Part shown: positions 1-64,000 of the stretch, in pieces
How the letters are laid out: every line of letters begins with the position of its first letter
Numbering within the stretch: the stretch's first letter is position 1
Source: an uncultured Holophagales bacterium
Lineage (GTDB): Bacteria > Acidobacteriota > Thermoanaerobaculia > Multivoradales > UBA5704
NCBI GenBank assembly: GCA_963842525.1
Contig: CAWJGT010000034.1
Location: 416,001 to 480,000 of the forward strand
Length of the DNA stretch: 64,000 nucleotides
Reading direction: 5' to 3'
Made by a program: the position numbers and the translations under genes
The notes under the pieces: generated by a model
The model's input: only the letters and a program-made list of their open reading frames with translations
Databases searched by the model: none
Told to the model about the DNA's origin: nothing

Positions 1-1461
1 GGCTCGCTCCTCGGAACGCCTCTCTATGTGGCGCCGGAGGTCATCCGTCATTGCGCGGCGAGCGGCGCCTCCGACCTCTACTCGTTCGGGGTGATCGCCT
101 ACGAGGTCCTCAGCGGAAGGCCACCTTTTCAGGGCTCGACGGCGGAGGTCCTGGCCGGTCACCTGAACCAGGAGCCTTCTCCGCCGGCTCACTCGGGAGC
201 GCCGCTGTCCGAGGAGATTTGGCAAGCCCTGGAGGAGCCTCTGCGGAAGGACCCCGCGCTACGCCCTGCCAGCGCGCGGGAAGTGGTGAAGTCGATCCGG
301 CGTGCGGCGGAGCGAGAGGCCCTGGCAAGGTGGCGGGCTGTCGAAATCCCGCGCCGGGCATGGCTCTCCGCCCTCCTGATCGCGATCTTTTTACTCGCGG
401 CCCTCTCGCCCTGGCCCGAGCTCGCCGCCGAGCGCTGGGTCCGCGACCTGAGGCTGCGGGCGGTGCCGACGCGCGCGCCGGACCCACGGATTCTCCTGAT
501 GACGCTGGACGATGCTCGTCCGGAAGGCGGAGAGATCCCTCTTACAGACCAGGCCGACGAGATCGGGAGCACGCTCGCCCGTGTTCTCGCGGCAGGGGCA
601 CGCGGCGTGGCGATCGACCTTCTCCTCCACTCCAAATGGGCTGATTCGCCCGCTTTCTCGGATCTGGTCGTCCGGCATCCAGAGTCCCTGACCCTCGCGG
701 CCTTTTCAGAGTCGGATGGAGAGGTGACCGGCACGGACTGTGTCGCCGGTTTGACCGCGACAGCTCTCGGCCCGGAGCGAGCCGCAGGCCTCTTCGGATT
801 CGTGAACCTCGACGAGGATCTGGACGGCTTGGTCCGCCGGGGCCGGACGGGGTACCGCGACCGTTCTGGCCGTGTGCGCCCCTCCTGGGCAGCCAAAGCT
901 GCTGCGTCGCTCAACACCGCCACAGGCCGGCCGGGCACCGGCGAGACCTTCTGGCTCGATCTCCGGATCGACTGGACCCGCTACACAAGGATCTCGTGGC
1001 GGGACGTCTCCGCCGTTCTCGACCGGACCCCGGAGCTCTTCCGCGACCGGCTCGTCTTGGTGGGAGCAGGCTTTTTGGTCTCCAGCGATGATTACTATCG
1101 GGTGCCGCACCAGCTGGCTGGAGACACGGCGGTCTCGGGGCTCACGCTCCAGGCTTTGCTCGTGGACACCATCGCCGCCGGGCTGCCGGTCCGTGAGCCG
1201 GACAGTGCACCGATCCGCGCCACGGCAGCTCTGTTGACGGGCCTCGCCCTGGCGGGCGTCCTCTGCGGGCGGCGGCCGGCCCTCTTTGTGGGCTCGCTCG
1301 CCACTGCGGCGGCCGTCTACGTCGGTCTTTCCTTTCTCGTCTTCAGATGGACGGGCTGGATGCTCCCGGTCTCGTCCCCCTTGCTCCTAGCCCTGCTCGG
1401 GCTTGTCCTGGCGCTGGCCGTACGGCGGATGCTGCCGCCAGGACCGGAGGTCTCGACATGA
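1..1461 (+). CDS. Ser/Thr protein kinase fused to CHASE2 sensor domain (5' partial)
   Basis: Frame is open from base 1: GSLLGTPLYVAPE (activation loop/APE), SDLYSFGV, RPPF and DPALRP kinase C-lobe motifs; then a TM segment, CHASE2 motifs (PDPRILLMTLDD, GARGVAIDLL, GFVNLDEDLDGLVRR, FRDRLVLVG) and three C-terminal TM helices. Confidence 0.88.
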   Translation, partial: GSLLGTPLYVAPEVIRHCAASGASDLYSFGVIAYEVLSGRPPFQGSTAEVLAGHLNQEPSPPAHSGAPLSEEIWQALEEPLRKDPALRPASAREVVKSIRRAAEREALARWRAVEIPRRAWLSALLIAIFLLAALSPWPELAAERWVRDLRLRAVPTRAPDPRILLMTLDDARPEGGEIPLTDQADEIGSTLARVLAAGARGVAIDLLLHSKWADSPAFSDLVVRHPESLTLAAFSESDGEVTGTDCVAGLTATALGPERAAGLFGFVNLDEDLDGLVRRGRTGYRDRSGRVRPSWAAKAAASLNTATGRPGTGETFWLDLRIDWTRYTRISWRDVSAVLDRTPELFRDRLVLVGAGFLVSSDDYYRVPHQLAGDTAVSGLTLQALLVDTIAAGLPVREPDSAPIRATAALLTGLALAGVLCGRRPALFVGSLATAAAVYVGLSFLVFRWTGWMLPVSSPLLLALLGLVLALAVRRMLPPGPEVST

Positions 1462-4400
1462 AAGTATTTCGTACCGTCGGCCTCAGCGTGCTGCTGTGCC
1501 TTCTCCCCTACCACGAAGCTGCATCCGCCCCGCAACAATCCACCAAGCCAGTGGCTCTCATCTATGCGCTCACGGGCGAGGCCACGCTCACAGTACCCGG
1601 CGGCGGGCGCCAGCCGCTGCGCCTCTTCGATCGTCTCTCAGTGGGCACGGCCCTGGAGGTCGGAACGAGCTCACGTCTCGCGATTGCCTTCGCCAACGGG
1701 CGCCGCTACGAGCTCGGCGAGCGTTCCCGCGCGACGCTCGGGCAGTCGGATCTCGCCTCCCGAAGCGGGCCTGTGCGGCCTCTCCCCCGGGTCCCTCCCC
1801 TCCCCCGCATCCTGCCCATTGCCGAGGAGGAACATCCCGGGCCGCGCCCTGGCGCCCCACTCATCCGCGCGGAGCGGATCACGGGACTTTATCCCCGCGA
1901 TGGGGCGGCGACCCTCGCTGCAGCGACCACTCTCCGCTTCGAACCTGTCAACGGCGCCGGGAAGTACCGGATCGAGGTACAGGATCGTCAAGGAAACGTG
2001 GTTTTCGCGACCGAGACGACCGCGTCTTCGGTGGGTCTCTCGCCGAAGGCCCTGCAGCCCGGCAAGCGCTATGACTGGACTGTCCGAACCATCGACCGAG
2101 TGGGCCCTGTCGCGCAGGGGGAGGCAGGCTTCGTCACCCTGCCTGCGCGGGTCGCCGAGGAGCGAGAGGCACTGCGGAAGGCCGTCGAGAGGCTCGGAGA
2201 CAAAGAGCTGCTGGCGCTGCTTGCCGAGGTGGATCGGAGCCTTGGGCTCCTGGACGAGATGGAAACCGGCGTCCTGATAGAGGAGGTCACGCCAGAATCG
2301 TTGGGAAGCCGGGCGGGCCTTCAGGCCGGCGATCTCCTCCTTTCCTGGTGTCGGGCGGAAGACTCGACGGAACACTGTCTCGCCGAAGGGAAATTCGAAT
2401 CTCCTTTTGATTTCGAGGAGATGGATATCGAGCAGGCGCCGCGGGGCGGAGTGAAAGTCTTCGGGAGGCGGGGTGCGGAGAGCAGGACCTGGGCCTTGCT
2501 CCCGGGCTCTCAGTCGATCCGGGTCAGCCCCATGCGACAAGGAGCTGGAGAGGATTGGCTCAACGTCTGGTTCCTGTCACGTGAGGCAGGCGCTCTCGCC
2601 GAAGCCCGGCAGTGGCCGCAAGCCGACTCCCTTTACAAAGAGGCTGTCGATCAGGCTCAGCTCCTGCACGAGGAGAAAATCGAAGCACAGATCCTGAAGG
2701 CCTGGGGGAAAACCTTTCAAAGCCGCGGCACCTGGGAGAAGGCGGAAGATCTCTATCGCCGGTCTCTGGAGCTCGACCGGTCCGCCGGGCGTGAGCTGGC
2801 GGTCGCCTGGACCCTTGATAACCTGGGAGTCATCGCCACCCATCACGGCAGCTCTCAGGAAGCCGAGACCCTCCTCGGACAGGCTCTGGAGATCCTCGAA
2901 AAACTGGCACCGCAGAGCTCCAGATTGGCGGCGAGTCTGAGGAATCTGGGGCACGTGAGGCACATCCAGAGAGACTTCGCCTCTTCGGAGCCGCACCTCG
3001 AACGCGCCTTATCCATCCTCGAAGAACTGTCCCCCTGGAGCTTCGACACCGCGGACGCCCTGAGCTACATGGGCAGAGCCAAGTTGGAACGCGGGAATCA
3101 GGCGGAAGCCGAGGAGCTCTTCCGCCGCGCCAAGGCGATCTGTGAGCGGGTCCGACCCGAAAGCCTCGAAATGGCGAATGTCCTCCACAACCTCGGGCTG
3201 ACGGCGGTGTACCGGGGAGACGACGAGGCCGCGGATCATTTCTCGAAACGTGCGCTGGCGATCCGAGAGAGGCTCGACACCAGCGGGGCAACGGTTGCGA
3301 GCACTCTGGAGAGCCTGGGGCTCCAGGCGTACGGGCGTGAGGATTGGAAAGATGCCGAGGAGTACCTCAATCGCGCCGTCAGCCTGAACGAGAAGCTGGA
3401 GAACGGTCTGCCCCTCGCAAAAGCCCTCCAGAACCTCGGCGCCGCCGTCCTTCGCCGGGGCAAGGGTGATTGCGGCGCGGCCGAGAAACATTTCCAGCGC
3501 TCCCTCGCCATCCGGCAGGAGCTCGACCCCGACAGCCACAGCGTCGCCACGAGCCTACGGAGCCTTGGGTTTCACGGCTTGCAATGTGGTGACCTCCCAA
3601 AGGCAGAAGAGAACTATCAGCGAGCCCTGGTCATGTACGAGAGGCTTGGAGGAACCGGTCACAACTTGGTGTTGCACGACCTGGGCTGGACCTACCGGCA
3701 ACTGGGCCGCTTGTTGGCGGCTGAAGAAGCCCTCTGCCGAGCTGCCGACCTCTTCGAAGCTGGGCGGGAAAGCTCCGGCCGGGAAGTCTACAACGAAGCG
3801 TACTTCATCGATTGCCTCCTTGCGCGAGTCGAGACCGGACGGACGGCAGAGGCCTTCCACGTCCTCGAACGCGGGCGGGCTCGCGTGTTCCTCGAGCAGT
3901 TTGCCGAACGGGATCTCCTGTTCTCGGCCGACCTTCCAGCCGAGATCGCCCGCAGAAAAAGAGAGCTCGCCCATGAGATCGAGTCCACCCAAGGGGCTCT
4001 CGCCCGGCTGAGCTCGACCGAGAACACTGCCGATGCTGAGCGCCTTCTCAACCATCTCCGGGAAACTCGCGACCGGCAGCGGGTGCTCACGGCAGAGATC
4101 CGCAAGGCTCTCCCCGTTTCGCTTCCGTGCACTACCCCCAGCCTCTCGACCTCGACGGCGCGCGCCGAGCCCTCGACCCAGGCACCGTGCTCCTTGCGTA
4201 TGCCGTCGGCGAGGACAAGAGCTATCTCTTCGTGATCCAGCCACCGGATGTCCAAGGCTCCGGGTTTTCGGTCTTTCCTCTCGCGACGAGTGAGCAGGCG
4301 CTCCGGGAAGCCGTCCGATCGTTCCGCAACCTCCTGCAGAAAAGAGATTCCGACAGATCTCATCTGACCTCCCAGGCAAGCGCTCTCTACGATCTTTTGA

Positions 4401-5284
4401 TCGGACCGGCCGAAGCCCAGATTGCAGCGGCGAAGCGAATCCTCGTCTCGGCCGACGGCCCCCTCCACACGCTGCCCTTCGCTGCGCTCGTGCGCAAGGG
4501 CCGGTATTTCGTCGAATGGAAGCCACTCCATTCCATCCTTTCGGCGACCGTGTATGCGGAGCTGAAGAGGACGCGCCGCACATCCGCAGACCCCGCACAG
4601 AGCCAGCTCATCGCCTTTGGCGATCCGATCTATCCGCCGCTCCCGAAGGATCGAGAAACCGCACCCGCGCCGACTCTCGAAATCCTCACAGCGGTCCGCC
4701 GCGGCCTCTCTCTCGATCCGATCCCCGCCACTCGGAAAGAAGTCGAGAGCATCGCATCGCTTTACCCCCGGGCACGGATCTACCTGGGCGCAGAGGCAAC
4801 CGAGGAACGGGTCAAATCGGTCGGCTCAGAGGCCCGCCTTCTTCACTTTGCATCCCACGGTCTGTTCAACGAGCGCTTCCCCCTCGACTCCGCCCTGGCC
4901 CTAACCATCCCCCCACATCCGGCGGAAGGCCAGGATAATGGACTTCTGCAGGCGTGGGAAATCCTCGAGAGCCTGCGCCTGGACGCCGATCTCGTGACGC
5001 TTTCCGCCTGCGACACGGCGCTCGGAAAGGAAAGCGGCGGCGAAGGGCTCGTCGGCCTGACTCGGGCCTTTCAGTACGCCGGGGCACGTTCGGTCCTCGC
5101 TTCCTTGTGGAGCATCTCCGATATCTCCACAGGCGACCTCATGAAGAGTTTCTACGGCCATCTCCGGACCGGCCAGGCAAAAGACGAAGCTCTGCACCTG
5201 GCCCAGATCGAGCTGATCCGTTCTACCAAGTTCTCCCATCCCTATCACTGGGCCGCCTTCCAGCTCTCGGGCGACTGGAAATAG
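1458..5284 (+). CDS. Secreted PDZ/TPR/CHAT (caspase-like) protease; single frameshift near 4108
   Basis: ATG 1458 overlaps the upstream TGA (ATGA); signal peptide MKVFRTVGLSVLLCLL; PDZ-like segment (GVLIEEVTPESLGSRAGLQAGDLL); multiple TPRs; adding one base near 4108 joins ORF 1347..4235 to 4127..5284 (KASPRFASVHYPQPLD); CHAT His/Cys motifs HFASHG and LSACDT; C-terminal HPYHWAAF. Confidence 0.9.
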
Positions 5285-5298
5285 CTCGACCCACTCGG

Positions 5299-5347
5299 GT
5301 CTCAAGATTGAGACACTGCACCAGGCCAAGAGTGTCAAATGTGATAC
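5299..5347. promoter_or_regulatory. Paired palindromic enhancer (UAS) copy 1
   Basis: GTCTCAagatTGAGAC (5299-5314) and GTGTCAaatgTGATAC (5332-5347), starts 33 bp apart. Confidence 0.7.
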
Positions 5348-5379
5348 ACGGTGTGTCGTACGCCCGGCGAAATATGATT

Positions 5380-5395
5380 CGGCATGTACGTTGCA
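5380..5395 (+). promoter_or_regulatory. sigma54 (-24/-12) promoter
   Basis: cGGCATGTACGTTGCa: GG-N10-GC with a good match to TGGCAC-N5-TTGC; lies between the UAS pair and the gene at 5476. Confidence 0.72.
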
Positions 5396-5475
5396 CTTGG
5401 CCGGAGCGTCATCAACGGTGCGGCTGGGAGTCATTGCCGGCACCTGGCGCTGCACACAAGAAGGGAGAAGCACCT

Positions 5476-5823
5476 ATGAAGCGGATTCTGATCGGCCTCG
5501 TGATCGCCACCTTGTCCTCCGTGCCGTCGTATGCGGTCTGTACCAACAAGCCGATTGCCGTCACGGATGTCTTCAACATGCCGAAGAACACGACTCTGAC
5601 CATCCTCGACGCTACCCTGGCAAGCAATGATATCGACGGCGACGGCGATACCTTGTCCGCAGGGGTCCTGGGCCCACCCACCTACGGATCCTTTTGCGGC
5701 ATCGGTCCGGGCGGAGTCTGCTATCAACCGCCCACCAACTTCACGGGGTTGGACTCGATGCCTTACTACGTGACAGACGGCTGCTCCACGACCTACGGAA
5801 CGATCCTGATCTTCGTACAGTAG
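5476..5823 (+). CDS. Small secreted Ig/cadherin-like domain protein
   Basis: RBS AAGGGAG; signal peptide MKRILIGLVIATLSSVPSYA; NKPIAVTD..LASNDIDGDGDTL..YQPPTNFTGLDSMPYYVTDG pattern typical of bacterial cadherin-like/Big_9 repeats. Confidence 0.8.
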   Translation: MKRILIGLVIATLSSVPSYAVCTNKPIAVTDVFNMPKNTTLTILDATLASNDIDGDGDTLSAGVLGPPTYGSFCGIGPGGVCYQPPTNFTGLDSMPYYVTDGCSTTYGTILIFVQ

Positions 5824-5830
5824 CCCGGAC

Positions 5831-5868
5831 CGGGCCTCCCCTCGCGGTGTGACCCGAGGGGAGGCCCG
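5831..5868 (+). terminator. GC-rich hairpin after the Ig-like gene
   Basis: CGGGCCTCCCCTCG (5831-5844) pairs with CGAGGGGAGGCCCG (5855-5868); no clear U-tract. Confidence 0.55.
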
Positions 5869-5883
5869 CGCGGCCCGCTGTGC

Positions 5884-5931
5884 GTTTCAGGAATGAGACG
5901 CGCAACCTTCCAGCAGTCTCGAAAGTGAGAC
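5884..5931. promoter_or_regulatory. Paired palindromic enhancer (UAS) copy 2
   Basis: GTTTCAggaaTGAGAC (5884-5899) and GTCTCGaaagTGAGAC (5916-5931), starts 32 bp apart. Confidence 0.62.
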
Positions 5932-5944
5932 CGCCCGCGCGGCA

Positions 5945-6028
5945 GGGTCTGGTATCGATACTTGCGATGGAGGAACAGAGCCCGACACCTGCGTCAACTG
6001 CGAGAGCGTGAGCAACTGTAATCCGTAG
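5945..6028 (+). pseudogene. C-terminal remnant of a third hemolysin-type Ca-binding repeat paralog
   Basis: Manual translation GSGIDTCDGGTEPDTCVNCESVSNCNP* matches the C-termini of the genes at 6331 (DTLDGGTEFNTCVNGETVSNCP*) and 6967 (GTDTCDGGTETDTCSCESTTNCP*). Confidence 0.8.
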
Positions 6029-6147
6029 AGAACCCAAGCCGCCACGTCCTGACCCCGGGGACTCTCTGCACGCGCCTGAATGGAGGGTCCCTTCTCCTCA
6101 AGAGCGTCCTGACGTTCCAGACCCCCAGCCTCAAGGGCCTTCCCTGA

Positions 6148-6196
6148 GTCTCAAGATTGAGACGCAGGATCAAGCCAAGAGTCTCAGCGGTGATAC
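6148..6196. promoter_or_regulatory. Paired palindromic enhancer (UAS) copy 3
   Basis: GTCTCAagatTGAGAC (6148-6163, identical to copy 1) and GTCTCAgcggTGATAC (6181-6196), starts 33 bp apart; spacer ends in GCCAAGA as in copy 1. Confidence 0.72.
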
Positions 6197-6259
6197 GGCG
6201 GCGCGGCGCCCTCTGGGTCAAGTCCTTTGCTTTCAACAGATTCTCATTGCTACCCCCTC

Positions 6260-6274
6260 TGGAACGGACTTTGC
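6260..6274 (+). promoter_or_regulatory. sigma54 (-24/-12) promoter
   Basis: TGGAACGGACTTTGC: GG-N10-GC, upstream of the ATG at 6331. Confidence 0.72.
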
Positions 6275-6330
6275 CCTGGGCTCAGTCACCTCCGGCGTGG
6301 TGCCGGGCATACCTCGAAAGGAGAAGAGAG

Positions 6331-6894
6331 ATGCAGACAGACGCACGCAAGATTCTCATGTTCGCAGCACTGGCACTCCTCGTCTGGGGCACGCCACGAG
6401 CCTTCGCGATTCCGCCCATCTGCGACGAAGAGGGGGTCGTGCTGCACGGCACCCCTGGGAACGACGTGATCTATGGAACCTGCGCCCCGGACGAGCTCTA
6501 CGGCGGGGCGGGCGACGACACCCTCTACGGCTTTGACAGTGGCGACATCCTGCGGGGAGAAAGTGGCAGCGACACCAGCGATGGCGGTGCCACCTTCAGG
6601 AGCGGGAGCGATTTCATCGAAGACTTTGACGGCAACGACATCGCCTGGGGCGGCCCCGGCAACGACGAGATCTATACCCACAAGGGCTATGACGAGCAGC
6701 ATGGAGGGAACGGAAACGACTTCATGACGGGAGGCGGTGACGGCGACACCATGTACGGTGACGCGGGGAGTGACACTCTCTGGGGGGAGAAAGGATATGA
6801 CTATCTCGATGGAGGCACCGAAACCGATACTCTCGACGGAGGTACGGAGTTCAACACCTGCGTCAACGGTGAGACGGTCAGCAACTGTCCATAG
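6331..6894 (+). CDS. Secreted hemolysin-type (RTX-like GGxGxD) calcium-binding repeat protein
   Basis: RBS AAGGAG; signal peptide ending PRAFA; repeats GGAGDDTLY, GGPGNDEIY, GGNGNDFMT, GEKGYDYLD. Confidence 0.85.
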   Translation: MQTDARKILMFAALALLVWGTPRAFAIPPICDEEGVVLHGTPGNDVIYGTCAPDELYGGAGDDTLYGFDSGDILRGESGSDTSDGGATFRSGSDFIEDFDGNDIAWGGPGNDEIYTHKGYDEQHGGNGNDFMTGGGDGDTMYGDAGSDTLWGEKGYDYLDGGTETDTLDGGTEFNTCVNGETVSNCP

Positions 6895-6966
6895 AGAAGG
6901 CGGCCCGCGATGTCTTGCGCGTCTCCGGCGTGGTGCCGACGACCATCATTCGAAAGGAGAAGACAG

Positions 6967-7503
6967 ATGCGGCAGACAGGTCTGCGAATCGTCCTCGTCG
7001 TTGTTTCAGGTCTCCTCGCCGGGGTCGTGCCTCCGGCATTTGCAACCTGCAACTGCACAACGACCATCCTGGGCACCAACGGTGCCGATTCGATCACCGG
7101 AACGTCGGCCGCGGAGTGCATCTATGGCCGGGATGGCGACGACTACCTCAATGGAGCGGATGGGAATGACTGCATCTTCGGTGAGGGCGGCAACGACATC
7201 AGCGTCGGGGGCTTCGGGAACGACACCATCAACGACGACGTAGGAAGCGACACGGCCTATGGCGACGAGGGCGGCGATGACATCTTCACCCATCAGGAGG
7301 TCGATTATCAGTACGGAGGGAATAGCAATGATTTCATGACAGGAGGCCAGGGAGGGGATGTCATGTCCGGCAACGGAGGGAATGACACTCTCTGGGGAGA
7401 GAAGGACAACGACTCCCTGACCGGAGGAAACGGTACCGACACCTGTGATGGAGGCACGGAAACCGACACCTGCTCCTGTGAGAGCACGACCAACTGCCCC
7501 TAG
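6967..7503 (+). CDS. Secreted hemolysin-type calcium-binding repeat protein (tandem paralog)
   Basis: RBS AAGGAG; signal peptide ending PPAFA; repeats GRDGDDYLN, GEGGNDIS, GGFGNDTIN, GNGGNDTLW; leader TCCGGCGTGGTGCCG...CGAAAGGAGAAGA shared with the 6331 gene. Confidence 0.85.
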   Translation: MRQTGLRIVLVVVSGLLAGVVPPAFATCNCTTTILGTNGADSITGTSAAECIYGRDGDDYLNGADGNDCIFGEGGNDISVGGFGNDTINDDVGSDTAYGDEGGDDIFTHQEVDYQYGGNSNDFMTGGQGGDVMSGNGGNDTLWGEKDNDSLTGGNGTDTCDGGTETDTCSCESTTNCP

Positions 7504-7532
7504 AGGTCCCCAAGCCGTCACGATCTGACTCC

Positions 7533-7570
7533 GGGGCCCTCCGATCGCGCCGATCGAAGGGCCCCCCTTT
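7533..7570 (+). terminator. Hairpin with short T-tract after the second RTX-like gene
   Basis: GGGGCCCTCCGATCG-cgc-CGATCGAAGGGCCCC followed by CCTTT. Confidence 0.5.
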
Positions 7571-7587
7571 CCTGGAGAGGCACCCTG

Positions 7588-10500
7588 ATGACCCGGCGAT
7601 CGACGTTCTCTCACGTTTTGCTCCCAGCCTTTCTCCTTCTTGGCGCTCCTTTTGCCCGCGCTGCCGAAATCGAGGTCCGCGGGACGATTCTGCGTCCGTC
7701 GGGCGAGCCGCTGCCGGGTGTGCGCGTCGAGCTGGTGGCCGAGCTTTCCCGGTACGATCTGGCCCAGGCAGCTCTTCGCGGCGAGGTTCGTCCCGTCCCA
7801 CTGGCGACAGCGGCCTCAGATCACCGAGGCCATTATCGATTGGTTGCGCCGAAAGCTGGAATTTTCCGCGTCCTCGTCGACGCCGAAGGGTGCTTTCCTT
7901 TGGCGGCCGGACCTTTGGCGCTCACCGGCTCCACCGACCTCGCCCCGGTCGTTCCGCCTGCGGCCTCTCAGATGCGTGTGCGCGTGCTGGACGCCGAAGG
8001 CCGGCCCATCGCCGGCGCACGGGTCCAGGCGCGCGGCCCGGCCGAGCGGCGCTTTGCGCGCGAGCTCCCGAAGCCTTGGGGCATCGCCCCCAGGACGGCG
8101 CGGACGGACGCGGACGGGCAGGCCCTCCTGCCGCAACTGCCCGGAGAGTCGCTCGAGGTCCTCGCCTCTCATGCGGGCGCGACCGAGGCCCGGGCGAAGG
8201 GAGCGAGCGCAGAGGCGATCCTCCGTCTGAGCCGCGAAATCACTCCTCACAGCGTCGCCCTGCCGGTGCTCTCCACCATCGCAGGGAACGTGCGGACAGG
8301 TGGAAGAGCCCCTCTCGCCGGCTCGCTCGTCTGGTCGCCCGAGGATCCCGGTCTGTGGACCATGACGGATGCGACGGGACAGTACCGCCTCGCCGTGCCT
8401 CCGGCGGTGCGCTCGTTGCGGGTCGAGGCCGCGGGCTTCCTCTCCCGGCAGGCCCGGCTGACTGAAGCCGACATCCGCCGCGGCCGGGCGCCGACCCTCG
8501 CCCTCCAGCCGGCCACGTCCCTGGTGGGCACGGTGCTCGATGAGAGCGGTACTGCGCTTGAAGGGATCGTCGTCGCGGCGACCCTGGAGGGCGGACCTCC
8601 CGGACTGTCGCCCTCGGCCGTCGTCGCCTGGGGCTCCAGCGATCGAGCGGGCCGGTTCGAGCTGCGTGGCTTGACGCCCGGAACCCCCTATCGGGTCGAG
8701 GAGGCGCAGGCCGGTCTCTTTGCGGAGCCGCAAACGGTGATCGCCTCGCGGCCGGGTGCTCCGCCGCCCCCTCTCCGGCTCGTGCTCGCCGTCTCCCAGG
8801 GAGTGCGCGGGCGGGTGCTCGATCTTGCCGGCCAGCCGATCCCCAAAGCCGAGATCCTCCTGCGAGGGGCTCGTCCCCCGAAACGCTCGGACCTCCAGCC
8901 GATCGAGCCCCTGCGCCCCGAGGAGGAGCCGTATCGCGCATGGACCGACGCGCGCGGCGTCTTCACCGTCCGTGAGCTGCCGGCACTCGACGTCGATGTG
9001 ATCGCTCGCAAGCCCGGCTTTACGCCGTCCGTCGTCCGCGGTCTGCAGATCCGTCCGGGCAAGACGCCTCAGCCGGCCGGCGACATCGTGCTGCGGCCGG
9101 GAGTTCGCCTCGCTGGCCGGGTCGTCGATTGGGCCGGCCGCGGGATCGCGGACGCGGCGGTCCACCGGGTCCAACAGATCGATGATCTCGACCGGCTGGA
9201 GGCGCGCCTGCGCGAGCGCCTGCCGGCTGCGGTCAGCGCCGGCGACGGCAGCTTCGTCCTCGGCGACCAGCCTTCAGGAGCCCCCCTGAACCTGGTCATC
9301 TCCGCCCAGGGCTTCACCCCGGCGGGCCTGCGCGGCGTGCGCGCTCCGGTCGCCCAGCCGGTCGTCGTGCGCCTCGATCCGGCAGCGCTGGTTCGCGGCC
9401 GCGTCGTGGATGAAGACGGTGCGGGCATTTCGGGAGCCAGGATCTTTCTTGAATGGCGGAGCAGCTTGCCGGAAAAGCCGAGCGTCCAGACCGGCGAGCA
9501 TGCCGCGCGCACTGCCGTCTCGGACCGCGAAGGACGCTTCGAGCTGCGGGGCGTGCCGGAGGGATCTGGTGAAGTCACCGTCGAGGCCGACGGGTTCGTC
9601 GCCTCGGACTCTTTCCCGGTGGTGATCCCCCAGGATCCCAAGAACGAATGGACCGTGGTCCTCCAGCGCGGCGCGATCCTCGAAGGGAGGATCTCCACCC
9701 GGCAGGGCGATCCGGTCGGCGGTACGCGCGTCACCGTCGAGAGTGCCCAAGCTCGGTCGGACGATGACGGAAAGTATCTTCTCGCGGGCGTCCCCCTCGG
9801 GGAGTTCGAGGTCGAGGTCGTTCATGCCGACTACCCGCGCCAGGTCCGCATGCTGAAGATCGAGAGCGGCTCCAACGTCCTGGACGTCCAACTCCAGGAC
9901 GGCCACCGGGTGACCGGAATCGTGCTTTCCGCGGCGCGCGAGCCGGTCCCGGGAGCCTCCGTCTCTCTGGAGACCCTGGTGGAGGGACGAGATCAACGGG
10001 CCTACCGCACCCATACCGGCATGGCCGGCACCTTCGAGCTTCCCGACCGTGGCGGACGGCGAATACCAGATCGTGGCGTCGGCCGACGGCTTCGCCGAGG
10101 AAAAGCCGTCCGAGACCATCACGATCCGCGGCAGCGATCGGAACGACCTCGAAGTGATCCTCGATCGCGGCGCCTCGATCGTCGGCCGCGTCCTCGGGCT
10201 GCCGCGGGAGGAGCTGGCCTGGGTCGAGGTGTCCGCCGAGGGCGACGATGTGGATGCCGGGAGCCCCGTCGTCCGAGTGGACGCCGAAGGCCGCTTCGCC
10301 TTGCGCCACCTTGCGCTGGGCAACTGGCAGGTGCGCGCACGGCACCCCCAACGCCAGCGTTCCGTCGAGGTGCGGGCCGTCCTCCGGGCCCACGGCGAAG
10401 AGGCCGTGCGCGATCTCCGGTTCGGTGGCGGCTTGAGCCTCACGGGCCGGGTGGTCCTCGCCGACGAGCCGCTCGCCGGCGCCCTGGTGAGCCTCCGCGC

Positions 10501-11437
10501 CCAGAGCCATTCGCTCGAGCGGAGCGCCGTCACGGACTATCAGGGAGAGTTCGAGCTCACCGATCTCGACACCGATCGCTATCACCTCGGAGTGATCGAT
10601 CGCAAGACGCTGGCGCTGCACAATGAGGACATTGTCCTCGACGAGGACCGGCAGGTCGAGATCCAACTCCGTGCCGGAACGGTCTCCGGGAACGTCCTCG
10701 ACAGCTCCAGCCGGGCACCCGTCGCAGGAGCGCTCCTCGCCCTCAGGCCGCTCGAGGGGGCCGACTTCATGATCGCCAGCACCTCGGAGGAGGACGGCAG
10801 CTTCCTACTGCCCAAGGTCCCGGAAGGCCGCTACCGGCTCGCCGCGCGCGCCGACGGCTACACATCTACCGAGCAGGAGGTCGAAGTCGCAGGCGCTGGA
10901 GTCGCCGGCCTCGACGTGAAGCTCGCGCCCACCCAGGGGCTCGATCTCATCGTTCGTCTGGCATCGGGCCAACCGCCGCAGTGGGTGCATCTGCGTGCGA
11001 CGGCCAGCGGCACTCTCTCGGAAACGCGCAGGGTCGGAGCGGATGGGCGGCTGAGGCTGGCAACATTGCCTGCCGGCGAATGGGACCTCTGGATCGCAGC
11101 TCCCGGAGGCGCCTCATTGCAGACCAAAGTAAGGGCTCCGGGAAAGACCGTGACGATCGATCTTCCACCAGCGGGCCGTCTCTCGGTGCAGGTGCCCGAG
11201 CTTGCGGAGTCCTCTCTTCTGGCGACCGTGGCCGTGTCGGGAGAAAGCCGGCAGCCGTTCTCGACTCTCACGTTCGGCGGTGAGATCTCCTCCTCCTGGC
11301 CCCTGAAGGCCGGCACTGCGGTCGTCGAGGGCCTCCCTGCGGGGCTGTGGACGGTGACGGTGCTCGCGCCGGATGGCCGGACCTGGACCAAGGCGGTTGC
11401 GACAACCGGGAGCGATGGAGCGGCGATCCTGGAATGA
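7588..11437 (+). CDS. Large secreted protein with many carboxypeptidase-regulatory-like domains; frameshift near 10043
   Basis: Signal peptide; repeated GRVLD-xxG-xPIxGARV...TDxxGRFxLxxLPxG modules; removing one C at 10042-10044 joins ORF 7588..10626 to 10049..11437 (ELPTVADGEYQ). Confidence 0.85.
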
Positions 11438-11475
11438 AGGCGGCTGCGGGGAGCTGCCCTCGCGGAACAGGAATC

Positions 11476-13108
11476 TCAGGCATCCCGGGTGATTCCGAGA
11501 GCCTTCAGGTATCTGTGGAAGGTCGCCTTGCTCAACCCCAGGCTCTCCCGCGCTGCCTTGACGCTGCCGCCGTGGCGCTCCAACCGCGCGAGGATCAGCT
11601 CGCGCTGAAAGGTGCGCATTGCATCGTGCATGGTGGCCCCCTCCCAGAGGAGGGGGCCGGCCTTCGGATTGGGCGCGGCGTGCAGGGCCTCGGGATAACA
11701 GCCTTCAATCAGGCCACGGTCGATTTGTGCGCCCGGCCGGGCATGGATGACGAAGAGCGAGCAGGCCCGCGAGACCTCCCGCACGTTGCCCGGCCAGTCG
11801 TAGGAGATCAGTGCTCGCAGCGCCTCCTGGCTGAATCCGAGGGTCCGCTTGCGGTGCTTGCTCTCGTGGTGACGCCGGAAGTGCTCCAGCAGCAGGGGGA
11901 TATCCCACGGGCGCTCGCGCAGGGGAAGGAGGCGGATCGCGAGAGTACGGAAACGATCGTAGAAGTCGGCTCGCAGGGTGCCTTCCCGAACGGCCTCGTC
12001 CAAATCGCGATTGGTCGCCAGGAGGACGGCGACGTCGACCGGGATCTCGCGCGTCTGCCCCACGGGCACGACGCGATGGTTCTCCAGGACCCGGAGCAGA
12101 TGGGCTTGCGCCCGCAGCGACAGCTCTGCGACCTCGTCGAGGAAGAGGACCCCGCCGTCGGCAGCCCGGAAGAAGCCGGGCTCATCCATCAAGGCGCCGG
12201 TGAAGGATCCCTTCTTGTGGCCGAAAAACCGGGAGGCGGCCAGCTCGTCCGTGATCTCGGCGCAGTTGACGACCACCAGGCGTTTGCGGCGGCGCGAGCT
12301 GTAGGCGTGGAGATAGCGGGCGATCAGGTCCTTGCCCGTTCCCCGCTCGCCCAGGAGCAGAATCGGCTCGGGGTTCTCCGCTTCGAGCGCGGGGATGTAG
12401 ATCTCGTGCAGCGTGCGACGCAGCGCCTGCGTGTGCGCCGAGTCGCCCAGAATCTCCGGCGCGTCGTCGCTCCCCTTGGCCGCTTCAAGGAGATCGCGGA
12501 GCTCGCGCTCCTGGCGCTCCTGGCGGAGATAGAAGCCGAAGATCCGGCCTGCCGCAGTGGCGTACCCCTCCAGCCAGGCGCGATCGTCTTCTCCATAGGC
12601 TTCGGCCACGCTGCTGTTCTGGAAATAGACCACGGCGAGCACCACGTCGCGCAACGGATCGCAGATCGGGGCGCACAGCACGCTGAACTGGCTTCCCTCG
12701 AGCGACGGGGTCTTGCGACGCGTCCTCCTGCAGCCGGGGATCCTCGATCAGCTCCGGCCGGCCGGTCTCGACGACCCGCTGGATGACTGAGGGGCTCACC
12801 CCGCGGACCGACTCTCCCCGCTCGCAAGCCTGCGATCTGCTCCGGGGTGAGATGGCCCAGGGTGTGCACGGCGCGCAGGCCGAGGGGCTCGGCTGGTTTC
12901 CACCAGGAGCAGGAGCGCCTTGCGTGCGCCCGAAGCCCCGGGCGGCGGCCTCGAAGGAGGCCCGCAACGCCGCTTCTTCGCCGCCGTCGCTGGACAGCAC
13001 GGCGAGGAGCTCGTTCATGGCTCCGAGGAGCTGGGCGTAGTCGCGCCCCGGCGGTTGGGACCTGGAAGCTGTCACGACTCTGGAAGTATCAGATAGAGCG
13101 GTGTCCAT
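11476..13108 (-). CDS. GAF-domain sigma54-dependent transcriptional activator (bEBP, Fis-type HTH); about four frameshifts in the GAF region
   Basis: RBS GGAG and ATG 13108; Walker A GERGTGKD, GSFTGA loop, GVLFLDEV, RADFYDRF, YDWPGNVRE, C-terminal HTH (AARESLGLSKATFHRYL); GAF pieces (VSPSVIQRVVETGRPELIED, SVLCAPI, VVYFQNS, DDRAWLE) are spread across frames. Confidence 0.85.
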
Positions 13109-13239
13109 GCAACTCCGTTCGCCAGTCCCAATTCTGCGCCCGCCGGGGTTCCCGCGGGTTCCAAAGATGGAACGCCCCATGTATTCATGCGCGGACAAGG
13201 CGTTTCATTTCAGGAGCTTGTGGCCCGCCGGTTGCCTGG

Positions 13240-13911
13240 TCCAGGTATTGGCCAGCCGTATCCCACGGTCGCCGACTTGCGGATCTATGCCCGTCATGTC
13301 GTCTCAAGGCTGGCCGGCAATCACGTGATCTTCTCTCCCACCTTTGACCGGGCACCGGACATCGACCCGGACAACTGCACGCCGACTTCCGCCAACGCGA
13401 GCTGCCGGATGCGGTTCGTCGGCGAGGAGATCAAGAGCACCTCGCCGCGGCACCTGGTCACCAACCACTGGGCGGGCAGCCTGGCGGTCGCCTCGATGCA
13501 GCCCTTCCAGGACCAGGCCTGGCTCGACTTCCAGATGTTCCAGAGCGGCCAGGCCAAGTCCGCGTCCAACTGCAACACGACCACGCAGCTCCAACTCATC
13601 ACCCAGCGGGCCCGCGAGATCCCGTTGACCCTGTGGGGCTATACGCCGACCAAACCCAGCGTGAACGGCGAATCCATCCACGACGGCGTCAACGGCGGCT
13701 GCCTCGGAACGCTCCACTACAACGCCTACCGCGCCCGGCAGACCGGCTACCTCTCACTGTTATCGGGAGCGACCGGGTACACCTACGGGGTGCAGGGCGT
13801 CATGGACTGGGGCGCCTTCGGATCGAGTTACACCGCGGGCATGGCGCGGCCTTCGAATTTCCAGATGGAGTACCTGGGGAACGTCTTCCGCGGCGTCTTC
13901 GAGGGCCTTGT
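13240..13911 (+). pseudogene. Fragment of a DUF4038/apiosidase-like glycoside hydrolase family protein
   Basis: WLDFQMFQSG, PTKPSVNGESIHD, RARQTGYLSLLSGATGYTYG resemble the C-terminal half of DUF4038; no credible start, and similarity stops where the convergent regulator ends. Confidence 0.55.
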
Positions 13912-13919
13912 GCCGCCGC

Positions 13920-14558
13920 CTACACCAACCCCTTGCGCTGCGCGTAGACCGCCAGCTCGAGGCGGCCGTCTACGGCCGTCTTCTGATAGATGTTGTGCAG
14001 GTGGATCTTGACCGTACCCTCGCTGATGAAGAGCTTTTCAGCGATCGCCCGGTTGCGCAGGCCGCTGGCGACCATGCGGACGATTTCGAGCTCGCGGAGC
14101 GTCAGAGTCTCGGCGGCCTCGAGGATGCGTTCCTCCCTCTGCAACAGCCGGCTGAGAGCGCGGTCCGTCGATCCCTTGTCCAGCCAGCGGCGGCCCGCAT
14201 GGACCTCCCGGACCGCCTCGACGAGGAGCCGTGGCGCCATCTCCTTGAGCACGACGCCGCCGACCCCGAGGCGCAGGGCTTCTACGAGCTGATCCTCCCC
14301 CAAAGCCGCCGTCAGCAACACCACCCGCGTGAGCAGCCCACCCGCCTCAATGGCTCGCAGAACGTCAAGACCGTCGCCCCGCGGCATCCGGATGTCCAGG
14401 ACCCCCACATCGGGACGGTGCACCCGAATGGCTCGCAGAGTCTCCTCCCCGTCCCGGCAGCGGGCCACGACCTCGAAGTCCTGCTCCAGCCGGAAAAGCT
14501 GCTCCAACCCGTCGAGAACGATCGGATGGTCGTCAGCCAGCAGCAGGCGGATCGGCAA
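13920..14558 (-). CDS. NarL/LuxR-family response regulator
   Basis: IRLLLADDHPIV, LDIRMP, LTLRELEIV...SEGTVKIHLHNIYQK; TTG 14558 follows RBS AGGGAGG. Confidence 0.92.
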   Translation of the reverse strand: MPIRLLLADDHPIVLDGLEQLFRLEQDFEVVARCRDGEETLRAIRVHRPDVGVLDIRMPRGDGLDVLRAIEAGGLLTRVVLLTAALGEDQLVEALRLGVGGVVLKEMAPRLLVEAVREVHAGRRWLDKGSTDRALSRLLQREERILEAAETLTLRELEIVRMVASGLRNRAIAEKLFISEGTVKIHLHNIYQKTAVDGRLELAVYAQRKGLV

Positions 14559-14560
14559 CG

Positions 14561-16258
14561 TCAGGCCCTCCCTTCGCACGGCAGCATGATATCGAGCCGC
14601 GCCCCGGCCGGGCTCGACTCCAGGGCAACCGAACCGCGTAACGACGTGACCCTCTCGAGCAAGGTGCGCGGCGCGAAGTCGCCCGCGCTCAGCTCCGCGT
14701 ACGTGAACTTCCCCGAGACCGGAAATCCCCGCCCGTTGTCGGCAATCATGAGAGAGAGGTGGCCGTCTTCTCCGTCAGCGATCTCGACTTGCACCGCCGT
14801 TGCATCGCCGTGCCGCACGGCGTTGACCAGGGCTTCGCGCACAACCAGATAGACCTCGCGCGCCAAAGGCTCCGGAATCCCCTTCAGCCCCTCGGTCCGC
14901 AGCTCCGCCCGAAGCCCCCATTCCAGCTCCATGCGCTGCACCAGCTCGGCCACCCGGGCGTCGAGGTCGCGGGCCTTATCCGCCGGCGCGAGCGGCGGCG
15001 GCTTCAGCTCCTGGATGAAAAAGCGCAAGTCGCGCTGCTCCAGAGCGATCAGCCGCTGCAGGGCGTCGAGCGCTTCGCGGGCCCGCTTCGGATCCTCGTC
15101 GAGCAGCCCCCGGACCGCGGCCAGCCGCAACCCGATCCCAGTCAACGACTGGAGGACACCATCGTGCAGGTCGCGCGCGAGTCGGAGACGCTCCTCCGTC
15201 GTCGCGGTCTCCTGGAGGGTCTGGTTCAGATAGAAGTGATCGAACCGCGCCGCCACCACGCTGGCGACCACCTCTCCGAGCACCAGGTCGTCGGATGTCA
15301 TGGCCGCTTTGTCAGCGAAGAAGAGGCGTCCCTCGACCGATTCTCCCTGGAGAGGAAGCGAAAGGACCACCCGCAGAGAGAAGCGATCGCGCAGTCCTGC
15401 GTCCAGCGGCAAGCCGCGCCAGCGCTGGAGCCCGTCGCGGCCGCGGCGGAGCACGGCCGGCTCCGGCACCGTCGCATCCAGGCACAGGAAGCTGTCCTGC
15501 GAAAGCGACTCTGCCACCAGACCAGCAAAGGACTCGGGAGCGGACCGGCTCCACGAGAAGGCACCGCCGCTCCAGGAAGCCAGATAGAGCCATGGCTCCT
15601 CCCGCTCCACCCAGGCAAGCAGCACACGCGGAGCCCCCATAGCCTGGGCGGAGTGCTCCAACAGGCCCCTGACCAGCACCTCGATCTGCCGCGGGACATC
15701 CTGCGGCCAGGCCGCCAGGTGCGCCATCTCGCGCCGCGTATGCTCCTCATGGGAGCCGAGATAGCCGAGGAGGACGGCCACGACGACCAGGTAGACGCTG
15801 CGGACGATGACCGGATAGACCTCGAAGCCAGGATCGTTCAGGACTTCCGCGACCCACAGGCCGACCCCGACGAACATGGCAAGGGACACGATAGCCGTCC
15901 AGAGCGTCCCCCGCCACTGCCACCGTAGCGTGGCGCAGACCAGGGCAAAGACAAAGTAGGCGGTGAACGGGCTCGCCGGCCCCCAGGTGAAGTAGATGAA
16001 GAGTGAAAAGAAAATCAGATCAAACACGTGGGTGACCAGGGCCACGCGGTGCGACGGCGCATCCCAACGCCAGACCAGGAGGGCGATCGCCGCCGCGTAC
16101 ACGACGTAGGCGGCCAGCAGCGAATAGGCGATGTCGGCGTACTTCGCCGGCTCGGCCGGATCGAGCCAGACGGCGAACAGGGAAAAGATCGCGAGGACCA
16201 CCCGTCCGGCGGCGATCAGACGCTCAGCACGGCTCTGCGGCGAATACAGGGGCTCCAT
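14561..16258 (-). CDS. Membrane sensor histidine kinase (HisKA_3 type)
   Basis: Several N-terminal TM helices; ERLRLARDLHDGVLQSL H-box; REALVNAVRHG and DNGRGF ATPase motifs. Confidence 0.9.
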   Translation of the reverse strand: MEPLYSPQSRAERLIAAGRVVLAIFSLFAVWLDPAEPAKYADIAYSLLAAYVVYAAAIALLVWRWDAPSHRVALVTHVFDLIFFSLFIYFTWGPASPFTAYFVFALVCATLRWQWRGTLWTAIVSLAMFVGVGLWVAEVLNDPGFEVYPVIVRSVYLVVVAVLLGYLGSHEEHTRREMAHLAAWPQDVPRQIEVLVRGLLEHSAQAMGAPRVLLAWVEREEPWLYLASWSGGAFSWSRSAPESFAGLVAESLSQDSFLCLDATVPEPAVLRRGRDGLQRWRGLPLDAGLRDRFSLRVVLSLPLQGESVEGRLFFADKAAMTSDDLVLGEVVASVVAARFDHFYLNQTLQETATTEERLRLARDLHDGVLQSLTGIGLRLAAVRGLLDEDPKRAREALDALQRLIALEQRDLRFFIQELKPPPLAPADKARDLDARVAELVQRMELEWGLRAELRTEGLKGIPEPLAREVYLVVREALVNAVRHGDATAVQVEIADGEDGHLSLMIADNGRGFPVSGKFTYAELSAGDFAPRTLLERVTSLRGSVALESSPAGARLDIMLPCEGRA

Positions 16259-16413
16259 CGCTCGTATGATAACCGCCGGGCGGCGGCTTCCGCCTCTATC
16301 CGAAGATATAGCTGCAAAATATATCGAACGTTACATGCAGAGCCCGGCACGATCTCCGTATACTGCCGGAAGACCGGCTGGACAGCCGTTTCTGGACCTT
16401 GAGGAGAGCCGCC

Positions 16414-16995
16414 ATGCCTTCGAGAATCGTCATTCTAAGTCTCCTGTCGATTGCGCTTCTGACCGCCGTGGGCTGCTCCCGGCACAAGAAGGCCACCACC
16501 GCACCCGAGGCCGCGCCGCCGCCGGCCCTCACCGAAATCGCGCCCGCCCCGGAATCCGCCCCCGAGCTCATGCCCGCACCTCCGGAGGAGCCCGAGCCCG
16601 ATCCGCTCAGCGCTGACCTCGCCTCCGTCAACGAGTACCTGCGGCAGCGGGGGCTCCTGGGGGACGCCTACTTCGACTACGACCGCGCCAGCCTCACCGA
16701 CCAGGCGCGCGAGCAGCTCGCGCGCAACGCCCAGATCCTGCGGCAGTACCCGCAGTTCCTCGTCACTCTTGAGGGGCATTGCGACGAGCGCGGAACCCCC
16801 GAGTACAACCTGGCGCTCGGCGAGCGGCGCGCTTTCAGCGCCCGGGATTATCTCGCATCCCTCGGGATCGACGAGGGCCGCCTGCTTACCATGAGCTACG
16901 GCGTGGAGCGGCCCGTGTGCTCCGACGCTGAGGAGACGTGCTGGAGCCAGAATCGCCGTGCGCACCCTGTGGTCACCGGCCGCAGCAATCAGTGA
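16414..16995 (+). CDS. pal: Peptidoglycan-associated lipoprotein (OmpA/Pal family)
   Basis: RBS GAGGAG; lipobox AVGC; YFDYDRASL, EGHCDERGTPEYNLALGERRA, SYGVERP, NRRA. Confidence 0.88.
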   Translation: MPSRIVILSLLSIALLTAVGCSRHKKATTAPEAAPPPALTEIAPAPESAPELMPAPPEEPEPDPLSADLASVNEYLRQRGLLGDAYFDYDRASLTDQAREQLARNAQILRQYPQFLVTLEGHCDERGTPEYNLALGERRAFSARDYLASLGIDEGRLLTMSYGVERPVCSDAEETCWSQNRRAHPVVTGRSNQ

Positions 16996-17033
16996 ACCGA
17001 TTCGCATCCCCGTTTTTCTCCCCGGGGAGCATG

Positions 17034-17061
17034 GGGCGGTCCCGGTGGGCCGCCCTTTTTT
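17034..17061 (+). terminator. Rho-independent terminator
   Basis: GGGCGGTCCC-ggt-GGGCCGCCC followed by TTTTTT. Confidence 0.75.
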
Positions 17062-17081
17062 GAGACGCAACCGATCGACCG

Positions 17082-17390
17082 CTTCGCCGTCGCGGTGATC
17101 CTCTTCGAGGGCGGCATGAACCTGCGCCTCGGGCGGATGCGCCGGGAGGCGCGAAGCATCCGCCAGCTCGTCACCCTGGGAGCCCTGGTCACAGCCGCTG
17201 GCGGTGCACTGGCCGCACACCTGATCCTGCGCTGGAATTGGGTCCTCGCCACCCTCTTCGGCACCCTCGTCATGGTCACCGGCCCGACGGTGATCAACCC
17301 GCTGCTGCGCCGCTTCAAAGTCAAGGAGCGGGTCGCGACCGTGCTGGAGGCGGAAGGGATCCTGGTGGACGCCATCGGCGCCATCGTCTA
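17082..17390 (+). pseudogene. Internal fragment of an NhaP-type cation:proton antiporter
   Basis: FAVAVILFEGGMNL...VTGPTVINPLLR...LEAEGILVDAIGAI are NhaP/CPA1 core motifs; both termini are missing. Confidence 0.72.
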
Positions 17391-17402
17391 TCGTGATCCG
17401 GC

Positions 17403-17418
17403 CGGAATAGAAATTGCA
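17403..17418 (+). promoter_or_regulatory. Candidate sigma54 promoter
   Basis: cGGAATAGAAATTGCa, GG-N10-GC, about 55 bp upstream of ATG 17471. Confidence 0.55.
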
Positions 17419-17470
17419 TGAGCTTCCAGGAGCGGTCCGGCCGTTGCAACTCGTCCTGAAAGGAGGTAGC

Positions 17471-18160
17471 ATGCACAAGCTCGAACGACGGGTCTTTTCT
17501 CTGGTGGCGTCCTTGACAGCTGCGGTCCTGCTCGCGACCGGCGGCAGCGTGGCTTCCCAGAGCACCAACGAAACGGAGGCGCAGGAGCAGGAGCCGCAGA
17601 GCCAGACGCAAGAGCAGGCGCCGGAAGAAAGCCCGTCCACGGCTCCTGCGCGGCGTTCGGTCCCTCACGTCACCGGCACGGTGGCGCGCTGGACCGGCAA
17701 TCGAATCGACCTGAAAACATCGGCAGGCAAGTCGCAGAAGGTCGCCGTCAACCGGGACACGGAGCAACTGGTGGAAATCAAGGAAGGCACCGAGGTGACG
17801 GTCGAGTACCACCGGATCATCAGCGGCTTCATCATTGCGGAACGTGTGCTTCCGGCCCGTGAGGACGCTCCGGCGGCGCAGCCCGGTACAGGCACGGCCC
17901 AAGGCCAGAACGCCAGCGCGGTGACCGGCAGCGTCGTCTCCTGGAACAATGCAGCGTTGCTCCTGCGGACCGAAGCGGGCGAAATCACCTTGTTCCTGTC
18001 GCCATCCACCGAATACCTGGTCAAGTCGCTCGACCCTGGGTTGCTGGTGACCGTCGAATATCGAGAAGGCTCGAACGGTGCCAGATTGGCAACGCGCGTG
18101 CTCGCCGCCAAGGCCAAGGACGAGGATTCGACCAAGAAGGACAGCGGATCATCCGAATAG
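17471..18160 (+). CDS. Secreted hypothetical protein with two internal beta-rich repeats
   Basis: RBS AGGAGG; signal peptide; two similar units VTGTVARW...EGTEVTVEYH...AERVL and VTGSVVSW...PGLLVTVEYR...ATRVL. Confidence 0.7.
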   Translation: MHKLERRVFSLVASLTAAVLLATGGSVASQSTNETEAQEQEPQSQTQEQAPEESPSTAPARRSVPHVTGTVARWTGNRIDLKTSAGKSQKVAVNRDTEQLVEIKEGTEVTVEYHRIISGFIIAERVLPAREDAPAAQPGTGTAQGQNASAVTGSVVSWNNAALLLRTEAGEITLFLSPSTEYLVKSLDPGLLVTVEYREGSNGARLATRVLAAKAKDEDSTKKDSGSSE

Positions 18161-18240
18161 GCAATGGAGCCGGCGGTCGCCTGTTTCACCACGGAGCGCC
18201 TCCTCGGCTCAGGGAATGCCTTGTAGCAGCTCTCCTGTCG

Positions 18241-18975
18241 TTGCAGCCAGGGCTCCTGCCCGCACAGCCCCCGAGCGCGAACCCTCCGGCCCGCGAAAGG
18301 ATCTACAACCTGGAACAGGGCGCGGTCAGCGAGGTGGCGTTGCGGCAGCGGTTCAGCTCCGGTCAATTGGAGCTTCTGGAGAAGCTGAACCGTTCCGATG
18401 TCGCCCACCTCGCACGCCTTCCGGTCCTCGTCATCCCTGAGCCATGGATCGACGACGAGTTGCAGCACAGCCCCCTGCCTCTAGACTCCTCATGGGCGAG
18501 CAGCCACCCGAAGGCGCTGATCGTCCACCAGCCGTCCCAGGTCTTCGGGGCCTATGAGCACGGCCGATTAGTGCATTGGGGGCCGATCAGCTCAGGCCGC
18601 GAAAAGTACCCGACGCCTTCGGGGCTCTTCCACCTGAACTGGAGGTCGCCCGGACGGAGCAGCACGATGGATCCTGACTGGTACATGCGTTGGTATTTCA
18701 ACTTCCAGAACGACCGCGGCCTCGCATTCCATCAACTCGAGCTGCCTGGCCGTCCGGCGAGCCACGCCTGTGTCCGGCTTCTGGAGCGCGACGCCAGGTG
18801 GATCTACGATTGGGGTGCGGGTTGGGTGCTCGACGAGCGGGGATGGAACGTGCTCGATCCCGGGACTCCGGTCCTGATCCTGGGGCAGTACGACTTCGAT
18901 GCGCCGCCGCCGTGGCGCTCCCTGGAATGGCTGGCGACAGGAGTGGAGCTGCCGGAGGAGGTCCCAACAGGCTGA
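18241..18975 (+). CDS. L,D-transpeptidase (YkuD family); true start probably upstream (~18164)
   Basis: GPISSGREKYPTPSGLF, GLAFHQLELPGRPASHACVRL catalytic His/Cys motif. Confidence 0.85.
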   Translation: MQPGLLPAQPPSANPPARERIYNLEQGAVSEVALRQRFSSGQLELLEKLNRSDVAHLARLPVLVIPEPWIDDELQHSPLPLDSSWASSHPKALIVHQPSQVFGAYEHGRLVHWGPISSGREKYPTPSGLFHLNWRSPGRSSTMDPDWYMRWYFNFQNDRGLAFHQLELPGRPASHACVRLLERDARWIYDWGAGWVLDERGWNVLDPGTPVLILGQYDFDAPPPWRSLEWLATGVELPEEVPTG

Positions 18976-18993
18976 TCAACGAAAGGAGCAGGA

Positions 18994-19566
18994 ATGTCCA
19001 ATCGCAAACGTCTGATTCTTGAAATCGTGGTGGCATCGCTGCTGGTCCTGATCTGTTTCGCAATCTGGAGCACCGCACAAAGGCGCAGCGAGCGGCAGCT
19101 CGCGGAGCTTGAAGCTCGGCAGGAGACCGCCCTCAGCCAGGTTCGGCAGGACTGCGGTGCACGCGCCGGGAGGCTGGCAGCCAGCGAGGCCACGGCGGTC
19201 TTCCGCGCCTTCGCAGCGGGCATCCAGGGAGCCACCCTGGGCCAGCAGAAAGGGATGCTGGACATGGCGAAGGGAAGCCTTCTTCGCCTGCCCCATGTCG
19301 CCTTTATCCACGTTCTCGCGCCGGACGGCAAGGTCCTGACTAGCAGCAACGGGAAGTATGCTGTCGCCGGGAAGGCCGACGCCCGCGCCTCCTGGGCTCT
19401 CCAGGCGGCCGACCTGCAGACCCGGCCCGGTGACCTGCCGGGTACGACCGAGGTCGCAGCGCCGTTCCAAGGCGCATCGGGACGCGTCGCGGTCCTGTGG
19501 CTGGGCTACAAGACGCAGGAGCTGCTCGCGGCGAGCGGAGAGGAGGGCGCGCCGGCCGGAGGGTAG
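18994..19566 (+). CDS. Hypothetical protein with an N-terminal membrane anchor
   Basis: RBS AAGGAG; N-terminal TM helix, short coiled coil, Cache-like IHVLAPDGKVL segment. Confidence 0.65.
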   Translation: MSNRKRLILEIVVASLLVLICFAIWSTAQRRSERQLAELEARQETALSQVRQDCGARAGRLAASEATAVFRAFAAGIQGATLGQQKGMLDMAKGSLLRLPHVAFIHVLAPDGKVLTSSNGKYAVAGKADARASWALQAADLQTRPGDLPGTTEVAAPFQGASGRVAVLWLGYKTQELLAASGEEGAPAGG

Positions 19567-19686
19567 CTGGCAGCCATTCTTGATAGTGTACGTGACAGGT
19601 GGGCCATGGGACCAGCATCGAGGGGAGCGAGGCCGGCTCGATATCGGTGGCCGCCGCCGCGCTGGTGACCGCCACGGTCCCTGAGG

Positions 19687-22068
19687 ATGAACCTTGATGA
19701 CGCTCATGACGCTCAAAGATTCCCCGATCTTTTCGCCATGGCCGGAAGGCACTGGCCCGAGTCGAGAAGGTTCCGCATACCGGGCAGGCCTCCGGGGGCG
19801 GCGCCGGTGAGCGCGCTGGAGCCGGCCGCCTCGCCGCCCCAGGAAGCGGTGATCCCGGCAGGCCACGGCTTCGGCACCGCGCCGGTGTTCCTGGCGTCAA
19901 TCAGTACCATCCTCGGCGCCATCCTCTTTTTGCGCTTCGGCTATGCCGTCGCCCATGCCGGCATGCTCGGCGCCCTGATGATTGTGCTGCTCGGTCATCT
20001 GGTCACGCTGCCCACGGCGCTGGCGCTCTCGGAGATCGCCACCAACCGGCGGGTCGAGGGCGGCGGCGAGTACTTCATCATCTCGCGGTCGTTCGGGCGG
20101 ACGATCGGCGCCACGATCGGCTTCGGCCTCTACGTGTCCCAGGCGATCTCGGTGGCCTTCTACATGATCGCCTTCGCCGAGGCCTTCCGGCCTCTGGCTC
20201 CGGCCCTCGAGAGCTGGACCGGCCTGTCGTTCGATCCCCGCCTCGTCTCCCTCCCCGCCGCGGGTGTGCTGATCCTGCTGGTGCTGACGCGCGGCGCCAG
20301 CCTCGGCGTCACGGCGCTCTGGGGGATCGTGGCCGTGCTGGTGCTGTCGCTCGTCCTGTTCTTCGCCGGTCCCCCGCTGGCGGCAACCGCCACCGGCCAG
20401 TCGGTCGTCTTCCACGGCATTGAGGGAGGCGACCCGTTCATGCTGGTGTTCGCGATCGTCTTTCCGGCCTTCACCGGCATGACGGCCGGAGTCGGGTTGT
20501 CGGGAGATCTGAGCAATCCGCGCCGGTCGATCCCGCTCGGCGTGCTGTCGGCGACGGCGGTGGGCCTGTTGATGTACGTGGCGGTGGTGATCAAGCTGGC
20601 GCTCTCGGCGCCCGGTGAGCTGCTGGCGAGCGAGCCGCTGATCATGTCGCGCATCGCCGTCTGGGGCCCGATCGTGCCGGTCGGGCTCGCCTGTGCGACC
20701 CTCTCTTCCGCGATCGGCTCGATCCTGGTGGCACCGCGCACACTGCAGGCTCTGGCCTGCGATCAGGTGTTGCCAGGCCGCTTCCTGAATCGTTTCCTGG
20801 CGGAAGGGCGCGGGGAGGCCAACGAGCCGCGCAACGCCACGGTGGTGACCTCGCTGGTGGCCTTCGCCACCATCGGCGCCGGCTCGATCGACATCGTCGC
20901 GCGCATCGTCTCGATGTTTTTCATGGTCACCTACGGTTCGCTCTGCGCGATCAGCTTTTTCGAGCACCTCGCCGCTCGCCCCAGCTACCGGCCGAGCTTC
21001 CGGTCCCGGTGGTATCTGAGCCTGCTCGGCGCGGTGCTCTGTCTCCTGCTGATGTTCCAGATGGATCCCGGCTTCGCGGTGTTGTCGATCCTGATGATGG
21101 TCGGTATCTATTCCGGGCTGCGCGCCACCAAGGGCTGGCAGGGAGACCTCGCGGAGATCTTCCGTGGCGTTATGGCCCAGACGACGCGGTACTTCCAGAT
21201 CCAGTTGCAGCGTACCGCCTCGAACGCCGGCGCGGCCGAGTGGCGCCCCAACCTGATCGCGGTGGGCGAGCACACCTTCGAGCGCTCCGCGCCGCTGCTG
21301 ATGCTGACCTGGCTCTGCCGGCGTCAGGGCCTGGGCACCTACCTCCATCTCATCCGGGGCCGGCTCGACCATGCCACCTTCCGCAAGGGCCAGCGTCTGG
21401 TGCCGCGCCTGGTGGAGCTGACCGAGGCGCGGCACAGCGCCCTGGTGGTCGATACCATCGTCTCGCCGTCGCTGCGCACCGCCCTGGCGCAGGCTTTCCA
21501 GATGCCGAGCGTCACCGGCAAGGAACACAATGCGACGCTGTTCGAGCTCGTCGCCGGAGACGGCAAGGAGCAGGTTGAAGAGCTGGTGGACGGCTGCTCG
21601 CTGGCCTGGGACGCCAGCATCAGTCCCCTCGTGTTGCGGCACGGCGATCGCTTCTTCGGAAACCGGCGCGACATCCACCTCTGGCTCACCTGGCATGACT
21701 ACGGGAATGCGCCGTTGATGATCTTGCTCGCCTACGTCCTGCTCGGCCATCCGGACTGGAGCGCAGGGGAGATCCGGATCTTCGCGGCCTTTCCGAAGGC
21801 CGACGTCGCCGAGCAGCGGCGGCGGCTGACCGACTTGATCGAGACCGGCCGGCTGCCGATCAGCCTCAAGAACCTGCGCATTATCCCGACCGACGAGGAC
21901 GTCGATTTCGACCGTTTGGTGAGCAGCCTCTCGGCCGGCGCTGACCTCGTCCTCCTCGGCTTCATCCGCGAGCGGCTCCAGAGCAAAGGCTCCGCGCTGT
22001 TGCTCCGGCATCCGGATCTCTCCGATGTCCTGTTCGTCTCGGCTGCCGAGACGATCGTGATCGAATGA
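19687..22068 (+). CDS. Amino-acid-permease superfamily, SLC12/cation-chloride cotransporter-like protein
   Basis: About 11-12 TM helices; SEIATN..GGGEYFIISRSFG, FPAFTGMTAG, APRTLQALA, YRPSFR, WRPNLI motifs and a large soluble C-terminal domain; start uncertain. Confidence 0.82.
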   Translation: MNLDDAHDAQRFPDLFAMAGRHWPESRRFRIPGRPPGAAPVSALEPAASPPQEAVIPAGHGFGTAPVFLASISTILGAILFLRFGYAVAHAGMLGALMIVLLGHLVTLPTALALSEIATNRRVEGGGEYFIISRSFGRTIGATIGFGLYVSQAISVAFYMIAFAEAFRPLAPALESWTGLSFDPRLVSLPAAGVLILLVLTRGASLGVTALWGIVAVLVLSLVLFFAGPPLAATATGQSVVFHGIEGGDPFMLVFAIVFPAFTGMTAGVGLSGDLSNPRRSIPLGVLSATAVGLLMYVAVVIKLALSAPGELLASEPLIMSRIAVWGPIVPVGLACATLSSAIGSILVAPRTLQALACDQVLPGRFLNRFLAEGRGEANEPRNATVVTSLVAFATIGAGSIDIVARIVSMFFMVTYGSLCAISFFEHLAARPSYRPSFRSRWYLSLLGAVLCLLLMFQMDPGFAVLSILMMVGIYSGLRATKGWQGDLAEIFRGVMAQTTRYFQIQLQRTASNAGAAEWRPNLIAVGEHTFERSAPLLMLTWLCRRQGLGTYLHLIRGRLDHATFRKGQRLVPRLVELTEARHSALVVDTIVSPSLRTALAQAFQMPSVTGKEHNATLFELVAGDGKEQVEELVDGCSLAWDASISPLVLRHGDRFFGNRRDIHLWLTWHDYGNAPLMILLAYVLLGHPDWSAGEIRIFAAFPKADVAEQRRRLTDLIETGRLPISLKNLRIIPTDEDVDFDRLVSSLSAGADLVLLGFIRERLQSKGSALLLRHPDLSDVLFVSAAETIVIE

Positions 22069-22100
22069 TCACCCCGGAGGGCAGCTGGCGGCGGAGAGGC

Positions 22101-23880
22101 TCAGAAGCTCCAGAACCGCGGGATCAGCAGAGTCGCGATCAGCCAGAACAAGAGGTTGAGAGGAGTGCCGACCCGCAGAAAGTCGGTGAACCGGTAGTGT
22201 CCCGGACCGTAGATCAAGGTGTTCGTCTGGTAGCCCACGGGAGTCATGAAGCTCGCCGACGCCGCAACGGTCACGGCCACGAGGAACGGCCGGGGATCGA
22301 CACCGAGCGCGGCAGCCGCGCTGATGGCGATCGGGGCGAGCAGCGCTGCCGTAGCGTTGTTCGAACATCGCTTCAGTCAGCAGCGAGGTCAACAGGTAGA
22401 AAGCCGAGACCATCGCCACCGGACCCCAAGCGCCGATCGTATCGACGAGCAGCGTTGACAGGAGCCGGGCCGCTCCGGTCGTCTCCAAGGCGATGCCCAG
22501 GGGCAGGATCCCACCGAGCAGGAAGATGACTCGCCACTCGATGGCGTGGTACGCCTCATCGAGGGTGAGACAGCGGGTGAGCACCAGCAGGACCGAACCG
22601 AGGATGGCGCTGCCGAGAATGGGCAGAAGATCCAGGGTCGCCGCGGCCACCACGCCGGCGACGATCGCCGTGGCCAAAAGGAGCTTGCCTCGCCGCGGCT
22701 CGTCAAGGCCGACCTCGGAAACGATGAGGAAGTCCGAATCGTGCTTCAGCGCTTCGATCCGGTCGCGCCGGACTTCGACGAGCAACACGTCGCCCGAGCG
22801 CAGCCGGGTCGTTCCCAGCCGCTCACGCATGATCTCGCCGCGGTGACGGATGGCCAGCGCCGTGCCGCCATAGATCTGGCGGAAGCGGGCCTCCTTGAGA
22901 GTCTTCCCCTCGAGGGCCGATCCCGGCGCGATCACAGTTTCCAGCAGGGCGGCGTCGGCCGAAAGCAGGTCGTCGTCGCGCCACTTCAGACCCGACCTCA
23001 AGACGATTCCCTCCTGCTTCTCGGCTCGGCGGATCTTCTGGATGGCACAGCGTACGCGGAGCAGGTCGCCCGCTTCAAGGACCGTTGCGGCACCGGGGGC
23101 TGCCAGCGACCGTTCGCCGCGGTAGATCTCCAGCACATCCAGGTCCAGATCTCGGACCAGAGGCGACTCGCTGAGGGGCCGCCCCACGGCGGGAGACTCG
23201 GGAAGCACGAGGATCTCCGTCATATAGTCGCCCATGCCGTAGGATTGCGTCAGGTCCGCGCCGGCGCGCCGGTCCGGGATGATCCGGACGCCGACGACCA
23301 GCAGATAGAAAGCTCCCATGGCGAACAGCACCAGACCGAGAGGGAGAAGCTCGAACATCCCGAACGGGGCCAGCCCATGCTGCGCGGCGATGGAGCTGAC
23401 CAGGATGTTCGTGGAGGTTCCGATCAGGGTACAGACGCCGCCGAACATCGACGCGAACGACAGCGGGATCAGCAGCTTCGAAGGGCTGATCCGCGCGTCC
23501 CGCGCCAGCCCGAGGACGATCGGCAGGAAGATGGCCACCGCCGCTGTGTTGTTGATAAAGGCGGAGACGAGCCCGACGAGGGCCATCAGAGCGATCAGCG
23601 TCGGCCGGAGACCGAGGCGCCCGACCACCGCAAGCCGCTGACCGAGTAGGCTCACCACACCTGTCCGCGCCAGGCCGGCGCTCAGCACGAACATGGCGGC
23701 CACCGTGACCGTGGCCGTATTACTGAAGCCCGAGACCGCCTGCTCGGGGGTGAGAACCCTGCTGGCGAGAAGCACCGACAACACCAACAGCGCCACAAGG
23801 TCCACCGGCAGGCGCTCGGTCGCGAAACAGGCGACCGCCCCGAACAGGATGGCGAGGACCAGGATGATCTCGAAAGTCAT
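22101..23880 (-). CDS. SLC13/CitMHS-family permease with TrkA-C domains; frameshift near 22364
   Basis: MTFEIILV start overlaps the mpgP stop; [22 protein letters not shown], two TrkA-C-like units; removing one T restores MSNNATA...[10 protein letters not shown]...RFWSF*. Confidence 0.88.
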
Positions 23881-24707
23881 GGCACGGCCTTTCCGGGCGG
23901 GAAGAGCTCGCCGATCACCTTGCGAAACCCGGCAGGCCCGACGCCGTCCACCCGCACCAGGCGCGCGATCTCGGTCTCCATCCCGGCCCAGGTGCCGTCC
24001 GGTTTCTGCACGAGGTAGGGCAGATCGACCTCCGCCAGCATCGGGCTGTCGTTCGGGCCGTCTCCGAAACCGATCGAAGTCAAGGAAGGGTCCTGGAGCC
24101 GGTACAAGCTCCGGACGAGGCGGGTGGCGCGTCCCTTGTCGGCTCCCTGGCCGGTCACGGTGAAAAACCGGCTGCCAGCCACGCCGGACAGGCCACGGGA
24201 GGCAAGGGCGTTCCGTAAGCAGTCCAGGGCTTCGGGGTTGAAGCTCTCCTGCACGAGCGTCTCGCTGTACTCGCGTTGGCTCGCCCGCCGGACCCCCTCT
24301 TCGTCGAGGCCCGTCCGCCGGCGGATCTCGGGCGGCGATAAATCGGCGTAGCCGCGAAGATCTAAGCCAAGCTCGCCGAGCAGGCCCGCCAGCCGTACCC
24401 GGACCTCTCCGACCCCCAAGCCCAGCTCGATCACCGACCGGCCTTGCCGCGATCCTCCAGGAGGGCCGCCTTGGTCCAAACATCCCTCCGGGATGAAGAT
24501 CGCGCTGCCATTTTCCACGATGAAAGGAGAGTCCAAGCCGAGCTCCCGCCGATGGTGCTCGATCTCCGCGCGCGTCTTCGACGAGCAGAGCACAAGAGGG
24601 ATGCCGCGGGTACGAAGCAGCTCCACCGCCGGCCGCGCCTCTTCGCAGGAGTAGGTCTCCAGATCCAGCAGAGTGCCGTCCAGGTCGCTGAAGACGAGCG
24701 CGGCCAC
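23877..24707 (-). CDS. mpgP: Mannosyl-3-phosphoglycerate phosphatase (HAD IIB)
   Basis: FSDLDGTLLD, CSSKTRAE, PFIVENG, REYSE, DKGRA, GDGPND; directly downstream of mpgS. Confidence 0.88.
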   Translation of the reverse strand: MAALVFSDLDGTLLDLETYSCEEARPAVELLRTRGIPLVLCSSKTRAEIEHHRRELGLDSPFIVENGSAIFIPEGCLDQGGPPGGSRQGRSVIELGLGVGEVRVRLAGLLGELGLDLRGYADLSPPEIRRRTGLDEEGVRRASQREYSETLVQESFNPEALDCLRNALASRGLSGVAGSRFFTVTGQGADKGRATRLVRSLYRLQDPSLTSIGFGDGPNDSPMLAEVDLPYLVQKPDGTWAGMETEIARLVRVDGVGPAGFRKVIGELFPPGKAVP

Positions 24708-24716
24708 CTGTCCGCC

Positions 24717-26000
24717 TCAGACCTTGACCGCCGCGCGATGGGGGCGAATGCCGTTTCTGGAGTCTCCGCTCAGCGCCATCCGCCCGCCGGCCTCCGTCTC
24801 GCGGTCGGCCGGCTGGAGCTGGGCGGCATAGGGCTCCTCCTGGATCAGTTGCCGGAAACGCTCCAGGTCGACCTGCCGCAACGGTGAAAAGCAGACCAGC
24901 GGCGCGGGCTCTTCCGATGCGTCGAGCATGCCGCGCTTGCGCATCTCGTGCAACAGCTCCTCCTTGAGCGCCGGTGGGCAGATCGCCGATTGGTAGACCG
25001 TGCGCAAGGCATCGTAGCTCATGCTCTCCACGTGCTCCCCGCCCTTCGCTTCGTGCAGATGTGGGTTTCGCGACTCGATCTGAAAGATTTCCACGTTTTC
25101 CCGCATCAGCTCCGGAAAAGGGCTGGGCAGGATGCCGCCGAACTTCTCCCAGAGGTCGATGAAGTGGTAGGGCTCGATCGCGAAGCCTGACGCATAGCTC
25201 ATCGACATCGCCAGCTCCATGCTCAGCGCGTGCTCGCCCGCGTTGCCGGTCTTGATCACGTCCGTGCCGAAACCCGTGTAGTGGCCGATAACTTCGTTCA
25301 GGATCTGGTTGGTGCGTGCCGAGACCCGCCCCGATTTGGCGAAAAACAGGCTCGACTCGACAATCTTCGGCTTGCTGTGCCAGGCGATGCGCACCATGCT
25401 GTAAGGTGATTCGCTGAGGGCGAAGCCGGCGCTGTAGGCCCGCACGTATTCGAGAACGGAGCCGGGAAAGTAGTTGTCGGAGTCCACGAAGCCCACGTAC
25501 TTCTTACCGGCGAGCCGGGCGAGCAGCGTGGCGGCGATCATGCCCTCGGCCTTGCCATCCCGCACCAGGCCCTGCTCATCCAACAGCTCCGGATAGCCTG
25601 CGCCCGCGAGGGCCGCAGCCAAAGCCGGATCCTTCTGATGGACGACGACGATGGACTTGTCGGTGAACCGTCGAAAGCGTTCGATCGCGGCCTTCTCCAT
25701 GTGAAAGCGGTCGATCGGCTCGCGGGGGCTGTTGGAGACCACCAGCGTCAGGCAGTCGTGGGGAATGCCGCACAGCACCCCTTCGATCAAGCGGATGCGC
25801 TCCTTGCGCACCGGGACCACGATCGCCATCTGCCGCTCGATCTGCTGCCTTCTCTCGTACGAGATCCTCCAGGTGGTCGGGTTTCCGGGGGTACGCTCGA
25901 GCTCTGTGCGCAGGCCGGCGTCGAGCTCCAAAATCTTCTGCACACCGTGAAAGACCACCCCACCCAATCGTTCGGCTTCGCGCGGTATTTCGAGTCGCAT
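24717..26000 (-). CDS. mpgS: Mannosyl-3-phosphoglycerate synthase (GT55)
   Basis: EGVLCGIPH, VSNS, HQKDP, GKAEGM, GFVDSDNYFPG, WHSKPK, TGNAGEHA, RNPHLHE are MpgS signatures. Confidence 0.92.
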   Translation of the reverse strand: MRLEIPREAERLGGVVFHGVQKILELDAGLRTELERTPGNPTTWRISYERRQQIERQMAIVVPVRKERIRLIEGVLCGIPHDCLTLVVSNSPREPIDRFHMEKAAIERFRRFTDKSIVVVHQKDPALAAALAGAGYPELLDEQGLVRDGKAEGMIAATLLARLAGKKYVGFVDSDNYFPGSVLEYVRAYSAGFALSESPYSMVRIAWHSKPKIVESSLFFAKSGRVSARTNQILNEVIGHYTGFGTDVIKTGNAGEHALSMELAMSMSYASGFAIEPYHFIDLWEKFGGILPSPFPELMRENVEIFQIESRNPHLHEAKGGEHVESMSYDALRTVYQSAICPPALKEELLHEMRKRGMLDASEEPAPLVCFSPLRQVDLERFRQLIQEEPYAAQLQPADRETEAGGRMALSGDSRNGIRPHRAAVKV

Positions 26001-26032
26001 AAGGCCCTCCTCTCTCGGCCGGCCCGAGATCT

Positions 26033-29000
26033 TCAGTCGATCTCGCCCCGGCCCTGCTGCTGGCGCAACAACGTCTCGTAATAGTGGACCAGGTATTCCC
26101 CGGCCCGCTTCTTGATCCGGGACCAGCTCATCTCCTCGCCGATCGCCGCCAGCTCGGTTTCGATCTGCATCGTCACATAGAGCTGCCGGCTGAGCAGCGC
26201 TGAAATGCGCGCCTCGTTGGCTTTGCGGCTAAGAGTGGCCAGTCCGGTCCGGTGCCGCTGCAGCTCCGCCTGCCTCGCCAGGTCCCGCTGCGCCGCGTCG
26301 CGCTCGATCAGATCCTCCAGAGTGAAAACGTCCGCTTTCGCCTTGAGCAGCTCCGCTTCGAGGCTCGCCACCCGGTCGCGCTCCGCCTGCACCTCCTCCT
26401 CTGTAAGCACCGGCGGCAGGTCCGCCGGTGCGGCCTTGTCGCCAGGAGGAGGCGGCGGCAGCACGCGGGTCAGCTCGGAGCGCTCGGCGTCGATGAGCAG
26501 CCGAGGCTCCAACTCCAGCTTGAGCGTCACGATCTCCTTGGGCCGCGCCGTGACGCGGACCGCGCCGCCCCTGTCGAAGCCGAGCTCCTCCTGCGCTTCC
26601 TCGGCGAGATTGGTCTTGAGCACCCGGGAGATCTGCGGCCACCAGGTCGCCAACTCGCCCTCGGCAGGCTGATCCAGCGTGTTGAAGAAGCGGACGATCA
26701 CCCCGTCTCCCGCCTCCGCCCGCTTGAGGGCCGTGAGGCGGAAGGCATGGGAGGGCTCCGCGGAGCGCAGCGAGACGAAAGCCAGCTCGTCCGGAAGGTT
26801 CCCCGCCCGTGACGACGTCTGGACCACCCGCGGACGCAGGTTGTGGGACATGGCCTCCATGTGGGTCTGCTCCTTCGACCAGCCGCCGCGATGGGGATAG
26901 ATCGCATAGTGGAAGTTGTGCTCGCCCAGGCACTGCGCCTCGGGGGTAAAGATGTGCGGCCCCACGTCGCCGACGCGCGTCAACAGGTCGTCCCGGGCCA
27001 GCCAGCCGACGGCGCGCAAAAGCGTCAAGGCGATGGCGCCGTCTTTCTCGGGAACGATCTCGTACTCCGTGACACGGCGGCTGATGATCGCCAGCCCCTG
27101 GCGGCCGTCCGTATAGTCCACGAAGTTCTGGAAGGGATTCGTATGGACCGGGGCCGTATAGCGCCCCGCGGTCATCAGAGCGCGTACCGCGTCCGGCTCT
27201 TCGAGCACCGCCTCGCCGCGGATGGGCCAGCAGGCTACATCGAAAGGCTCTTCGGCAAAGCAGCAGTCGGCATGGAGGCCGGTGGGGAAAAGCACCCGCA
27301 GGCGGTGATCCTTGACCACGTTCTGGACCACGGTCTTGACCTCGACGTGCCGCGAGCCGGCCGCCAGCTCCACGTAGCTGACGATGGGAAAGGGACGACT
27401 CAGCACGCTGCGAGCCTGGCGGTCATGGCTCAACTCCTGCGGGAGATCGAGGGAGAAGCTCCACCTTGAGCCTGGCCATCAGCGGACCGGCCTGCAGCAC
27501 GCTGATCCTCGCCGCCTTCCCCAGGCTTGTCACCAGAGTATCCTGCAGCGGACCGGAGTAGTCGTACGTATCGCCGGCGTCGCCGCCGTCCTCGAAGTAG
27601 CCGAGCCGGTGATAGGTCCGGCCGCTCTGCTTCTCGGTCACCTCCAGGCTTGCGTCGGCGTTGACGGCCACCGACAGATACTCGTTCTCCAGGGAGGGAG
27701 GCTCCGCCGACGCCGATACCGTGGGATGTGGAGGAAACGCTTCGCCGCCGGCCGTCAGATAGTAGGTCCGGTAGCCGAGATAAGGCAGCTCGGCGGCGTA
27801 GAGATAGAGGTCGAGCTTGCGGCCCACGCGCGCCGCGATCTGATAAGGAACGGCGTGCCCGTGCCCGTCCTTCAGAGTGAAATCCTCGATGCCGGACGGC
27901 AGCTCGAGGCGGAGACCGACCACCTCCCACCGCTCGCGGGGAGAAGGGTTGAACACCACCAGGGCCAGCCGGCTGGCCCTGCGCGAGGTATCGATGCTGT
28001 TGGCGAGCACCCGCAGGCTCATGTCGGCGACATCGCCGGCCGTCTTCTGGCACAGGTCGAAGCGCTGCTCCATGTCCCGGGCGACCGGATCGACCGCACA
28101 GCCGCACACGTCATCGTGCGTGTGATTGAGCAGCAGAGCCTGCCAGGCGCGGGCCAATTGCGCCTTGGGGTAAGCCATGCCGATCGTCCACGCCACCGTC
28201 GCCAGCGGCTCGGCCCACCGCTCGAGCTCGCGCTGGCACTCGTTGTTGAGCAGCTTCAGATGGCTGCGGCTGGAGAAGACGCCCTTGAGGATGGGCATGT
28301 AGCGCCCGCTGTAAAGGTAGCCCTGCATCAGCGGCAGCTCCGGGTTGGCCGCGCGGACAGCGGCCAGGTACTCCTCCGGAGTGCTCTGCACGCAGTGGAA
28401 CCGGCCCCCGGCGCTTCGGTTGACCTCGTCGATCACCGGCAGCACGTCGTCCGGCCATGGCACCTGCTCGTAGCCGTTCATCAGGAGCACGTTGGGCGTG
28501 GTGGCGAACGGCCGCAGGGCCAGAGCCTCGGTGAGGACCCGGTCGGTGGCGATCTGGGGAGTCAGCGACAGCGCCATGGCGTTGCGGTAGCTGTTGACCA
28601 GGAAGATCGCCAGGACCTCCGAGCCGTCGGGCGCGCGCCAGCGCAGCTCCGACTTCAGGGACTCGGGCTCCAGGCCGACGCCGCGCCAGAGAAAGACCCC
28701 GTCAATGCCGAAGCCGCGGTAGATCTGCGGCGCCTGGGCGATCTGGCCGAAGTTGTCGAGCATCCAGCCCGCCTTCATCACCGGACCGAAGCGGGCAGCC
28801 ATTTGATGGCCGATCATCAGGTTCCGCACCAGAGCCTCGCCGCTGACCAGGCTCCAGTCCGGCTGGAGGTACGCCGGTCCGATCGCCAGGCGGCCCTCTG
28901 CGGAAAAGTGCCGCAGCCGCTCTTCACGCTCATGGGCCTCCTCCTCGGGCAGAAGGCTGAGATAGTCCTCAATCAACAGCGTCTGACCGTCCAGGACGAA

Positions 29001-29204
29001 GCGGTAGCCAGGCTGCTCGTCGAGCCTTCGAAACAGGTTGTCAAAGAAGCGGATCAGGCTGCGATTGGTGTATCTGGCGGTGAAGATCCACTCACGGTCC
29101 CAGTGGTTGTGGGTGATGAGGTGGATGGTCCAACCGTCGAGAGCCCTGCGTTGGCTGCCCCGGGTTGCCTCGACCTGAGGCCCGTTGGCCATGATCGCTG
29201 TCAC
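26033..29204 (-). CDS. GH38 alpha-mannosidase (MngB-like); frameshift near 27457
   Basis: GTG 29204 after RBS GGAGGT; HNHWDREW, FVLDGQ, SGEALVRNL, DNFGQ, LLNHTHDDVCGC, DAGDTYDYS, DHRLRVLFP, LTLLRAVGWL; removing one base joins the two ORFs. Confidence 0.88.
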
Positions 29205-29426
29205 GAGTACCTCCTGAAAACTTCCATCTGCTCGGAGCGGCCTGAGAAAGCGGATGGCTCGCGCCCGCGCACTGCTGCGCCTCGGGATCGCGCCCCGTGA
29301 CCGGGAAGATCCGGACCGGAGAGGTTCAGCACAGCGTACCATGCAGACAGGAACTAGCTCGTGGAGAATGACGGACGCCCCCCCCCCGTGTGGTACCCTC
29401 GCTGAAAAAGGGAGGTGGAGGTGGAG

Positions 29427-31877
29427 ATGGAGATATTATTGGGAAGAAGGGGCGCAGCTTGCCTGGGGCTTGCGCTATGGTTCGCCGCTGTGGTACCGGC
29501 CGCCGGACAGCCGGAGGTCCTGCTGGAAAAGCTCACCAACGGCCAGGATGCGGATTCCCCGCCGGGGCCTGTCCTTCTCGTGGGAGCTCCGGTGACCTGG
29601 ACCTACGTGGTGACCAACTCCGGGAGCCGGGACCTGACAAACATCGTTGTCACGGACGATCAGGCGGTGTCCGTGAGCTGCCCCGCGACCACGCTTCCGG
29701 CGGGCGAATCGTTCACCTGCACGGCCAGCGGCGTCGCCCAGGCGGGCCAGTACGCCAACATCGGCACGGTCACGGCCAGTCTTCCCAACGGCATGCAGGT
29801 CTCCGACTCCGATCCCAGCCACTACTTCGGTCAGGACCAGGCCGCGGTTACGTTGGAGAAATCCACCAATGGCTTCGATGCCGATACCGCGCCGGGGCCG
29901 TCCCTGCCGGTCGGCGCCGCGGTGACCTGGGAATACGCCGTCACGAACACCGGCACCGATCCGCTGTCCAACATCACCGTCAGCGACGACCAGGGGGTGC
30001 CGGTGAGCTGCCCCGCGACGGATCTGGCTGCCGGCGCGCCCATGACCTGTACCGCCAGCGGCATTGTGCAGCCGGGCCAGTACGCGAACGTCGGCTCCGT
30101 CACGGCTGAGCTGCCCGGTGGCGCCCTGGTTGCCGCCTCCGATCCCAGCCACTACTACGGCCAGGTACTGCTGCTCGAAAAGGCGACCAACGGCCAGGAC
30201 GCCGATCTGCCGCCCGGCCCGACCCTCGATGCCGGCGCTGCCGTCGCCTGGACTTATGTCGTCACCAACCCGGGGCCGGCGGCGGTGACCGGGCTGTCGG
30301 TGACCGACGACCAGGGAGTGGCGGTGAGCTGCCCGGCCACCACCCTGGCGGCGGGGGAGTCGGTCACCTGTACCGGCAACGGCATTGCCCAGCCCGGCCA
30401 GTACACCAACGTCGGCACGGCGACCGCCCTCCTGCCTGCCGGCGGCACCGTCTCGGCCTCTGACCCCAGCCACTACGTCGGCCTGGTCGTCCGCCTGGAG
30501 AAGGCGACCAACGGCCAGGACGCCGACCTGCCGCCCGGCCCGGTCCTGGCCCCGGGCGCGCCGGTCGCCTGGACCTATGTGGTCACCAATCTTGGGGCGG
30601 ATGCGCTCACGGGTGTGAGTGTCACCGACGACCAGGGAGTGACGGTCACCTGCCCGGCGGCGACGCTGGCAGCCGCCGATTCGATGACCTGCACCGCCAC
30701 TGGCGTGGCAGGGCCGGGCCAGTACACCAATGTGGGGACGGTCACGGCTACCCATCCGGCCCTGGGAGCCGTTGCCGATTCAGACCCCAGCCACTACTTC
30801 GGTCAGGACCAGACCCTCGATTTCGGCGACGCGCCGGACCCGGCATATCCCACCCTCTTCGTTGCGGGCGGGGCGCGCCACCTCCTGGGCTCTGCCGTTT
30901 ATCTGGGCGCATGTGTGGACGCGGAGCTGGACGGTCAGCCGTCGGCCGGGTTGGACGGCGACGACACGGCCACCGGGACCTCGGCGTTCGGCATCTGCAC
31001 TGTGGCTGGCGACGACGAGGATGGCGTGGCCTTCACCTCGGCGCTGATTCAAGGCTCGACCGCGAGCGTCGACCTGACGGCCAATGCGGCCTGTACGCTG
31101 TCGGCCTGGATCGATTTCAACGGCGACGGCGATTGGGCCGACGCCGGTGAGAGCCTGTTCCCGGGCGGCATGGCCTTGGCGGCGGGCACCAACCCGCTGA
31201 GCTTCGCCGTGCCGGCCTCGGCCGTGCCGGGTACCACCGCAGCGCGTTTCCGCTGCACGACCGACGGCCAGGTGACGCTCGTCGGCGAGGCCTCCGATGG
31301 CGAGGTCGAGGACTACCCGGTCACGATCCTCTCCTCCCAGGCATCCGGCGTGGACGCCTCCAAGGCCGTGGCGCTGCTGGTCGATCAGAACGGAAACAGC
31401 GAGGCCAATCCGGGCGATACGCTGTCCTATACCGTGGTCCTCATCAACAACGGACCCGTGCCGGCCAACGGAGTCGTCTTCACCGATATGCCGGACCCCA
31501 ACACCGCCCTGGTCAACGGCTCGGTCACCACGACGGTCGGCACCGTGACCAGCGGCAACGGCCCGGGGGACTCGGCGGTCGGCGTTGCCGTTGGCACCCT
31601 CACCGCCAACGGCGGCACGGTGACGATCGCGTTTCAGGTGACGATCGATGATCCGCTGCCGGCGGGTGTGCAGCAGGTGGTCAACCAGGGGACCGCCTCT
31701 GGCAGCAACTTCGTCAGTGTTCCGACGGACGATCCGGCGCAGCCCGGGACTGCGGAACCGACGGCCATTGTCGTCGGTGCGCCGGCCGCTGAGATCCCGA
31801 CACTGAGCGAGTGGGGGCTGATGATGTTCCTGGCGCTGCTCGCCGGTCTCGGGGTCCGGAAGATCGTGATGGGGTAG
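29427..31877 (+). CDS. Surface protein: four Ig-like repeats, GEVED domain, DUF11-like domain, IPTL-CTERM sorting signal
   Basis: Signal peptide; four LEKxTNGxDAD...VxWxYxVTN...SDPSHYxG units; DFGDAP, WIDFNGDGDW, GEVEDY; PGDTLSYTV; C-terminal EIPTLSEWGLMMFLALLAGLGVRK. Confidence 0.88.
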   Translation: MEILLGRRGAACLGLALWFAAVVPAAGQPEVLLEKLTNGQDADSPPGPVLLVGAPVTWTYVVTNSGSRDLTNIVVTDDQAVSVSCPATTLPAGESFTCTASGVAQAGQYANIGTVTASLPNGMQVSDSDPSHYFGQDQAAVTLEKSTNGFDADTAPGPSLPVGAAVTWEYAVTNTGTDPLSNITVSDDQGVPVSCPATDLAAGAPMTCTASGIVQPGQYANVGSVTAELPGGALVAASDPSHYYGQVLLLEKATNGQDADLPPGPTLDAGAAVAWTYVVTNPGPAAVTGLSVTDDQGVAVSCPATTLAAGESVTCTGNGIAQPGQYTNVGTATALLPAGGTVSASDPSHYVGLVVRLEKATNGQDADLPPGPVLAPGAPVAWTYVVTNLGADALTGVSVTDDQGVTVTCPAATLAAADSMTCTATGVAGPGQYTNVGTVTATHPALGAVADSDPSHYFGQDQTLDFGDAPDPAYPTLFVAGGARHLLGSAVYLGACVDAELDGQPSAGLDGDDTATGTSAFGICTVAGDDEDGVAFTSALIQGSTASVDLTANAACTLSAWIDFNGDGDWADAGESLFPGGMALAAGTNPLSFAVPASAVPGTTAARFRCTTDGQVTLVGEASDGEVEDYPVTILSSQASGVDASKAVALLVDQNGNSEANPGDTLSYTVVLINNGPVPANGVVFTDMPDPNTALVNGSVTTTVGTVTSGNGPGDSAVGVAVGTLTANGGTVTIAFQVTIDDPLPAGVQQVVNQGTASGSNFVSVPTDDPAQPGTAEPTAIVVGAPAAEIPTLSEWGLMMFLALLAGLGVRKIVMG

Positions 31878-32161
31878 CCGCCCGCCCTTTGGAACGGTCA
31901 GTGGCCAGCGGCACCCGCCATCTGGCCCGCCATGCGGGCGAACGGCTCCGTCACTGCCTTCGTGCCAAAGGTCGCGTTCAATGAAGCTGTGGCTAAAACC
32001 TCTGAGCCTGCGGCAGTGATGGGGAGCCAGAGGCATGGGACGCGCAGCCTCCGCCACGGGCGGAGAGGTCCAGAGGCTCGTATGCTCGCAGCGGCATCCC
32101 TGTGCTAGCCTTTCCGTCAACGCTTCGTTGCCGGCGTCACTCCGTATCCAGGGAGGTCCCG

Positions 32162-34972
32162 ATGAGACAGACGTGCCGTTGCCTGCTGCTCGGTTTCCTG
32201 CTGCTCCCTCTGGCCACGGCTTCGTGGTCCCAGACGACGGGGGGCATCGTCGGCCGTGCCACCGACCCGGAGGGGGCGGTGCTGCCCGGGGTGACGGTCG
32301 AGGCGCGCGGGCCTTCGCTCCAGGGCTCCCGGGTGGTCACGACCGACGAGACCGGGACCTATCGCCTCACCCTGCTCCCCCCCGGCGAGTACACGGTGAG
32401 CTTCGCACTCGAAGGGTTTGCCGCCGACAACCGCGAGCAGGTGGCCGTGGGCCTCGACCGCGACACGGTGCTCAACCCGGTGCTGCGCCCGGCCATGGCC
32501 GAGGAGATCACCGTCACCGGGGAGGTGCCGGTGGTCGACACCACCGCGACCGCGCTCGGCGCGAACCTGGACCAGCGCACCATCGAGAGCCTGCCGACGG
32601 GGCGCAACTATTCGTCGGTCGTCCAGATCGCCCCGGGCGTCTCTTCCGATGCGCATCCGGAAAACACCTCGCAGGGGTCGATCACCGTGTACGGCTCGAC
32701 CGGCGCGGAGAACGTCTTCTATGTGGACGGGGTGAACACCACGGGCGTCGAATACGGCTTCCAGGGCAAGGAGCTGAACTTCGAGTTCATCCAGGCGATC
32801 GACGTCAAGACCGGCGGCTATGAGGCGGAGCTCGGACGCTCGACAGGCGGCATCATCAACGTCATCACCAAGTCGGGCGGCAACGAGCTCCATGGCGACG
32901 TCTTCGGCTACTACGACGCCGACGACCTGCAGAGCAGCGCCGACCCGGTGGTCTCGACCGGCGGCACGACCGCCGGCTTCACCCGTGAGGACTACGGGCT
33001 CGACCTGGGCGGCTATTTCGTGAAGGACAAGCTCTGGTTCTTCGCCGCCTACGACCGGGTGTCGAACTCGCTCGACAGCTCCCTGCCGGCCGGACCGCTC
33101 GAGGGGCAGATCGTCACGTCCGAGAGCGATCGCGACCTCGCGGCATTCAAGCTGACCTGGCTGCTGACGAGCAACCACTCGCTGGTCGGGACCTTTTTCC
33201 AGGACCCGCGGGATGACACGGGTGCGATCAACGACGCGCAGCACACCCTGAACGGCGAGCCCTCGACCTATGAGGGCGTGCGCAGCTTCGGCGGCAAGGA
33301 CTACGCCTTGCGCTACGACGGCCTCGCCGGCTCGGCCTGGGTGTTCTCGGCGCAGGCTGCCCAGCACCAGGAGGAGAACTCGGTCGCGCCGGCCACGGCG
33401 GAAGGCGACACGATCCAGTACAGGATCGTGGACAGCAATTTCTTCCAGACCGGCGGCTTCGGCCTGATCCAGGACAAGGCGTTCGACCGCGACTTCTACG
33501 GCGCCTCCGCGACCCGCTACCTGGGGTCGCACGAGGTCAAGGGCGGGCTCGAATACGAGACGGAGTCCGCGGACGTGGTCCGCCGCTATTCAGGCGGCCA
33601 GCAGGTGGACGTCTTCGCCAATCTGGTGAACCCGAGCCAGCCGATCTACCAGCACTTCTACTGGACCACGCCCACGGCCACGGTCGGCAATGCGCCGGTC
33701 TCGGCCCTGATCGCCGCGCCCGAGCACAAGGTCACCACGGTCTACCTCCAGGACCGCTGGTCGCTGCGGCCCAACCTGACGTTCAATTTCGGTGTGCGCT
33801 GGGACCGGCAGGAGATCTTCGACGCCTCGGGCGAGAAGCGGATCGACCTCAAGGACGACTATGCGCCGCGCCTCGGCTTCATCTGGGATCCCAAGGGGGA
33901 CGCGCGCTCGAAGGTCTTCGGGTCCTACGGCCGGTACTACGAGCAGCTCCCCATGGACCTGGTCATCCGCTCCTTCTCCTTTGAGCGGCAGACGCGCATC
34001 TTCAACTACAGCCCGACGAGCACGACTCCCGATCCGCAGGCCGAAGCGGACATCGACGACGAATCGACCATCTTCGGCGGCTTCACCGAGCCGGTGGATC
34101 CCAACCTCGAAAACCAGTTCATCAACGAATATCTGCTGGGGTATGAGCGCGAGGTGATGCCCGACATGGCACTGGGGGTCAAGGCGATCTATCGCGATTT
34201 TGGCCAGGTGATCGAGGACTTCCTCTGCGCCGACGACGGCACCTACTGCATCGGCAATCCGGGCGAGGGATTGATGAGCCGGGTTTTTACGCTCGACTAT
34301 GCCCAGACCTTCGAGGCTCCCAAGGCGAAGCGGGTCTTCAAGGGGGTGCAGGTCGATCTCCAGAAGCGGCGATCGAAGAATTGGCAGGGGCTCGCGTCCT
34401 ATCTCTACTCCAAGCTCGAAGGGAACTTCGACGGCCTGTACGCCCCGTTCACCAACATCGGGCCGGACCCGAACATCACGGCGGCCTACGACTACTTCGA
34501 CTTCTTCACCAACGGCAGCGACCTGTCGCGGATCACCAACACGGGGCCGCTGTCGAACGACCGGCGCCATCAATTCAAGCTGTCGGGGGTCTACTTCACC
34601 CCGTGGAAGCTGTCGGTCGGCGCCTCGGCTTACTGGCGCTCGGGCACGCCGGTCACCCGCTACGGCTATTCGGACATCTACGGCCGCTACGAGTTCTTCC
34701 TCTCCCGCCGCGGCGCCGAGGGGCGCACGCCGGACAACTACGAGGCGGACCTCCACCTCGGCTATCCGCTCGACGTAGGGCCGGCGTCGATCAACTTCCT
34801 GGTGGATGTTTTCAATATTCTGAACGCCCAGCGGGCGGTCCTGGTCGACCAGCGGTGGGGCTTCCAGGAGGCGGATAACGCCTTGCCCTCCCCCACAAAT
34901 CCAGGCTACAAGCAGCCGGTCCTGCGAACGCCGCCGACCTCGTTCCGGCTGGGGGTGCGCGTCAGCTTCTGA
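32162..34972 (+). CDS. TonB-dependent receptor (Oar-like, N-terminal carboxypeptidase-regulatory domain)
   Basis: RBS GGAGG; signal peptide; AVLPGVTVEA, GGYEAELGRSTGGIINVITKSG plug motif, YLQDRW, APRLGF, C-terminal LGVRVSF. Confidence 0.92.
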   Translation: MRQTCRCLLLGFLLLPLATASWSQTTGGIVGRATDPEGAVLPGVTVEARGPSLQGSRVVTTDETGTYRLTLLPPGEYTVSFALEGFAADNREQVAVGLDRDTVLNPVLRPAMAEEITVTGEVPVVDTTATALGANLDQRTIESLPTGRNYSSVVQIAPGVSSDAHPENTSQGSITVYGSTGAENVFYVDGVNTTGVEYGFQGKELNFEFIQAIDVKTGGYEAELGRSTGGIINVITKSGGNELHGDVFGYYDADDLQSSADPVVSTGGTTAGFTREDYGLDLGGYFVKDKLWFFAAYDRVSNSLDSSLPAGPLEGQIVTSESDRDLAAFKLTWLLTSNHSLVGTFFQDPRDDTGAINDAQHTLNGEPSTYEGVRSFGGKDYALRYDGLAGSAWVFSAQAAQHQEENSVAPATAEGDTIQYRIVDSNFFQTGGFGLIQDKAFDRDFYGASATRYLGSHEVKGGLEYETESADVVRRYSGGQQVDVFANLVNPSQPIYQHFYWTTPTATVGNAPVSALIAAPEHKVTTVYLQDRWSLRPNLTFNFGVRWDRQEIFDASGEKRIDLKDDYAPRLGFIWDPKGDARSKVFGSYGRYYEQLPMDLVIRSFSFERQTRIFNYSPTSTTPDPQAEADIDDESTIFGGFTEPVDPNLENQFINEYLLGYEREVMPDMALGVKAIYRDFGQVIEDFLCADDGTYCIGNPGEGLMSRVFTLDYAQTFEAPKAKRVFKGVQVDLQKRRSKNWQGLASYLYSKLEGNFDGLYAPFTNIGPDPNITAAYDYFDFFTNGSDLSRITNTGPLSNDRRHQFKLSGVYFTPWKLSVGASAYWRSGTPVTRYGYSDIYGRYEFFLSRRGAEGRTPDNYEADLHLGYPLDVGPASINFLVDVFNILNAQRAVLVDQRWGFQEADNALPSPTNPGYKQPVLRTPPTSFRLGVRVSF

Positions 34973-35026
34973 GAGCTTGACAATTTATAGATCTCCTGCT
35001 ATATAGGCCCGCACGAGCGGGCTCAC

Positions 35027-35301
35027 GCTGCTCCAGGAGGTGAGCGTCGGCACCATCTCGACGAGCACCTTCCATACGCTCGCCCTGGTCTTCGAGGGAA
35101 ACCGGATCTCGCTGGTCTACAACGGCTCGACGCTCGCGCAGGTCAACGACTCCACCGCCGGCCACCTCCTCGGCGGGATCGATCACGGGGATCACCTCGG
35201 GAGGAAACTCGGTGACCTACACGACCGAGACGATCAAGGGGGTCAGCTATGCGGTGTTTGCGGGTGCGGCGGGGACGTATTCGGTGACGTACGCGCCGTA
35301 G
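35027..35301 (+). pseudogene. Degraded fragment of a large secreted beta-rich protein
   Basis: FHTLALVFEGNRISLVYNG in one frame and VTYTTETIKGVSYAVFAGAAGTYSVTYAP* in another; overlaps the convergent EamA 3' end. Confidence 0.45.
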
Positions 35302-36182
35302 GGCGCACCGACACCGCCACGCCCACGATGACCAGGGCCGCGCCCATCATCACCCGGAGGGTGATGGGCTCGTCCATGAAGACGCTGCCGACGATCACGG
35401 CGACGACCGGGACGGCGTAGTTGATCAGCGAGAGCCCGGTCGCCGTGTGGCGCTTGAGGAGCCAGAAGTAGACGGTGAAAGGAAAGGCGGAGCCGACCAG
35501 GCCGAGGTAGAACAGGGCGAGCGACCGGCCGCGGGGAGAAAGTCACCTCGCGGCCGGCTTCGGCGACCCGGGAGATCGGTCCCAGGGCCAGGGCGCAGAG
35601 GCCCATGGGCACCGCCGCGGTCGAGAGCGGGTGGATCCCCGCGCCCCACTTCTTGACCGACACGCTGCCGATCGCCGAGAAGACCGGGCAGAGCAGCAAC
35701 ACCGACGCCGCGAAAGCCACCTTCGGGCCGAGCAGCGCCCGGAAATCCTCCGAGAAGATCACCGCCACCCCTGCGAAGCCGATCAGCACGCCGACGGCGC
35801 CGCGCCGCGTGAGCTGCTCGCCGGGCAGCGCAAAGTGAGCGATCACGGCCACGATCAACGGGAACGTCGCGAAGAGGACCGCGGCGAGCCCCGAGGGCAC
35901 CCACTGCTCCGCCCAGTAGAGGAGGCTGTAGGAAAGGCAAAAGGTGAAGAGGCCGTTGGTGATCCAGACCGCCCACTCGCGCCGGCTGTTCCCCAGGCGG
36001 ACCTTGAAGACCGGAAAGAGGGCGAGCAGGGCCGCCGCGGCGATGCCGAAGCGCAGGGCCACGCCGGTCAGCGGCGGGATGCCTTCGAGGCTGATCCGGA
36101 TGGCCGCCCAGGTGGTCCCCCAGATGAGGACCAGGATGGCCAGAGCGGCCCAGGTCCTCCACTTCTGCCCCTCGGCCGTCAC
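35243..36182 (-). CDS. EamA/DMT family transporter; frameshift near 35530
   Basis: IWGTTW, PPLTGVALRF, VPSGLAAVL; second frame supplies YLGLVGSAFPFTVYFWLL...PVVAVIVG...EPIT. Confidence 0.85.
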
Positions 36183-36188
36183 ATTGTC

Positions 36189-37517
36189 CTACGGATAGAT
36201 CTTGTACAGCATCCGCGGATAGGGAATGGTCTCGCGCAGGTGCGACAGGCCGCACATCCAGGCGACGAAGCGCTCGATGCCCATGCCGAAGCCGCTGTGC
36301 GGGAAGGCGCCGTACTTGCGGAGGTCCAGGTACCACTGGAACGCCTCGACCGGCAGGTTGTGCTGGTGGATGCGCTCCAGCAGCAGGTCGTGGTCGTGGA
36401 TCCTCTGGCTGCCGCCGATGATCTCGCCATAGCCCTCCGGCGCGATCAGGTCGACGCCGAGGACGAGCTTCGGGTCTTCCGGATCGGGTTGCATGTAGAA
36501 CGCCTTGAAGGCGGCCGGGAAGCGCGTGACCATCACCGGCCGGTTGAACTGGCTGGCGAGGATCGTCTCCTCGTCGCCGCCGAAGTCGTCGCCCCACTGG
36601 ATGGGGTTGCCTTCGCGGTTGAGGATCTCGACCGCCTGCGTGTAGGTGATGCGCGGGAACCCGGGCTGCACCTGCTCCAGCTTCGTGGTGTCGCGCTCCA
36701 GGATCTTGAGCTCTTCCTTGCAGCGCTCGAGGACCCGGCCGGTCAGGTAGACCACGAGCTCCTCGGTCAGGTCGCAGAGGCCCTCGAACTCCAGGAAGGC
36801 CACCTCGGGCTCCACCATCCAGAACTCCATGAGGTGGCGGCGGGTCTTGGACTTCTCGGCGCGGAAGGTCGGGCCGAAGCAGTAGACCTTGCCCAGGGCC
36901 GCGGCGGCAGGTTCCAGGTAGAGCTGGCCGGACTGGCTGAGGTACGCCTTGTCGCCGAAATAGTCGGTCTCGAAGAGGGTCGAGGTCCCCTCGCAGGCCG
37001 CGGGGGTGAGGATCGGCGAGTCGATCAACGTGAAGTCGCGGTCGTAGAAGAAATCGCGGATCGCCTGCTCCACCTCGTTGCGCACCCGGAGGGCGGCGCG
37101 CTGGCGGCTGGAGCGCAGCCACAGGTGGCGGTGCTCCATCAGGAACGCGGTGCCATGCTCTTTCGGCGTGATCGGGAAGTTCTCGGTCAGGTAGAGGATC
37201 TGGAAGCTCGCGAGCTGGACCTCGACGCCGATCGGCGACCGCTTGTCCTCCTTGACCCGGCCGGTGACCCTGACGGTCGACTCCTGGGTGGCACGCTCGA
37301 TCTCGGCCCAGGACTCGGGCGAGACGTCGTTACGGCCGGCGACGCCCTGGACGGTGCTGCCGCCGATGCGGATCTGCAGGAACGCGATCTTGCCGCTGGA
37401 GCGCTTGTTGTCCACCCAGCCGTTGAGGAGGACCTCCTCGCCGATGTGGCGTTTCAGGGCGCGGACGGAATCGACGTGGACAGGCGCGGTCGTGGTTGTT
37501 GAGATGGGCTCGCTCAT
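36189..37517 (-). CDS. asnS: Asparagine--tRNA ligase
   Basis: [77 protein letters not shown]. Confidence 0.96.
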
Positions 37518-37548
37518 AGGAGGCGGGATTCTAGCATTTGATCCCGAT

Positions 37549-37583
37549 CCCCTCACCCCGACCCTCTCCCCAGGGAGAGGGAG
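37549..37583. repeat. REP-like palindromic element
   Basis: CCCCTCACCCCGACCCTCTCCCCAGGGAGAGGGAG hairpin between rnc and asnS; related to the arms at 43073-43323. Confidence 0.7.
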
Positions 37584-37594
37584 CCACGCACGCC

Positions 37595-38308
37595 CTACGG
37601 CGTCGATTGGCTGGAGACGCGCGCCAGGGCCTCGGCGGCGGCCTTCTGCTCCGCGGACTTCTTGCTGGGCCCCTCGCCGCAGCCGGCGAGCTCGCCCGCG
37701 ATCCAGCACTCGATGGTGAAGACCTTGCTGTGGTCGGGGCCGGCCTCGCGGGTGAGCCGGTAGTCGGGCAGGTCCCAGCCCAGAGCCTGGGTGACCTCCT
37801 GAAGCTGCGTCTTGGCGTCCGCGGCGAGAAGCTGGGCCAACTGGGCCGGCGCTTCGCCCGCGTCCTCCAGCATCGGCAGGATGACCTGCCGGGCCGCGTC
37901 GAGGCCGGCGTCGAGGAAGACCGCTCCGAAGACGGCCTCCAGGGCGGCTTCGAGAATGGAGGCCTTGTTCCGCCCGCCCGACCGGTCCTCCCCCACTCCG
38001 ATCCGCAGCTCCTGTCCGAGCCCGATCTGTTGGGCGTAGCGCGCCAGAGATGGCCGGCTGACGAGTTGGGCCTTGCGCTTGGCAAGCTCGCCCTCGGGCA
38101 GCTCGGGGTTGTTGTGGTACAGCCATTCGGCGGTGACCAGGCCGAGCACCGCGTCGCCGAGAAGCTCCAGCCGCTCGTAGTTCTCCGGCATCCCCTGCTC
38201 ATTGGCCCACGAGCGATGCGTGAGCGCCAGCTCCAGCAGATCCTGCCGCTTGAACCGGTGCCCGATGCGGGTCTCCAGGGCGGTGGCGGGGCGGCGACCG
38301 AAGAGCAT
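37595..38308 (-). CDS. rnc: Ribonuclease III
   Basis: [33 protein letters not shown], dsRBD (DAKTQLQE...GPDHSKVF...[10 protein letters not shown]). Confidence 0.95.
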
Positions 38309-38321
38309 GAGAGGAATGGTA

Positions 38322-38726
38322 TCAGCCGGAGGCAAAGTCCCTGGGGTGGACGGCAGGAGGCGTGAACTCCGTCAAGATATCGCGATCGGTTGTGACCAGC
38401 GGAAGATCCAGTTGACGGGCCAAGGCGACGAACTCGCAGTCATAGGCCGAGCACTGCGAGCTCGAAGCCAACCCGAGGATCTGGGACGACTCGACATGGA
38501 ACTCGCCACCGCGGAGCAGATCCTCCGCTTCGCGGACGAGCTGCAACGCCTCACCGAGCGAGAGCAGCCTCCTGCGCATGTAGGTCGCCAGCACATTCCG
38601 GAACTCGCTCCGCCAGAGGAGCGGAGCGACCCAGGCCGGGTCCTTCCGCAACACGGCACGGGCAGGTGCACTGTGCTCTCCCTGGATCAGAAGGTAGGCG
38701 ATCAAGTTGGTGTCAACGACGATCAC
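38322..38726 (-). CDS. vapC: PIN-domain toxin (VapC family)
   Basis: IVVDTN, SEFRNVL, SAYDCEFVALA, LVTTD; start overlaps the antitoxin stop. Confidence 0.88.
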   Translation of the reverse strand: MIVVDTNLIAYLLIQGEHSAPARAVLRKDPAWVAPLLWRSEFRNVLATYMRRRLLSLGEALQLVREAEDLLRGGEFHVESSQILGLASSSQCSAYDCEFVALARQLDLPLVTTDRDILTEFTPPAVHPRDFASG

Positions 38727-38965
38727 GGCCGCCCTTCCGCCTTGGCCTTCTTCAGGATCTCGTCGGTCAGAGGTGGAAGCGAGATCCGCTTCTGAAGGGA
38801 GTCGATGCGTGCGAGGAATGCCTCGGGGTCAATGCGCCGGCTCTGGAGGGAGCGCTCCAGGCAGACGATCACCTCGCTGTTTATGCTGCGGTGGTTCTCC
38901 GTCGCGCTCTCCTTGAGGCGCTCGTAGAGAGGCTCGGGGATTGCTTTGATCGTCAGCGTCGGCAT
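38723..38965 (-). CDS. Arc/FitA-like ribbon-helix-helix antitoxin
   Basis: MPTLTIKAIPEPLYERLKESATENHRSINSEVI; RBS GGAGGAGG. Confidence 0.85.
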   Translation of the reverse strand: MPTLTIKAIPEPLYERLKESATENHRSINSEVIVCLERSLQSRRIDPEAFLARIDSLQKRISLPPLTDEILKKAKAEGRP

Positions 38966-39035
38966 GTGAGCCTCCTCCCAAGGTTCCATCCTGGAACCAT
39001 CCTGGAATCCATTTTACCTCAGCAGCTCCGGGCGT

Positions 39036-40856
<1,821 letters not shown>

Positions 40857-40935
40857 CCACGGGATTGTACAGGGGGAAGAAGTCGCGCAGGGGCGGATAT
40901 GTTCGCTGTATACTTTCCTCCGACTGGAGCTGATC

Positions 40936-41169
40936 ATGACGACGAAGCTGACCCTGGACGTGGAAGACAACCTCATCCGCTTCGGAGAAGAGTGGGCCCG
41001 GAATCGTGGGAAGTCTCTTTCGAGCCTTTTTGCCGATTACCTGAGCACCCTGGAGAAGTTCACCCTCGATGAGCAGGAGCTTCCCCCCATCACTCGCCGG
41101 TTGCTCGGGGTCGCCAGCGGAGTTGATGAGGAGGACTACCGACGCTATCTTGAAGAGAAGCATCGTTGA
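40936..41169 (+). CDS. Antitoxin (DUF6364-like)
   Basis: MTTKLTLDVE...GKSLSSLF...LPPITRRLLG...YLEEKH; overlaps the downstream PIN gene. Confidence 0.8.
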   Translation: MTTKLTLDVEDNLIRFGEEWARNRGKSLSSLFADYLSTLEKFTLDEQELPPITRRLLGVASGVDEEDYRRYLEEKHR

Positions 41170-41594
41170 GAATCCTGTTCGACACTAACGTGGTGCTCGA
41201 TGTAGTGCTCAAGCGGCAACCTTTCTTGGCTCCAGCGGCCCGGCTTGCGGGCAGGGTCGAGCGGAAGGAGTTGGAGGGGGTCCTCGGAGCCACGACCCTG
41301 ACAACTATCTTTTATCTCGTCGAAAAAGCCATGGGCACGAACGTGGCCCGTGAGACAGTCCGCGATCTTCTGGCACTCTTTCAGATAGCAAAAGTAGACC
41401 AACAGGTGCTTGAGAGCGCTGTTGCATCACCCCTGGAGGATTTTGAGGATGCGGTTCTCCTCGAGGCAGGGCGTACGGTCGGGGTCGATGTCCTCGTCAC
41501 CCGCAATGCCGACGACTTTCGCGAGGCGACACTGCTTGTGCTATCGCCCGAAGAGTTGGAGGCCTCGTTGACAGTCCTGGAAAACAAGGCCTGA
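41166..41594 (+). CDS. PIN-domain toxin
   Basis: ILFDTNVVLD, DFEDAV, LVTRNADDF, SPEE. Confidence 0.87.
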   Translation: MRILFDTNVVLDVVLKRQPFLAPAARLAGRVERKELEGVLGATTLTTIFYLVEKAMGTNVARETVRDLLALFQIAKVDQQVLESAVASPLEDFEDAVLLEAGRTVGVDVLVTRNADDFREATLLVLSPEELEASLTVLENKA

Positions 41595-41609
41595 TATCGC
41601 CCCCGTAGC

Positions 41610-42206
41610 CTACCGCCCCGGCTCCTCCCCCCGCCCGAGCCGGATCTGATTGTGGACATCCGACACACCGCGGACGCTGTCGGCGACCGCTTCGGCCAGG
41701 CGCTTGGTCCGGCGGTCCGGGACCGTGCCGGTGAGGGTCACCTCGCAGCCCTCGACCTTGACCTCGATATCTCTCGCATCGATCTGGCCGTGCGCCTCCA
41801 GACGGTCGCAGATCTCCTCGCAGATCCGCTCGTCGGACCGCTTGTAGCCGCGTGGGCCGCGGCCGCGGTGCGGCCCTTCGATATCCCAGGTGAAGGACTC
41901 GACCTCGCCATAGGTGCTGGTGCGCTGATAGTCGTACAGACCTCCCCGGCCCATTCGGGGACGGGAGTCGCGCTCCCCGCCGCCGCGGATATGGACCGCC
42001 GCCTCCTCTGGAGACAGCTCCGGGGCTCCCTGGAGATCTCCCCCTTCGGGTCCGTACTCGTAGCTCCGCTCCCAGTGCTGGTGGCGCTCCGGGTAGTAGG
42101 GACCGGCGTCGTAGCTCCGGTACGCCCTCCCGTAGTTGCCACCGGGGCCGCGGCGCCCGTGATAGATGTCCTGACTGTAGCCGTAGCTCCGCTCTGAATC
42201 GTCCAT
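41610..42206 (-). CDS. BON-domain protein with a low-complexity R/G/Y-rich N-terminus
   Basis: RBS AGGAGG; GRGPRGYKRSDERICEE, IEVKVEGCEVTLTGTV, GVSDVHNQIR. Confidence 0.88.
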   Translation of the reverse strand: MDDSERSYGYSQDIYHGRRGPGGNYGRAYRSYDAGPYYPERHQHWERSYEYGPEGGDLQGAPELSPEEAAVHIRGGGERDSRPRMGRGGLYDYQRTSTYGEVESFTWDIEGPHRGRGPRGYKRSDERICEEICDRLEAHGQIDARDIEVKVEGCEVTLTGTVPDRRTKRLAEAVADSVRGVSDVHNQIRLGRGEEPGR

Positions 42207-42232
42207 CGATCCACCTCCTGGATCGAATGATT

Positions 42233-42248
42233 TGCAAACAGCGGGCCG
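42233..42248 (-). promoter_or_regulatory. Candidate sigma54 promoter of the BON gene
   Basis: Minus strand cGGCCCGCTGTTTGCa, GG-N10-GC. Confidence 0.6.
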
Positions 42249-42251
42249 ACG

Positions 42252-43076
42252 CTACAGAGGAAGGAGCCGGTAGGGCGGGCTCTTCAAGGTCTCGCCGCGG
42301 CGGGCGACGACGAGGGTGTTGCCCCAGGCACGGCGCCAGAGGGGGACCAGACGCAGGGCCTTGCGGAAGAGGCCTCGGAGGCCGCCGGGATCGGGACGGT
42401 GTGGCAGGGTCCGGTGCTCCAGGATCTCCAGGCCGGCTGCGCGCAGGAAACGGACCATCTGCCAGGACTGGGCCACATGGACCGCATCCGCGTCGGGTAC
42501 ATATCCTTCGGTCAGGACCCGCGGCTCGCGGACGGTGTCGAAACGGTGCCGCCGGTCAACGACCGAGACGATCTGGCGGCCGAGGCGGCGGACCGCGACC
42601 TCCACGCGGCGGCCCGGGTCGAGGCTCGGCGGCATCTCGTAAGGGAGATCCCAGGCCGAGCCCACCAGCAGGAGGAGGCCGCCGGGGCGGACGATGCGCG
42701 CAGCTTCGAGCAGGGTCCTGCCCGGCTCGCTGAAGTGCTCCAGGGCAAACGTCGAAAGAACCGCGTCGACGCTCCCGGAGGCAAACGGGAGGCTCTCGCC
42801 ATCTCCGCGCACGCGCAGCCCGGGCCTCCCCCACTCCCCCGCCATGACCAGGGCCGCGGTCGAGACGTCGAAGCCGACGTAACGGCAGACCTCCGGCATC
42901 CAGAGCGCGTTCTCGCACGAGCCGCAGCCGAGATCGACGACCCGTTGGCCCGGCCGCAGATAGCCGAGCAGAAGCTGCCGCTCCGGCGAGGCCTCCGGGT
43001 TGGCTGCCGCAGCCCGTTCGTAGTAGTCGCGGCTCCCGTCCCAGAAGGCGGACAGCCGCCGGCGGGTGTCGAGACC
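42252..43076 (-). CDS. Class I SAM-dependent methyltransferase; probable start codon separated by a REP-like insertion
   Basis: Frame extends upstream of 42899: GLDTRRRLSAFWDG...RVVDLGCGS...GFDVS...GDGESLPFASGSVDAV...LEH...RIVRPGG; in-frame TGA at 43077-43079 inside the repeat. Confidence 0.78.
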   Translation of the reverse strand, partial: GLDTRRRLSAFWDGSRDYYERAAAANPEASPERQLLLGYLRPGQRVVDLGCGSCENALWMPEVCRYVGFDVSTAALVMAGEWGRPGLRVRGDGESLPFASGSVDAVLSTFALEHFSEPGRTLLEAARIVRPGGLLLLVGSAWDLPYEMPPSLDPGRRVEVAVRRLGRQIVSVVDRRHRFDTVREPRVLTEGYVPDADAVHVAQSWQMVRFLRAAGLEILEHRTLPHRPDPGGLRGLFRKALRLVPLWRRAWGNTLVVARRGETLKSPPYRLLPL

Positions 43077-43321
43077 TCACCCCCTGTCCCCCTCTCCCAT
43101 CGCCCCCCCACCGACCGGGAGAGGGGGGACGGCTTTCCGGGAGGTCATCGAAGCGTCCCGCGCCCCGGGTTGACAACAGGCTCTTCTGAGCCCGGAGGGC
43201 GCCATCTGGTAGCCCAGGGTGTGAACCCTGGGCGTCTTTCGACCTCGAACAGAGGCTCCGCCTGCGTCCCCCCTCTCCCGGTCGGGGGGAGGGCGATGGG
43301 AGAGGGGGACAGGGGGTGAGG

Positions 43322-43323
<2 letters not shown>
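43073..43323. repeat. Composite REP-like element with about 59-bp inverted arms and an internal palindrome
   Basis: GACCTCACCCCCTGTCCCCCTCTCCCATCGCCC...GGGAGAGGGGGGACG (43073-43131) is inverted at 43265-43323; central GCCCAGGGT-gtga-ACCCTGGGC (43212-43233). Confidence 0.85.
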
Positions 43324-46063
<2,740 letters not shown>

Positions 46064-46163
46064 TGCATCCTCCGTTCCGCCTGAACCGACCAGCGCATCC
46101 GGGGTGGAGACTACCAAAGATCCTCCCCTCTGGCCGCTCGGCCTCAGGGGACGGGATCAACCA

Positions 46164-47858
46164 TCACCGCGGCGGCTTGTTGCGCCAGACCCGCCAGTCG
46201 TCGTTGATCAGGATGCTCAGGACCAGGATGAAGCCGCAGGCGGCGGCCAGCAGGAAGAGGACCATCGCGAGGCCGGGATAGCCGAAGATCGTGAAGCTCG
46301 TGCGCACCTGCATCATCAGCGATGCGCCGACGATCAATGCCGCGAGCACCAGGCCGGACGAGATCCGGTTGGCGATCTTCTGCAGGTTGCTCATCAGGCG
46401 CGTCTCGTCCAGGGCATTGACCTTGATCGCCAGCTTGTTGTTGGCCAGCGCTTCCAGGAACGAGTTGAGCCGGCCCGGGAGTTGCTGGACGAAGTCGTAC
46501 ATGTCCAGCGTCGAGGAGAAGACGGCGCTCGGCGAGAAGCGCTTCATCATGTGGCGGCGCAGGAGCGTGTCGCTGTACTGCCGCACGAGCCGGTTGGGAT
46601 CGAGCTCGGGATCGAGGGTGCGCGCGACCTCGTCGAGGTGCAGCAGGGCCTTGCCGAGCATGGTCAGCTCAGGGGCAGGGCGGACCCCGTTCTCGGCCGC
46701 GTGGCGGGACATCCCCAGGATGATGCGCCCGACCTTGACATGTGCGGCCGTCACGCCCTGATAGGAGCCCACGAGGTCGGCCACCTCCCGCCGGAAGCGC
46801 TCCTCGTCGACCAGTCCCTCGATCGGCGTGCCGATCTGCAGGGCGACCTGGGCCGCCTCCTGCCCGCGGCCATCGGAGATGGCGAGCAGGAGCTTGAGCA
46901 GACGCTCCTGCATCTGCGGGTCGATGCGGGCAACCATGCCCAGGTCGAGCAGTGCCAGCCGGCCGTCGTCCGTGATGAAGACGTTGCCGGGGTGCGGGTC
47001 GGCATGGAGGAAGCCGTCGACCAGGATCTGGTCCAGGTAGGCCCGGCACAGCTCCTCGGCCAGGGCGTGGCCGTCGATGTCGATGCGGGCGAGCGGCGAG
47101 AGGTCGGTGATCTTGGTCCCCCTCACATACTCCATGGTAAGCACGCGCGAGGTCGTATAGTCGTCGACGGGCTGCGGGACCACCAGGCGCTTGTATTCCT
47201 CGAGGTTCTTGCCCAGCGTCACCAGGTTGGCGGCTTCGCGGCGGTAGTCGAGCTCGCGCAGCAGGGTCTTCCGGAACTCCTCCACCATGTTCCCGAAACC
47301 GAGCCGGCGCCCCATCTCCGTGTGGCGTTCGAGGAGGCCCGCGATCTCCGCAAAGGCCTCGAGGTCCTCCAGGATCACCTGTCGGATGTCGGGCCGCTGC
47401 ACCTTGACCGCGACCTGCCGGCCGTCGCGCAGGGCGGCGCGGTGCACCTGGCCCAGGGAGGCCGCCGCCAGGGGCACGTGGTCGAAGTCGGAAAAAGCCT
47501 TGGACAGACGCACGCCCAGCTCGGAGGTGACGATCTCCTCGACTTCCGCGAAGGAGAAGGGCTCGACCTTGTCCTGGAGACGGGCGAGCGCCTCCAGATA
47601 AGGGGCCGGCAGGAGGTCGGAGCGGGTCGACAGGAGCTGTCCCAGCTTGATGAAGGTCGGCCCGAGCGCTTCGAGGTCGCTGGCGAGCTCTAAAGGATCG
47701 GGCCCCCCTTCGATCAGCTCAGCGACCTCGTCCTCCGGCAGCGCCTCGTCGGCCTGGACCACCTTCGCCAGGTCCGCGCGCCCGAACTTCAAGAGCAGGC
47801 GGGCAATGTCCTTGTACCGCTTCAGATGCGCTGGCTTGAGGGAAAGAGAAGAGACCAT
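46164..47858 (-). CDS. ABC1/AarF/UbiB-family atypical kinase
   Basis: LGPTFIKLGQ, AAASLGQVH, VAVKVQRP, ELDYRREA, HADPHPGN, LLDLGM; two C-terminal TM helices. Confidence 0.93.
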   Translation of the reverse strand: MVSSLSLKPAHLKRYKDIARLLLKFGRADLAKVVQADEALPEDEVAELIEGGPDPLELASDLEALGPTFIKLGQLLSTRSDLLPAPYLEALARLQDKVEPFSFAEVEEIVTSELGVRLSKAFSDFDHVPLAAASLGQVHRAALRDGRQVAVKVQRPDIRQVILEDLEAFAEIAGLLERHTEMGRRLGFGNMVEEFRKTLLRELDYRREAANLVTLGKNLEEYKRLVVPQPVDDYTTSRVLTMEYVRGTKITDLSPLARIDIDGHALAEELCRAYLDQILVDGFLHADPHPGNVFITDDGRLALLDLGMVARIDPQMQERLLKLLLAISDGRGQEAAQVALQIGTPIEGLVDEERFRREVADLVGSYQGVTAAHVKVGRIILGMSRHAAENGVRPAPELTMLGKALLHLDEVARTLDPELDPNRLVRQYSDTLLRRHMMKRFSPSAVFSSTLDMYDFVQQLPGRLNSFLEALANNKLAIKVNALDETRLMSNLQKIANRISSGLVLAALIVGASLMMQVRTSFTIFGYPGLAMVLFLLAAACGFILVLSILINDDWRVWRNKPPR

Positions 47859-47881
47859 GGTTTCCTCGTCTCCCCCGCGCG

Positions 47882-47897
47882 TGCAAGTCTTCGGCCA
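47882..47897 (-). promoter_or_regulatory. Candidate sigma54 promoter of the ABC1 kinase gene
   Basis: Minus strand TGGCCGAAGACTTGCA, GG-N10-GC. Confidence 0.62.
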
Positions 47898-47912
47898 GGT
47901 TAGACTTCAGGG

Positions 47913-48674
47913 ATGCTCCCCCTGGCCGGCCTCCGCGTCGTGATCACCCGGGCCGCCCATCAATCCGAAGGCACGGCCGCGGCTTTCCAAGCGGCGGGTG
48001 CCACGGTCGAGCTCCTGCCTCTGCTGGAGGTCGTGCCCCCGGCCGATCCCCGGCCGCTGGAGCGGGCGGCCTCGGAGCTGGCCCTTTATGACTGGCTGGT
48101 CTTCACCTCGGCCAACGCGGTCGACGCCTTCCTGCCGCTGACCGGCGGAGCCCTCCCCCACCGCCTGCGCACGGCCGTGGTGGGGCCGGCGACCGCCGAG
48201 GCCCTGCGCGCTTTCGAGATCGAGCCCCACCTGATCGCGGCCCGGGCTGACGCCGAGGGGCTGGCGGCGGAGCTGGCCCCGTACGTGGACCGCCGCCGTC
48301 GGGTCCTCCTCCCCCAGGCGGCCGACGCGCGGCCGGTCCTGGCCGAGGAGCTGGCGCGCGCCGGCGCCGAGGCGGTGACGGTCGTCGCCTATGACAAGGG
48401 GCTGCCCGCGGACGCCCCCCGGCGCGCCGCGGAGCTGTTCGATGCAGACCCTATCGGCTGGGTGACCTTCACCAGCCCGCGGATCGCCCGCTCCTTCGCC
48501 AAGCTGTTCGGGGCAGACTGGGAGCGGCGGCGGCCCGAGCTGCGTGCCGCCTCGATTGGACCGGTCACCAGCGCCGAGCTGCGGCGGCAGGGGGTCGAGC
48601 CTGCCGCCGAGGCTGCGGAGCCGGGGGATGAAGGGTTGGTCGAGGCGGTGGTGCGGACGGTGCGGAGCGGTTGA
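47913..48674 (+). CDS. hemD: Uroporphyrinogen-III synthase
   Basis: LAGLRVVITRA, YDWLVFTSANAV, VVGPATAEAL, VTFTSP, SIGPVTS. Confidence 0.9.
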   Translation: MLPLAGLRVVITRAAHQSEGTAAAFQAAGATVELLPLLEVVPPADPRPLERAASELALYDWLVFTSANAVDAFLPLTGGALPHRLRTAVVGPATAEALRAFEIEPHLIAARADAEGLAAELAPYVDRRRRVLLPQAADARPVLAEELARAGAEAVTVVAYDKGLPADAPRRAAELFDADPIGWVTFTSPRIARSFAKLFGADWERRRPELRAASIGPVTSAELRRQGVEPAAEAAEPGDEGLVEAVVRTVRSG

Positions 48675-48735
48675 TTACGCTTCGGCGTTCTCGGGGATAC
48701 CCTCGGTCTGGTCCTCCTCGGCCGAGCTGTCCGCG

Positions 48736-50946
48736 TTACTCCTCCGGGCAGGGGATGACGTCTCCAGCCTGGAAGACGGCCGCTTGACTGCGAGCGCTTT
48801 CCACGTGGTCGCGGCCATCCCGGTCCCAGGTGACCGCTGCCCGATTGCTCACCTCGCCTTCAAGCACGTCGAGGACGGCGACGATGGTGATCGTCACCAC
48901 CTCTCCCTCTGGAGGCAGCGATCCGCTCCAGCGGACCGTGCGCGCGACGGCATCGGCGGTGGCGGTCCCGCGGTCGGCGCTGGCCGTGACCACGGAGACC
49001 TCGGGCGGCAGGAGATCCAGGAGCTGCGCCGGAGTCTCCGGCACCTGGGAGACCGCATCGGAGAGGGAGAGAGTGTAGACCACGGTGCTGCCGTCGTCCG
49101 TGCAGACCTCCTTGGTGATCACGACACTGCACGCACGTTCGTCGTCCCCGTTCTCAGCGGGATTGGAACGGACGATGCCGTCGAAACGAGGGTCCTCGCT
49201 CACGGACTGCACGGCGACTTCGAAGGGCTGCGGCCCGTCGCAGAGCGCATCGTCCTCGCCTCTGACCTGGACCGTCCGGGTGAGCTCCTGGTCCCCGGCC
49301 GCGAACGTCAACTGGCTGGGTGAGACAGTCCCCTCCGTCGGATCCGTGGAAGTGAAAGACACGGTGACTGCCGCAGACGGCGAAGCGCTCAGTCTCACTT
49401 CCACTGTCGCGGAGGTTCCGTCTTCCCGGGTTGTCAGCGGCCCGGGTGTCACGACGAGATAGGTGTTGTCGTCGATCGTCACCCTGTGGAGGGTCGGTGT
49501 CCTGCCGCCGGCCGGGAACCGCGGCAGGAGCCGCACCGTGAAGGTCTCGGCCCCCTCGCCCTCGTCGTCGGACACAATTGGCACCGCGATGCGGAGCCGC
49601 GTCTCACTGGCCGGAATCGTATATGTGGATTCCGGTGGCACGAAATCTTCGAGGGGCGTTGCTGTGCGCACCTCTTCTTCCGGCGGACAGATCTCGAGGT
49701 CGAACGTAACCGGAGACGTTCCTCCGGGAGGCCTGATGACAACGATGTCCAGCGCGGCGGTCGCGGCCGACTCCAGGACGACGCTCGCGGGGCGCTCGAA
49801 GCCGACCTGCACCGCGGCCTCGAACCGGTACGCCGCACCGGCTCCGCCGTCCTCGCGAAAGGCGCCGACGACCACCATGCCGTCGTCGATTGCCACCGAG
49901 AAGCCGAATTCGGCGCCGGCTTTCAGCGGCGGCGGCAGCTCTTGCGAGCCGCCGGCCATCCCATGGACATAGGCGGCGCCACGCCTTTCACCATGGGCGT
50001 ACCGCGCTCCGATCACCGCGGTCGTGCCGTCGAGAGCGACCGCGACGCCGAGCTGATCCCCCACCTCGCCCACCCGGACCGGCTGGGCGACCAACTCCCA
50101 ACTCGTGCCCGAGCGCTCGAACCGGTAGACAGCCCCCGCATCCGTGCCGCCCCGGTCCGCCAGGGGCGCGCCCACCAGGATCCGGCCGGCGTCGATGGCC
50201 ACCGAGTAGCCGAACGCCGCCTCAGCCTCCAGCTCCGGAGGGAGCCGAAGAGGGACCGGGCTGCGTGGAGAGCCATCGGCTCCCAGCTCGACAACGTACG
50301 CTACGCCCGGGGAGCCGCTGCCGCGATAGGGAACGGGAGCCCCCATCACCAGCGTCGAGCCGCTCAGGGCGACGGACTGCCCCAGCTCGGCCCGCTCTGC
50401 CAGGCGGTCAGGTGGCGGAACCGCCCGGAGGGACCCTTCAGCTCCGACATAGACCCGGCCACGCCCGGAGGCCGCTCCGCGCGCACCGATCGCCAGGATG
50501 TTTCCGTTGATCGCAACCGAAGAGCCGATCTCGTCGTCCGGCAGGGCGCCGGCTATCGCGAGCCGCCGCAGGCTTCTCAGACTCCCGTCTTGCTGCAACT
50601 CGATCAGATACGCGGCTCCCGTACGCTCGGCGCTGGGCGCTCCCACGAGCAGCCGGTTCCCATCCATCGCCAGATCGAACCCAAACCATCCATCGGCAGC
50701 GGGTCCGGGAATCGTCGTGACTGGAGCACAGCCGGAGGATCCATCCCGGTGGAAGAGATACACGACGTTCTTGCGATAGGCGCCGATCGCGATCCAGTCC
50801 GACCCCACTGCCACCGCGGAGCCGAATTCGTCGCCGTGCACAAGATCGGCCGGGCAGAGCGGGTTTGTCGCCACCCAGTCCTGGCCTGCGACCGGCGTGC
50901 CGGTCAGGAGCAGCAAGAAAAAGCCCGTCGCCAGGGTGCGGCTCAT
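48736..50946 (-). CDS. Secreted FG-GAP beta-propeller protein with Calx-beta/cadherin-like C-terminal domains
   Basis: Signal peptide; about 7 FGxSVA..VGA..GAxY repeats; IVSDDEGEGAETFTVRL (Calx-beta); LSASPSAAVTV..EGTVSPSQLTF. Confidence 0.85.
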   Translation of the reverse strand: MSRTLATGFFLLLLTGTPVAGQDWVATNPLCPADLVHGDEFGSAVAVGSDWIAIGAYRKNVVYLFHRDGSSGCAPVTTIPGPAADGWFGFDLAMDGNRLLVGAPSAERTGAAYLIELQQDGSLRSLRRLAIAGALPDDEIGSSVAINGNILAIGARGAASGRGRVYVGAEGSLRAVPPPDRLAERAELGQSVALSGSTLVMGAPVPYRGSGSPGVAYVVELGADGSPRSPVPLRLPPELEAEAAFGYSVAIDAGRILVGAPLADRGGTDAGAVYRFERSGTSWELVAQPVRVGEVGDQLGVAVALDGTTAVIGARYAHGERRGAAYVHGMAGGSQELPPPLKAGAEFGFSVAIDDGMVVVGAFREDGGAGAAYRFEAAVQVGFERPASVVLESAATAALDIVVIRPPGGTSPVTFDLEICPPEEEVRTATPLEDFVPPESTYTIPASETRLRIAVPIVSDDEGEGAETFTVRLLPRFPAGGRTPTLHRVTIDDNTYLVVTPGPLTTREDGTSATVEVRLSASPSAAVTVSFTSTDPTEGTVSPSQLTFAAGDQELTRTVQVRGEDDALCDGPQPFEVAVQSVSEDPRFDGIVRSNPAENGDDERACSVVITKEVCTDDGSTVVYTLSLSDAVSQVPETPAQLLDLLPPEVSVVTASADRGTATADAVARTVRWSGSLPPEGEVVTITIVAVLDVLEGEVSNRAAVTWDRDGRDHVESARSQAAVFQAGDVIPCPEE

Positions 50947-53273
50947 CGGTTTTCTCTCGGCAACGTGAACACGGTGATCCGGTCCCCCCGTTTATTGCCA
51001 GGGCTTGTAGCCACTGCGAAGCCGGAGGAAAGAGCGACCGAGGAACCAAAGCCATCGTCCTTCTGCGGCTTCAGCGCCAGGATCTCCGTCCACACCTGGC
51101 TGTTCCGGTCAAAAAGGAAGGCGCGGCCGGAACCGTCGGAGTCTTGAGCGCCCACCGCTAGCCAGTCAGCGCGCGGTGACAACGCCACGGAGGCACCGAG
51201 GCTGTGGGCTTCCGAGATTGTTGGTAAAGGAAGAGGCACCTCTTGCCATGCCCTGCCCCCGCCGGTCTCTTCGAACAAGTAGGCGGCGCCGATTCCACCG
51301 TTCGAGCCTGGCGCGCCCACTGCGAGCATCCCGAGCATCCCTTTGGCGACCGAGACCGAAGAGCCGAACCGGGATGATGCGGCGCCCTCCAGCTTTTGCG
51401 GCAACAAAACCCATTTCTGAGGATCGCGGACCGCGAGGTAGACGGCACCCACCTTACCGTTCTCGCCGGGCGCGCCGATGGCCAGCACTCCGTTCGAGAG
51501 CGAAACCGAGGCCCCGAAAGCGTTGGACGGGGATCCGAACGTGAGGGAGCCAGGCTGTATCCACTCTTTGCCGATCTTCTCCGCGACGTAGACGGCGCCG
51601 GGGTCGATGCCGCGTGGGGCCCCTATTGCCAAGGCATCGCCTACGATGGCGACGGAGGTCCCGAACACCTCCCCCAGCGCCGGAAGTTTCGGATCGAACG
51701 GTTCCTCGAGTTCCCAGGAGCCCCCCTGTCGGGAATAGAGAAAGACAACACCGTTGTGGTTGCCACCGTGAAAGCCTTTCGGTGCCCCGACAGCCAGGCG
51801 CAGGCGCTCTTCGTCCAGGGCGACCGACGAACCGAAGCCGTCGAGGGGATCGTCCGAGGTCAGCCGCGCCTCCTGCCGCCAGCCGTTCCCGGCCTTCCGG
51901 TATATATAGACCGCGCCGTGGACGCCGTCTTTGCGGGGCGACCCGATGGCCAGGTAGTTCTCCGTCACGGCCACGGAGACGCCGAACTGCACAGCCATGG
52001 GATCGTCGCGGGCCAATGCTTCGGCTTCTTCCATACAGGCGTCCGGGGCCGGGCAGCGGAAAGACCAGGCTGCCCCGGCGGCACTGTCTCCCTGATCGCC
52101 AAGCACGCCCCCGACGGCTACGCGCTCACCAGAGATCGCCACGGCGAAGCCGCTGAGGTCGCGGACCTCCGAGTTTCCCGGCACCAGAGGCGCCACGGCC
52201 TGCTCGACCCAGGAGGCTCCCGCGCGCCGGAACACGTGGATACCACCGGTGCCGTCGCCCGGAGGCGGCGCGGGAGCACCAACGACCAAGAGGTCTCCGG
52301 AGAGGGCCAACGAGTAGCCGAGTTGGTCATGCTCGCCGACCTGCGGCGCTTCCACGAGACTTCCAGAACCCCATCTTCCATCCTGTTGCGCAAAGACGTA
52401 GACAGCCCCGGAATTGCCCCCCCTCACGTCGGCCGTTGGCGCGCCGGCCGCGATCTCTCCATCCGCCAGAGCGACAGCGAACCCGAGCTGGTCCCCTGCG
52501 AGCTCCGCCAGAGCCCCGGGTGAGGAGGCTGCGCTCTCAAGCGAGAGAAGGGGCTTCTGCTTCCAAGTGCCGGCTTCGAAGAGATACACCGCTCCGGCAT
52601 CGGCCGCCTCACGATGAGGACCGAGATCGCGGCCCGGCGCACCTACGGCGAGAAGCTTGCCTTCCAAAGCCACGGCGGAGCCGAACCGCTCGCCCTCCTG
52701 CGGAGCCTGCGGCCGGATTATCTTTCGGAAGTCCCAAGTGCTCACGCCATAGAGGTAGACCGCGCCTGCCGTCCCCCCATGGGCTCCGAAAGCTCCTACT
52801 GCCAGGCGGCCTCCTCCGAGCGCCAGCGATCGCCCGAACGATCGAGCCCCGTGACTCTTCCCCGTCAGCCGCTTCTGCAGGACCCAGCCGCCGACCTGCT
52901 TCACAAAGACGTAGACCGCTCCTTCGCCGGGCGCCCCGGCCGCGAGGACGTTGCCGCGGAGGGCCAGGGAAAATCCAAGCTGTGCTCCCGGTGGACCGGC
53001 AAGCAGCTTGTCGGTTTGCTCCCAGGTCGTCCCGGACCATTCGAAGAGGTAGACGGCCCCGGCGTCGTGATCACCTTCGAGATGAGCGCCCATGGCCAGC
53101 CGGTCGCCGTCCACGGCCACGGCATAGCCGCGCTGGGCGTTGACGCTGGGCGCGGCTGGAAAGAGCTCGGTTGCCTTGTACGGCGGACCGGTTACCAAGT
53201 CGGTGGCTGGAAGAGTCGCCGCGGCGAGCGCCAGGACAGCGAGGGCGGCAGGACGGAGACGTAGGAGCCTCAT
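50943..53273 (-). CDS. Secreted FG-GAP repeat protein (about two propellers)
   Basis: Signal peptide; about 14 FGxSVALxG..LAVGAP..GAVY repeats. Confidence 0.87.
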   Translation of the reverse strand: MRLLRLRPAALAVLALAAATLPATDLVTGPPYKATELFPAAPSVNAQRGYAVAVDGDRLAMGAHLEGDHDAGAVYLFEWSGTTWEQTDKLLAGPPGAQLGFSLALRGNVLAAGAPGEGAVYVFVKQVGGWVLQKRLTGKSHGARSFGRSLALGGGRLAVGAFGAHGGTAGAVYLYGVSTWDFRKIIRPQAPQEGERFGSAVALEGKLLAVGAPGRDLGPHREAADAGAVYLFEAGTWKQKPLLSLESAASSPGALAELAGDQLGFAVALADGEIAAGAPTADVRGGNSGAVYVFAQQDGRWGSGSLVEAPQVGEHDQLGYSLALSGDLLVVGAPAPPPGDGTGGIHVFRRAGASWVEQAVAPLVPGNSEVRDLSGFAVAISGERVAVGGVLGDQGDSAAGAAWSFRCPAPDACMEEAEALARDDPMAVQFGVSVAVTENYLAIGSPRKDGVHGAVYIYRKAGNGWRQEARLTSDDPLDGFGSSVALDEERLRLAVGAPKGFHGGNHNGVVFLYSRQGGSWELEEPFDPKLPALGEVFGTSVAIVGDALAIGAPRGIDPGAVYVAEKIGKEWIQPGSLTFGSPSNAFGASVSLSNGVLAIGAPGENGKVGAVYLAVRDPQKWVLLPQKLEGAASSRFGSSVSVAKGMLGMLAVGAPGSNGGIGAAYLFEETGGGRAWQEVPLPLPTISEAHSLGASVALSPRADWLAVGAQDSDGSGRAFLFDRNSQVWTEILALKPQKDDGFGSSVALSSGFAVATSPGNKRGDRITVFTLPRENR

Positions 53274-53280
53274 GACGTTT

Positions 53281-53989
53281 CTAGTTCGGAAGGTCCAGGC
53301 GGAGGTTCAGATTGGGTGGATCCGGAGGCAGGAGCCCATCGAAGTCGGGCGGCCCTAATGGTCCACCGTTCGGAGGTATCGGTGCTGGAGGCGTGGGAGG
53401 TCGGCCGATTTCGATTCGGGTCCACTCCCCGGCAACGACCTCAATCCGGTCCCCAACCTTGGGCTCGATCTCCACCCGCCCCTCAGTGACCGCCACCGTG
53501 GTGGTCCCGGTCCGGCGGTCCACCTTGACATAGACTGCGGTCCCCAGGAGCCGGATCTTCTCCCCACCCGGGGGTTCGATCCAATACTCGCCTGCCGCCG
53601 GTATGGGCCCTGTAGGTCTGAAGATAATCCCGAGCATTCCGAACGCCATCTTCCAGCTCATCGTGGGTTTGAGCCCCCGCGCCCGGTCCACCACGTATTC
53701 GGTGAAGACCACCTCAGTGTTCGGTCCGAGGAGCACCATCCCCTCCTTGTTGGGCTCCAGGGCATTGACGGTGATTTCCGCTCCGGCCCACCGCCGCGTC
53801 CTGACACGCATGCCGCGGACGACCTCGTCCCCTTTCTTGAGGCCCTTCAGTGCCTTCTCAAGAGGCCCCTGGCCCTCTACGTCAGGCTTGACCCCTGCCA
53901 CCTCTCCCACCGAACGCTCGTCCTGGGCGGACAGCTCGAGAGCGGTCCCGAGGAAAAGCAGAACGAAGAAGGGGAGCTCGAAGACACAT
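53281..53989 (-). CDS. FecR-like domain protein; probable frameshift in the signal peptide
   Basis: LGPNTEV, IRLLGTAVYV, TTTVAVTEGRVEI, Pro-rich tail; the hydrophobic FFVLLFLGTALELSA is in frame, while ATG 53989 is in an adjacent frame. Confidence 0.75.
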
Positions 53990-53991
53990 GA

Positions 53992-55395
53992 TCAGAAGAT
54001 CCAGCGCAGCCCCAGGGAAAGGATGGTCCTCTCATAGTCCAGCAGCGGCGAGCCGGGCAAAAGCTCCACGTTCGAATCGCGCCGGACGTATGTCCCCCGG
54101 GCCGTCCAGAAAAGGTGATCCGTCGATTTCCAGAGGGCCGCGGCGCCGGCCCGCCAGGTGGTGTCGTCGCGCGGCGGGCCGAAAGGGTCTCCCACGTTCG
54201 ACTCCGGGTGTTCGTATTCGTCCTTGCGCAGGGCGCCGAAGAGCGACAGCGCCCAGCGTCCGGAGAGGGGAGCCGCGGCTTCGGCGCTGGCCTCGATGAA
54301 CGAAGCCGCGAAGCTACGGTCCGCCTCGCTGATGCCATAGGCGGCTCCCAGCCGGAGATAGCGGTCCCGGCGGCCGAAGAAGAAGAGCTGGTCCGCGGCC
54401 ACGGAAGCCTCGTCCTCGTTGCCGCGGCGCAACGCTCCGCCCGCGCCGCCCGAGTAATCCCGCCCGCGCAGCACAGCGGCCAGCCGGGTTTCCGTGCGTG
54501 CAGCCTGGCGAGCGATCACCGAAGCCGCCGCCTCCCAAGAGGTCAGGAAATCTTCGTTCCCCAGCCGCCCGTAAAGACCACCTCCCTGCAAAAGGAACGT
54601 GAGACCGCGGCCGGCCGGCACACGCACGTTTCCGAGCGGACCCGCGGCGATCCCACCGGGGTCGTGCCCCCAGGCCAGCGAGGCGGTGCCTCGCGCCAAC
54701 GAGAGGTCCGTCTCAGCGAGATCCGGGTGCATGGACTGGTGCCCCTGGACGTTCCATCCAAGCGTCCAGCCGCCGCGGTCCCAGACCGGCAGGTGATCGA
54801 TACGGAAGCCCAGCAGGGCCGCGGCGTCACCAGGAACGTCGCCCAGAGCCACTCCGGAAACCGGGATGTCGAGGTCTTCGGCCAGCAGGCCCGGATTCGA
54901 ATCGTACGCAGATTCCAGGGCGATCTCCCCCTCCCAACGCGGCGGGTCGCCAGGGAACCGGATCTTCAGGAGGCCGGCCGGCTCCGGAATGTCCGGCAGC
55001 CCCACGCCGCGCTCCAGGCTCTTCCGCACCCGGCGCAGCTCCGACCGCACCCGCCGCCGCCCGGAAACCGGCGGACGCTCCGCCGCAAGGCTCTGCTCCA
55101 GACGGGCCACTGCATTGGTGCCGCGCCCCTTGCGGAGATGGGCGATGGCCAGCCAGTGCAGATAGGTCCCCTCCGCCGGATCGTTGCGGACCGCCTCCTC
55201 GAACAGGCCGGCGGCCTCCTCGTAGCGTTCGTGGTGAAAGGCCACGACCCCATGAGCGAAGGCCACCCGGGCCACGGCGCGGCTTTCCTGGGCACAGACC
55301 GGCAAGCCGGCCGCCAGCGCCAGCGCGGCACAGAGAGCGGCTTTCCGAAGAACAAAGCGCCCCCAGCAGGCGGGTGGTTCTCTTTCGGTTCTCAT
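53992..55395 (-). CDS. TPR plus outer-membrane beta-barrel protein (DUF560/Slam-like)
   Basis: Signal peptide; N-terminal TPRs; AYDSNP after the TPRs; amphipathic strands; RDSN...YERTILSLGLRWIF with terminal Phe. Confidence 0.72.
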   Translation of the reverse strand: MRTEREPPACWGRFVLRKAALCAALALAAGLPVCAQESRAVARVAFAHGVVAFHHERYEEAAGLFEEAVRNDPAEGTYLHWLAIAHLRKGRGTNAVARLEQSLAAERPPVSGRRRVRSELRRVRKSLERGVGLPDIPEPAGLLKIRFPGDPPRWEGEIALESAYDSNPGLLAEDLDIPVSGVALGDVPGDAAALLGFRIDHLPVWDRGGWTLGWNVQGHQSMHPDLAETDLSLARGTASLAWGHDPGGIAAGPLGNVRVPAGRGLTFLLQGGGLYGRLGNEDFLTSWEAAASVIARQAARTETRLAAVLRGRDYSGGAGGALRRGNEDEASVAADQLFFFGRRDRYLRLGAAYGISEADRSFAASFIEASAEAAAPLSGRWALSLFGALRKDEYEHPESNVGDPFGPPRDDTTWRAGAAALWKSTDHLFWTARGTYVRRDSNVELLPGSPLLDYERTILSLGLRWIF

Positions 55396-55464
55396 GGTAC
55401 TGCTATATTATGGCAGAGTCTCCCGAAATATTTCCCGGGGGGGATCCTGCTCGGGACTCGCGAC

Positions 55465-58138
55465 GTGGCGCTCAAAGTCTTCCTCTCCAGCACTCGCCAG
55501 GATCTGCGCGCCCATTGCGAGGCGCTGGACCAGACCTTGAAAGCGGCGGCGTATGAGACGATCGCGATGGAGCGATTTGGCGCCCGCCCCGACAAGCCCG
55601 TCGACACGTGCGTGCAGGAAGTAGCCCACGCCGACGTATTTGTCGGCATCTATGCCTGGCGGTACGGCTACATCCCCCCGGGCTCGCCGTTCTCGATCAC
55701 CGAACGGGAGCTGCGCACCGCCGTGGCCCTCGACAAACCCATCCTCTGTTTCCTCGTGGAGAAGGAAGCGGACTGGCCGGACGAGCTCCGGGAACGCGGT
55801 GACGGAGAGCGGAAGATGGCCGCGCTCAGGGGCCGGTTGCAGAGGGACTTCACGCCTAAGTTGTTCACCACGAAGGAAGATCTCCCCCTCCAGGTCCTCA
55901 TCGCTCTCAACCATTGGAGGGATTCCGACGCCGCTCTCTCCGAAGAGCGCCGGCGCCTCGTCCAGCTCTGGAAACTGGTTCACCTCTGCTGGATCGAAAA
56001 GGACCTCAACAGGTTGGTTACCCTGGACCGGTGGCTCGAGATCCCGCGCACGGAGCTCGACCTGAACCGGTGGCTCGAGAGCCCGTGCACGGAGCTCCGC
56101 CGGGCGGCCCGGCAGTCCACCCCGGCGGGAATTCCGGAGGCGGTGAAGCCGATGCACGACGTGTTCGATGAGAAGGTCAAACGTCTCCTCATCCTGGGGG
56201 CATCGGGCGCGGGAAAGAGCATCGCCCTGTTGGAGCTAGCCCGGGAAGCTCGGACGCCTGGCGCGGTCGAGCCCAGACGCTCCCATCCCGGTCGTCTTCC
56301 ACCTAGGCTCGTGGAAGGGCAAACCGAGTCTCAAGGAGTGGATGGAACAGGAGCTCGACACGCAGTACGACATCCCCAAGCAGCAGTCCGAAGCGTGGAT
56401 CGCGGCAAATCAGATCCTGCCGCTCCTGGACGGTCTCGACGAGGTGGAAGTCAACTGCCGGTCCGACTGCGTCAAGGCGATCAACACCTGGCTGATGGAG
56501 CGGAAAGAGCGGGTCCCCATAGCGATCTGCTGCAGCCCCCAGGTGTACAGGGAGCTGGAAGTGCGCCCTCGCCTGCGAGACGGCGTCATGATCTGGCCGT
56601 TGCGGCGGACCCAGGTCCAGGAGCATCTCGCCCGTGGCGGCCCCTCGCTGGAGGGGCTCCGGACCGCGATCGCGGAAAAGGCCGAGCTGCGCAAGCTGGC
56701 ACGGTCGCCTTTGCTGCTGAGGCTGCTGGAGAAAACGTGCCGGGACCGGCAGCCCGAGGAAGTCGACGCACGGCACGAGGAGGAGGTGTTCGAGGGTTAT
56801 GTCAAGCACGCGCTGGAGACGAGGAAAGAAGAGGAGAGGCCGCCGAGCCTCCTCGACCGGACGCTGCCCGGGCGCAAGTATCGCAGGAAGCGCACCGACC
56901 GCGAGCCGGACCGGGACCGGCGCTACCCGGAGAAGCGGACCCGGAACAGCCTGGCATGGCTGGCGGCGAAGATGGCTCATCACCCGCTCCTCCGAGTCGA
57001 GCGCCTCCAGCCCGACTGGCTCGACCGGCCCGGCGAAGTGTGGGCCTACGCTCTCTCGTCCCGCTCCCTCGGCGGTGCCCTCCTCGCCTTTCCCGTGGCC
57101 TGGATCTACCTCTCTCCGGCCCTGCTTCTCTTCGGCTGGCTGGCCGGCCTCTTCGCCGGCTGTCTCGATGCCCTGTGGATGCAGCGCCCGGCCGGATCGC
57201 GCGGTCTGCGACAGGCTGTTGGTGCGCACGAGCAGGTGGCGCGGTACCAGGACGCTCGCCGAAGGTGGCGGCGGATCTTTCTACGGCCCCTGGCACGTGG
57301 GATCGTCGTGTCGGCCGGAACTTTCTTCCTGCTCCTGCTCGCCGGCCCGCTTTGGCGGCTCCTGTTCTCCAGCGGGGTTGCGCCAGCCTACGAGCTTGAA
57401 AACCGCTTCCGCACCGGGCTGCTTTTCGCGCCCCTGTTCGGACTGGTCTTCGGGCTCCGCGGCGCCCACCGTGACAAGGGCCTCGACGTGCGTATCCGCG
57501 AGAGGCTTGCGTGGCGGAGATGGTCCTGGCGGGCTGCCCGCCTTGCGACGGTCTGGAGCGCGGCCGGCGGGATCGGCCTGTCCGCTGTCGCAGCCCTGGA
57601 TCCAAGTCTTTCCGACCTCCGAATCTCGCTCTTGCCGATCCCCATCCTGGCTGTGTCAGTGGTCGGTGGACTGGTCGGTGGGATCGTGGGTGGCTGGGGG
57701 GGAAAGCCTCTTGAGGAGAGGATCTGGCCGAACCAGGGAACCTGGCGGACCCTCGGCAACGCCGGTGTGGTAGCGCTCTGCGTCTCGCTCGCGACGATCT
57801 TCGCGTTGGCGTCATTCAACGTGATCACTCTGGGTGTTCAGGTTTCCGATGGGACGCGCACCTGGGAGCTGCTCGGGAGGGATCTCTGGAGTGCTGCAAA
57901 AGCAGGCCTGGCCCTGGGCTTCTGGGCAGGCCTCTGGTTCAGCGGCCTGGACTTCGTGCAGCACTTCACCCTACGGGCAATCCTGCGCCTGTGGCGGCGA
58001 GTGCCGGCCGGGCTGATCGACTTTCTCGATCATGCCACGGAACGCGGCCTGCTCCAGCGTCCTGGCGGCAGCTACAAGTTCCGCCACGCGCAGTTGAAAG
58101 ATTGGTTCGCGAAGAGCTACAAGCCTCCCACTTCATAG
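55465..58138 (+). CDS. DUF4062-NACHT NTPase with C-terminal TM region (NLR-like); frameshift near 56244
   Basis: KVFLSST..DL, ADVFVGIYAWRYG, SITERE (DUF4062); Walker A LLILGASGAGKS; removing one G gives PIPVVFHLGSW; Walker B LLDGLDEV; SPLLL; several TM helices; QHFTLR...FLDHA...LLQRPGGSYKFRH. Confidence 0.85.
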
Positions 58139-58536
58139 ACCGATCCCATCCCGAACCTGCAACCCTTTGAGACGTTGTCCGTATACAAGGCCGCAGGCAC
58201 ATTCCGCAGGTCTCCTTTGTTGATTCGCTGACTGGCTCGCACATCAGCCCCTCGCCATCCGGGATTTCGGACAGTCGCGGTGGTTCCGGGCCTCAAGCCC
58301 GCTCGGTAGAGCCGCGCGGTGAGAAAGGATTTCTCCATGCAGACCCATCTTCCAGAGACCCTCTCCTCCCGACGGGAGTCTTCGACAAGCACCTCGGCAT
58401 GTTCGCCTTCCCCCGCGGCGCGCATCTGACCGAACGGACCAGCTCGCTCGGGGAGTGGCCCGACCGGCGCTCACAGGTCGGCCAGAGCGCCGGCGCGTTG
58501 AAGGCCAGAGGGTTTCCTGTTGGGCGTGGCGGGGGC

Positions 58537-58650
58537 CCCTGGGACCGCGGGCGTCCCGCCCGCACGGACTTTCATCGACCGCGGCGTTGCCGCCAACCCA
58601 ATGCAGGCCCGAGCGTATGGAGGGCGGGCGGGACGCCCGCGGTCCCAGGG
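58537..58650. repeat. 27-bp perfect inverted repeat pair (REP doublet-like)
   Basis: CCCTGGGACCGCGGGCGTCCCGCCCGC (58537-58563) and its reverse complement (58624-58650). Confidence 0.85.
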
Positions 58651-58696
58651 AAAAACGGCTTGAGGGTGTTGCGCTGGCCCAGCGCCGCTGACAAAG

Positions 58697-59002
58697 CTAA
58701 AGGATCGGAACGAGCTCCGAGTCGATGATCCGGCTGTCCTGGGTGAGGAGAGTCGCCCCGAGCACCCGGGGGGAGGCCTCCCAGGCTTCAGCCGGAAGCA
58801 CAGGCTCAAGGATGTCCCCCAGGATCTCGACCGTCCCATGGAGGGATTCCTGTGGATACTTCCCCTTCCCCGCCGCGGGCGGAACGAGGCGAGCCACTGG
58901 CCGGCCCCGCTTGAGGATCGTCACCGGCTCACCCGTCTGCTCGACCTCGTCGAGGATCGCCAGGCACTTCGCCTTGAACTCGGAAGCCCGAATCGATCGC
59001 AT
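58697..59002 (-). CDS. Phd/YefM antitoxin fused to the C-terminal remnant of a PIN toxin
   Basis: ASEFKAKCLAILDEV...ILKRGRPVARLVP, followed by RVLGATLLTQDSRI (VapC-like tail). Confidence 0.8.
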   Translation of the reverse strand: MRSIRASEFKAKCLAILDEVEQTGEPVTILKRGRPVARLVPPAAGKGKYPQESLHGTVEILGDILEPVLPAEAWEASPRVLGATLLTQDSRIIDSELVPIL

Positions 59003-59061
59003 GTGACCACATTAAGTGACCAGTTCGGAGGTGTCAAGCCGGCTGTACCTCCACCGCCTGA

Positions 59062-59373
59062 TCAGCCCCGGATCAGCAAGGCGGGAAGGGCCAGGAAGAA
59101 GAGCAGATAGACCACGAAGAGGCCGCGCATCGCGCCGCAGAGGCGTGCGACCTGCCGGTCTTCCATGAAGCGATCCCGCCGGCGCAGGAGGAACCCGAGC
59201 AGGGCGAGCTCGCCCTGCATCCCCTGCCGCACGGCGAGAGGAGCCGGCCGGCCCAGAGTGTCATAGAGGAGGGGATGCCGCTGGCTGAGGCTCCTGCAGA
59301 GCCGCGCCGCCAGCAGGCTCCAGGCCAGGACCGAGACCCAATAGACCGCGAACAGGACAGGGAACGAAACCAC
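59062..59373 (-). CDS. Small two-TM membrane protein, UspB-like
   Basis: Two hydrophobic helices flanking L..RHPLLY..L and D..VARLC..MR..F, resembling universal stress protein B. Confidence 0.6.
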   Translation of the reverse strand: MVSFPVLFAVYWVSVLAWSLLAARLCRSLSQRHPLLYDTLGRPAPLAVRQGMQGELALLGFLLRRRDRFMEDRQVARLCGAMRGLFVVYLLFFLALPALLIRG

Positions 59374-59456
59374 ACGTCACCCCCCGAGCTCTCCTCAACC
59401 TGCCGTTGAGAGGAATGTAAACATCAGGATACACAGCTCCACGCACAGGTCAAGCC

Positions 59457-59901
59457 CCGGGACCGGCAGGAGTCACTACAGGACCATCGACGCTCACTGC
59501 GGTGGCTCCCAGTGGTCCCGCCGGACCGGCAGGAGCCACCACGGGACCATGGACGCTCACTGCGGTGGCTCCCAGTGGTCCCGCGGCACCGGCAGGAGCC
59601 ACCACAGGACCATGGACGCTCACCGCGGTGGCTCCCAGCGGTCCCGCCGGACCGGCAGGAGCCACCACGGGACCATGGACGCTCACTGCGGTGGCTCCCA
59701 GTGGTCCCGCGGCACCGGCAGGAGCCACCACAGGACCATGGACGCTCACCGCGGTGGCTCCCAGCGGTCCCGCCGGACCGGCAGGAGCCACCACAGGACC
59801 ATGGACGCTCACTGCGGTGGCTCCCAGTGGTCCCGCGGCACCGGCAGGAGCCACCACGGGACCATCGACGCTCACTGCGGTGGCTCGCAGTGGTCCCGCG
59901 G
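59457..59901. repeat. Seven tandem 63-bp repeats
   Basis: Unit GGACCGGCAGGAGCCACCACGGGACCATGGACGCTCACTGCGGTGGCTCCCAGTGGTCCCGCG starting at 59460, 59523, 59586, 59649, 59712, 59775, 59838; no spacers. Confidence 0.95.
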
Positions 59902-59920
59902 CGTGCAGCCTCCCTGCCCC

Positions 59921-59948
59921 CAGATCCTTCGCTACGCTCAGGATGACA
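59921..59948. repeat. REP-like half element
   Basis: CAGATCCTTCGCTACGCTCAGGATGACA resembles a common intergenic palindromic repeat family (reads VILSVAKDL on the minus strand). Confidence 0.6.
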
Positions 59949-60052
59949 CGACGGGCCCTCCTGAGATCCTCCCTAGAGAGGATGTACACCACATTTCCAG
60001 GCCGCTACTCTATGACCGCCGGTCCACACCTCTTGGCAAGGAGAACCCCATC

Positions 60053-60522
60053 GTGAAAACAAAGCTCGGTTACGCCCTGCTCTTCGTCTGCCTGCTCGGC
60101 GGCTCGTCCGCCTCCCTGCTCGCCCGCGGCTTCTCGGGGAATTGCTCCGGAACCTATCTGATGGATGAAGCGGGCGGTGCGACGTCTCTCTGGACGCTGG
60201 AGGCGGACGGGACCTTTTTCGCCACCAGCTCGCTCCAAGCGCTTCTGAAGTTCTCCGACCAGCAGGGAAGCTGGAAGAAGCACGGCAACAATGGAGGGCG
60301 TGGTCCTCGCCCTCGTGTTCGAACGAGAACGACGAGCTGCTCAACGTCAGCCGTGTGGACATCTCCCTGCACACGGTGGGCGGAGGATGCGACAACGTCG
60401 CCGGCTCGCTGGAGGTGCGCGAGTTCACCGGCGGTGAAGATCCGCTCGATCCCAGCACCGATACCGGAGATCCCATCGCCACCGACACCGTCACCGGCCG
60501 CCGCGTGAAGGCGCACGGGTAG
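60053..60522 (+). CDS. Small secreted hypothetical protein; frameshift(s) near 60300-60325
   Basis: RBS AAGGAG, GTG 60053, signal peptide; continues in another frame as ENDELLNVSRVDISL...TVTGRRVKAHG*. Confidence 0.65.
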
Positions 60523-60627
60523 GCACCTTGCAGCTATTTGAGTAAACTCCGGACAGTTTTGGCAGTCCCGGAAGACTCCCACCGCCATGGGCATCTACGG
60601 TGGCGCGTGCGGCAATGCGAGGGAAGC

Positions 60628-61275
60628 GTGGAGAATCCCATCCGAGTCCTGGTTGTCGACGATCATTTTGTCGTTCGTAAGGGTGTCTGTGCCCTGCTGG
60701 GAGGCGCCTCCGATATCACGGTGGTCGGCGAGGCGGGAGACGGGCTGCAGGCGGTGGACGAGGCGAGCCGCTGCGCTCCCCAGGTGGTCCTCATGGATCT
60801 GAAGCTTCCCGGGCTTGACGGGGTTGAAGCGACCCGGAGGATCCTCGCCGCGCAGCCGGCGGTCGGCATCGTGGTCCTGACCGGCACGGACGTGGAGGAG
60901 GAAGTCCTGACGGCGATCTCGGCGGGGGCTGTAGGCTATCTGGCCAAGTCCTCGCGGCGCGAGGACTTCCTCGCGGCCATCCGCCAGGTCTCCCGGGGCG
61001 AGGCCTGGCTGCCTCCACGGCTCACCCGCAATCTGCTGGCCTACCTCAAGCCGCGGCCAGCTACGAAAGCCTCGCTCACCGACCGGGAGAGGGAGGTGCT
61101 CGTCCTGCTGGCGCGCGGCTGGAGCAACCGGACCATCGCCCGGGAGCTCTCGATCGCCGAGGTGACGGTCCGCACGCATATGAGCCACATCCTGGACAAG
61201 CTCGGCGTGAGCAACCGGGTGGAGGCGGCCCTCCACGCGCAGCGGTCGGGGCTGGCGCAGCCGGAGCCCCCTTGA
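60628..61275 (+). CDS. NarL/LuxR-family response regulator
   Basis: IRVLVVDDHFVV, LMDLKLPGLDG, LTDREREVL...VTVRTHMSHILDKL. Confidence 0.92.
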   Translation: MENPIRVLVVDDHFVVRKGVCALLGGASDITVVGEAGDGLQAVDEASRCAPQVVLMDLKLPGLDGVEATRRILAAQPAVGIVVLTGTDVEEEVLTAISAGAVGYLAKSSRREDFLAAIRQVSRGEAWLPPRLTRNLLAYLKPRPATKASLTDREREVLVLLARGWSNRTIARELSIAEVTVRTHMSHILDKLGVSNRVEAALHAQRSGLAQPEPP

Positions 61276-63063
61276 GCCGGCTCGAGAGGTGGCTTGCTCC
61301 GCTGGCTCCAGACGACGCGAGCGAGCAGCGGATCCCGCAGCTCGAGCGCCTGGGGCTCGTCAACGCCGGGATCTTCCTGGCAGGGCTCGTCGCTTTTGTC
61401 CTCTCCTTTCCGTTGACCCCGTCGCCCTTGCGCCTCGCCGCGCTCTCCGTCCTCGCGGCGAGCACCGGCATCGGCCTGTGGCTGCGGCGCCGCTTCTGGA
61501 TCGCTCTCGGCCACGAGTTGCGCAGGCGCAAGCAGGCGGAGCAGGAGGCGCGTGACGCGGATCGCGCCAAGGGGCAATTCCTCTCGCATGTAAGCCACGA
61601 GATCCGCAATCCGATGAACGGCGTGCTCGGCATGGCCGAGCTTCTCCTCACCGGCGAGCTGACGCCCGACCAGCGCGAGCAGGTGGAGGTGATCGGGCGA
61701 TCCGCCGCCGCGCTCCTCGCCCTGGTCAACGACGTCCTCGACCTCTCCCGGATCGAAGCCAGGCATCTGCTGCTCCGCCCGCGCGATTTCTCGTTCCGGG
61801 AGATGGTCGAGGACGTCTTGCGGCTCCTCGCGCCGCACGCAGCGAAACGGGAGGTCGAGCTGCGCCTGCACATCGACCCCGCGTTGCCGGACAACCTCCA
61901 TGGCGATCCGGAGCGCCTGCGCCAGGTCTTTCTGAACCTGGTGAGCAACGGCCTCCGGTTCACCCGCAAGGGCTCCGTGACGGTGACGGTGGAGCCTCTG
62001 GAAACGATTGTGCCGGTGATCCGCTGCGAGGTGCGCGACTCCGGCGTGGGCATCCGCCCGGAGGTGCAGAAGCGGATCTTCCAACCGTTCGCTCAGGGGC
62101 AGAGCTCCGGCTCGCACGGGTTCGGAGGCACCGGCCTGGGGCTGGTCATCTCCAAGAACATCGTCGAGCTGATGGGAGGGGAGATCGGATTCCACAGCAC
62201 GCACGGGGAGGGCTCGACCTTCTGGTTCCGGGTGCCCCTGGTGCCGGCGCGCGGCGACGGCCCGCAGACCGCGGACGCGGACGGTGACGAAGAGGCGCGG
62301 CGGCGGCTGGCGCGGCACGAGCGGCGGATCCTGGTCGTGGACGACCGCTCGGCCAACCAATTGGTCGCCCTGTCCCTGCTCCGGAAGCTCGGGTACACCG
62401 CCGAGGCGGTGGAGAGCGGCGAGGAGGCTCTGATCCTCCTGGCGACCAGGCCTTGCGCCGCCGTTCTCCTGGATCTCGAGCTGCCCGGCCTCGACGGCCT
62501 CGAGACCTGCCGCCGGTTGCGCCGTCTGGAGGCGGCCGCCGGGGGGACACCGAGAGCACCGAGGACGCCGCGGACCCCGGTCATCGCTCTCTCCGCCCAC
62601 AGGTCGGACGAGGAGAGGGAGAAGTGCTTTGCGGCCGGCATGGACGGCTTCCTGCCCAAGCCCTTCCGCACGGACGATCTCGCCGCCGTCCTCGACCGCT
62701 GGACGGAGATCGAGGCGTCCGAACCCGCCGCCGAATCTCTCGACGAGCGCCTCGAGGGCCTGAAGGCTCTGACCGGAGAGGCTCTCCTGGCCGAGGTGGT
62801 GGAGGCATTTCTCCGGCAGGGAGAGGCGGATCTGGCGGCCATGCAGCGCGCGCTCCTGCAAGGGGATGGCGAGACGCTTGCCGCGGCGGCCCATGCGCTC
62901 TCCGGAAGCTCCGCCATCCTCGGCGCCGCGGATCTGGCCCGGTGCGCTGGCGACCTCGCGCGGCTGGCACGCCAGGGAGAAGCTCGCCGCCTGCACGCAG
63001 CGGCTGCCCGAGGTAGAGGAAGAAGTCCGGGCGGTCGCCCGGAAGCTCGCGCCAGGGGCATAG
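61272..63063 (+). CDS. Hybrid sensor histidine kinase (HisKA-HATPase-REC-Hpt); frameshift near 62980
   Basis: Two TM helices; SHEIRNPMNG, NLVSNG, DSGVGI, GGTGLGL; ILVVDD..LLDLELP..KP receiver; AAHALSGSS Hpt; removing one A gives a terminus at 63063. Confidence 0.9.
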
Positions 63064-63505
63064 GCGCTAACCCGGAAACTCGCGGCGCGAGATCGTGGTG
63101 AACCGGTCGCGGTCCGCCGTGATCTGCCGCGAGATCACGATGGAACGGCGGTCCCGCCTCATCAAAACGTTGAGAGAAAAATCATCCTTTTGTCGGACGA
63201 CAGCCGGGAGAGCTTTCTCTAGGATGAGGTCTCGCAGATCCGTAATCAATGGCGAGCGGCTGGCCAGCGGACGCAGGATGCCCGGCCATGAGCCGGCACC
63301 GCGAGCCGAGAGGGGGTCTGGCGAGAAACACCCAACCAACCTCTGTGGGAGACAAAGCATGAAACGCGGCACCGACACGGCCATCGAAAAGCGGTACGCG
63401 CGGCCGGGGAGCGTTGGCCGTTTTCTCACCGCGCAACCAGCCTGCAACATCTCGCCGGGCTCTCGTTTCGAGGGCCCGGTTTCAGAACGTCACAAGGAGA
63501 TTCCA

Positions 63506-64000
63506 ATGTATGCTTTGTTCCTCTTCCGAGCCCGGAAAGCCTTCCTCCTCGCGGTGGTGCTCGCCGCTGTGCTCGTTCTCGCGGGCCCGCCGGCCTGGGC
63601 GCACGACGAAACCCCCGGCGCGATCGAAGCTTTTCTGCACGGCCTGCTGGACGACGGCGCCATCACGGAGGCACAGCACGAGAAAATCGACAGGCTCCAC
63701 GCGGACGGCCACCTGAAGAGGCTCAACGGCTGGTTGTACGCTCAGGAGAAGGCCGGGAAGCTCTCGCGAGACACGCGTCTCTACATCAAGGCGCTCTTCG
63801 ACCTCGGCGTTCCCAAGGTGTCCGCGGCGGCGGCGGCGGCGGACTACACCGGCAACGGCAACGTCACGAAGTTGAGCCAGCTCGATTCCCAGCCGCCGAG
63901 CCCTTATTACGGCGACAGCTCCTCGACCGGCACGCTCTACAACGGCATCTGGGGCTACGCGGCCGGCACGCGGGAATACGCTCTCCAGTGCAACAGCTTC
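63506..64000 (+). CDS. Secreted protein, possibly choice-of-anchor B/LVIVD family (3' partial)
   Basis: RBS AAGGAG, ATG 63506, signal peptide ending PAWA; NVTKLSQLD...YNGIWGYAAGTREYAL; frame open to the window end. Confidence 0.6.
   Translation, partial: MYALFLFRARKAFLLAVVLAAVLVLAGPPAWAHDETPGAIEAFLHGLLDDGAITEAQHEKIDRLHADGHLKRLNGWLYAQEKAGKLSRDTRLYIKALFDLGVPKVSAAAAAADYTGNGNVTKLSQLDSQPPSPYYGDSSSTGTLYNGIWGYAAGTREYALQCNSF

Follow-up and report, generated by a model that had tools for sequence, protein, structure and literature searches.

A locus combining a kinase-CHASE2 receptor, a secreted CHAT protease and a sigma-54 activator points to a candidate switch for exported products in Acidobacteriota

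The window analyzed here is the whole stretch of 64,000 nt taken from contig CAWJGT010000034.1 (assembly GCA_963842525.1), and the locus under study lies at its 5' end. The genome belongs to a soil acidobacterium labelled Thermoanaerobaculia. The locus opens with the 3' part of a Hanks-type Ser/Thr kinase-CHASE2 receptor gene (1..1461, plus strand); the whole gene (G000:C34:415377-417458) is an open frame of 694 aa, with Met10 as the likely start. The encoded protein scores 154.7 bits with the Pkinase profile and 72.9 bits with that of CHASE2 (cut-off 26.3), retains the catalytic residues of a Hanks-type kinase (AVK61, HRD156, DFG180 and APE219) and contains hydrophobic segments at 324-351, 612-631, 635-656 and 659-688, that is, a 1+3 transmembrane layout. 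Upstream of the kinase gene, neither an enhancer pair nor a good sigma-54 promoter was seen at the 5 loci inspected. Apart from this receptor, the genome encodes just one CHASE2 protein, a fusion with a CHAT domain.

The receptor gene is followed by gene B (1458..5284, plus strand), the start of which overlaps the kinase stop codon (ATGA, 1458-1461). The N-terminus of the gene B product is signal-peptide-like by inspection, and the protein combines an N-terminal region, hereinafter N-domain, with a weak PDZ_6 match (E 5e-4), TPR repeats (TPR_12, 179 bits) and a CHAT domain (246 bits) in which the motifs HFASHG and LSACDT, found by inspection, are taken by us to be the catalytic His and Cys motifs. 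In the predicted model, the N-domain consists of two beta-sandwiches and a helical hairpin; the best fold match of domain 1 (residues 29-117) is a 'cell surface anchoring domain' (5ix9, Z 10.4) and that of domain 2 is fn3 (Z about 10), both being generic matches of the beta-sandwich/fn3 kind. No family in Pfam or NCBIfam matched the N-domain, and its homologs form 140 clusters, all annotated as 'hypothetical protein' and none with a Pfam domain. Searches of gene B for FecR (at E up to 1) and for LysM also gave no match.

Downstream of gene B lies an array of paired palindromes, sigma-54 promoters and genes for exported proteins, all on the plus strand. Enhancer pair 1 (5299..5347; GTCTCAAGATTGAGAC and GTGTCAAATGTGATAC at 5299 and 5332, starts 33 nt apart) begins 14 nt past the CHAT stop codon and is followed after 32 nt by the -24/-12 element CGGCATGTACGTTGCA (5380..5395) and by gene C (5476..5823), which encodes a protein of 115 aa with a Big_9/cadherin-like domain (Big_9, 52 bits); by inspection, this protein has a signal peptide and the gene is trailed by a terminator-like inverted repeat. 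Pair 2 (5884..5931; GTTTCAGGAATGAGAC and GTCTCGAAAGTGAGAC at 5884 and 5916, 32 nt apart) is an orphan, with no GG-N10-GC element within 160 nt after it; next comes a remnant of an RTX-family cargo gene (5962..6110), comprising the last ~20 codons and the 3' flank, which aligns with the 3' end of gene E and the hairpin downstream of it. Pair 3 (6148..6196; GTCTCAAGATTGAGAC and GTCTCAGCGGTGATAC at 6148 and 6181, 33 nt apart) is followed 63 nt on by the element TGGAACGGACTTTGCC (6260..6275) and by gene D (6331..6894), encoding a secreted protein of 187 aa with RTX calcium-binding repeats (HemolysinCabind, 72.8 bits). Gene E (6967..7503; 178 aa, HemolysinCabind 63.6 bits) is a tandem duplicate of D, located 72 nt behind it; inspection indicates that part of the 5' leader of D was duplicated as well. 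Both products contain RTX nonapeptide repeats, and inspection shows a stretch resembling a signal peptide at the N-terminus of each. Type I secretion of D and E was considered and rejected on account of these N-termini and of the absence of ABC/MFP exporter genes from window positions 1-13300. The array continues with a large secreted protein of CarboxypepD_reg repeats (7588..11437; 264 and 143 bits in two frames). Pair 4 (13125..13252 including promoter-like elements; GTCCCAATTCTGCGCC and GTTCCAAAGATGGAAC at 13125 and 13158, 33 nt apart) is accompanied by TGGCCCGCCGGTTGCC 47 nt on and by TGGTCCAGGTATTGGC 63 nt on, the latter with an imperfect -12, and precedes an Apiosidase-like glycosidase fragment (13187..14011) that covers only model positions 125-314 of 320.

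Between the repeat protein gene and pair 4, on the minus strand, a sigma-54 activator (bacterial enhancer-binding protein, bEBP) of GAF-AAA+-HTH architecture is encoded (11476..13108). It matches Sigma54_activat with 180 bits (cut-off 20.2) and carries the Walker A motif GERGTGK, the Walker B motif LFLDE and the GSFTGA loop of NtrC-type AAA+ domains. The C-terminal HTH scores just under the cut-offs of HTH_50 (22.7, cut-off 27) and HTH_8 (21.7 bits, cut-off 22), and this segment is highly conserved across orthologs, of which the intact ones have 531-536 aa. The N-terminus falls below the cut-off of Pfam GAF_2 (25.8 against 28.6 bits) and a search of PDB sequences with the GAF profile gave only matches with E 0.2, but a model of the N-terminal domain of an intact ortholog (pLDDT 72) is matched by Foldseek with probability 1.00 to the GAF domains of Nlh2, Nlh1, NifA, DosS and PDE5/6, the best structural matches being Nlh2 (4g3v, TM 0.69) and NifA (8jrc); the N-terminal 200 residues are accordingly predicted to adopt a GAF fold. 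Because two Cys residues of this part are invariant in five orthologs, the GAF domain may have a ligand of its own. With GAF and neither FHA nor receiver domain, the activator presents no evident phospho-acceptor or phospho-reader. The genome has a single sigma-54 gene, judging by the one Sigma54_DBD match (C34:61948-62424).

All classes of genes and elements listed in the initial annotation of this DNA were located in the sequence by profile matches, motifs or inspection, among them the translational coupling of the kinase-CHASE2 gene to a signal-peptide PDZ-TPR-CHAT gene with both catalytic motifs, the large repeat protein, with a frame change in its gene, and the convergent activator, with four. 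The small secreted genes that it placed behind repeated enhancer/sigma-54 modules are so arranged at 5476 and 6331, with pairs 5299/5332 and 6148/6181; gene E, in contrast, lacks a module of its own and pair 5884/5916 lacks a promoter. The end of the locus had been set at 13108, where the activator indeed lies, but pair 4 with its promoter-like elements is found just past that point.

The enhancer consensus consists of two 16-bp palindromes, GTYYCA-N4-TGRRAC, 33 bp apart, with GG-N10-GC about 63 bp further. Such sites are concentrated at the locus beyond chance: the exact 16-mer GTCTCA-N4-TGAGAC has 3 copies in 9.95 Mb, 2 of them at the locus, and 4 of the 11 relaxed pairs in the genome are within it. 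Another perfect pair (C11:161269) was dismissed as a module, with no convincing -24/-12 element, no secreted gene nearby and an adjoining type I methylase. Across 42 loci (725,709 b), sites are spaced exactly 33 nt apart in 45 cases, compared with at most 4 for any other spacing, and in 44 of 51 pairs the proximal site is followed after 60-64 nt by a GG-N10-GC element (after exactly 63 in 28). In 14 loci besides the window, no more than about 30 nt separate the start of a pair from the CHAT 3' end, and in 4 further loci the pair directly precedes a TPR-CHAT gene of divergent orientation, so that it abuts a CHAT gene in 18 loci and the window. Activators with K/R-A/P in the HTH helix go with half-sites of the GTCTCA type in 13 of 13 loci; for K/R-T/V this type is found in 2 of 18, the remainder being of the GTTCCA type. 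Binding of the activator to the enhancer sites is predicted from this co-variation of the half-site type with one HTH residue.

The predicted cargo of these loci comprises more than 20 unrelated families, in strong agreement with the exchangeable secreted proteins of the initial annotation, and includes RTX-like proteins, glycosidases, a subtilase, Ig-repeat giants and leader peptides with exporters. Gene D belongs to the largest family (15 loci); an RTX gene followed by a CarboxypepD_reg repeat protein recurs in six loci (L033, L040, L041, L057, L059 and L066), and a complete DUF5060-Apiosidase gene is the predicted cargo in L062.

The survey of gene neighborhoods in relatives, which the initial annotation had proposed as a check, was seeded with the GAF alignment for related loci. 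A full-length ortholog of the kinase-CHASE2 receptor is present in 11 of 41 related genomes and the activator in 14, including all 11 that have the receptor; in 10 of these 11 the two genes are on one contig within 15 kb. Their arrangement varies (convergent, divergent or with 1-14 kb of differing genes in between). Part of this linkage could be inherited synteny, related genomes being non-independent samples. Of 39 activator loci, each from a different species, 27 are no more than 10 kb from CHAT, N-domain or kinase genes, and at least one enhancer pair is present in 29, so the co-occurrence of the enhancer motif, likewise proposed as a check, was borne out. The outcome that the initial annotation had named as refuting its reading, a lack of co-occurrence of activator and enhancer modules with kinase-CHASE2/CHAT loci in relatives, is thus the opposite of what is seen. 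In distant Acidobacteriota, an N-domain gene adjoins the kinase in 9 of 9 loci, with CHASE2 in 8; an adjacent activator is found in 2 and CHAT in 4. One of these distant genomes (G171) encodes a kinase-CHASE2, an N-domain protein and then, on the same strand, an FHA-AAA+-HTH activator; in another (G068), the kinase-CHASE2 gene overlaps the activator gene by 4 nt. FHA domains bind phosphothreonine.

We consider it probable that these genes form a lineage-specific cassette of Acidobacteriota through which a signal at the cell envelope governs sigma-54 transcription. The sensor would be the membrane Ser/Thr kinase, with CHASE2 facing the periplasm, made together with a Sec-exported partner bearing the N-domain, to which a caspase-like PDZ-TPR-CHAT protease is joined in the genome studied. 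We infer that the kinase controls the cytoplasmic GAF-AAA+-HTH activator, most likely through phosphorylation; this direction is suggested indirectly by G171, where an FHA-type activator takes the corresponding place in the operon, and by the 4-nt overlap in G068. The kinase-to-activator reading also agrees with G011, which has no CHASE2 match and an activator frame that lacks the GAF part, both being present in its genus-mate G021. The activator would then bind the palindrome pairs about 63 bp upstream of GG-N10-GC and fire the sigma-54 polymerase. All module-driven genes appear to encode exported products that differ between genomes; in the genome studied these would be the Big_9 protein, the two RTX-repeat proteins with the CarboxypepD_reg giant and the glycosidase fragment. 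As for the protease, we favor a role in which it makes, removes or gates the periplasmic signal for CHASE2 and the N-domain, with PDZ and TPR picking the substrates. The interpretation of the locus as one circuit in the initial annotation is supported by the conserved linkage and the cis-architecture, and the control of the activator by kinase and protease would be its inferred part. That annotation knew of no description of this combination, and none was found in the open-access literature on CHASE2 with CHAT, FecR, sigma-54 or enhancer-binding proteins; the cassette hints at a hitherto undescribed mode of turning exported products on.

Several other readings of the locus have to be weighed. 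The kinase-CHASE2/CHAT genes and the activator could be two independent neighboring systems, with the GAF activator responding to redox state or to a small molecule in the cytoplasm and running its cargo regulon by itself, and the receptor and CHAT protein signaling elsewhere. In 3 of the 14 activator-bearing genomes (G001, G011 and G013) there is no CHASE2 match, which indicates that the activator module can be maintained, and may well function, where this sensor is missing. The activators of G001 and G013 have the full GAF part. G011 retains the activator, an enhancer pair and an RTX cargo gene, and neither a kinase gene nor a CHAT gene lies within 10 kb of them. The similarity of the GAF fold to the ligand-regulated GAF domains of Nlh1/Nlh2 and NifA and the 7 of 9 distant kinase/N-domain loci that have no adjacent activator point in the same direction. 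Against this, the kinase ortholog never occurs without the activator (11 of 11), the linkage survives inversions and unrelated insertions of 1-14 kb, CHAT genes have an enhancer pair directly beside them in locus after locus and two independent kinase-activator operon arrangements exist elsewhere in the phylum; independence appears unlikely. A role of CHAT as a protease for cargo maturation or quality control, with PDZ and TPR capturing exported products and the kinase only reporting load, seems quite unlikely. It would be in line with the insertion of cargo genes right at the CHAT gene, with the Cys-rich C-terminal motif common to the RTX-family cargo (PDZ domains bind C-termini) and with the leader-bearing small peptides among the cargo of relatives, one of which comes near the cut-off of a lanthipeptide leader model (20.9 against 22 bits). 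The cargo, however, is too diverse for a single processing need, with glycosidases, a subtilase and Ig-repeat giants; the leader peptides of L021 are accompanied by their own C39-peptidase exporter, G011 has RTX cargo without CHAT, and it is with the kinase, rather than with cargo, that the N-domain is associated across the phylum.

It could also be argued that the cassette is decaying in this genome, the CHAT gene, the repeat protein gene and the activator being pseudogenes. Gene B has one frame change (about 4109-4139, located with an ortholog), the repeat protein gene has one (about 10041-10046) and the activator has four in the GAF part (about 12925, 12889, 12833 and 12716), and the same locus contains the orphan pair 2, the RTX gene remnant next to it and the incomplete glycosidase gene. 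Independent contigs, identical there in other respects, lack the extra base at 12716 and at 12833. These contigs come from DNA run X1, in which 21% of the sampled words are present, skip 3997-4440, 7549-10656 and 12863-12948 and cover 2 of the 6 frame changes, both in the activator; no RNA run was listed as containing the sequence. Because the extra base is missing at both covered sites, we read the frame changes as probable assembly errors, and programmed frameshifting was dropped as their cause on the same evidence. The translated pieces, moreover, are 76% identical to an intact ortholog, and other genes in the assembly, such as several CHAT domains and a GH38 mannosidase, are split in a similar manner, which fits indel errors. 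Decay of the cassette is a very improbable reading.

Returning to the single cassette, a more specific and decidedly tentative version of it is a hitherto unrecognized 'secretome switch' in which a cue from outside the cell, either a protein or a peptide, would be translated by the periplasmic caspase-like protease and the double beta-sandwich adaptor into activation of the CHASE2 kinase, which would in turn license the GAF activator, with the CHAT-adjacent module serving as a docking site for the gain, duplication and loss of cargo by recombination. The cargo would comprise exoenzymes, surface proteins that bind calcium, and leader peptides with their exporters. If true, this would be a modular, possibly neighbor- or prey-responsive export program of soil Acidobacteria. 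More generally, CHASE2 and the secreted CHAT protease would gain a concrete, testable output, namely a small sigma-54 regulon with unusually rigid, easily assayed promoters; the HTH residue that tracks GTCTCA versus GTTCCA represents a natural specificity switch. Kinase-to-sigma-54 wiring would be extended to the abundant, mostly uncultured soil Acidobacteria, and the enhancer modules would mark co-regulated, otherwise anonymous exported products such as glycosidases, proteases, RTX-like proteins and leader peptides.

Among the closest known systems, PrsK/PrsR/PrsT, which regulates PEP-CTERM proteins, unites a membrane-bound sensor kinase with a sigma-54 activator and a TPR protein; their phyletic profile matches that of a DNA motif that precedes many single genes for exported proteins, with a spacer from the activator site to -24/-12 that averages 62.8 nt (Haft et al., 2006; PMC1569441). 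The present locus resembles it in the combination of sensor kinase, sigma-54 activator and TPR protein, in the exported targets and in the spacer of about 63 nt. In Prs, the sensor is a histidine kinase and the activator has a receiver domain, whereas here they are a Ser/Thr kinase with CHASE2 and a GAF protein, and the TPR protein of the present locus carries the CHAT protease, PDZ and the N-domain. Assignment of the locus to the PEP-CTERM Prs system was rejected, with 224 against 502.6 bits for the PrsR model and 23 against 312.2 bits for PrsT; the Pfam matches of the cargo include no PEP-CTERM domain. The GAF-AAA+-HTH architecture is that of NifA, NorR and Aquifex Nlh1/Nlh2, which are the best NCBIfam matches of the activator, but every equivalog cut-off is missed (NorR, 262 against 476 bits), and binding site, regulon and linked kinase and protease differ.

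In Myxococcus, Hanks-type Ser/Thr kinases feed FHA-domain sigma-54 enhancer-binding proteins, and the distant locus of G171, with kinase-CHASE2, N-domain and then FHA activator, is of exactly this kind; at the present locus, GAF takes the place of FHA in the activator, and the kinase has its CHASE2 sensor outside the cytoplasm and a periplasmic protease encoded alongside it as a partner. A Burkholderia operon (PMC5192318) encodes a CHASE2 histidine kinase, a FecR/LysM periplasmic protein and a transcription factor; in both cases, the CHASE2 receptor gene overlaps the gene for a signal-peptide-bearing periplasmic partner. Neither FecR nor LysM is matched by the gene B product, and predicted Ser/Thr phosphorylation and sigma-54 take the place of the His-Asp relay to an OmpR-type regulator in Burkholderia. 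Finally, the association of a caspase-like protease with CHASE2 has parallels in the metacaspase-CHASE2 protein of Trichodesmium (PMC3501461 and PMC2853523) and in the CHAT-CHASE2 protein of the genome studied. In these fusions, the protease is a predicted cytoplasmic output, whereas at the present locus it is a separate, co-translated protein that bears a signal peptide and is predicted to be periplasmic.

The locus begins with a kinase-CHASE2 gene that starts upstream of the window (open frame of 694 aa), with intact HRD, DFG and APE motifs and membrane segments (1+3) arranged as is usual for receptors of the CHASE2 type. The stop codon shares an ATGA (1458-1461) with the start codon of the next gene (gene B, 1458-5284, plus strand). 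The product of gene B contains, in this order, a signal-peptide-like segment, a domain denoted here the N-domain, a weak PDZ match, TPR repeats and a CHAT domain in which both catalytic motifs are present. No Pfam or NCBIfam family matched the N-domain (~240 conserved residues), which is predicted in a structure model (pLDDT 78) to consist of two beta-sandwiches (29-117 and the fn3-like 137-230) and a helical hairpin. A series of four copies of the enhancer module starts directly 3' of the CHAT stop. Pair 1 (5299/5332) is followed by a -24/-12 element at 5380 and a Big_9 gene at 5476; pair 2 (5884/5916), without a promoter, by what remains of the 3' end of an RTX-family gene (its final ~20 codons with the adjoining flank); and pair 3 (6148/6181), with a promoter at 6260, by two tandem RTX-repeat genes and then a giant CarboxypepD_reg repeat protein. 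Pair 4 (13125/13158) lies past the activator gene and, with promoter-like elements, faces a truncated apiosidase-like gene (13125-14011 together with the pair) that lacks the first ~125 model positions; a complete DUF5060-apiosidase gene is predicted cargo in a related locus (L062). The convergent activator (13108-11476, minus strand) has a sigma-54 AAA+ core with GSFTGA and an HTH, and its N-terminal domain, modelled on intact orthologs, folds as a GAF domain, most similar in structure to those of the activators Nlh2/Nlh1 and NifA. The ATGA-coupled sensor genes, the small secreted proteins behind repeated modules, the large repeat protein and the GAF-AAA+-HTH activator of the initial annotation are present in the window, the PDZ match being weak.

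Several of these genes contain frame changes: one in gene B (about 4109-4139), one in the repeat protein (about 10041-10046) and four, +1 each, inside about 290 bp of the activator, the orthologs of which are intact (531-536 aa). In one public sequencing run, where 21% of the sampled words of the window stretch are present, a contig over 12685-12862 is otherwise identical and has one base fewer at 12716 and at 12833, the exact places of two of the four activator frame changes and the only ones of the six changes that the contigs of this run reach. Because the run contig lacks both bases and other genes (CHAT domains, a GH38 mannosidase) are split alike, the frame changes are best read as indel errors of the assembly, which is proven for two of the six. 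The GH38 alpha-mannosidase (26036-29342, minus strand) consists of two overlapping open frames, one with the N-terminal and middle domains and the other with the C-terminal domains, split at about 27430, probably by another 1-base assembly error.

The source genome (G000; 9.95 Mb in 34 contigs, 67% G+C; the window is C34:416001-480000) has a sigma-54 gene; the records of its close relatives, mostly soil metagenome-assembled genomes, bear titles such as 'Thermoanaerobaculia bacterium', 'Holophagales' and 'Acidobacteriota'. CHAT matches number 63 in the whole genome, many of them in open frames of >1000 aa and with several domains broken across frames, whereas there are only two CHASE2 matches, one in the window locus and one in a CHAT-CHASE2 fusion protein on contig C7 (G000:C7:21009-23507, L002:7009-9507; minus strand, 833 aa, CHASE2 joined C-terminally to CHAT). 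The fusion is a second, independent CHAT-CHASE2 association within this genome. The locus is preceded by unrelated genes, for a cyanophycin synthetase, a cyanophycinase (S51), an isoaspartyl peptidase and a racemase; the first three form a cluster at L001:337-6711, upstream of the window. Genes for a LuxR-type response regulator and a HisKA_3 histidine kinase (13923-16258, minus strand) directly adjoin the locus.

Two of the three occurrences of the exact enhancer 16-mer in the source genome are located in the locus, as are 4 of the 11 pairs found in 9.95 Mb with sites 31-35 nt apart and at most two mismatches per site. A perfect pair, GTTCCAATTCTGAGAC / GTCTCAAAAATGAGAC, 34 nt apart, is located far from the locus at G000:C11:161269-161318 (L069:5269-5318); neither a convincing sigma-54 promoter nor a secreted gene was found beside it, and a type I methylase gene is close by. 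Two identical weaker pairs (2 mismatches per site), 4.5 kb apart at G000:C34:703346 and 707898, are possibly part of a repeated element. Across the window and 41 related loci (725,709 b), which contain 293 single sites, a spacing of 33 nt was found in 45 cases, 32 and 34 nt in 4 each, 35 nt in 1 and any other in at most 2. Counted from the proximal site, 44 of the 51 pairs have on one side a GG-N10-GC element (score of at least 7/12) at a distance of 60-64 nt, 28 of these at exactly 63. The half-sites track the activator HTH: K/R-A/P-T-F is accompanied by GTCTCA-type half-sites in 13 of 13 loci (in some along with GTTCCA), and K/R-T/V-T-F in only 2 of 18 (L057 and L064). Such tracking is what binding of the sites by the activator would predict, the loci being related and the counts therefore no statistical proof.

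Co-occurrence was analyzed in 41 genomes (own, genus, family and order), with activator orthologs counted at E <= 1e-100 and kinases when the match extended through CHASE2. All 11 genomes with the kinase fall within the 14 that encode the activator, and in 10 of the 11 both genes are on one contig within 15 kb, the kinase of G005 being at a contig end. The arrangement varies: the genes converge on 1-14 kb of intervening cargo or are divergent neighbours (G020, G021), and in several genomes, among them G004 and G019, the N-domain has its own gene 3' of the kinase, with TPR-CHAT on the opposite strand. A search with the GAF alignment, one genome per species, yielded 39 activator loci, with a CHAT ortholog in 24, the N-domain in 19 and kinase/CHASE2 in 15; with three further loci, at whose edge TPR or kinase appears, 27 of the 39 include sensor genes, and L038, with CHAT 14 kb off, is a 28th. 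Kinase and CHAT are missing from 11 loci, the majority of which are short or stop close to the activator; in L046, L049 and L058 neither was found despite 9-10 kb of flank. At least one enhancer pair is present in 29 of the 39 loci; in 14 loci and the window a pair starts no more than about 30 nt from the 3' end of CHAT, and 4 further loci have one in the divergent region ahead of TPR-CHAT.

Three genomes with the activator (G001, G011 and G013) have no CHASE2 match. In G011 (L025:10603-12452), assembled as one contig, the activator frame has no GAF part, an enhancer pair, a promoter and an RTX cargo gene are kept, and we found neither CHASE2 in the whole genome nor CHAT closer than 10 kb to the activator; its genus-mate G021 has both the kinase and GAF. 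Removal of the N-terminal domain makes such activators constitutive. The single case of G011 is consistent with a GAF domain that receives the input from the sensor, although G001 and G013 keep GAF without a sensor.

After exclusion of a few antisense artefacts among the automated picks, the predicted first genes behind the promoters belong to many families. The RTX-repeat family is found in 15 loci, in seven of which, including the window, the CarboxypepD_reg giant follows; other cargo includes S8 subtilase, GH5 enzymes and Ig-repeat giants. Four small peptides have a Gly-Gly leader-like N-terminus, and two are Cys-rich, one of these falling just under the lanthipeptide-leader cut-off. Such leader-like peptide cargo, 47-65 aa long, is found in L050, L052 and L062 (small peptides) and in L053 and L058 (Cys-rich peptides). 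The cargo of G022 (L021:5986-12012) is an HlyD / C39-peptidase ABC / ABC exporter set, which together with the leader peptides suggests that the same activator controls bacteriocin- or RiPP-like products. In G013, one enhancer pair is located upstream of the activator gene itself. In the relatives, modules and activator do co-occur with kinase-CHASE2/CHAT loci, the opposite of one outcome named in the initial annotation as refuting the circuit, and the exchangeability of the secreted proteins proposed there is borne out.

Beyond this family, 401 Acidobacteriota genomes were sampled with the N-domain profile, which matched in 27 (one of them unpublished, with no claim depending on it). Each of the nine best distant matches is a stand-alone protein, about 300 aa long, and all nine loci have a kinase gene next to it or no more than 4 kb away, with CHASE2 in eight; in the ninth (L078:5996-14917, G084), the N-domain gene follows a kinase with a Reg_prop/Y_Y_Y sensor, and a TPR-CHAT gene is convergent. 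TPR-CHAT is nearby in 4 of the 9 loci and a sigma-54 activator adjacent in 2. In G171, kinase-CHASE2, N-domain and an FHA-AAA+-HTH activator are encoded in this order on one strand, and in G068 the kinase-CHASE2 and activator genes overlap by 4 nt. The kinase and the N-domain thus form the invariant core, with CHAT as a frequent partner, and recruitment of a sigma-54 activator has occurred on at least three occasions, with input domains that differ (GAF, FHA, other). This repeated recruitment beside the kinase/N-domain genes is the best evidence that the kinase communicates with the activator.

Under the proposed scenario, a periplasmic cue would be sensed or generated via the N-domain/PDZ/TPR/CHAT protein with CHASE2 and passed to the kinase, whose activity would relieve the GAF-mediated repression of the activator; the activator would then assemble on the paired sites and drive sigma-54 open-complex formation, leading to the export products. 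The part linking activator, sites, promoter and cargo very probably holds; the whole chain from periplasmic cue to export products is moderately favored, the precise role of the protease being its weakest link. In agreement with the initial annotation, no description of the combination of kinase-CHASE2, CHAT and sigma-54 activator was found in the open-access literature. Parts of it have precedents: in Burkholderia, CHASE2 receptors whose gene overlaps that of a periplasmic partner (PMC5192318), and caspase-fold/CHASE2 fusions in cyanobacteria (PMC3501461, PMC2853523). In the PrsK/PrsR/PrsT system (PMC1569441), a sensor kinase, a sigma-54 activator and a TPR protein go together with a motif that, in many genes for exported proteins, precedes the -24/-12 element by about 63 nt. 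The window cassette differs from that system in every feature tested for membership, but in its logic PrsK/PrsR/PrsT is the closest analogue.
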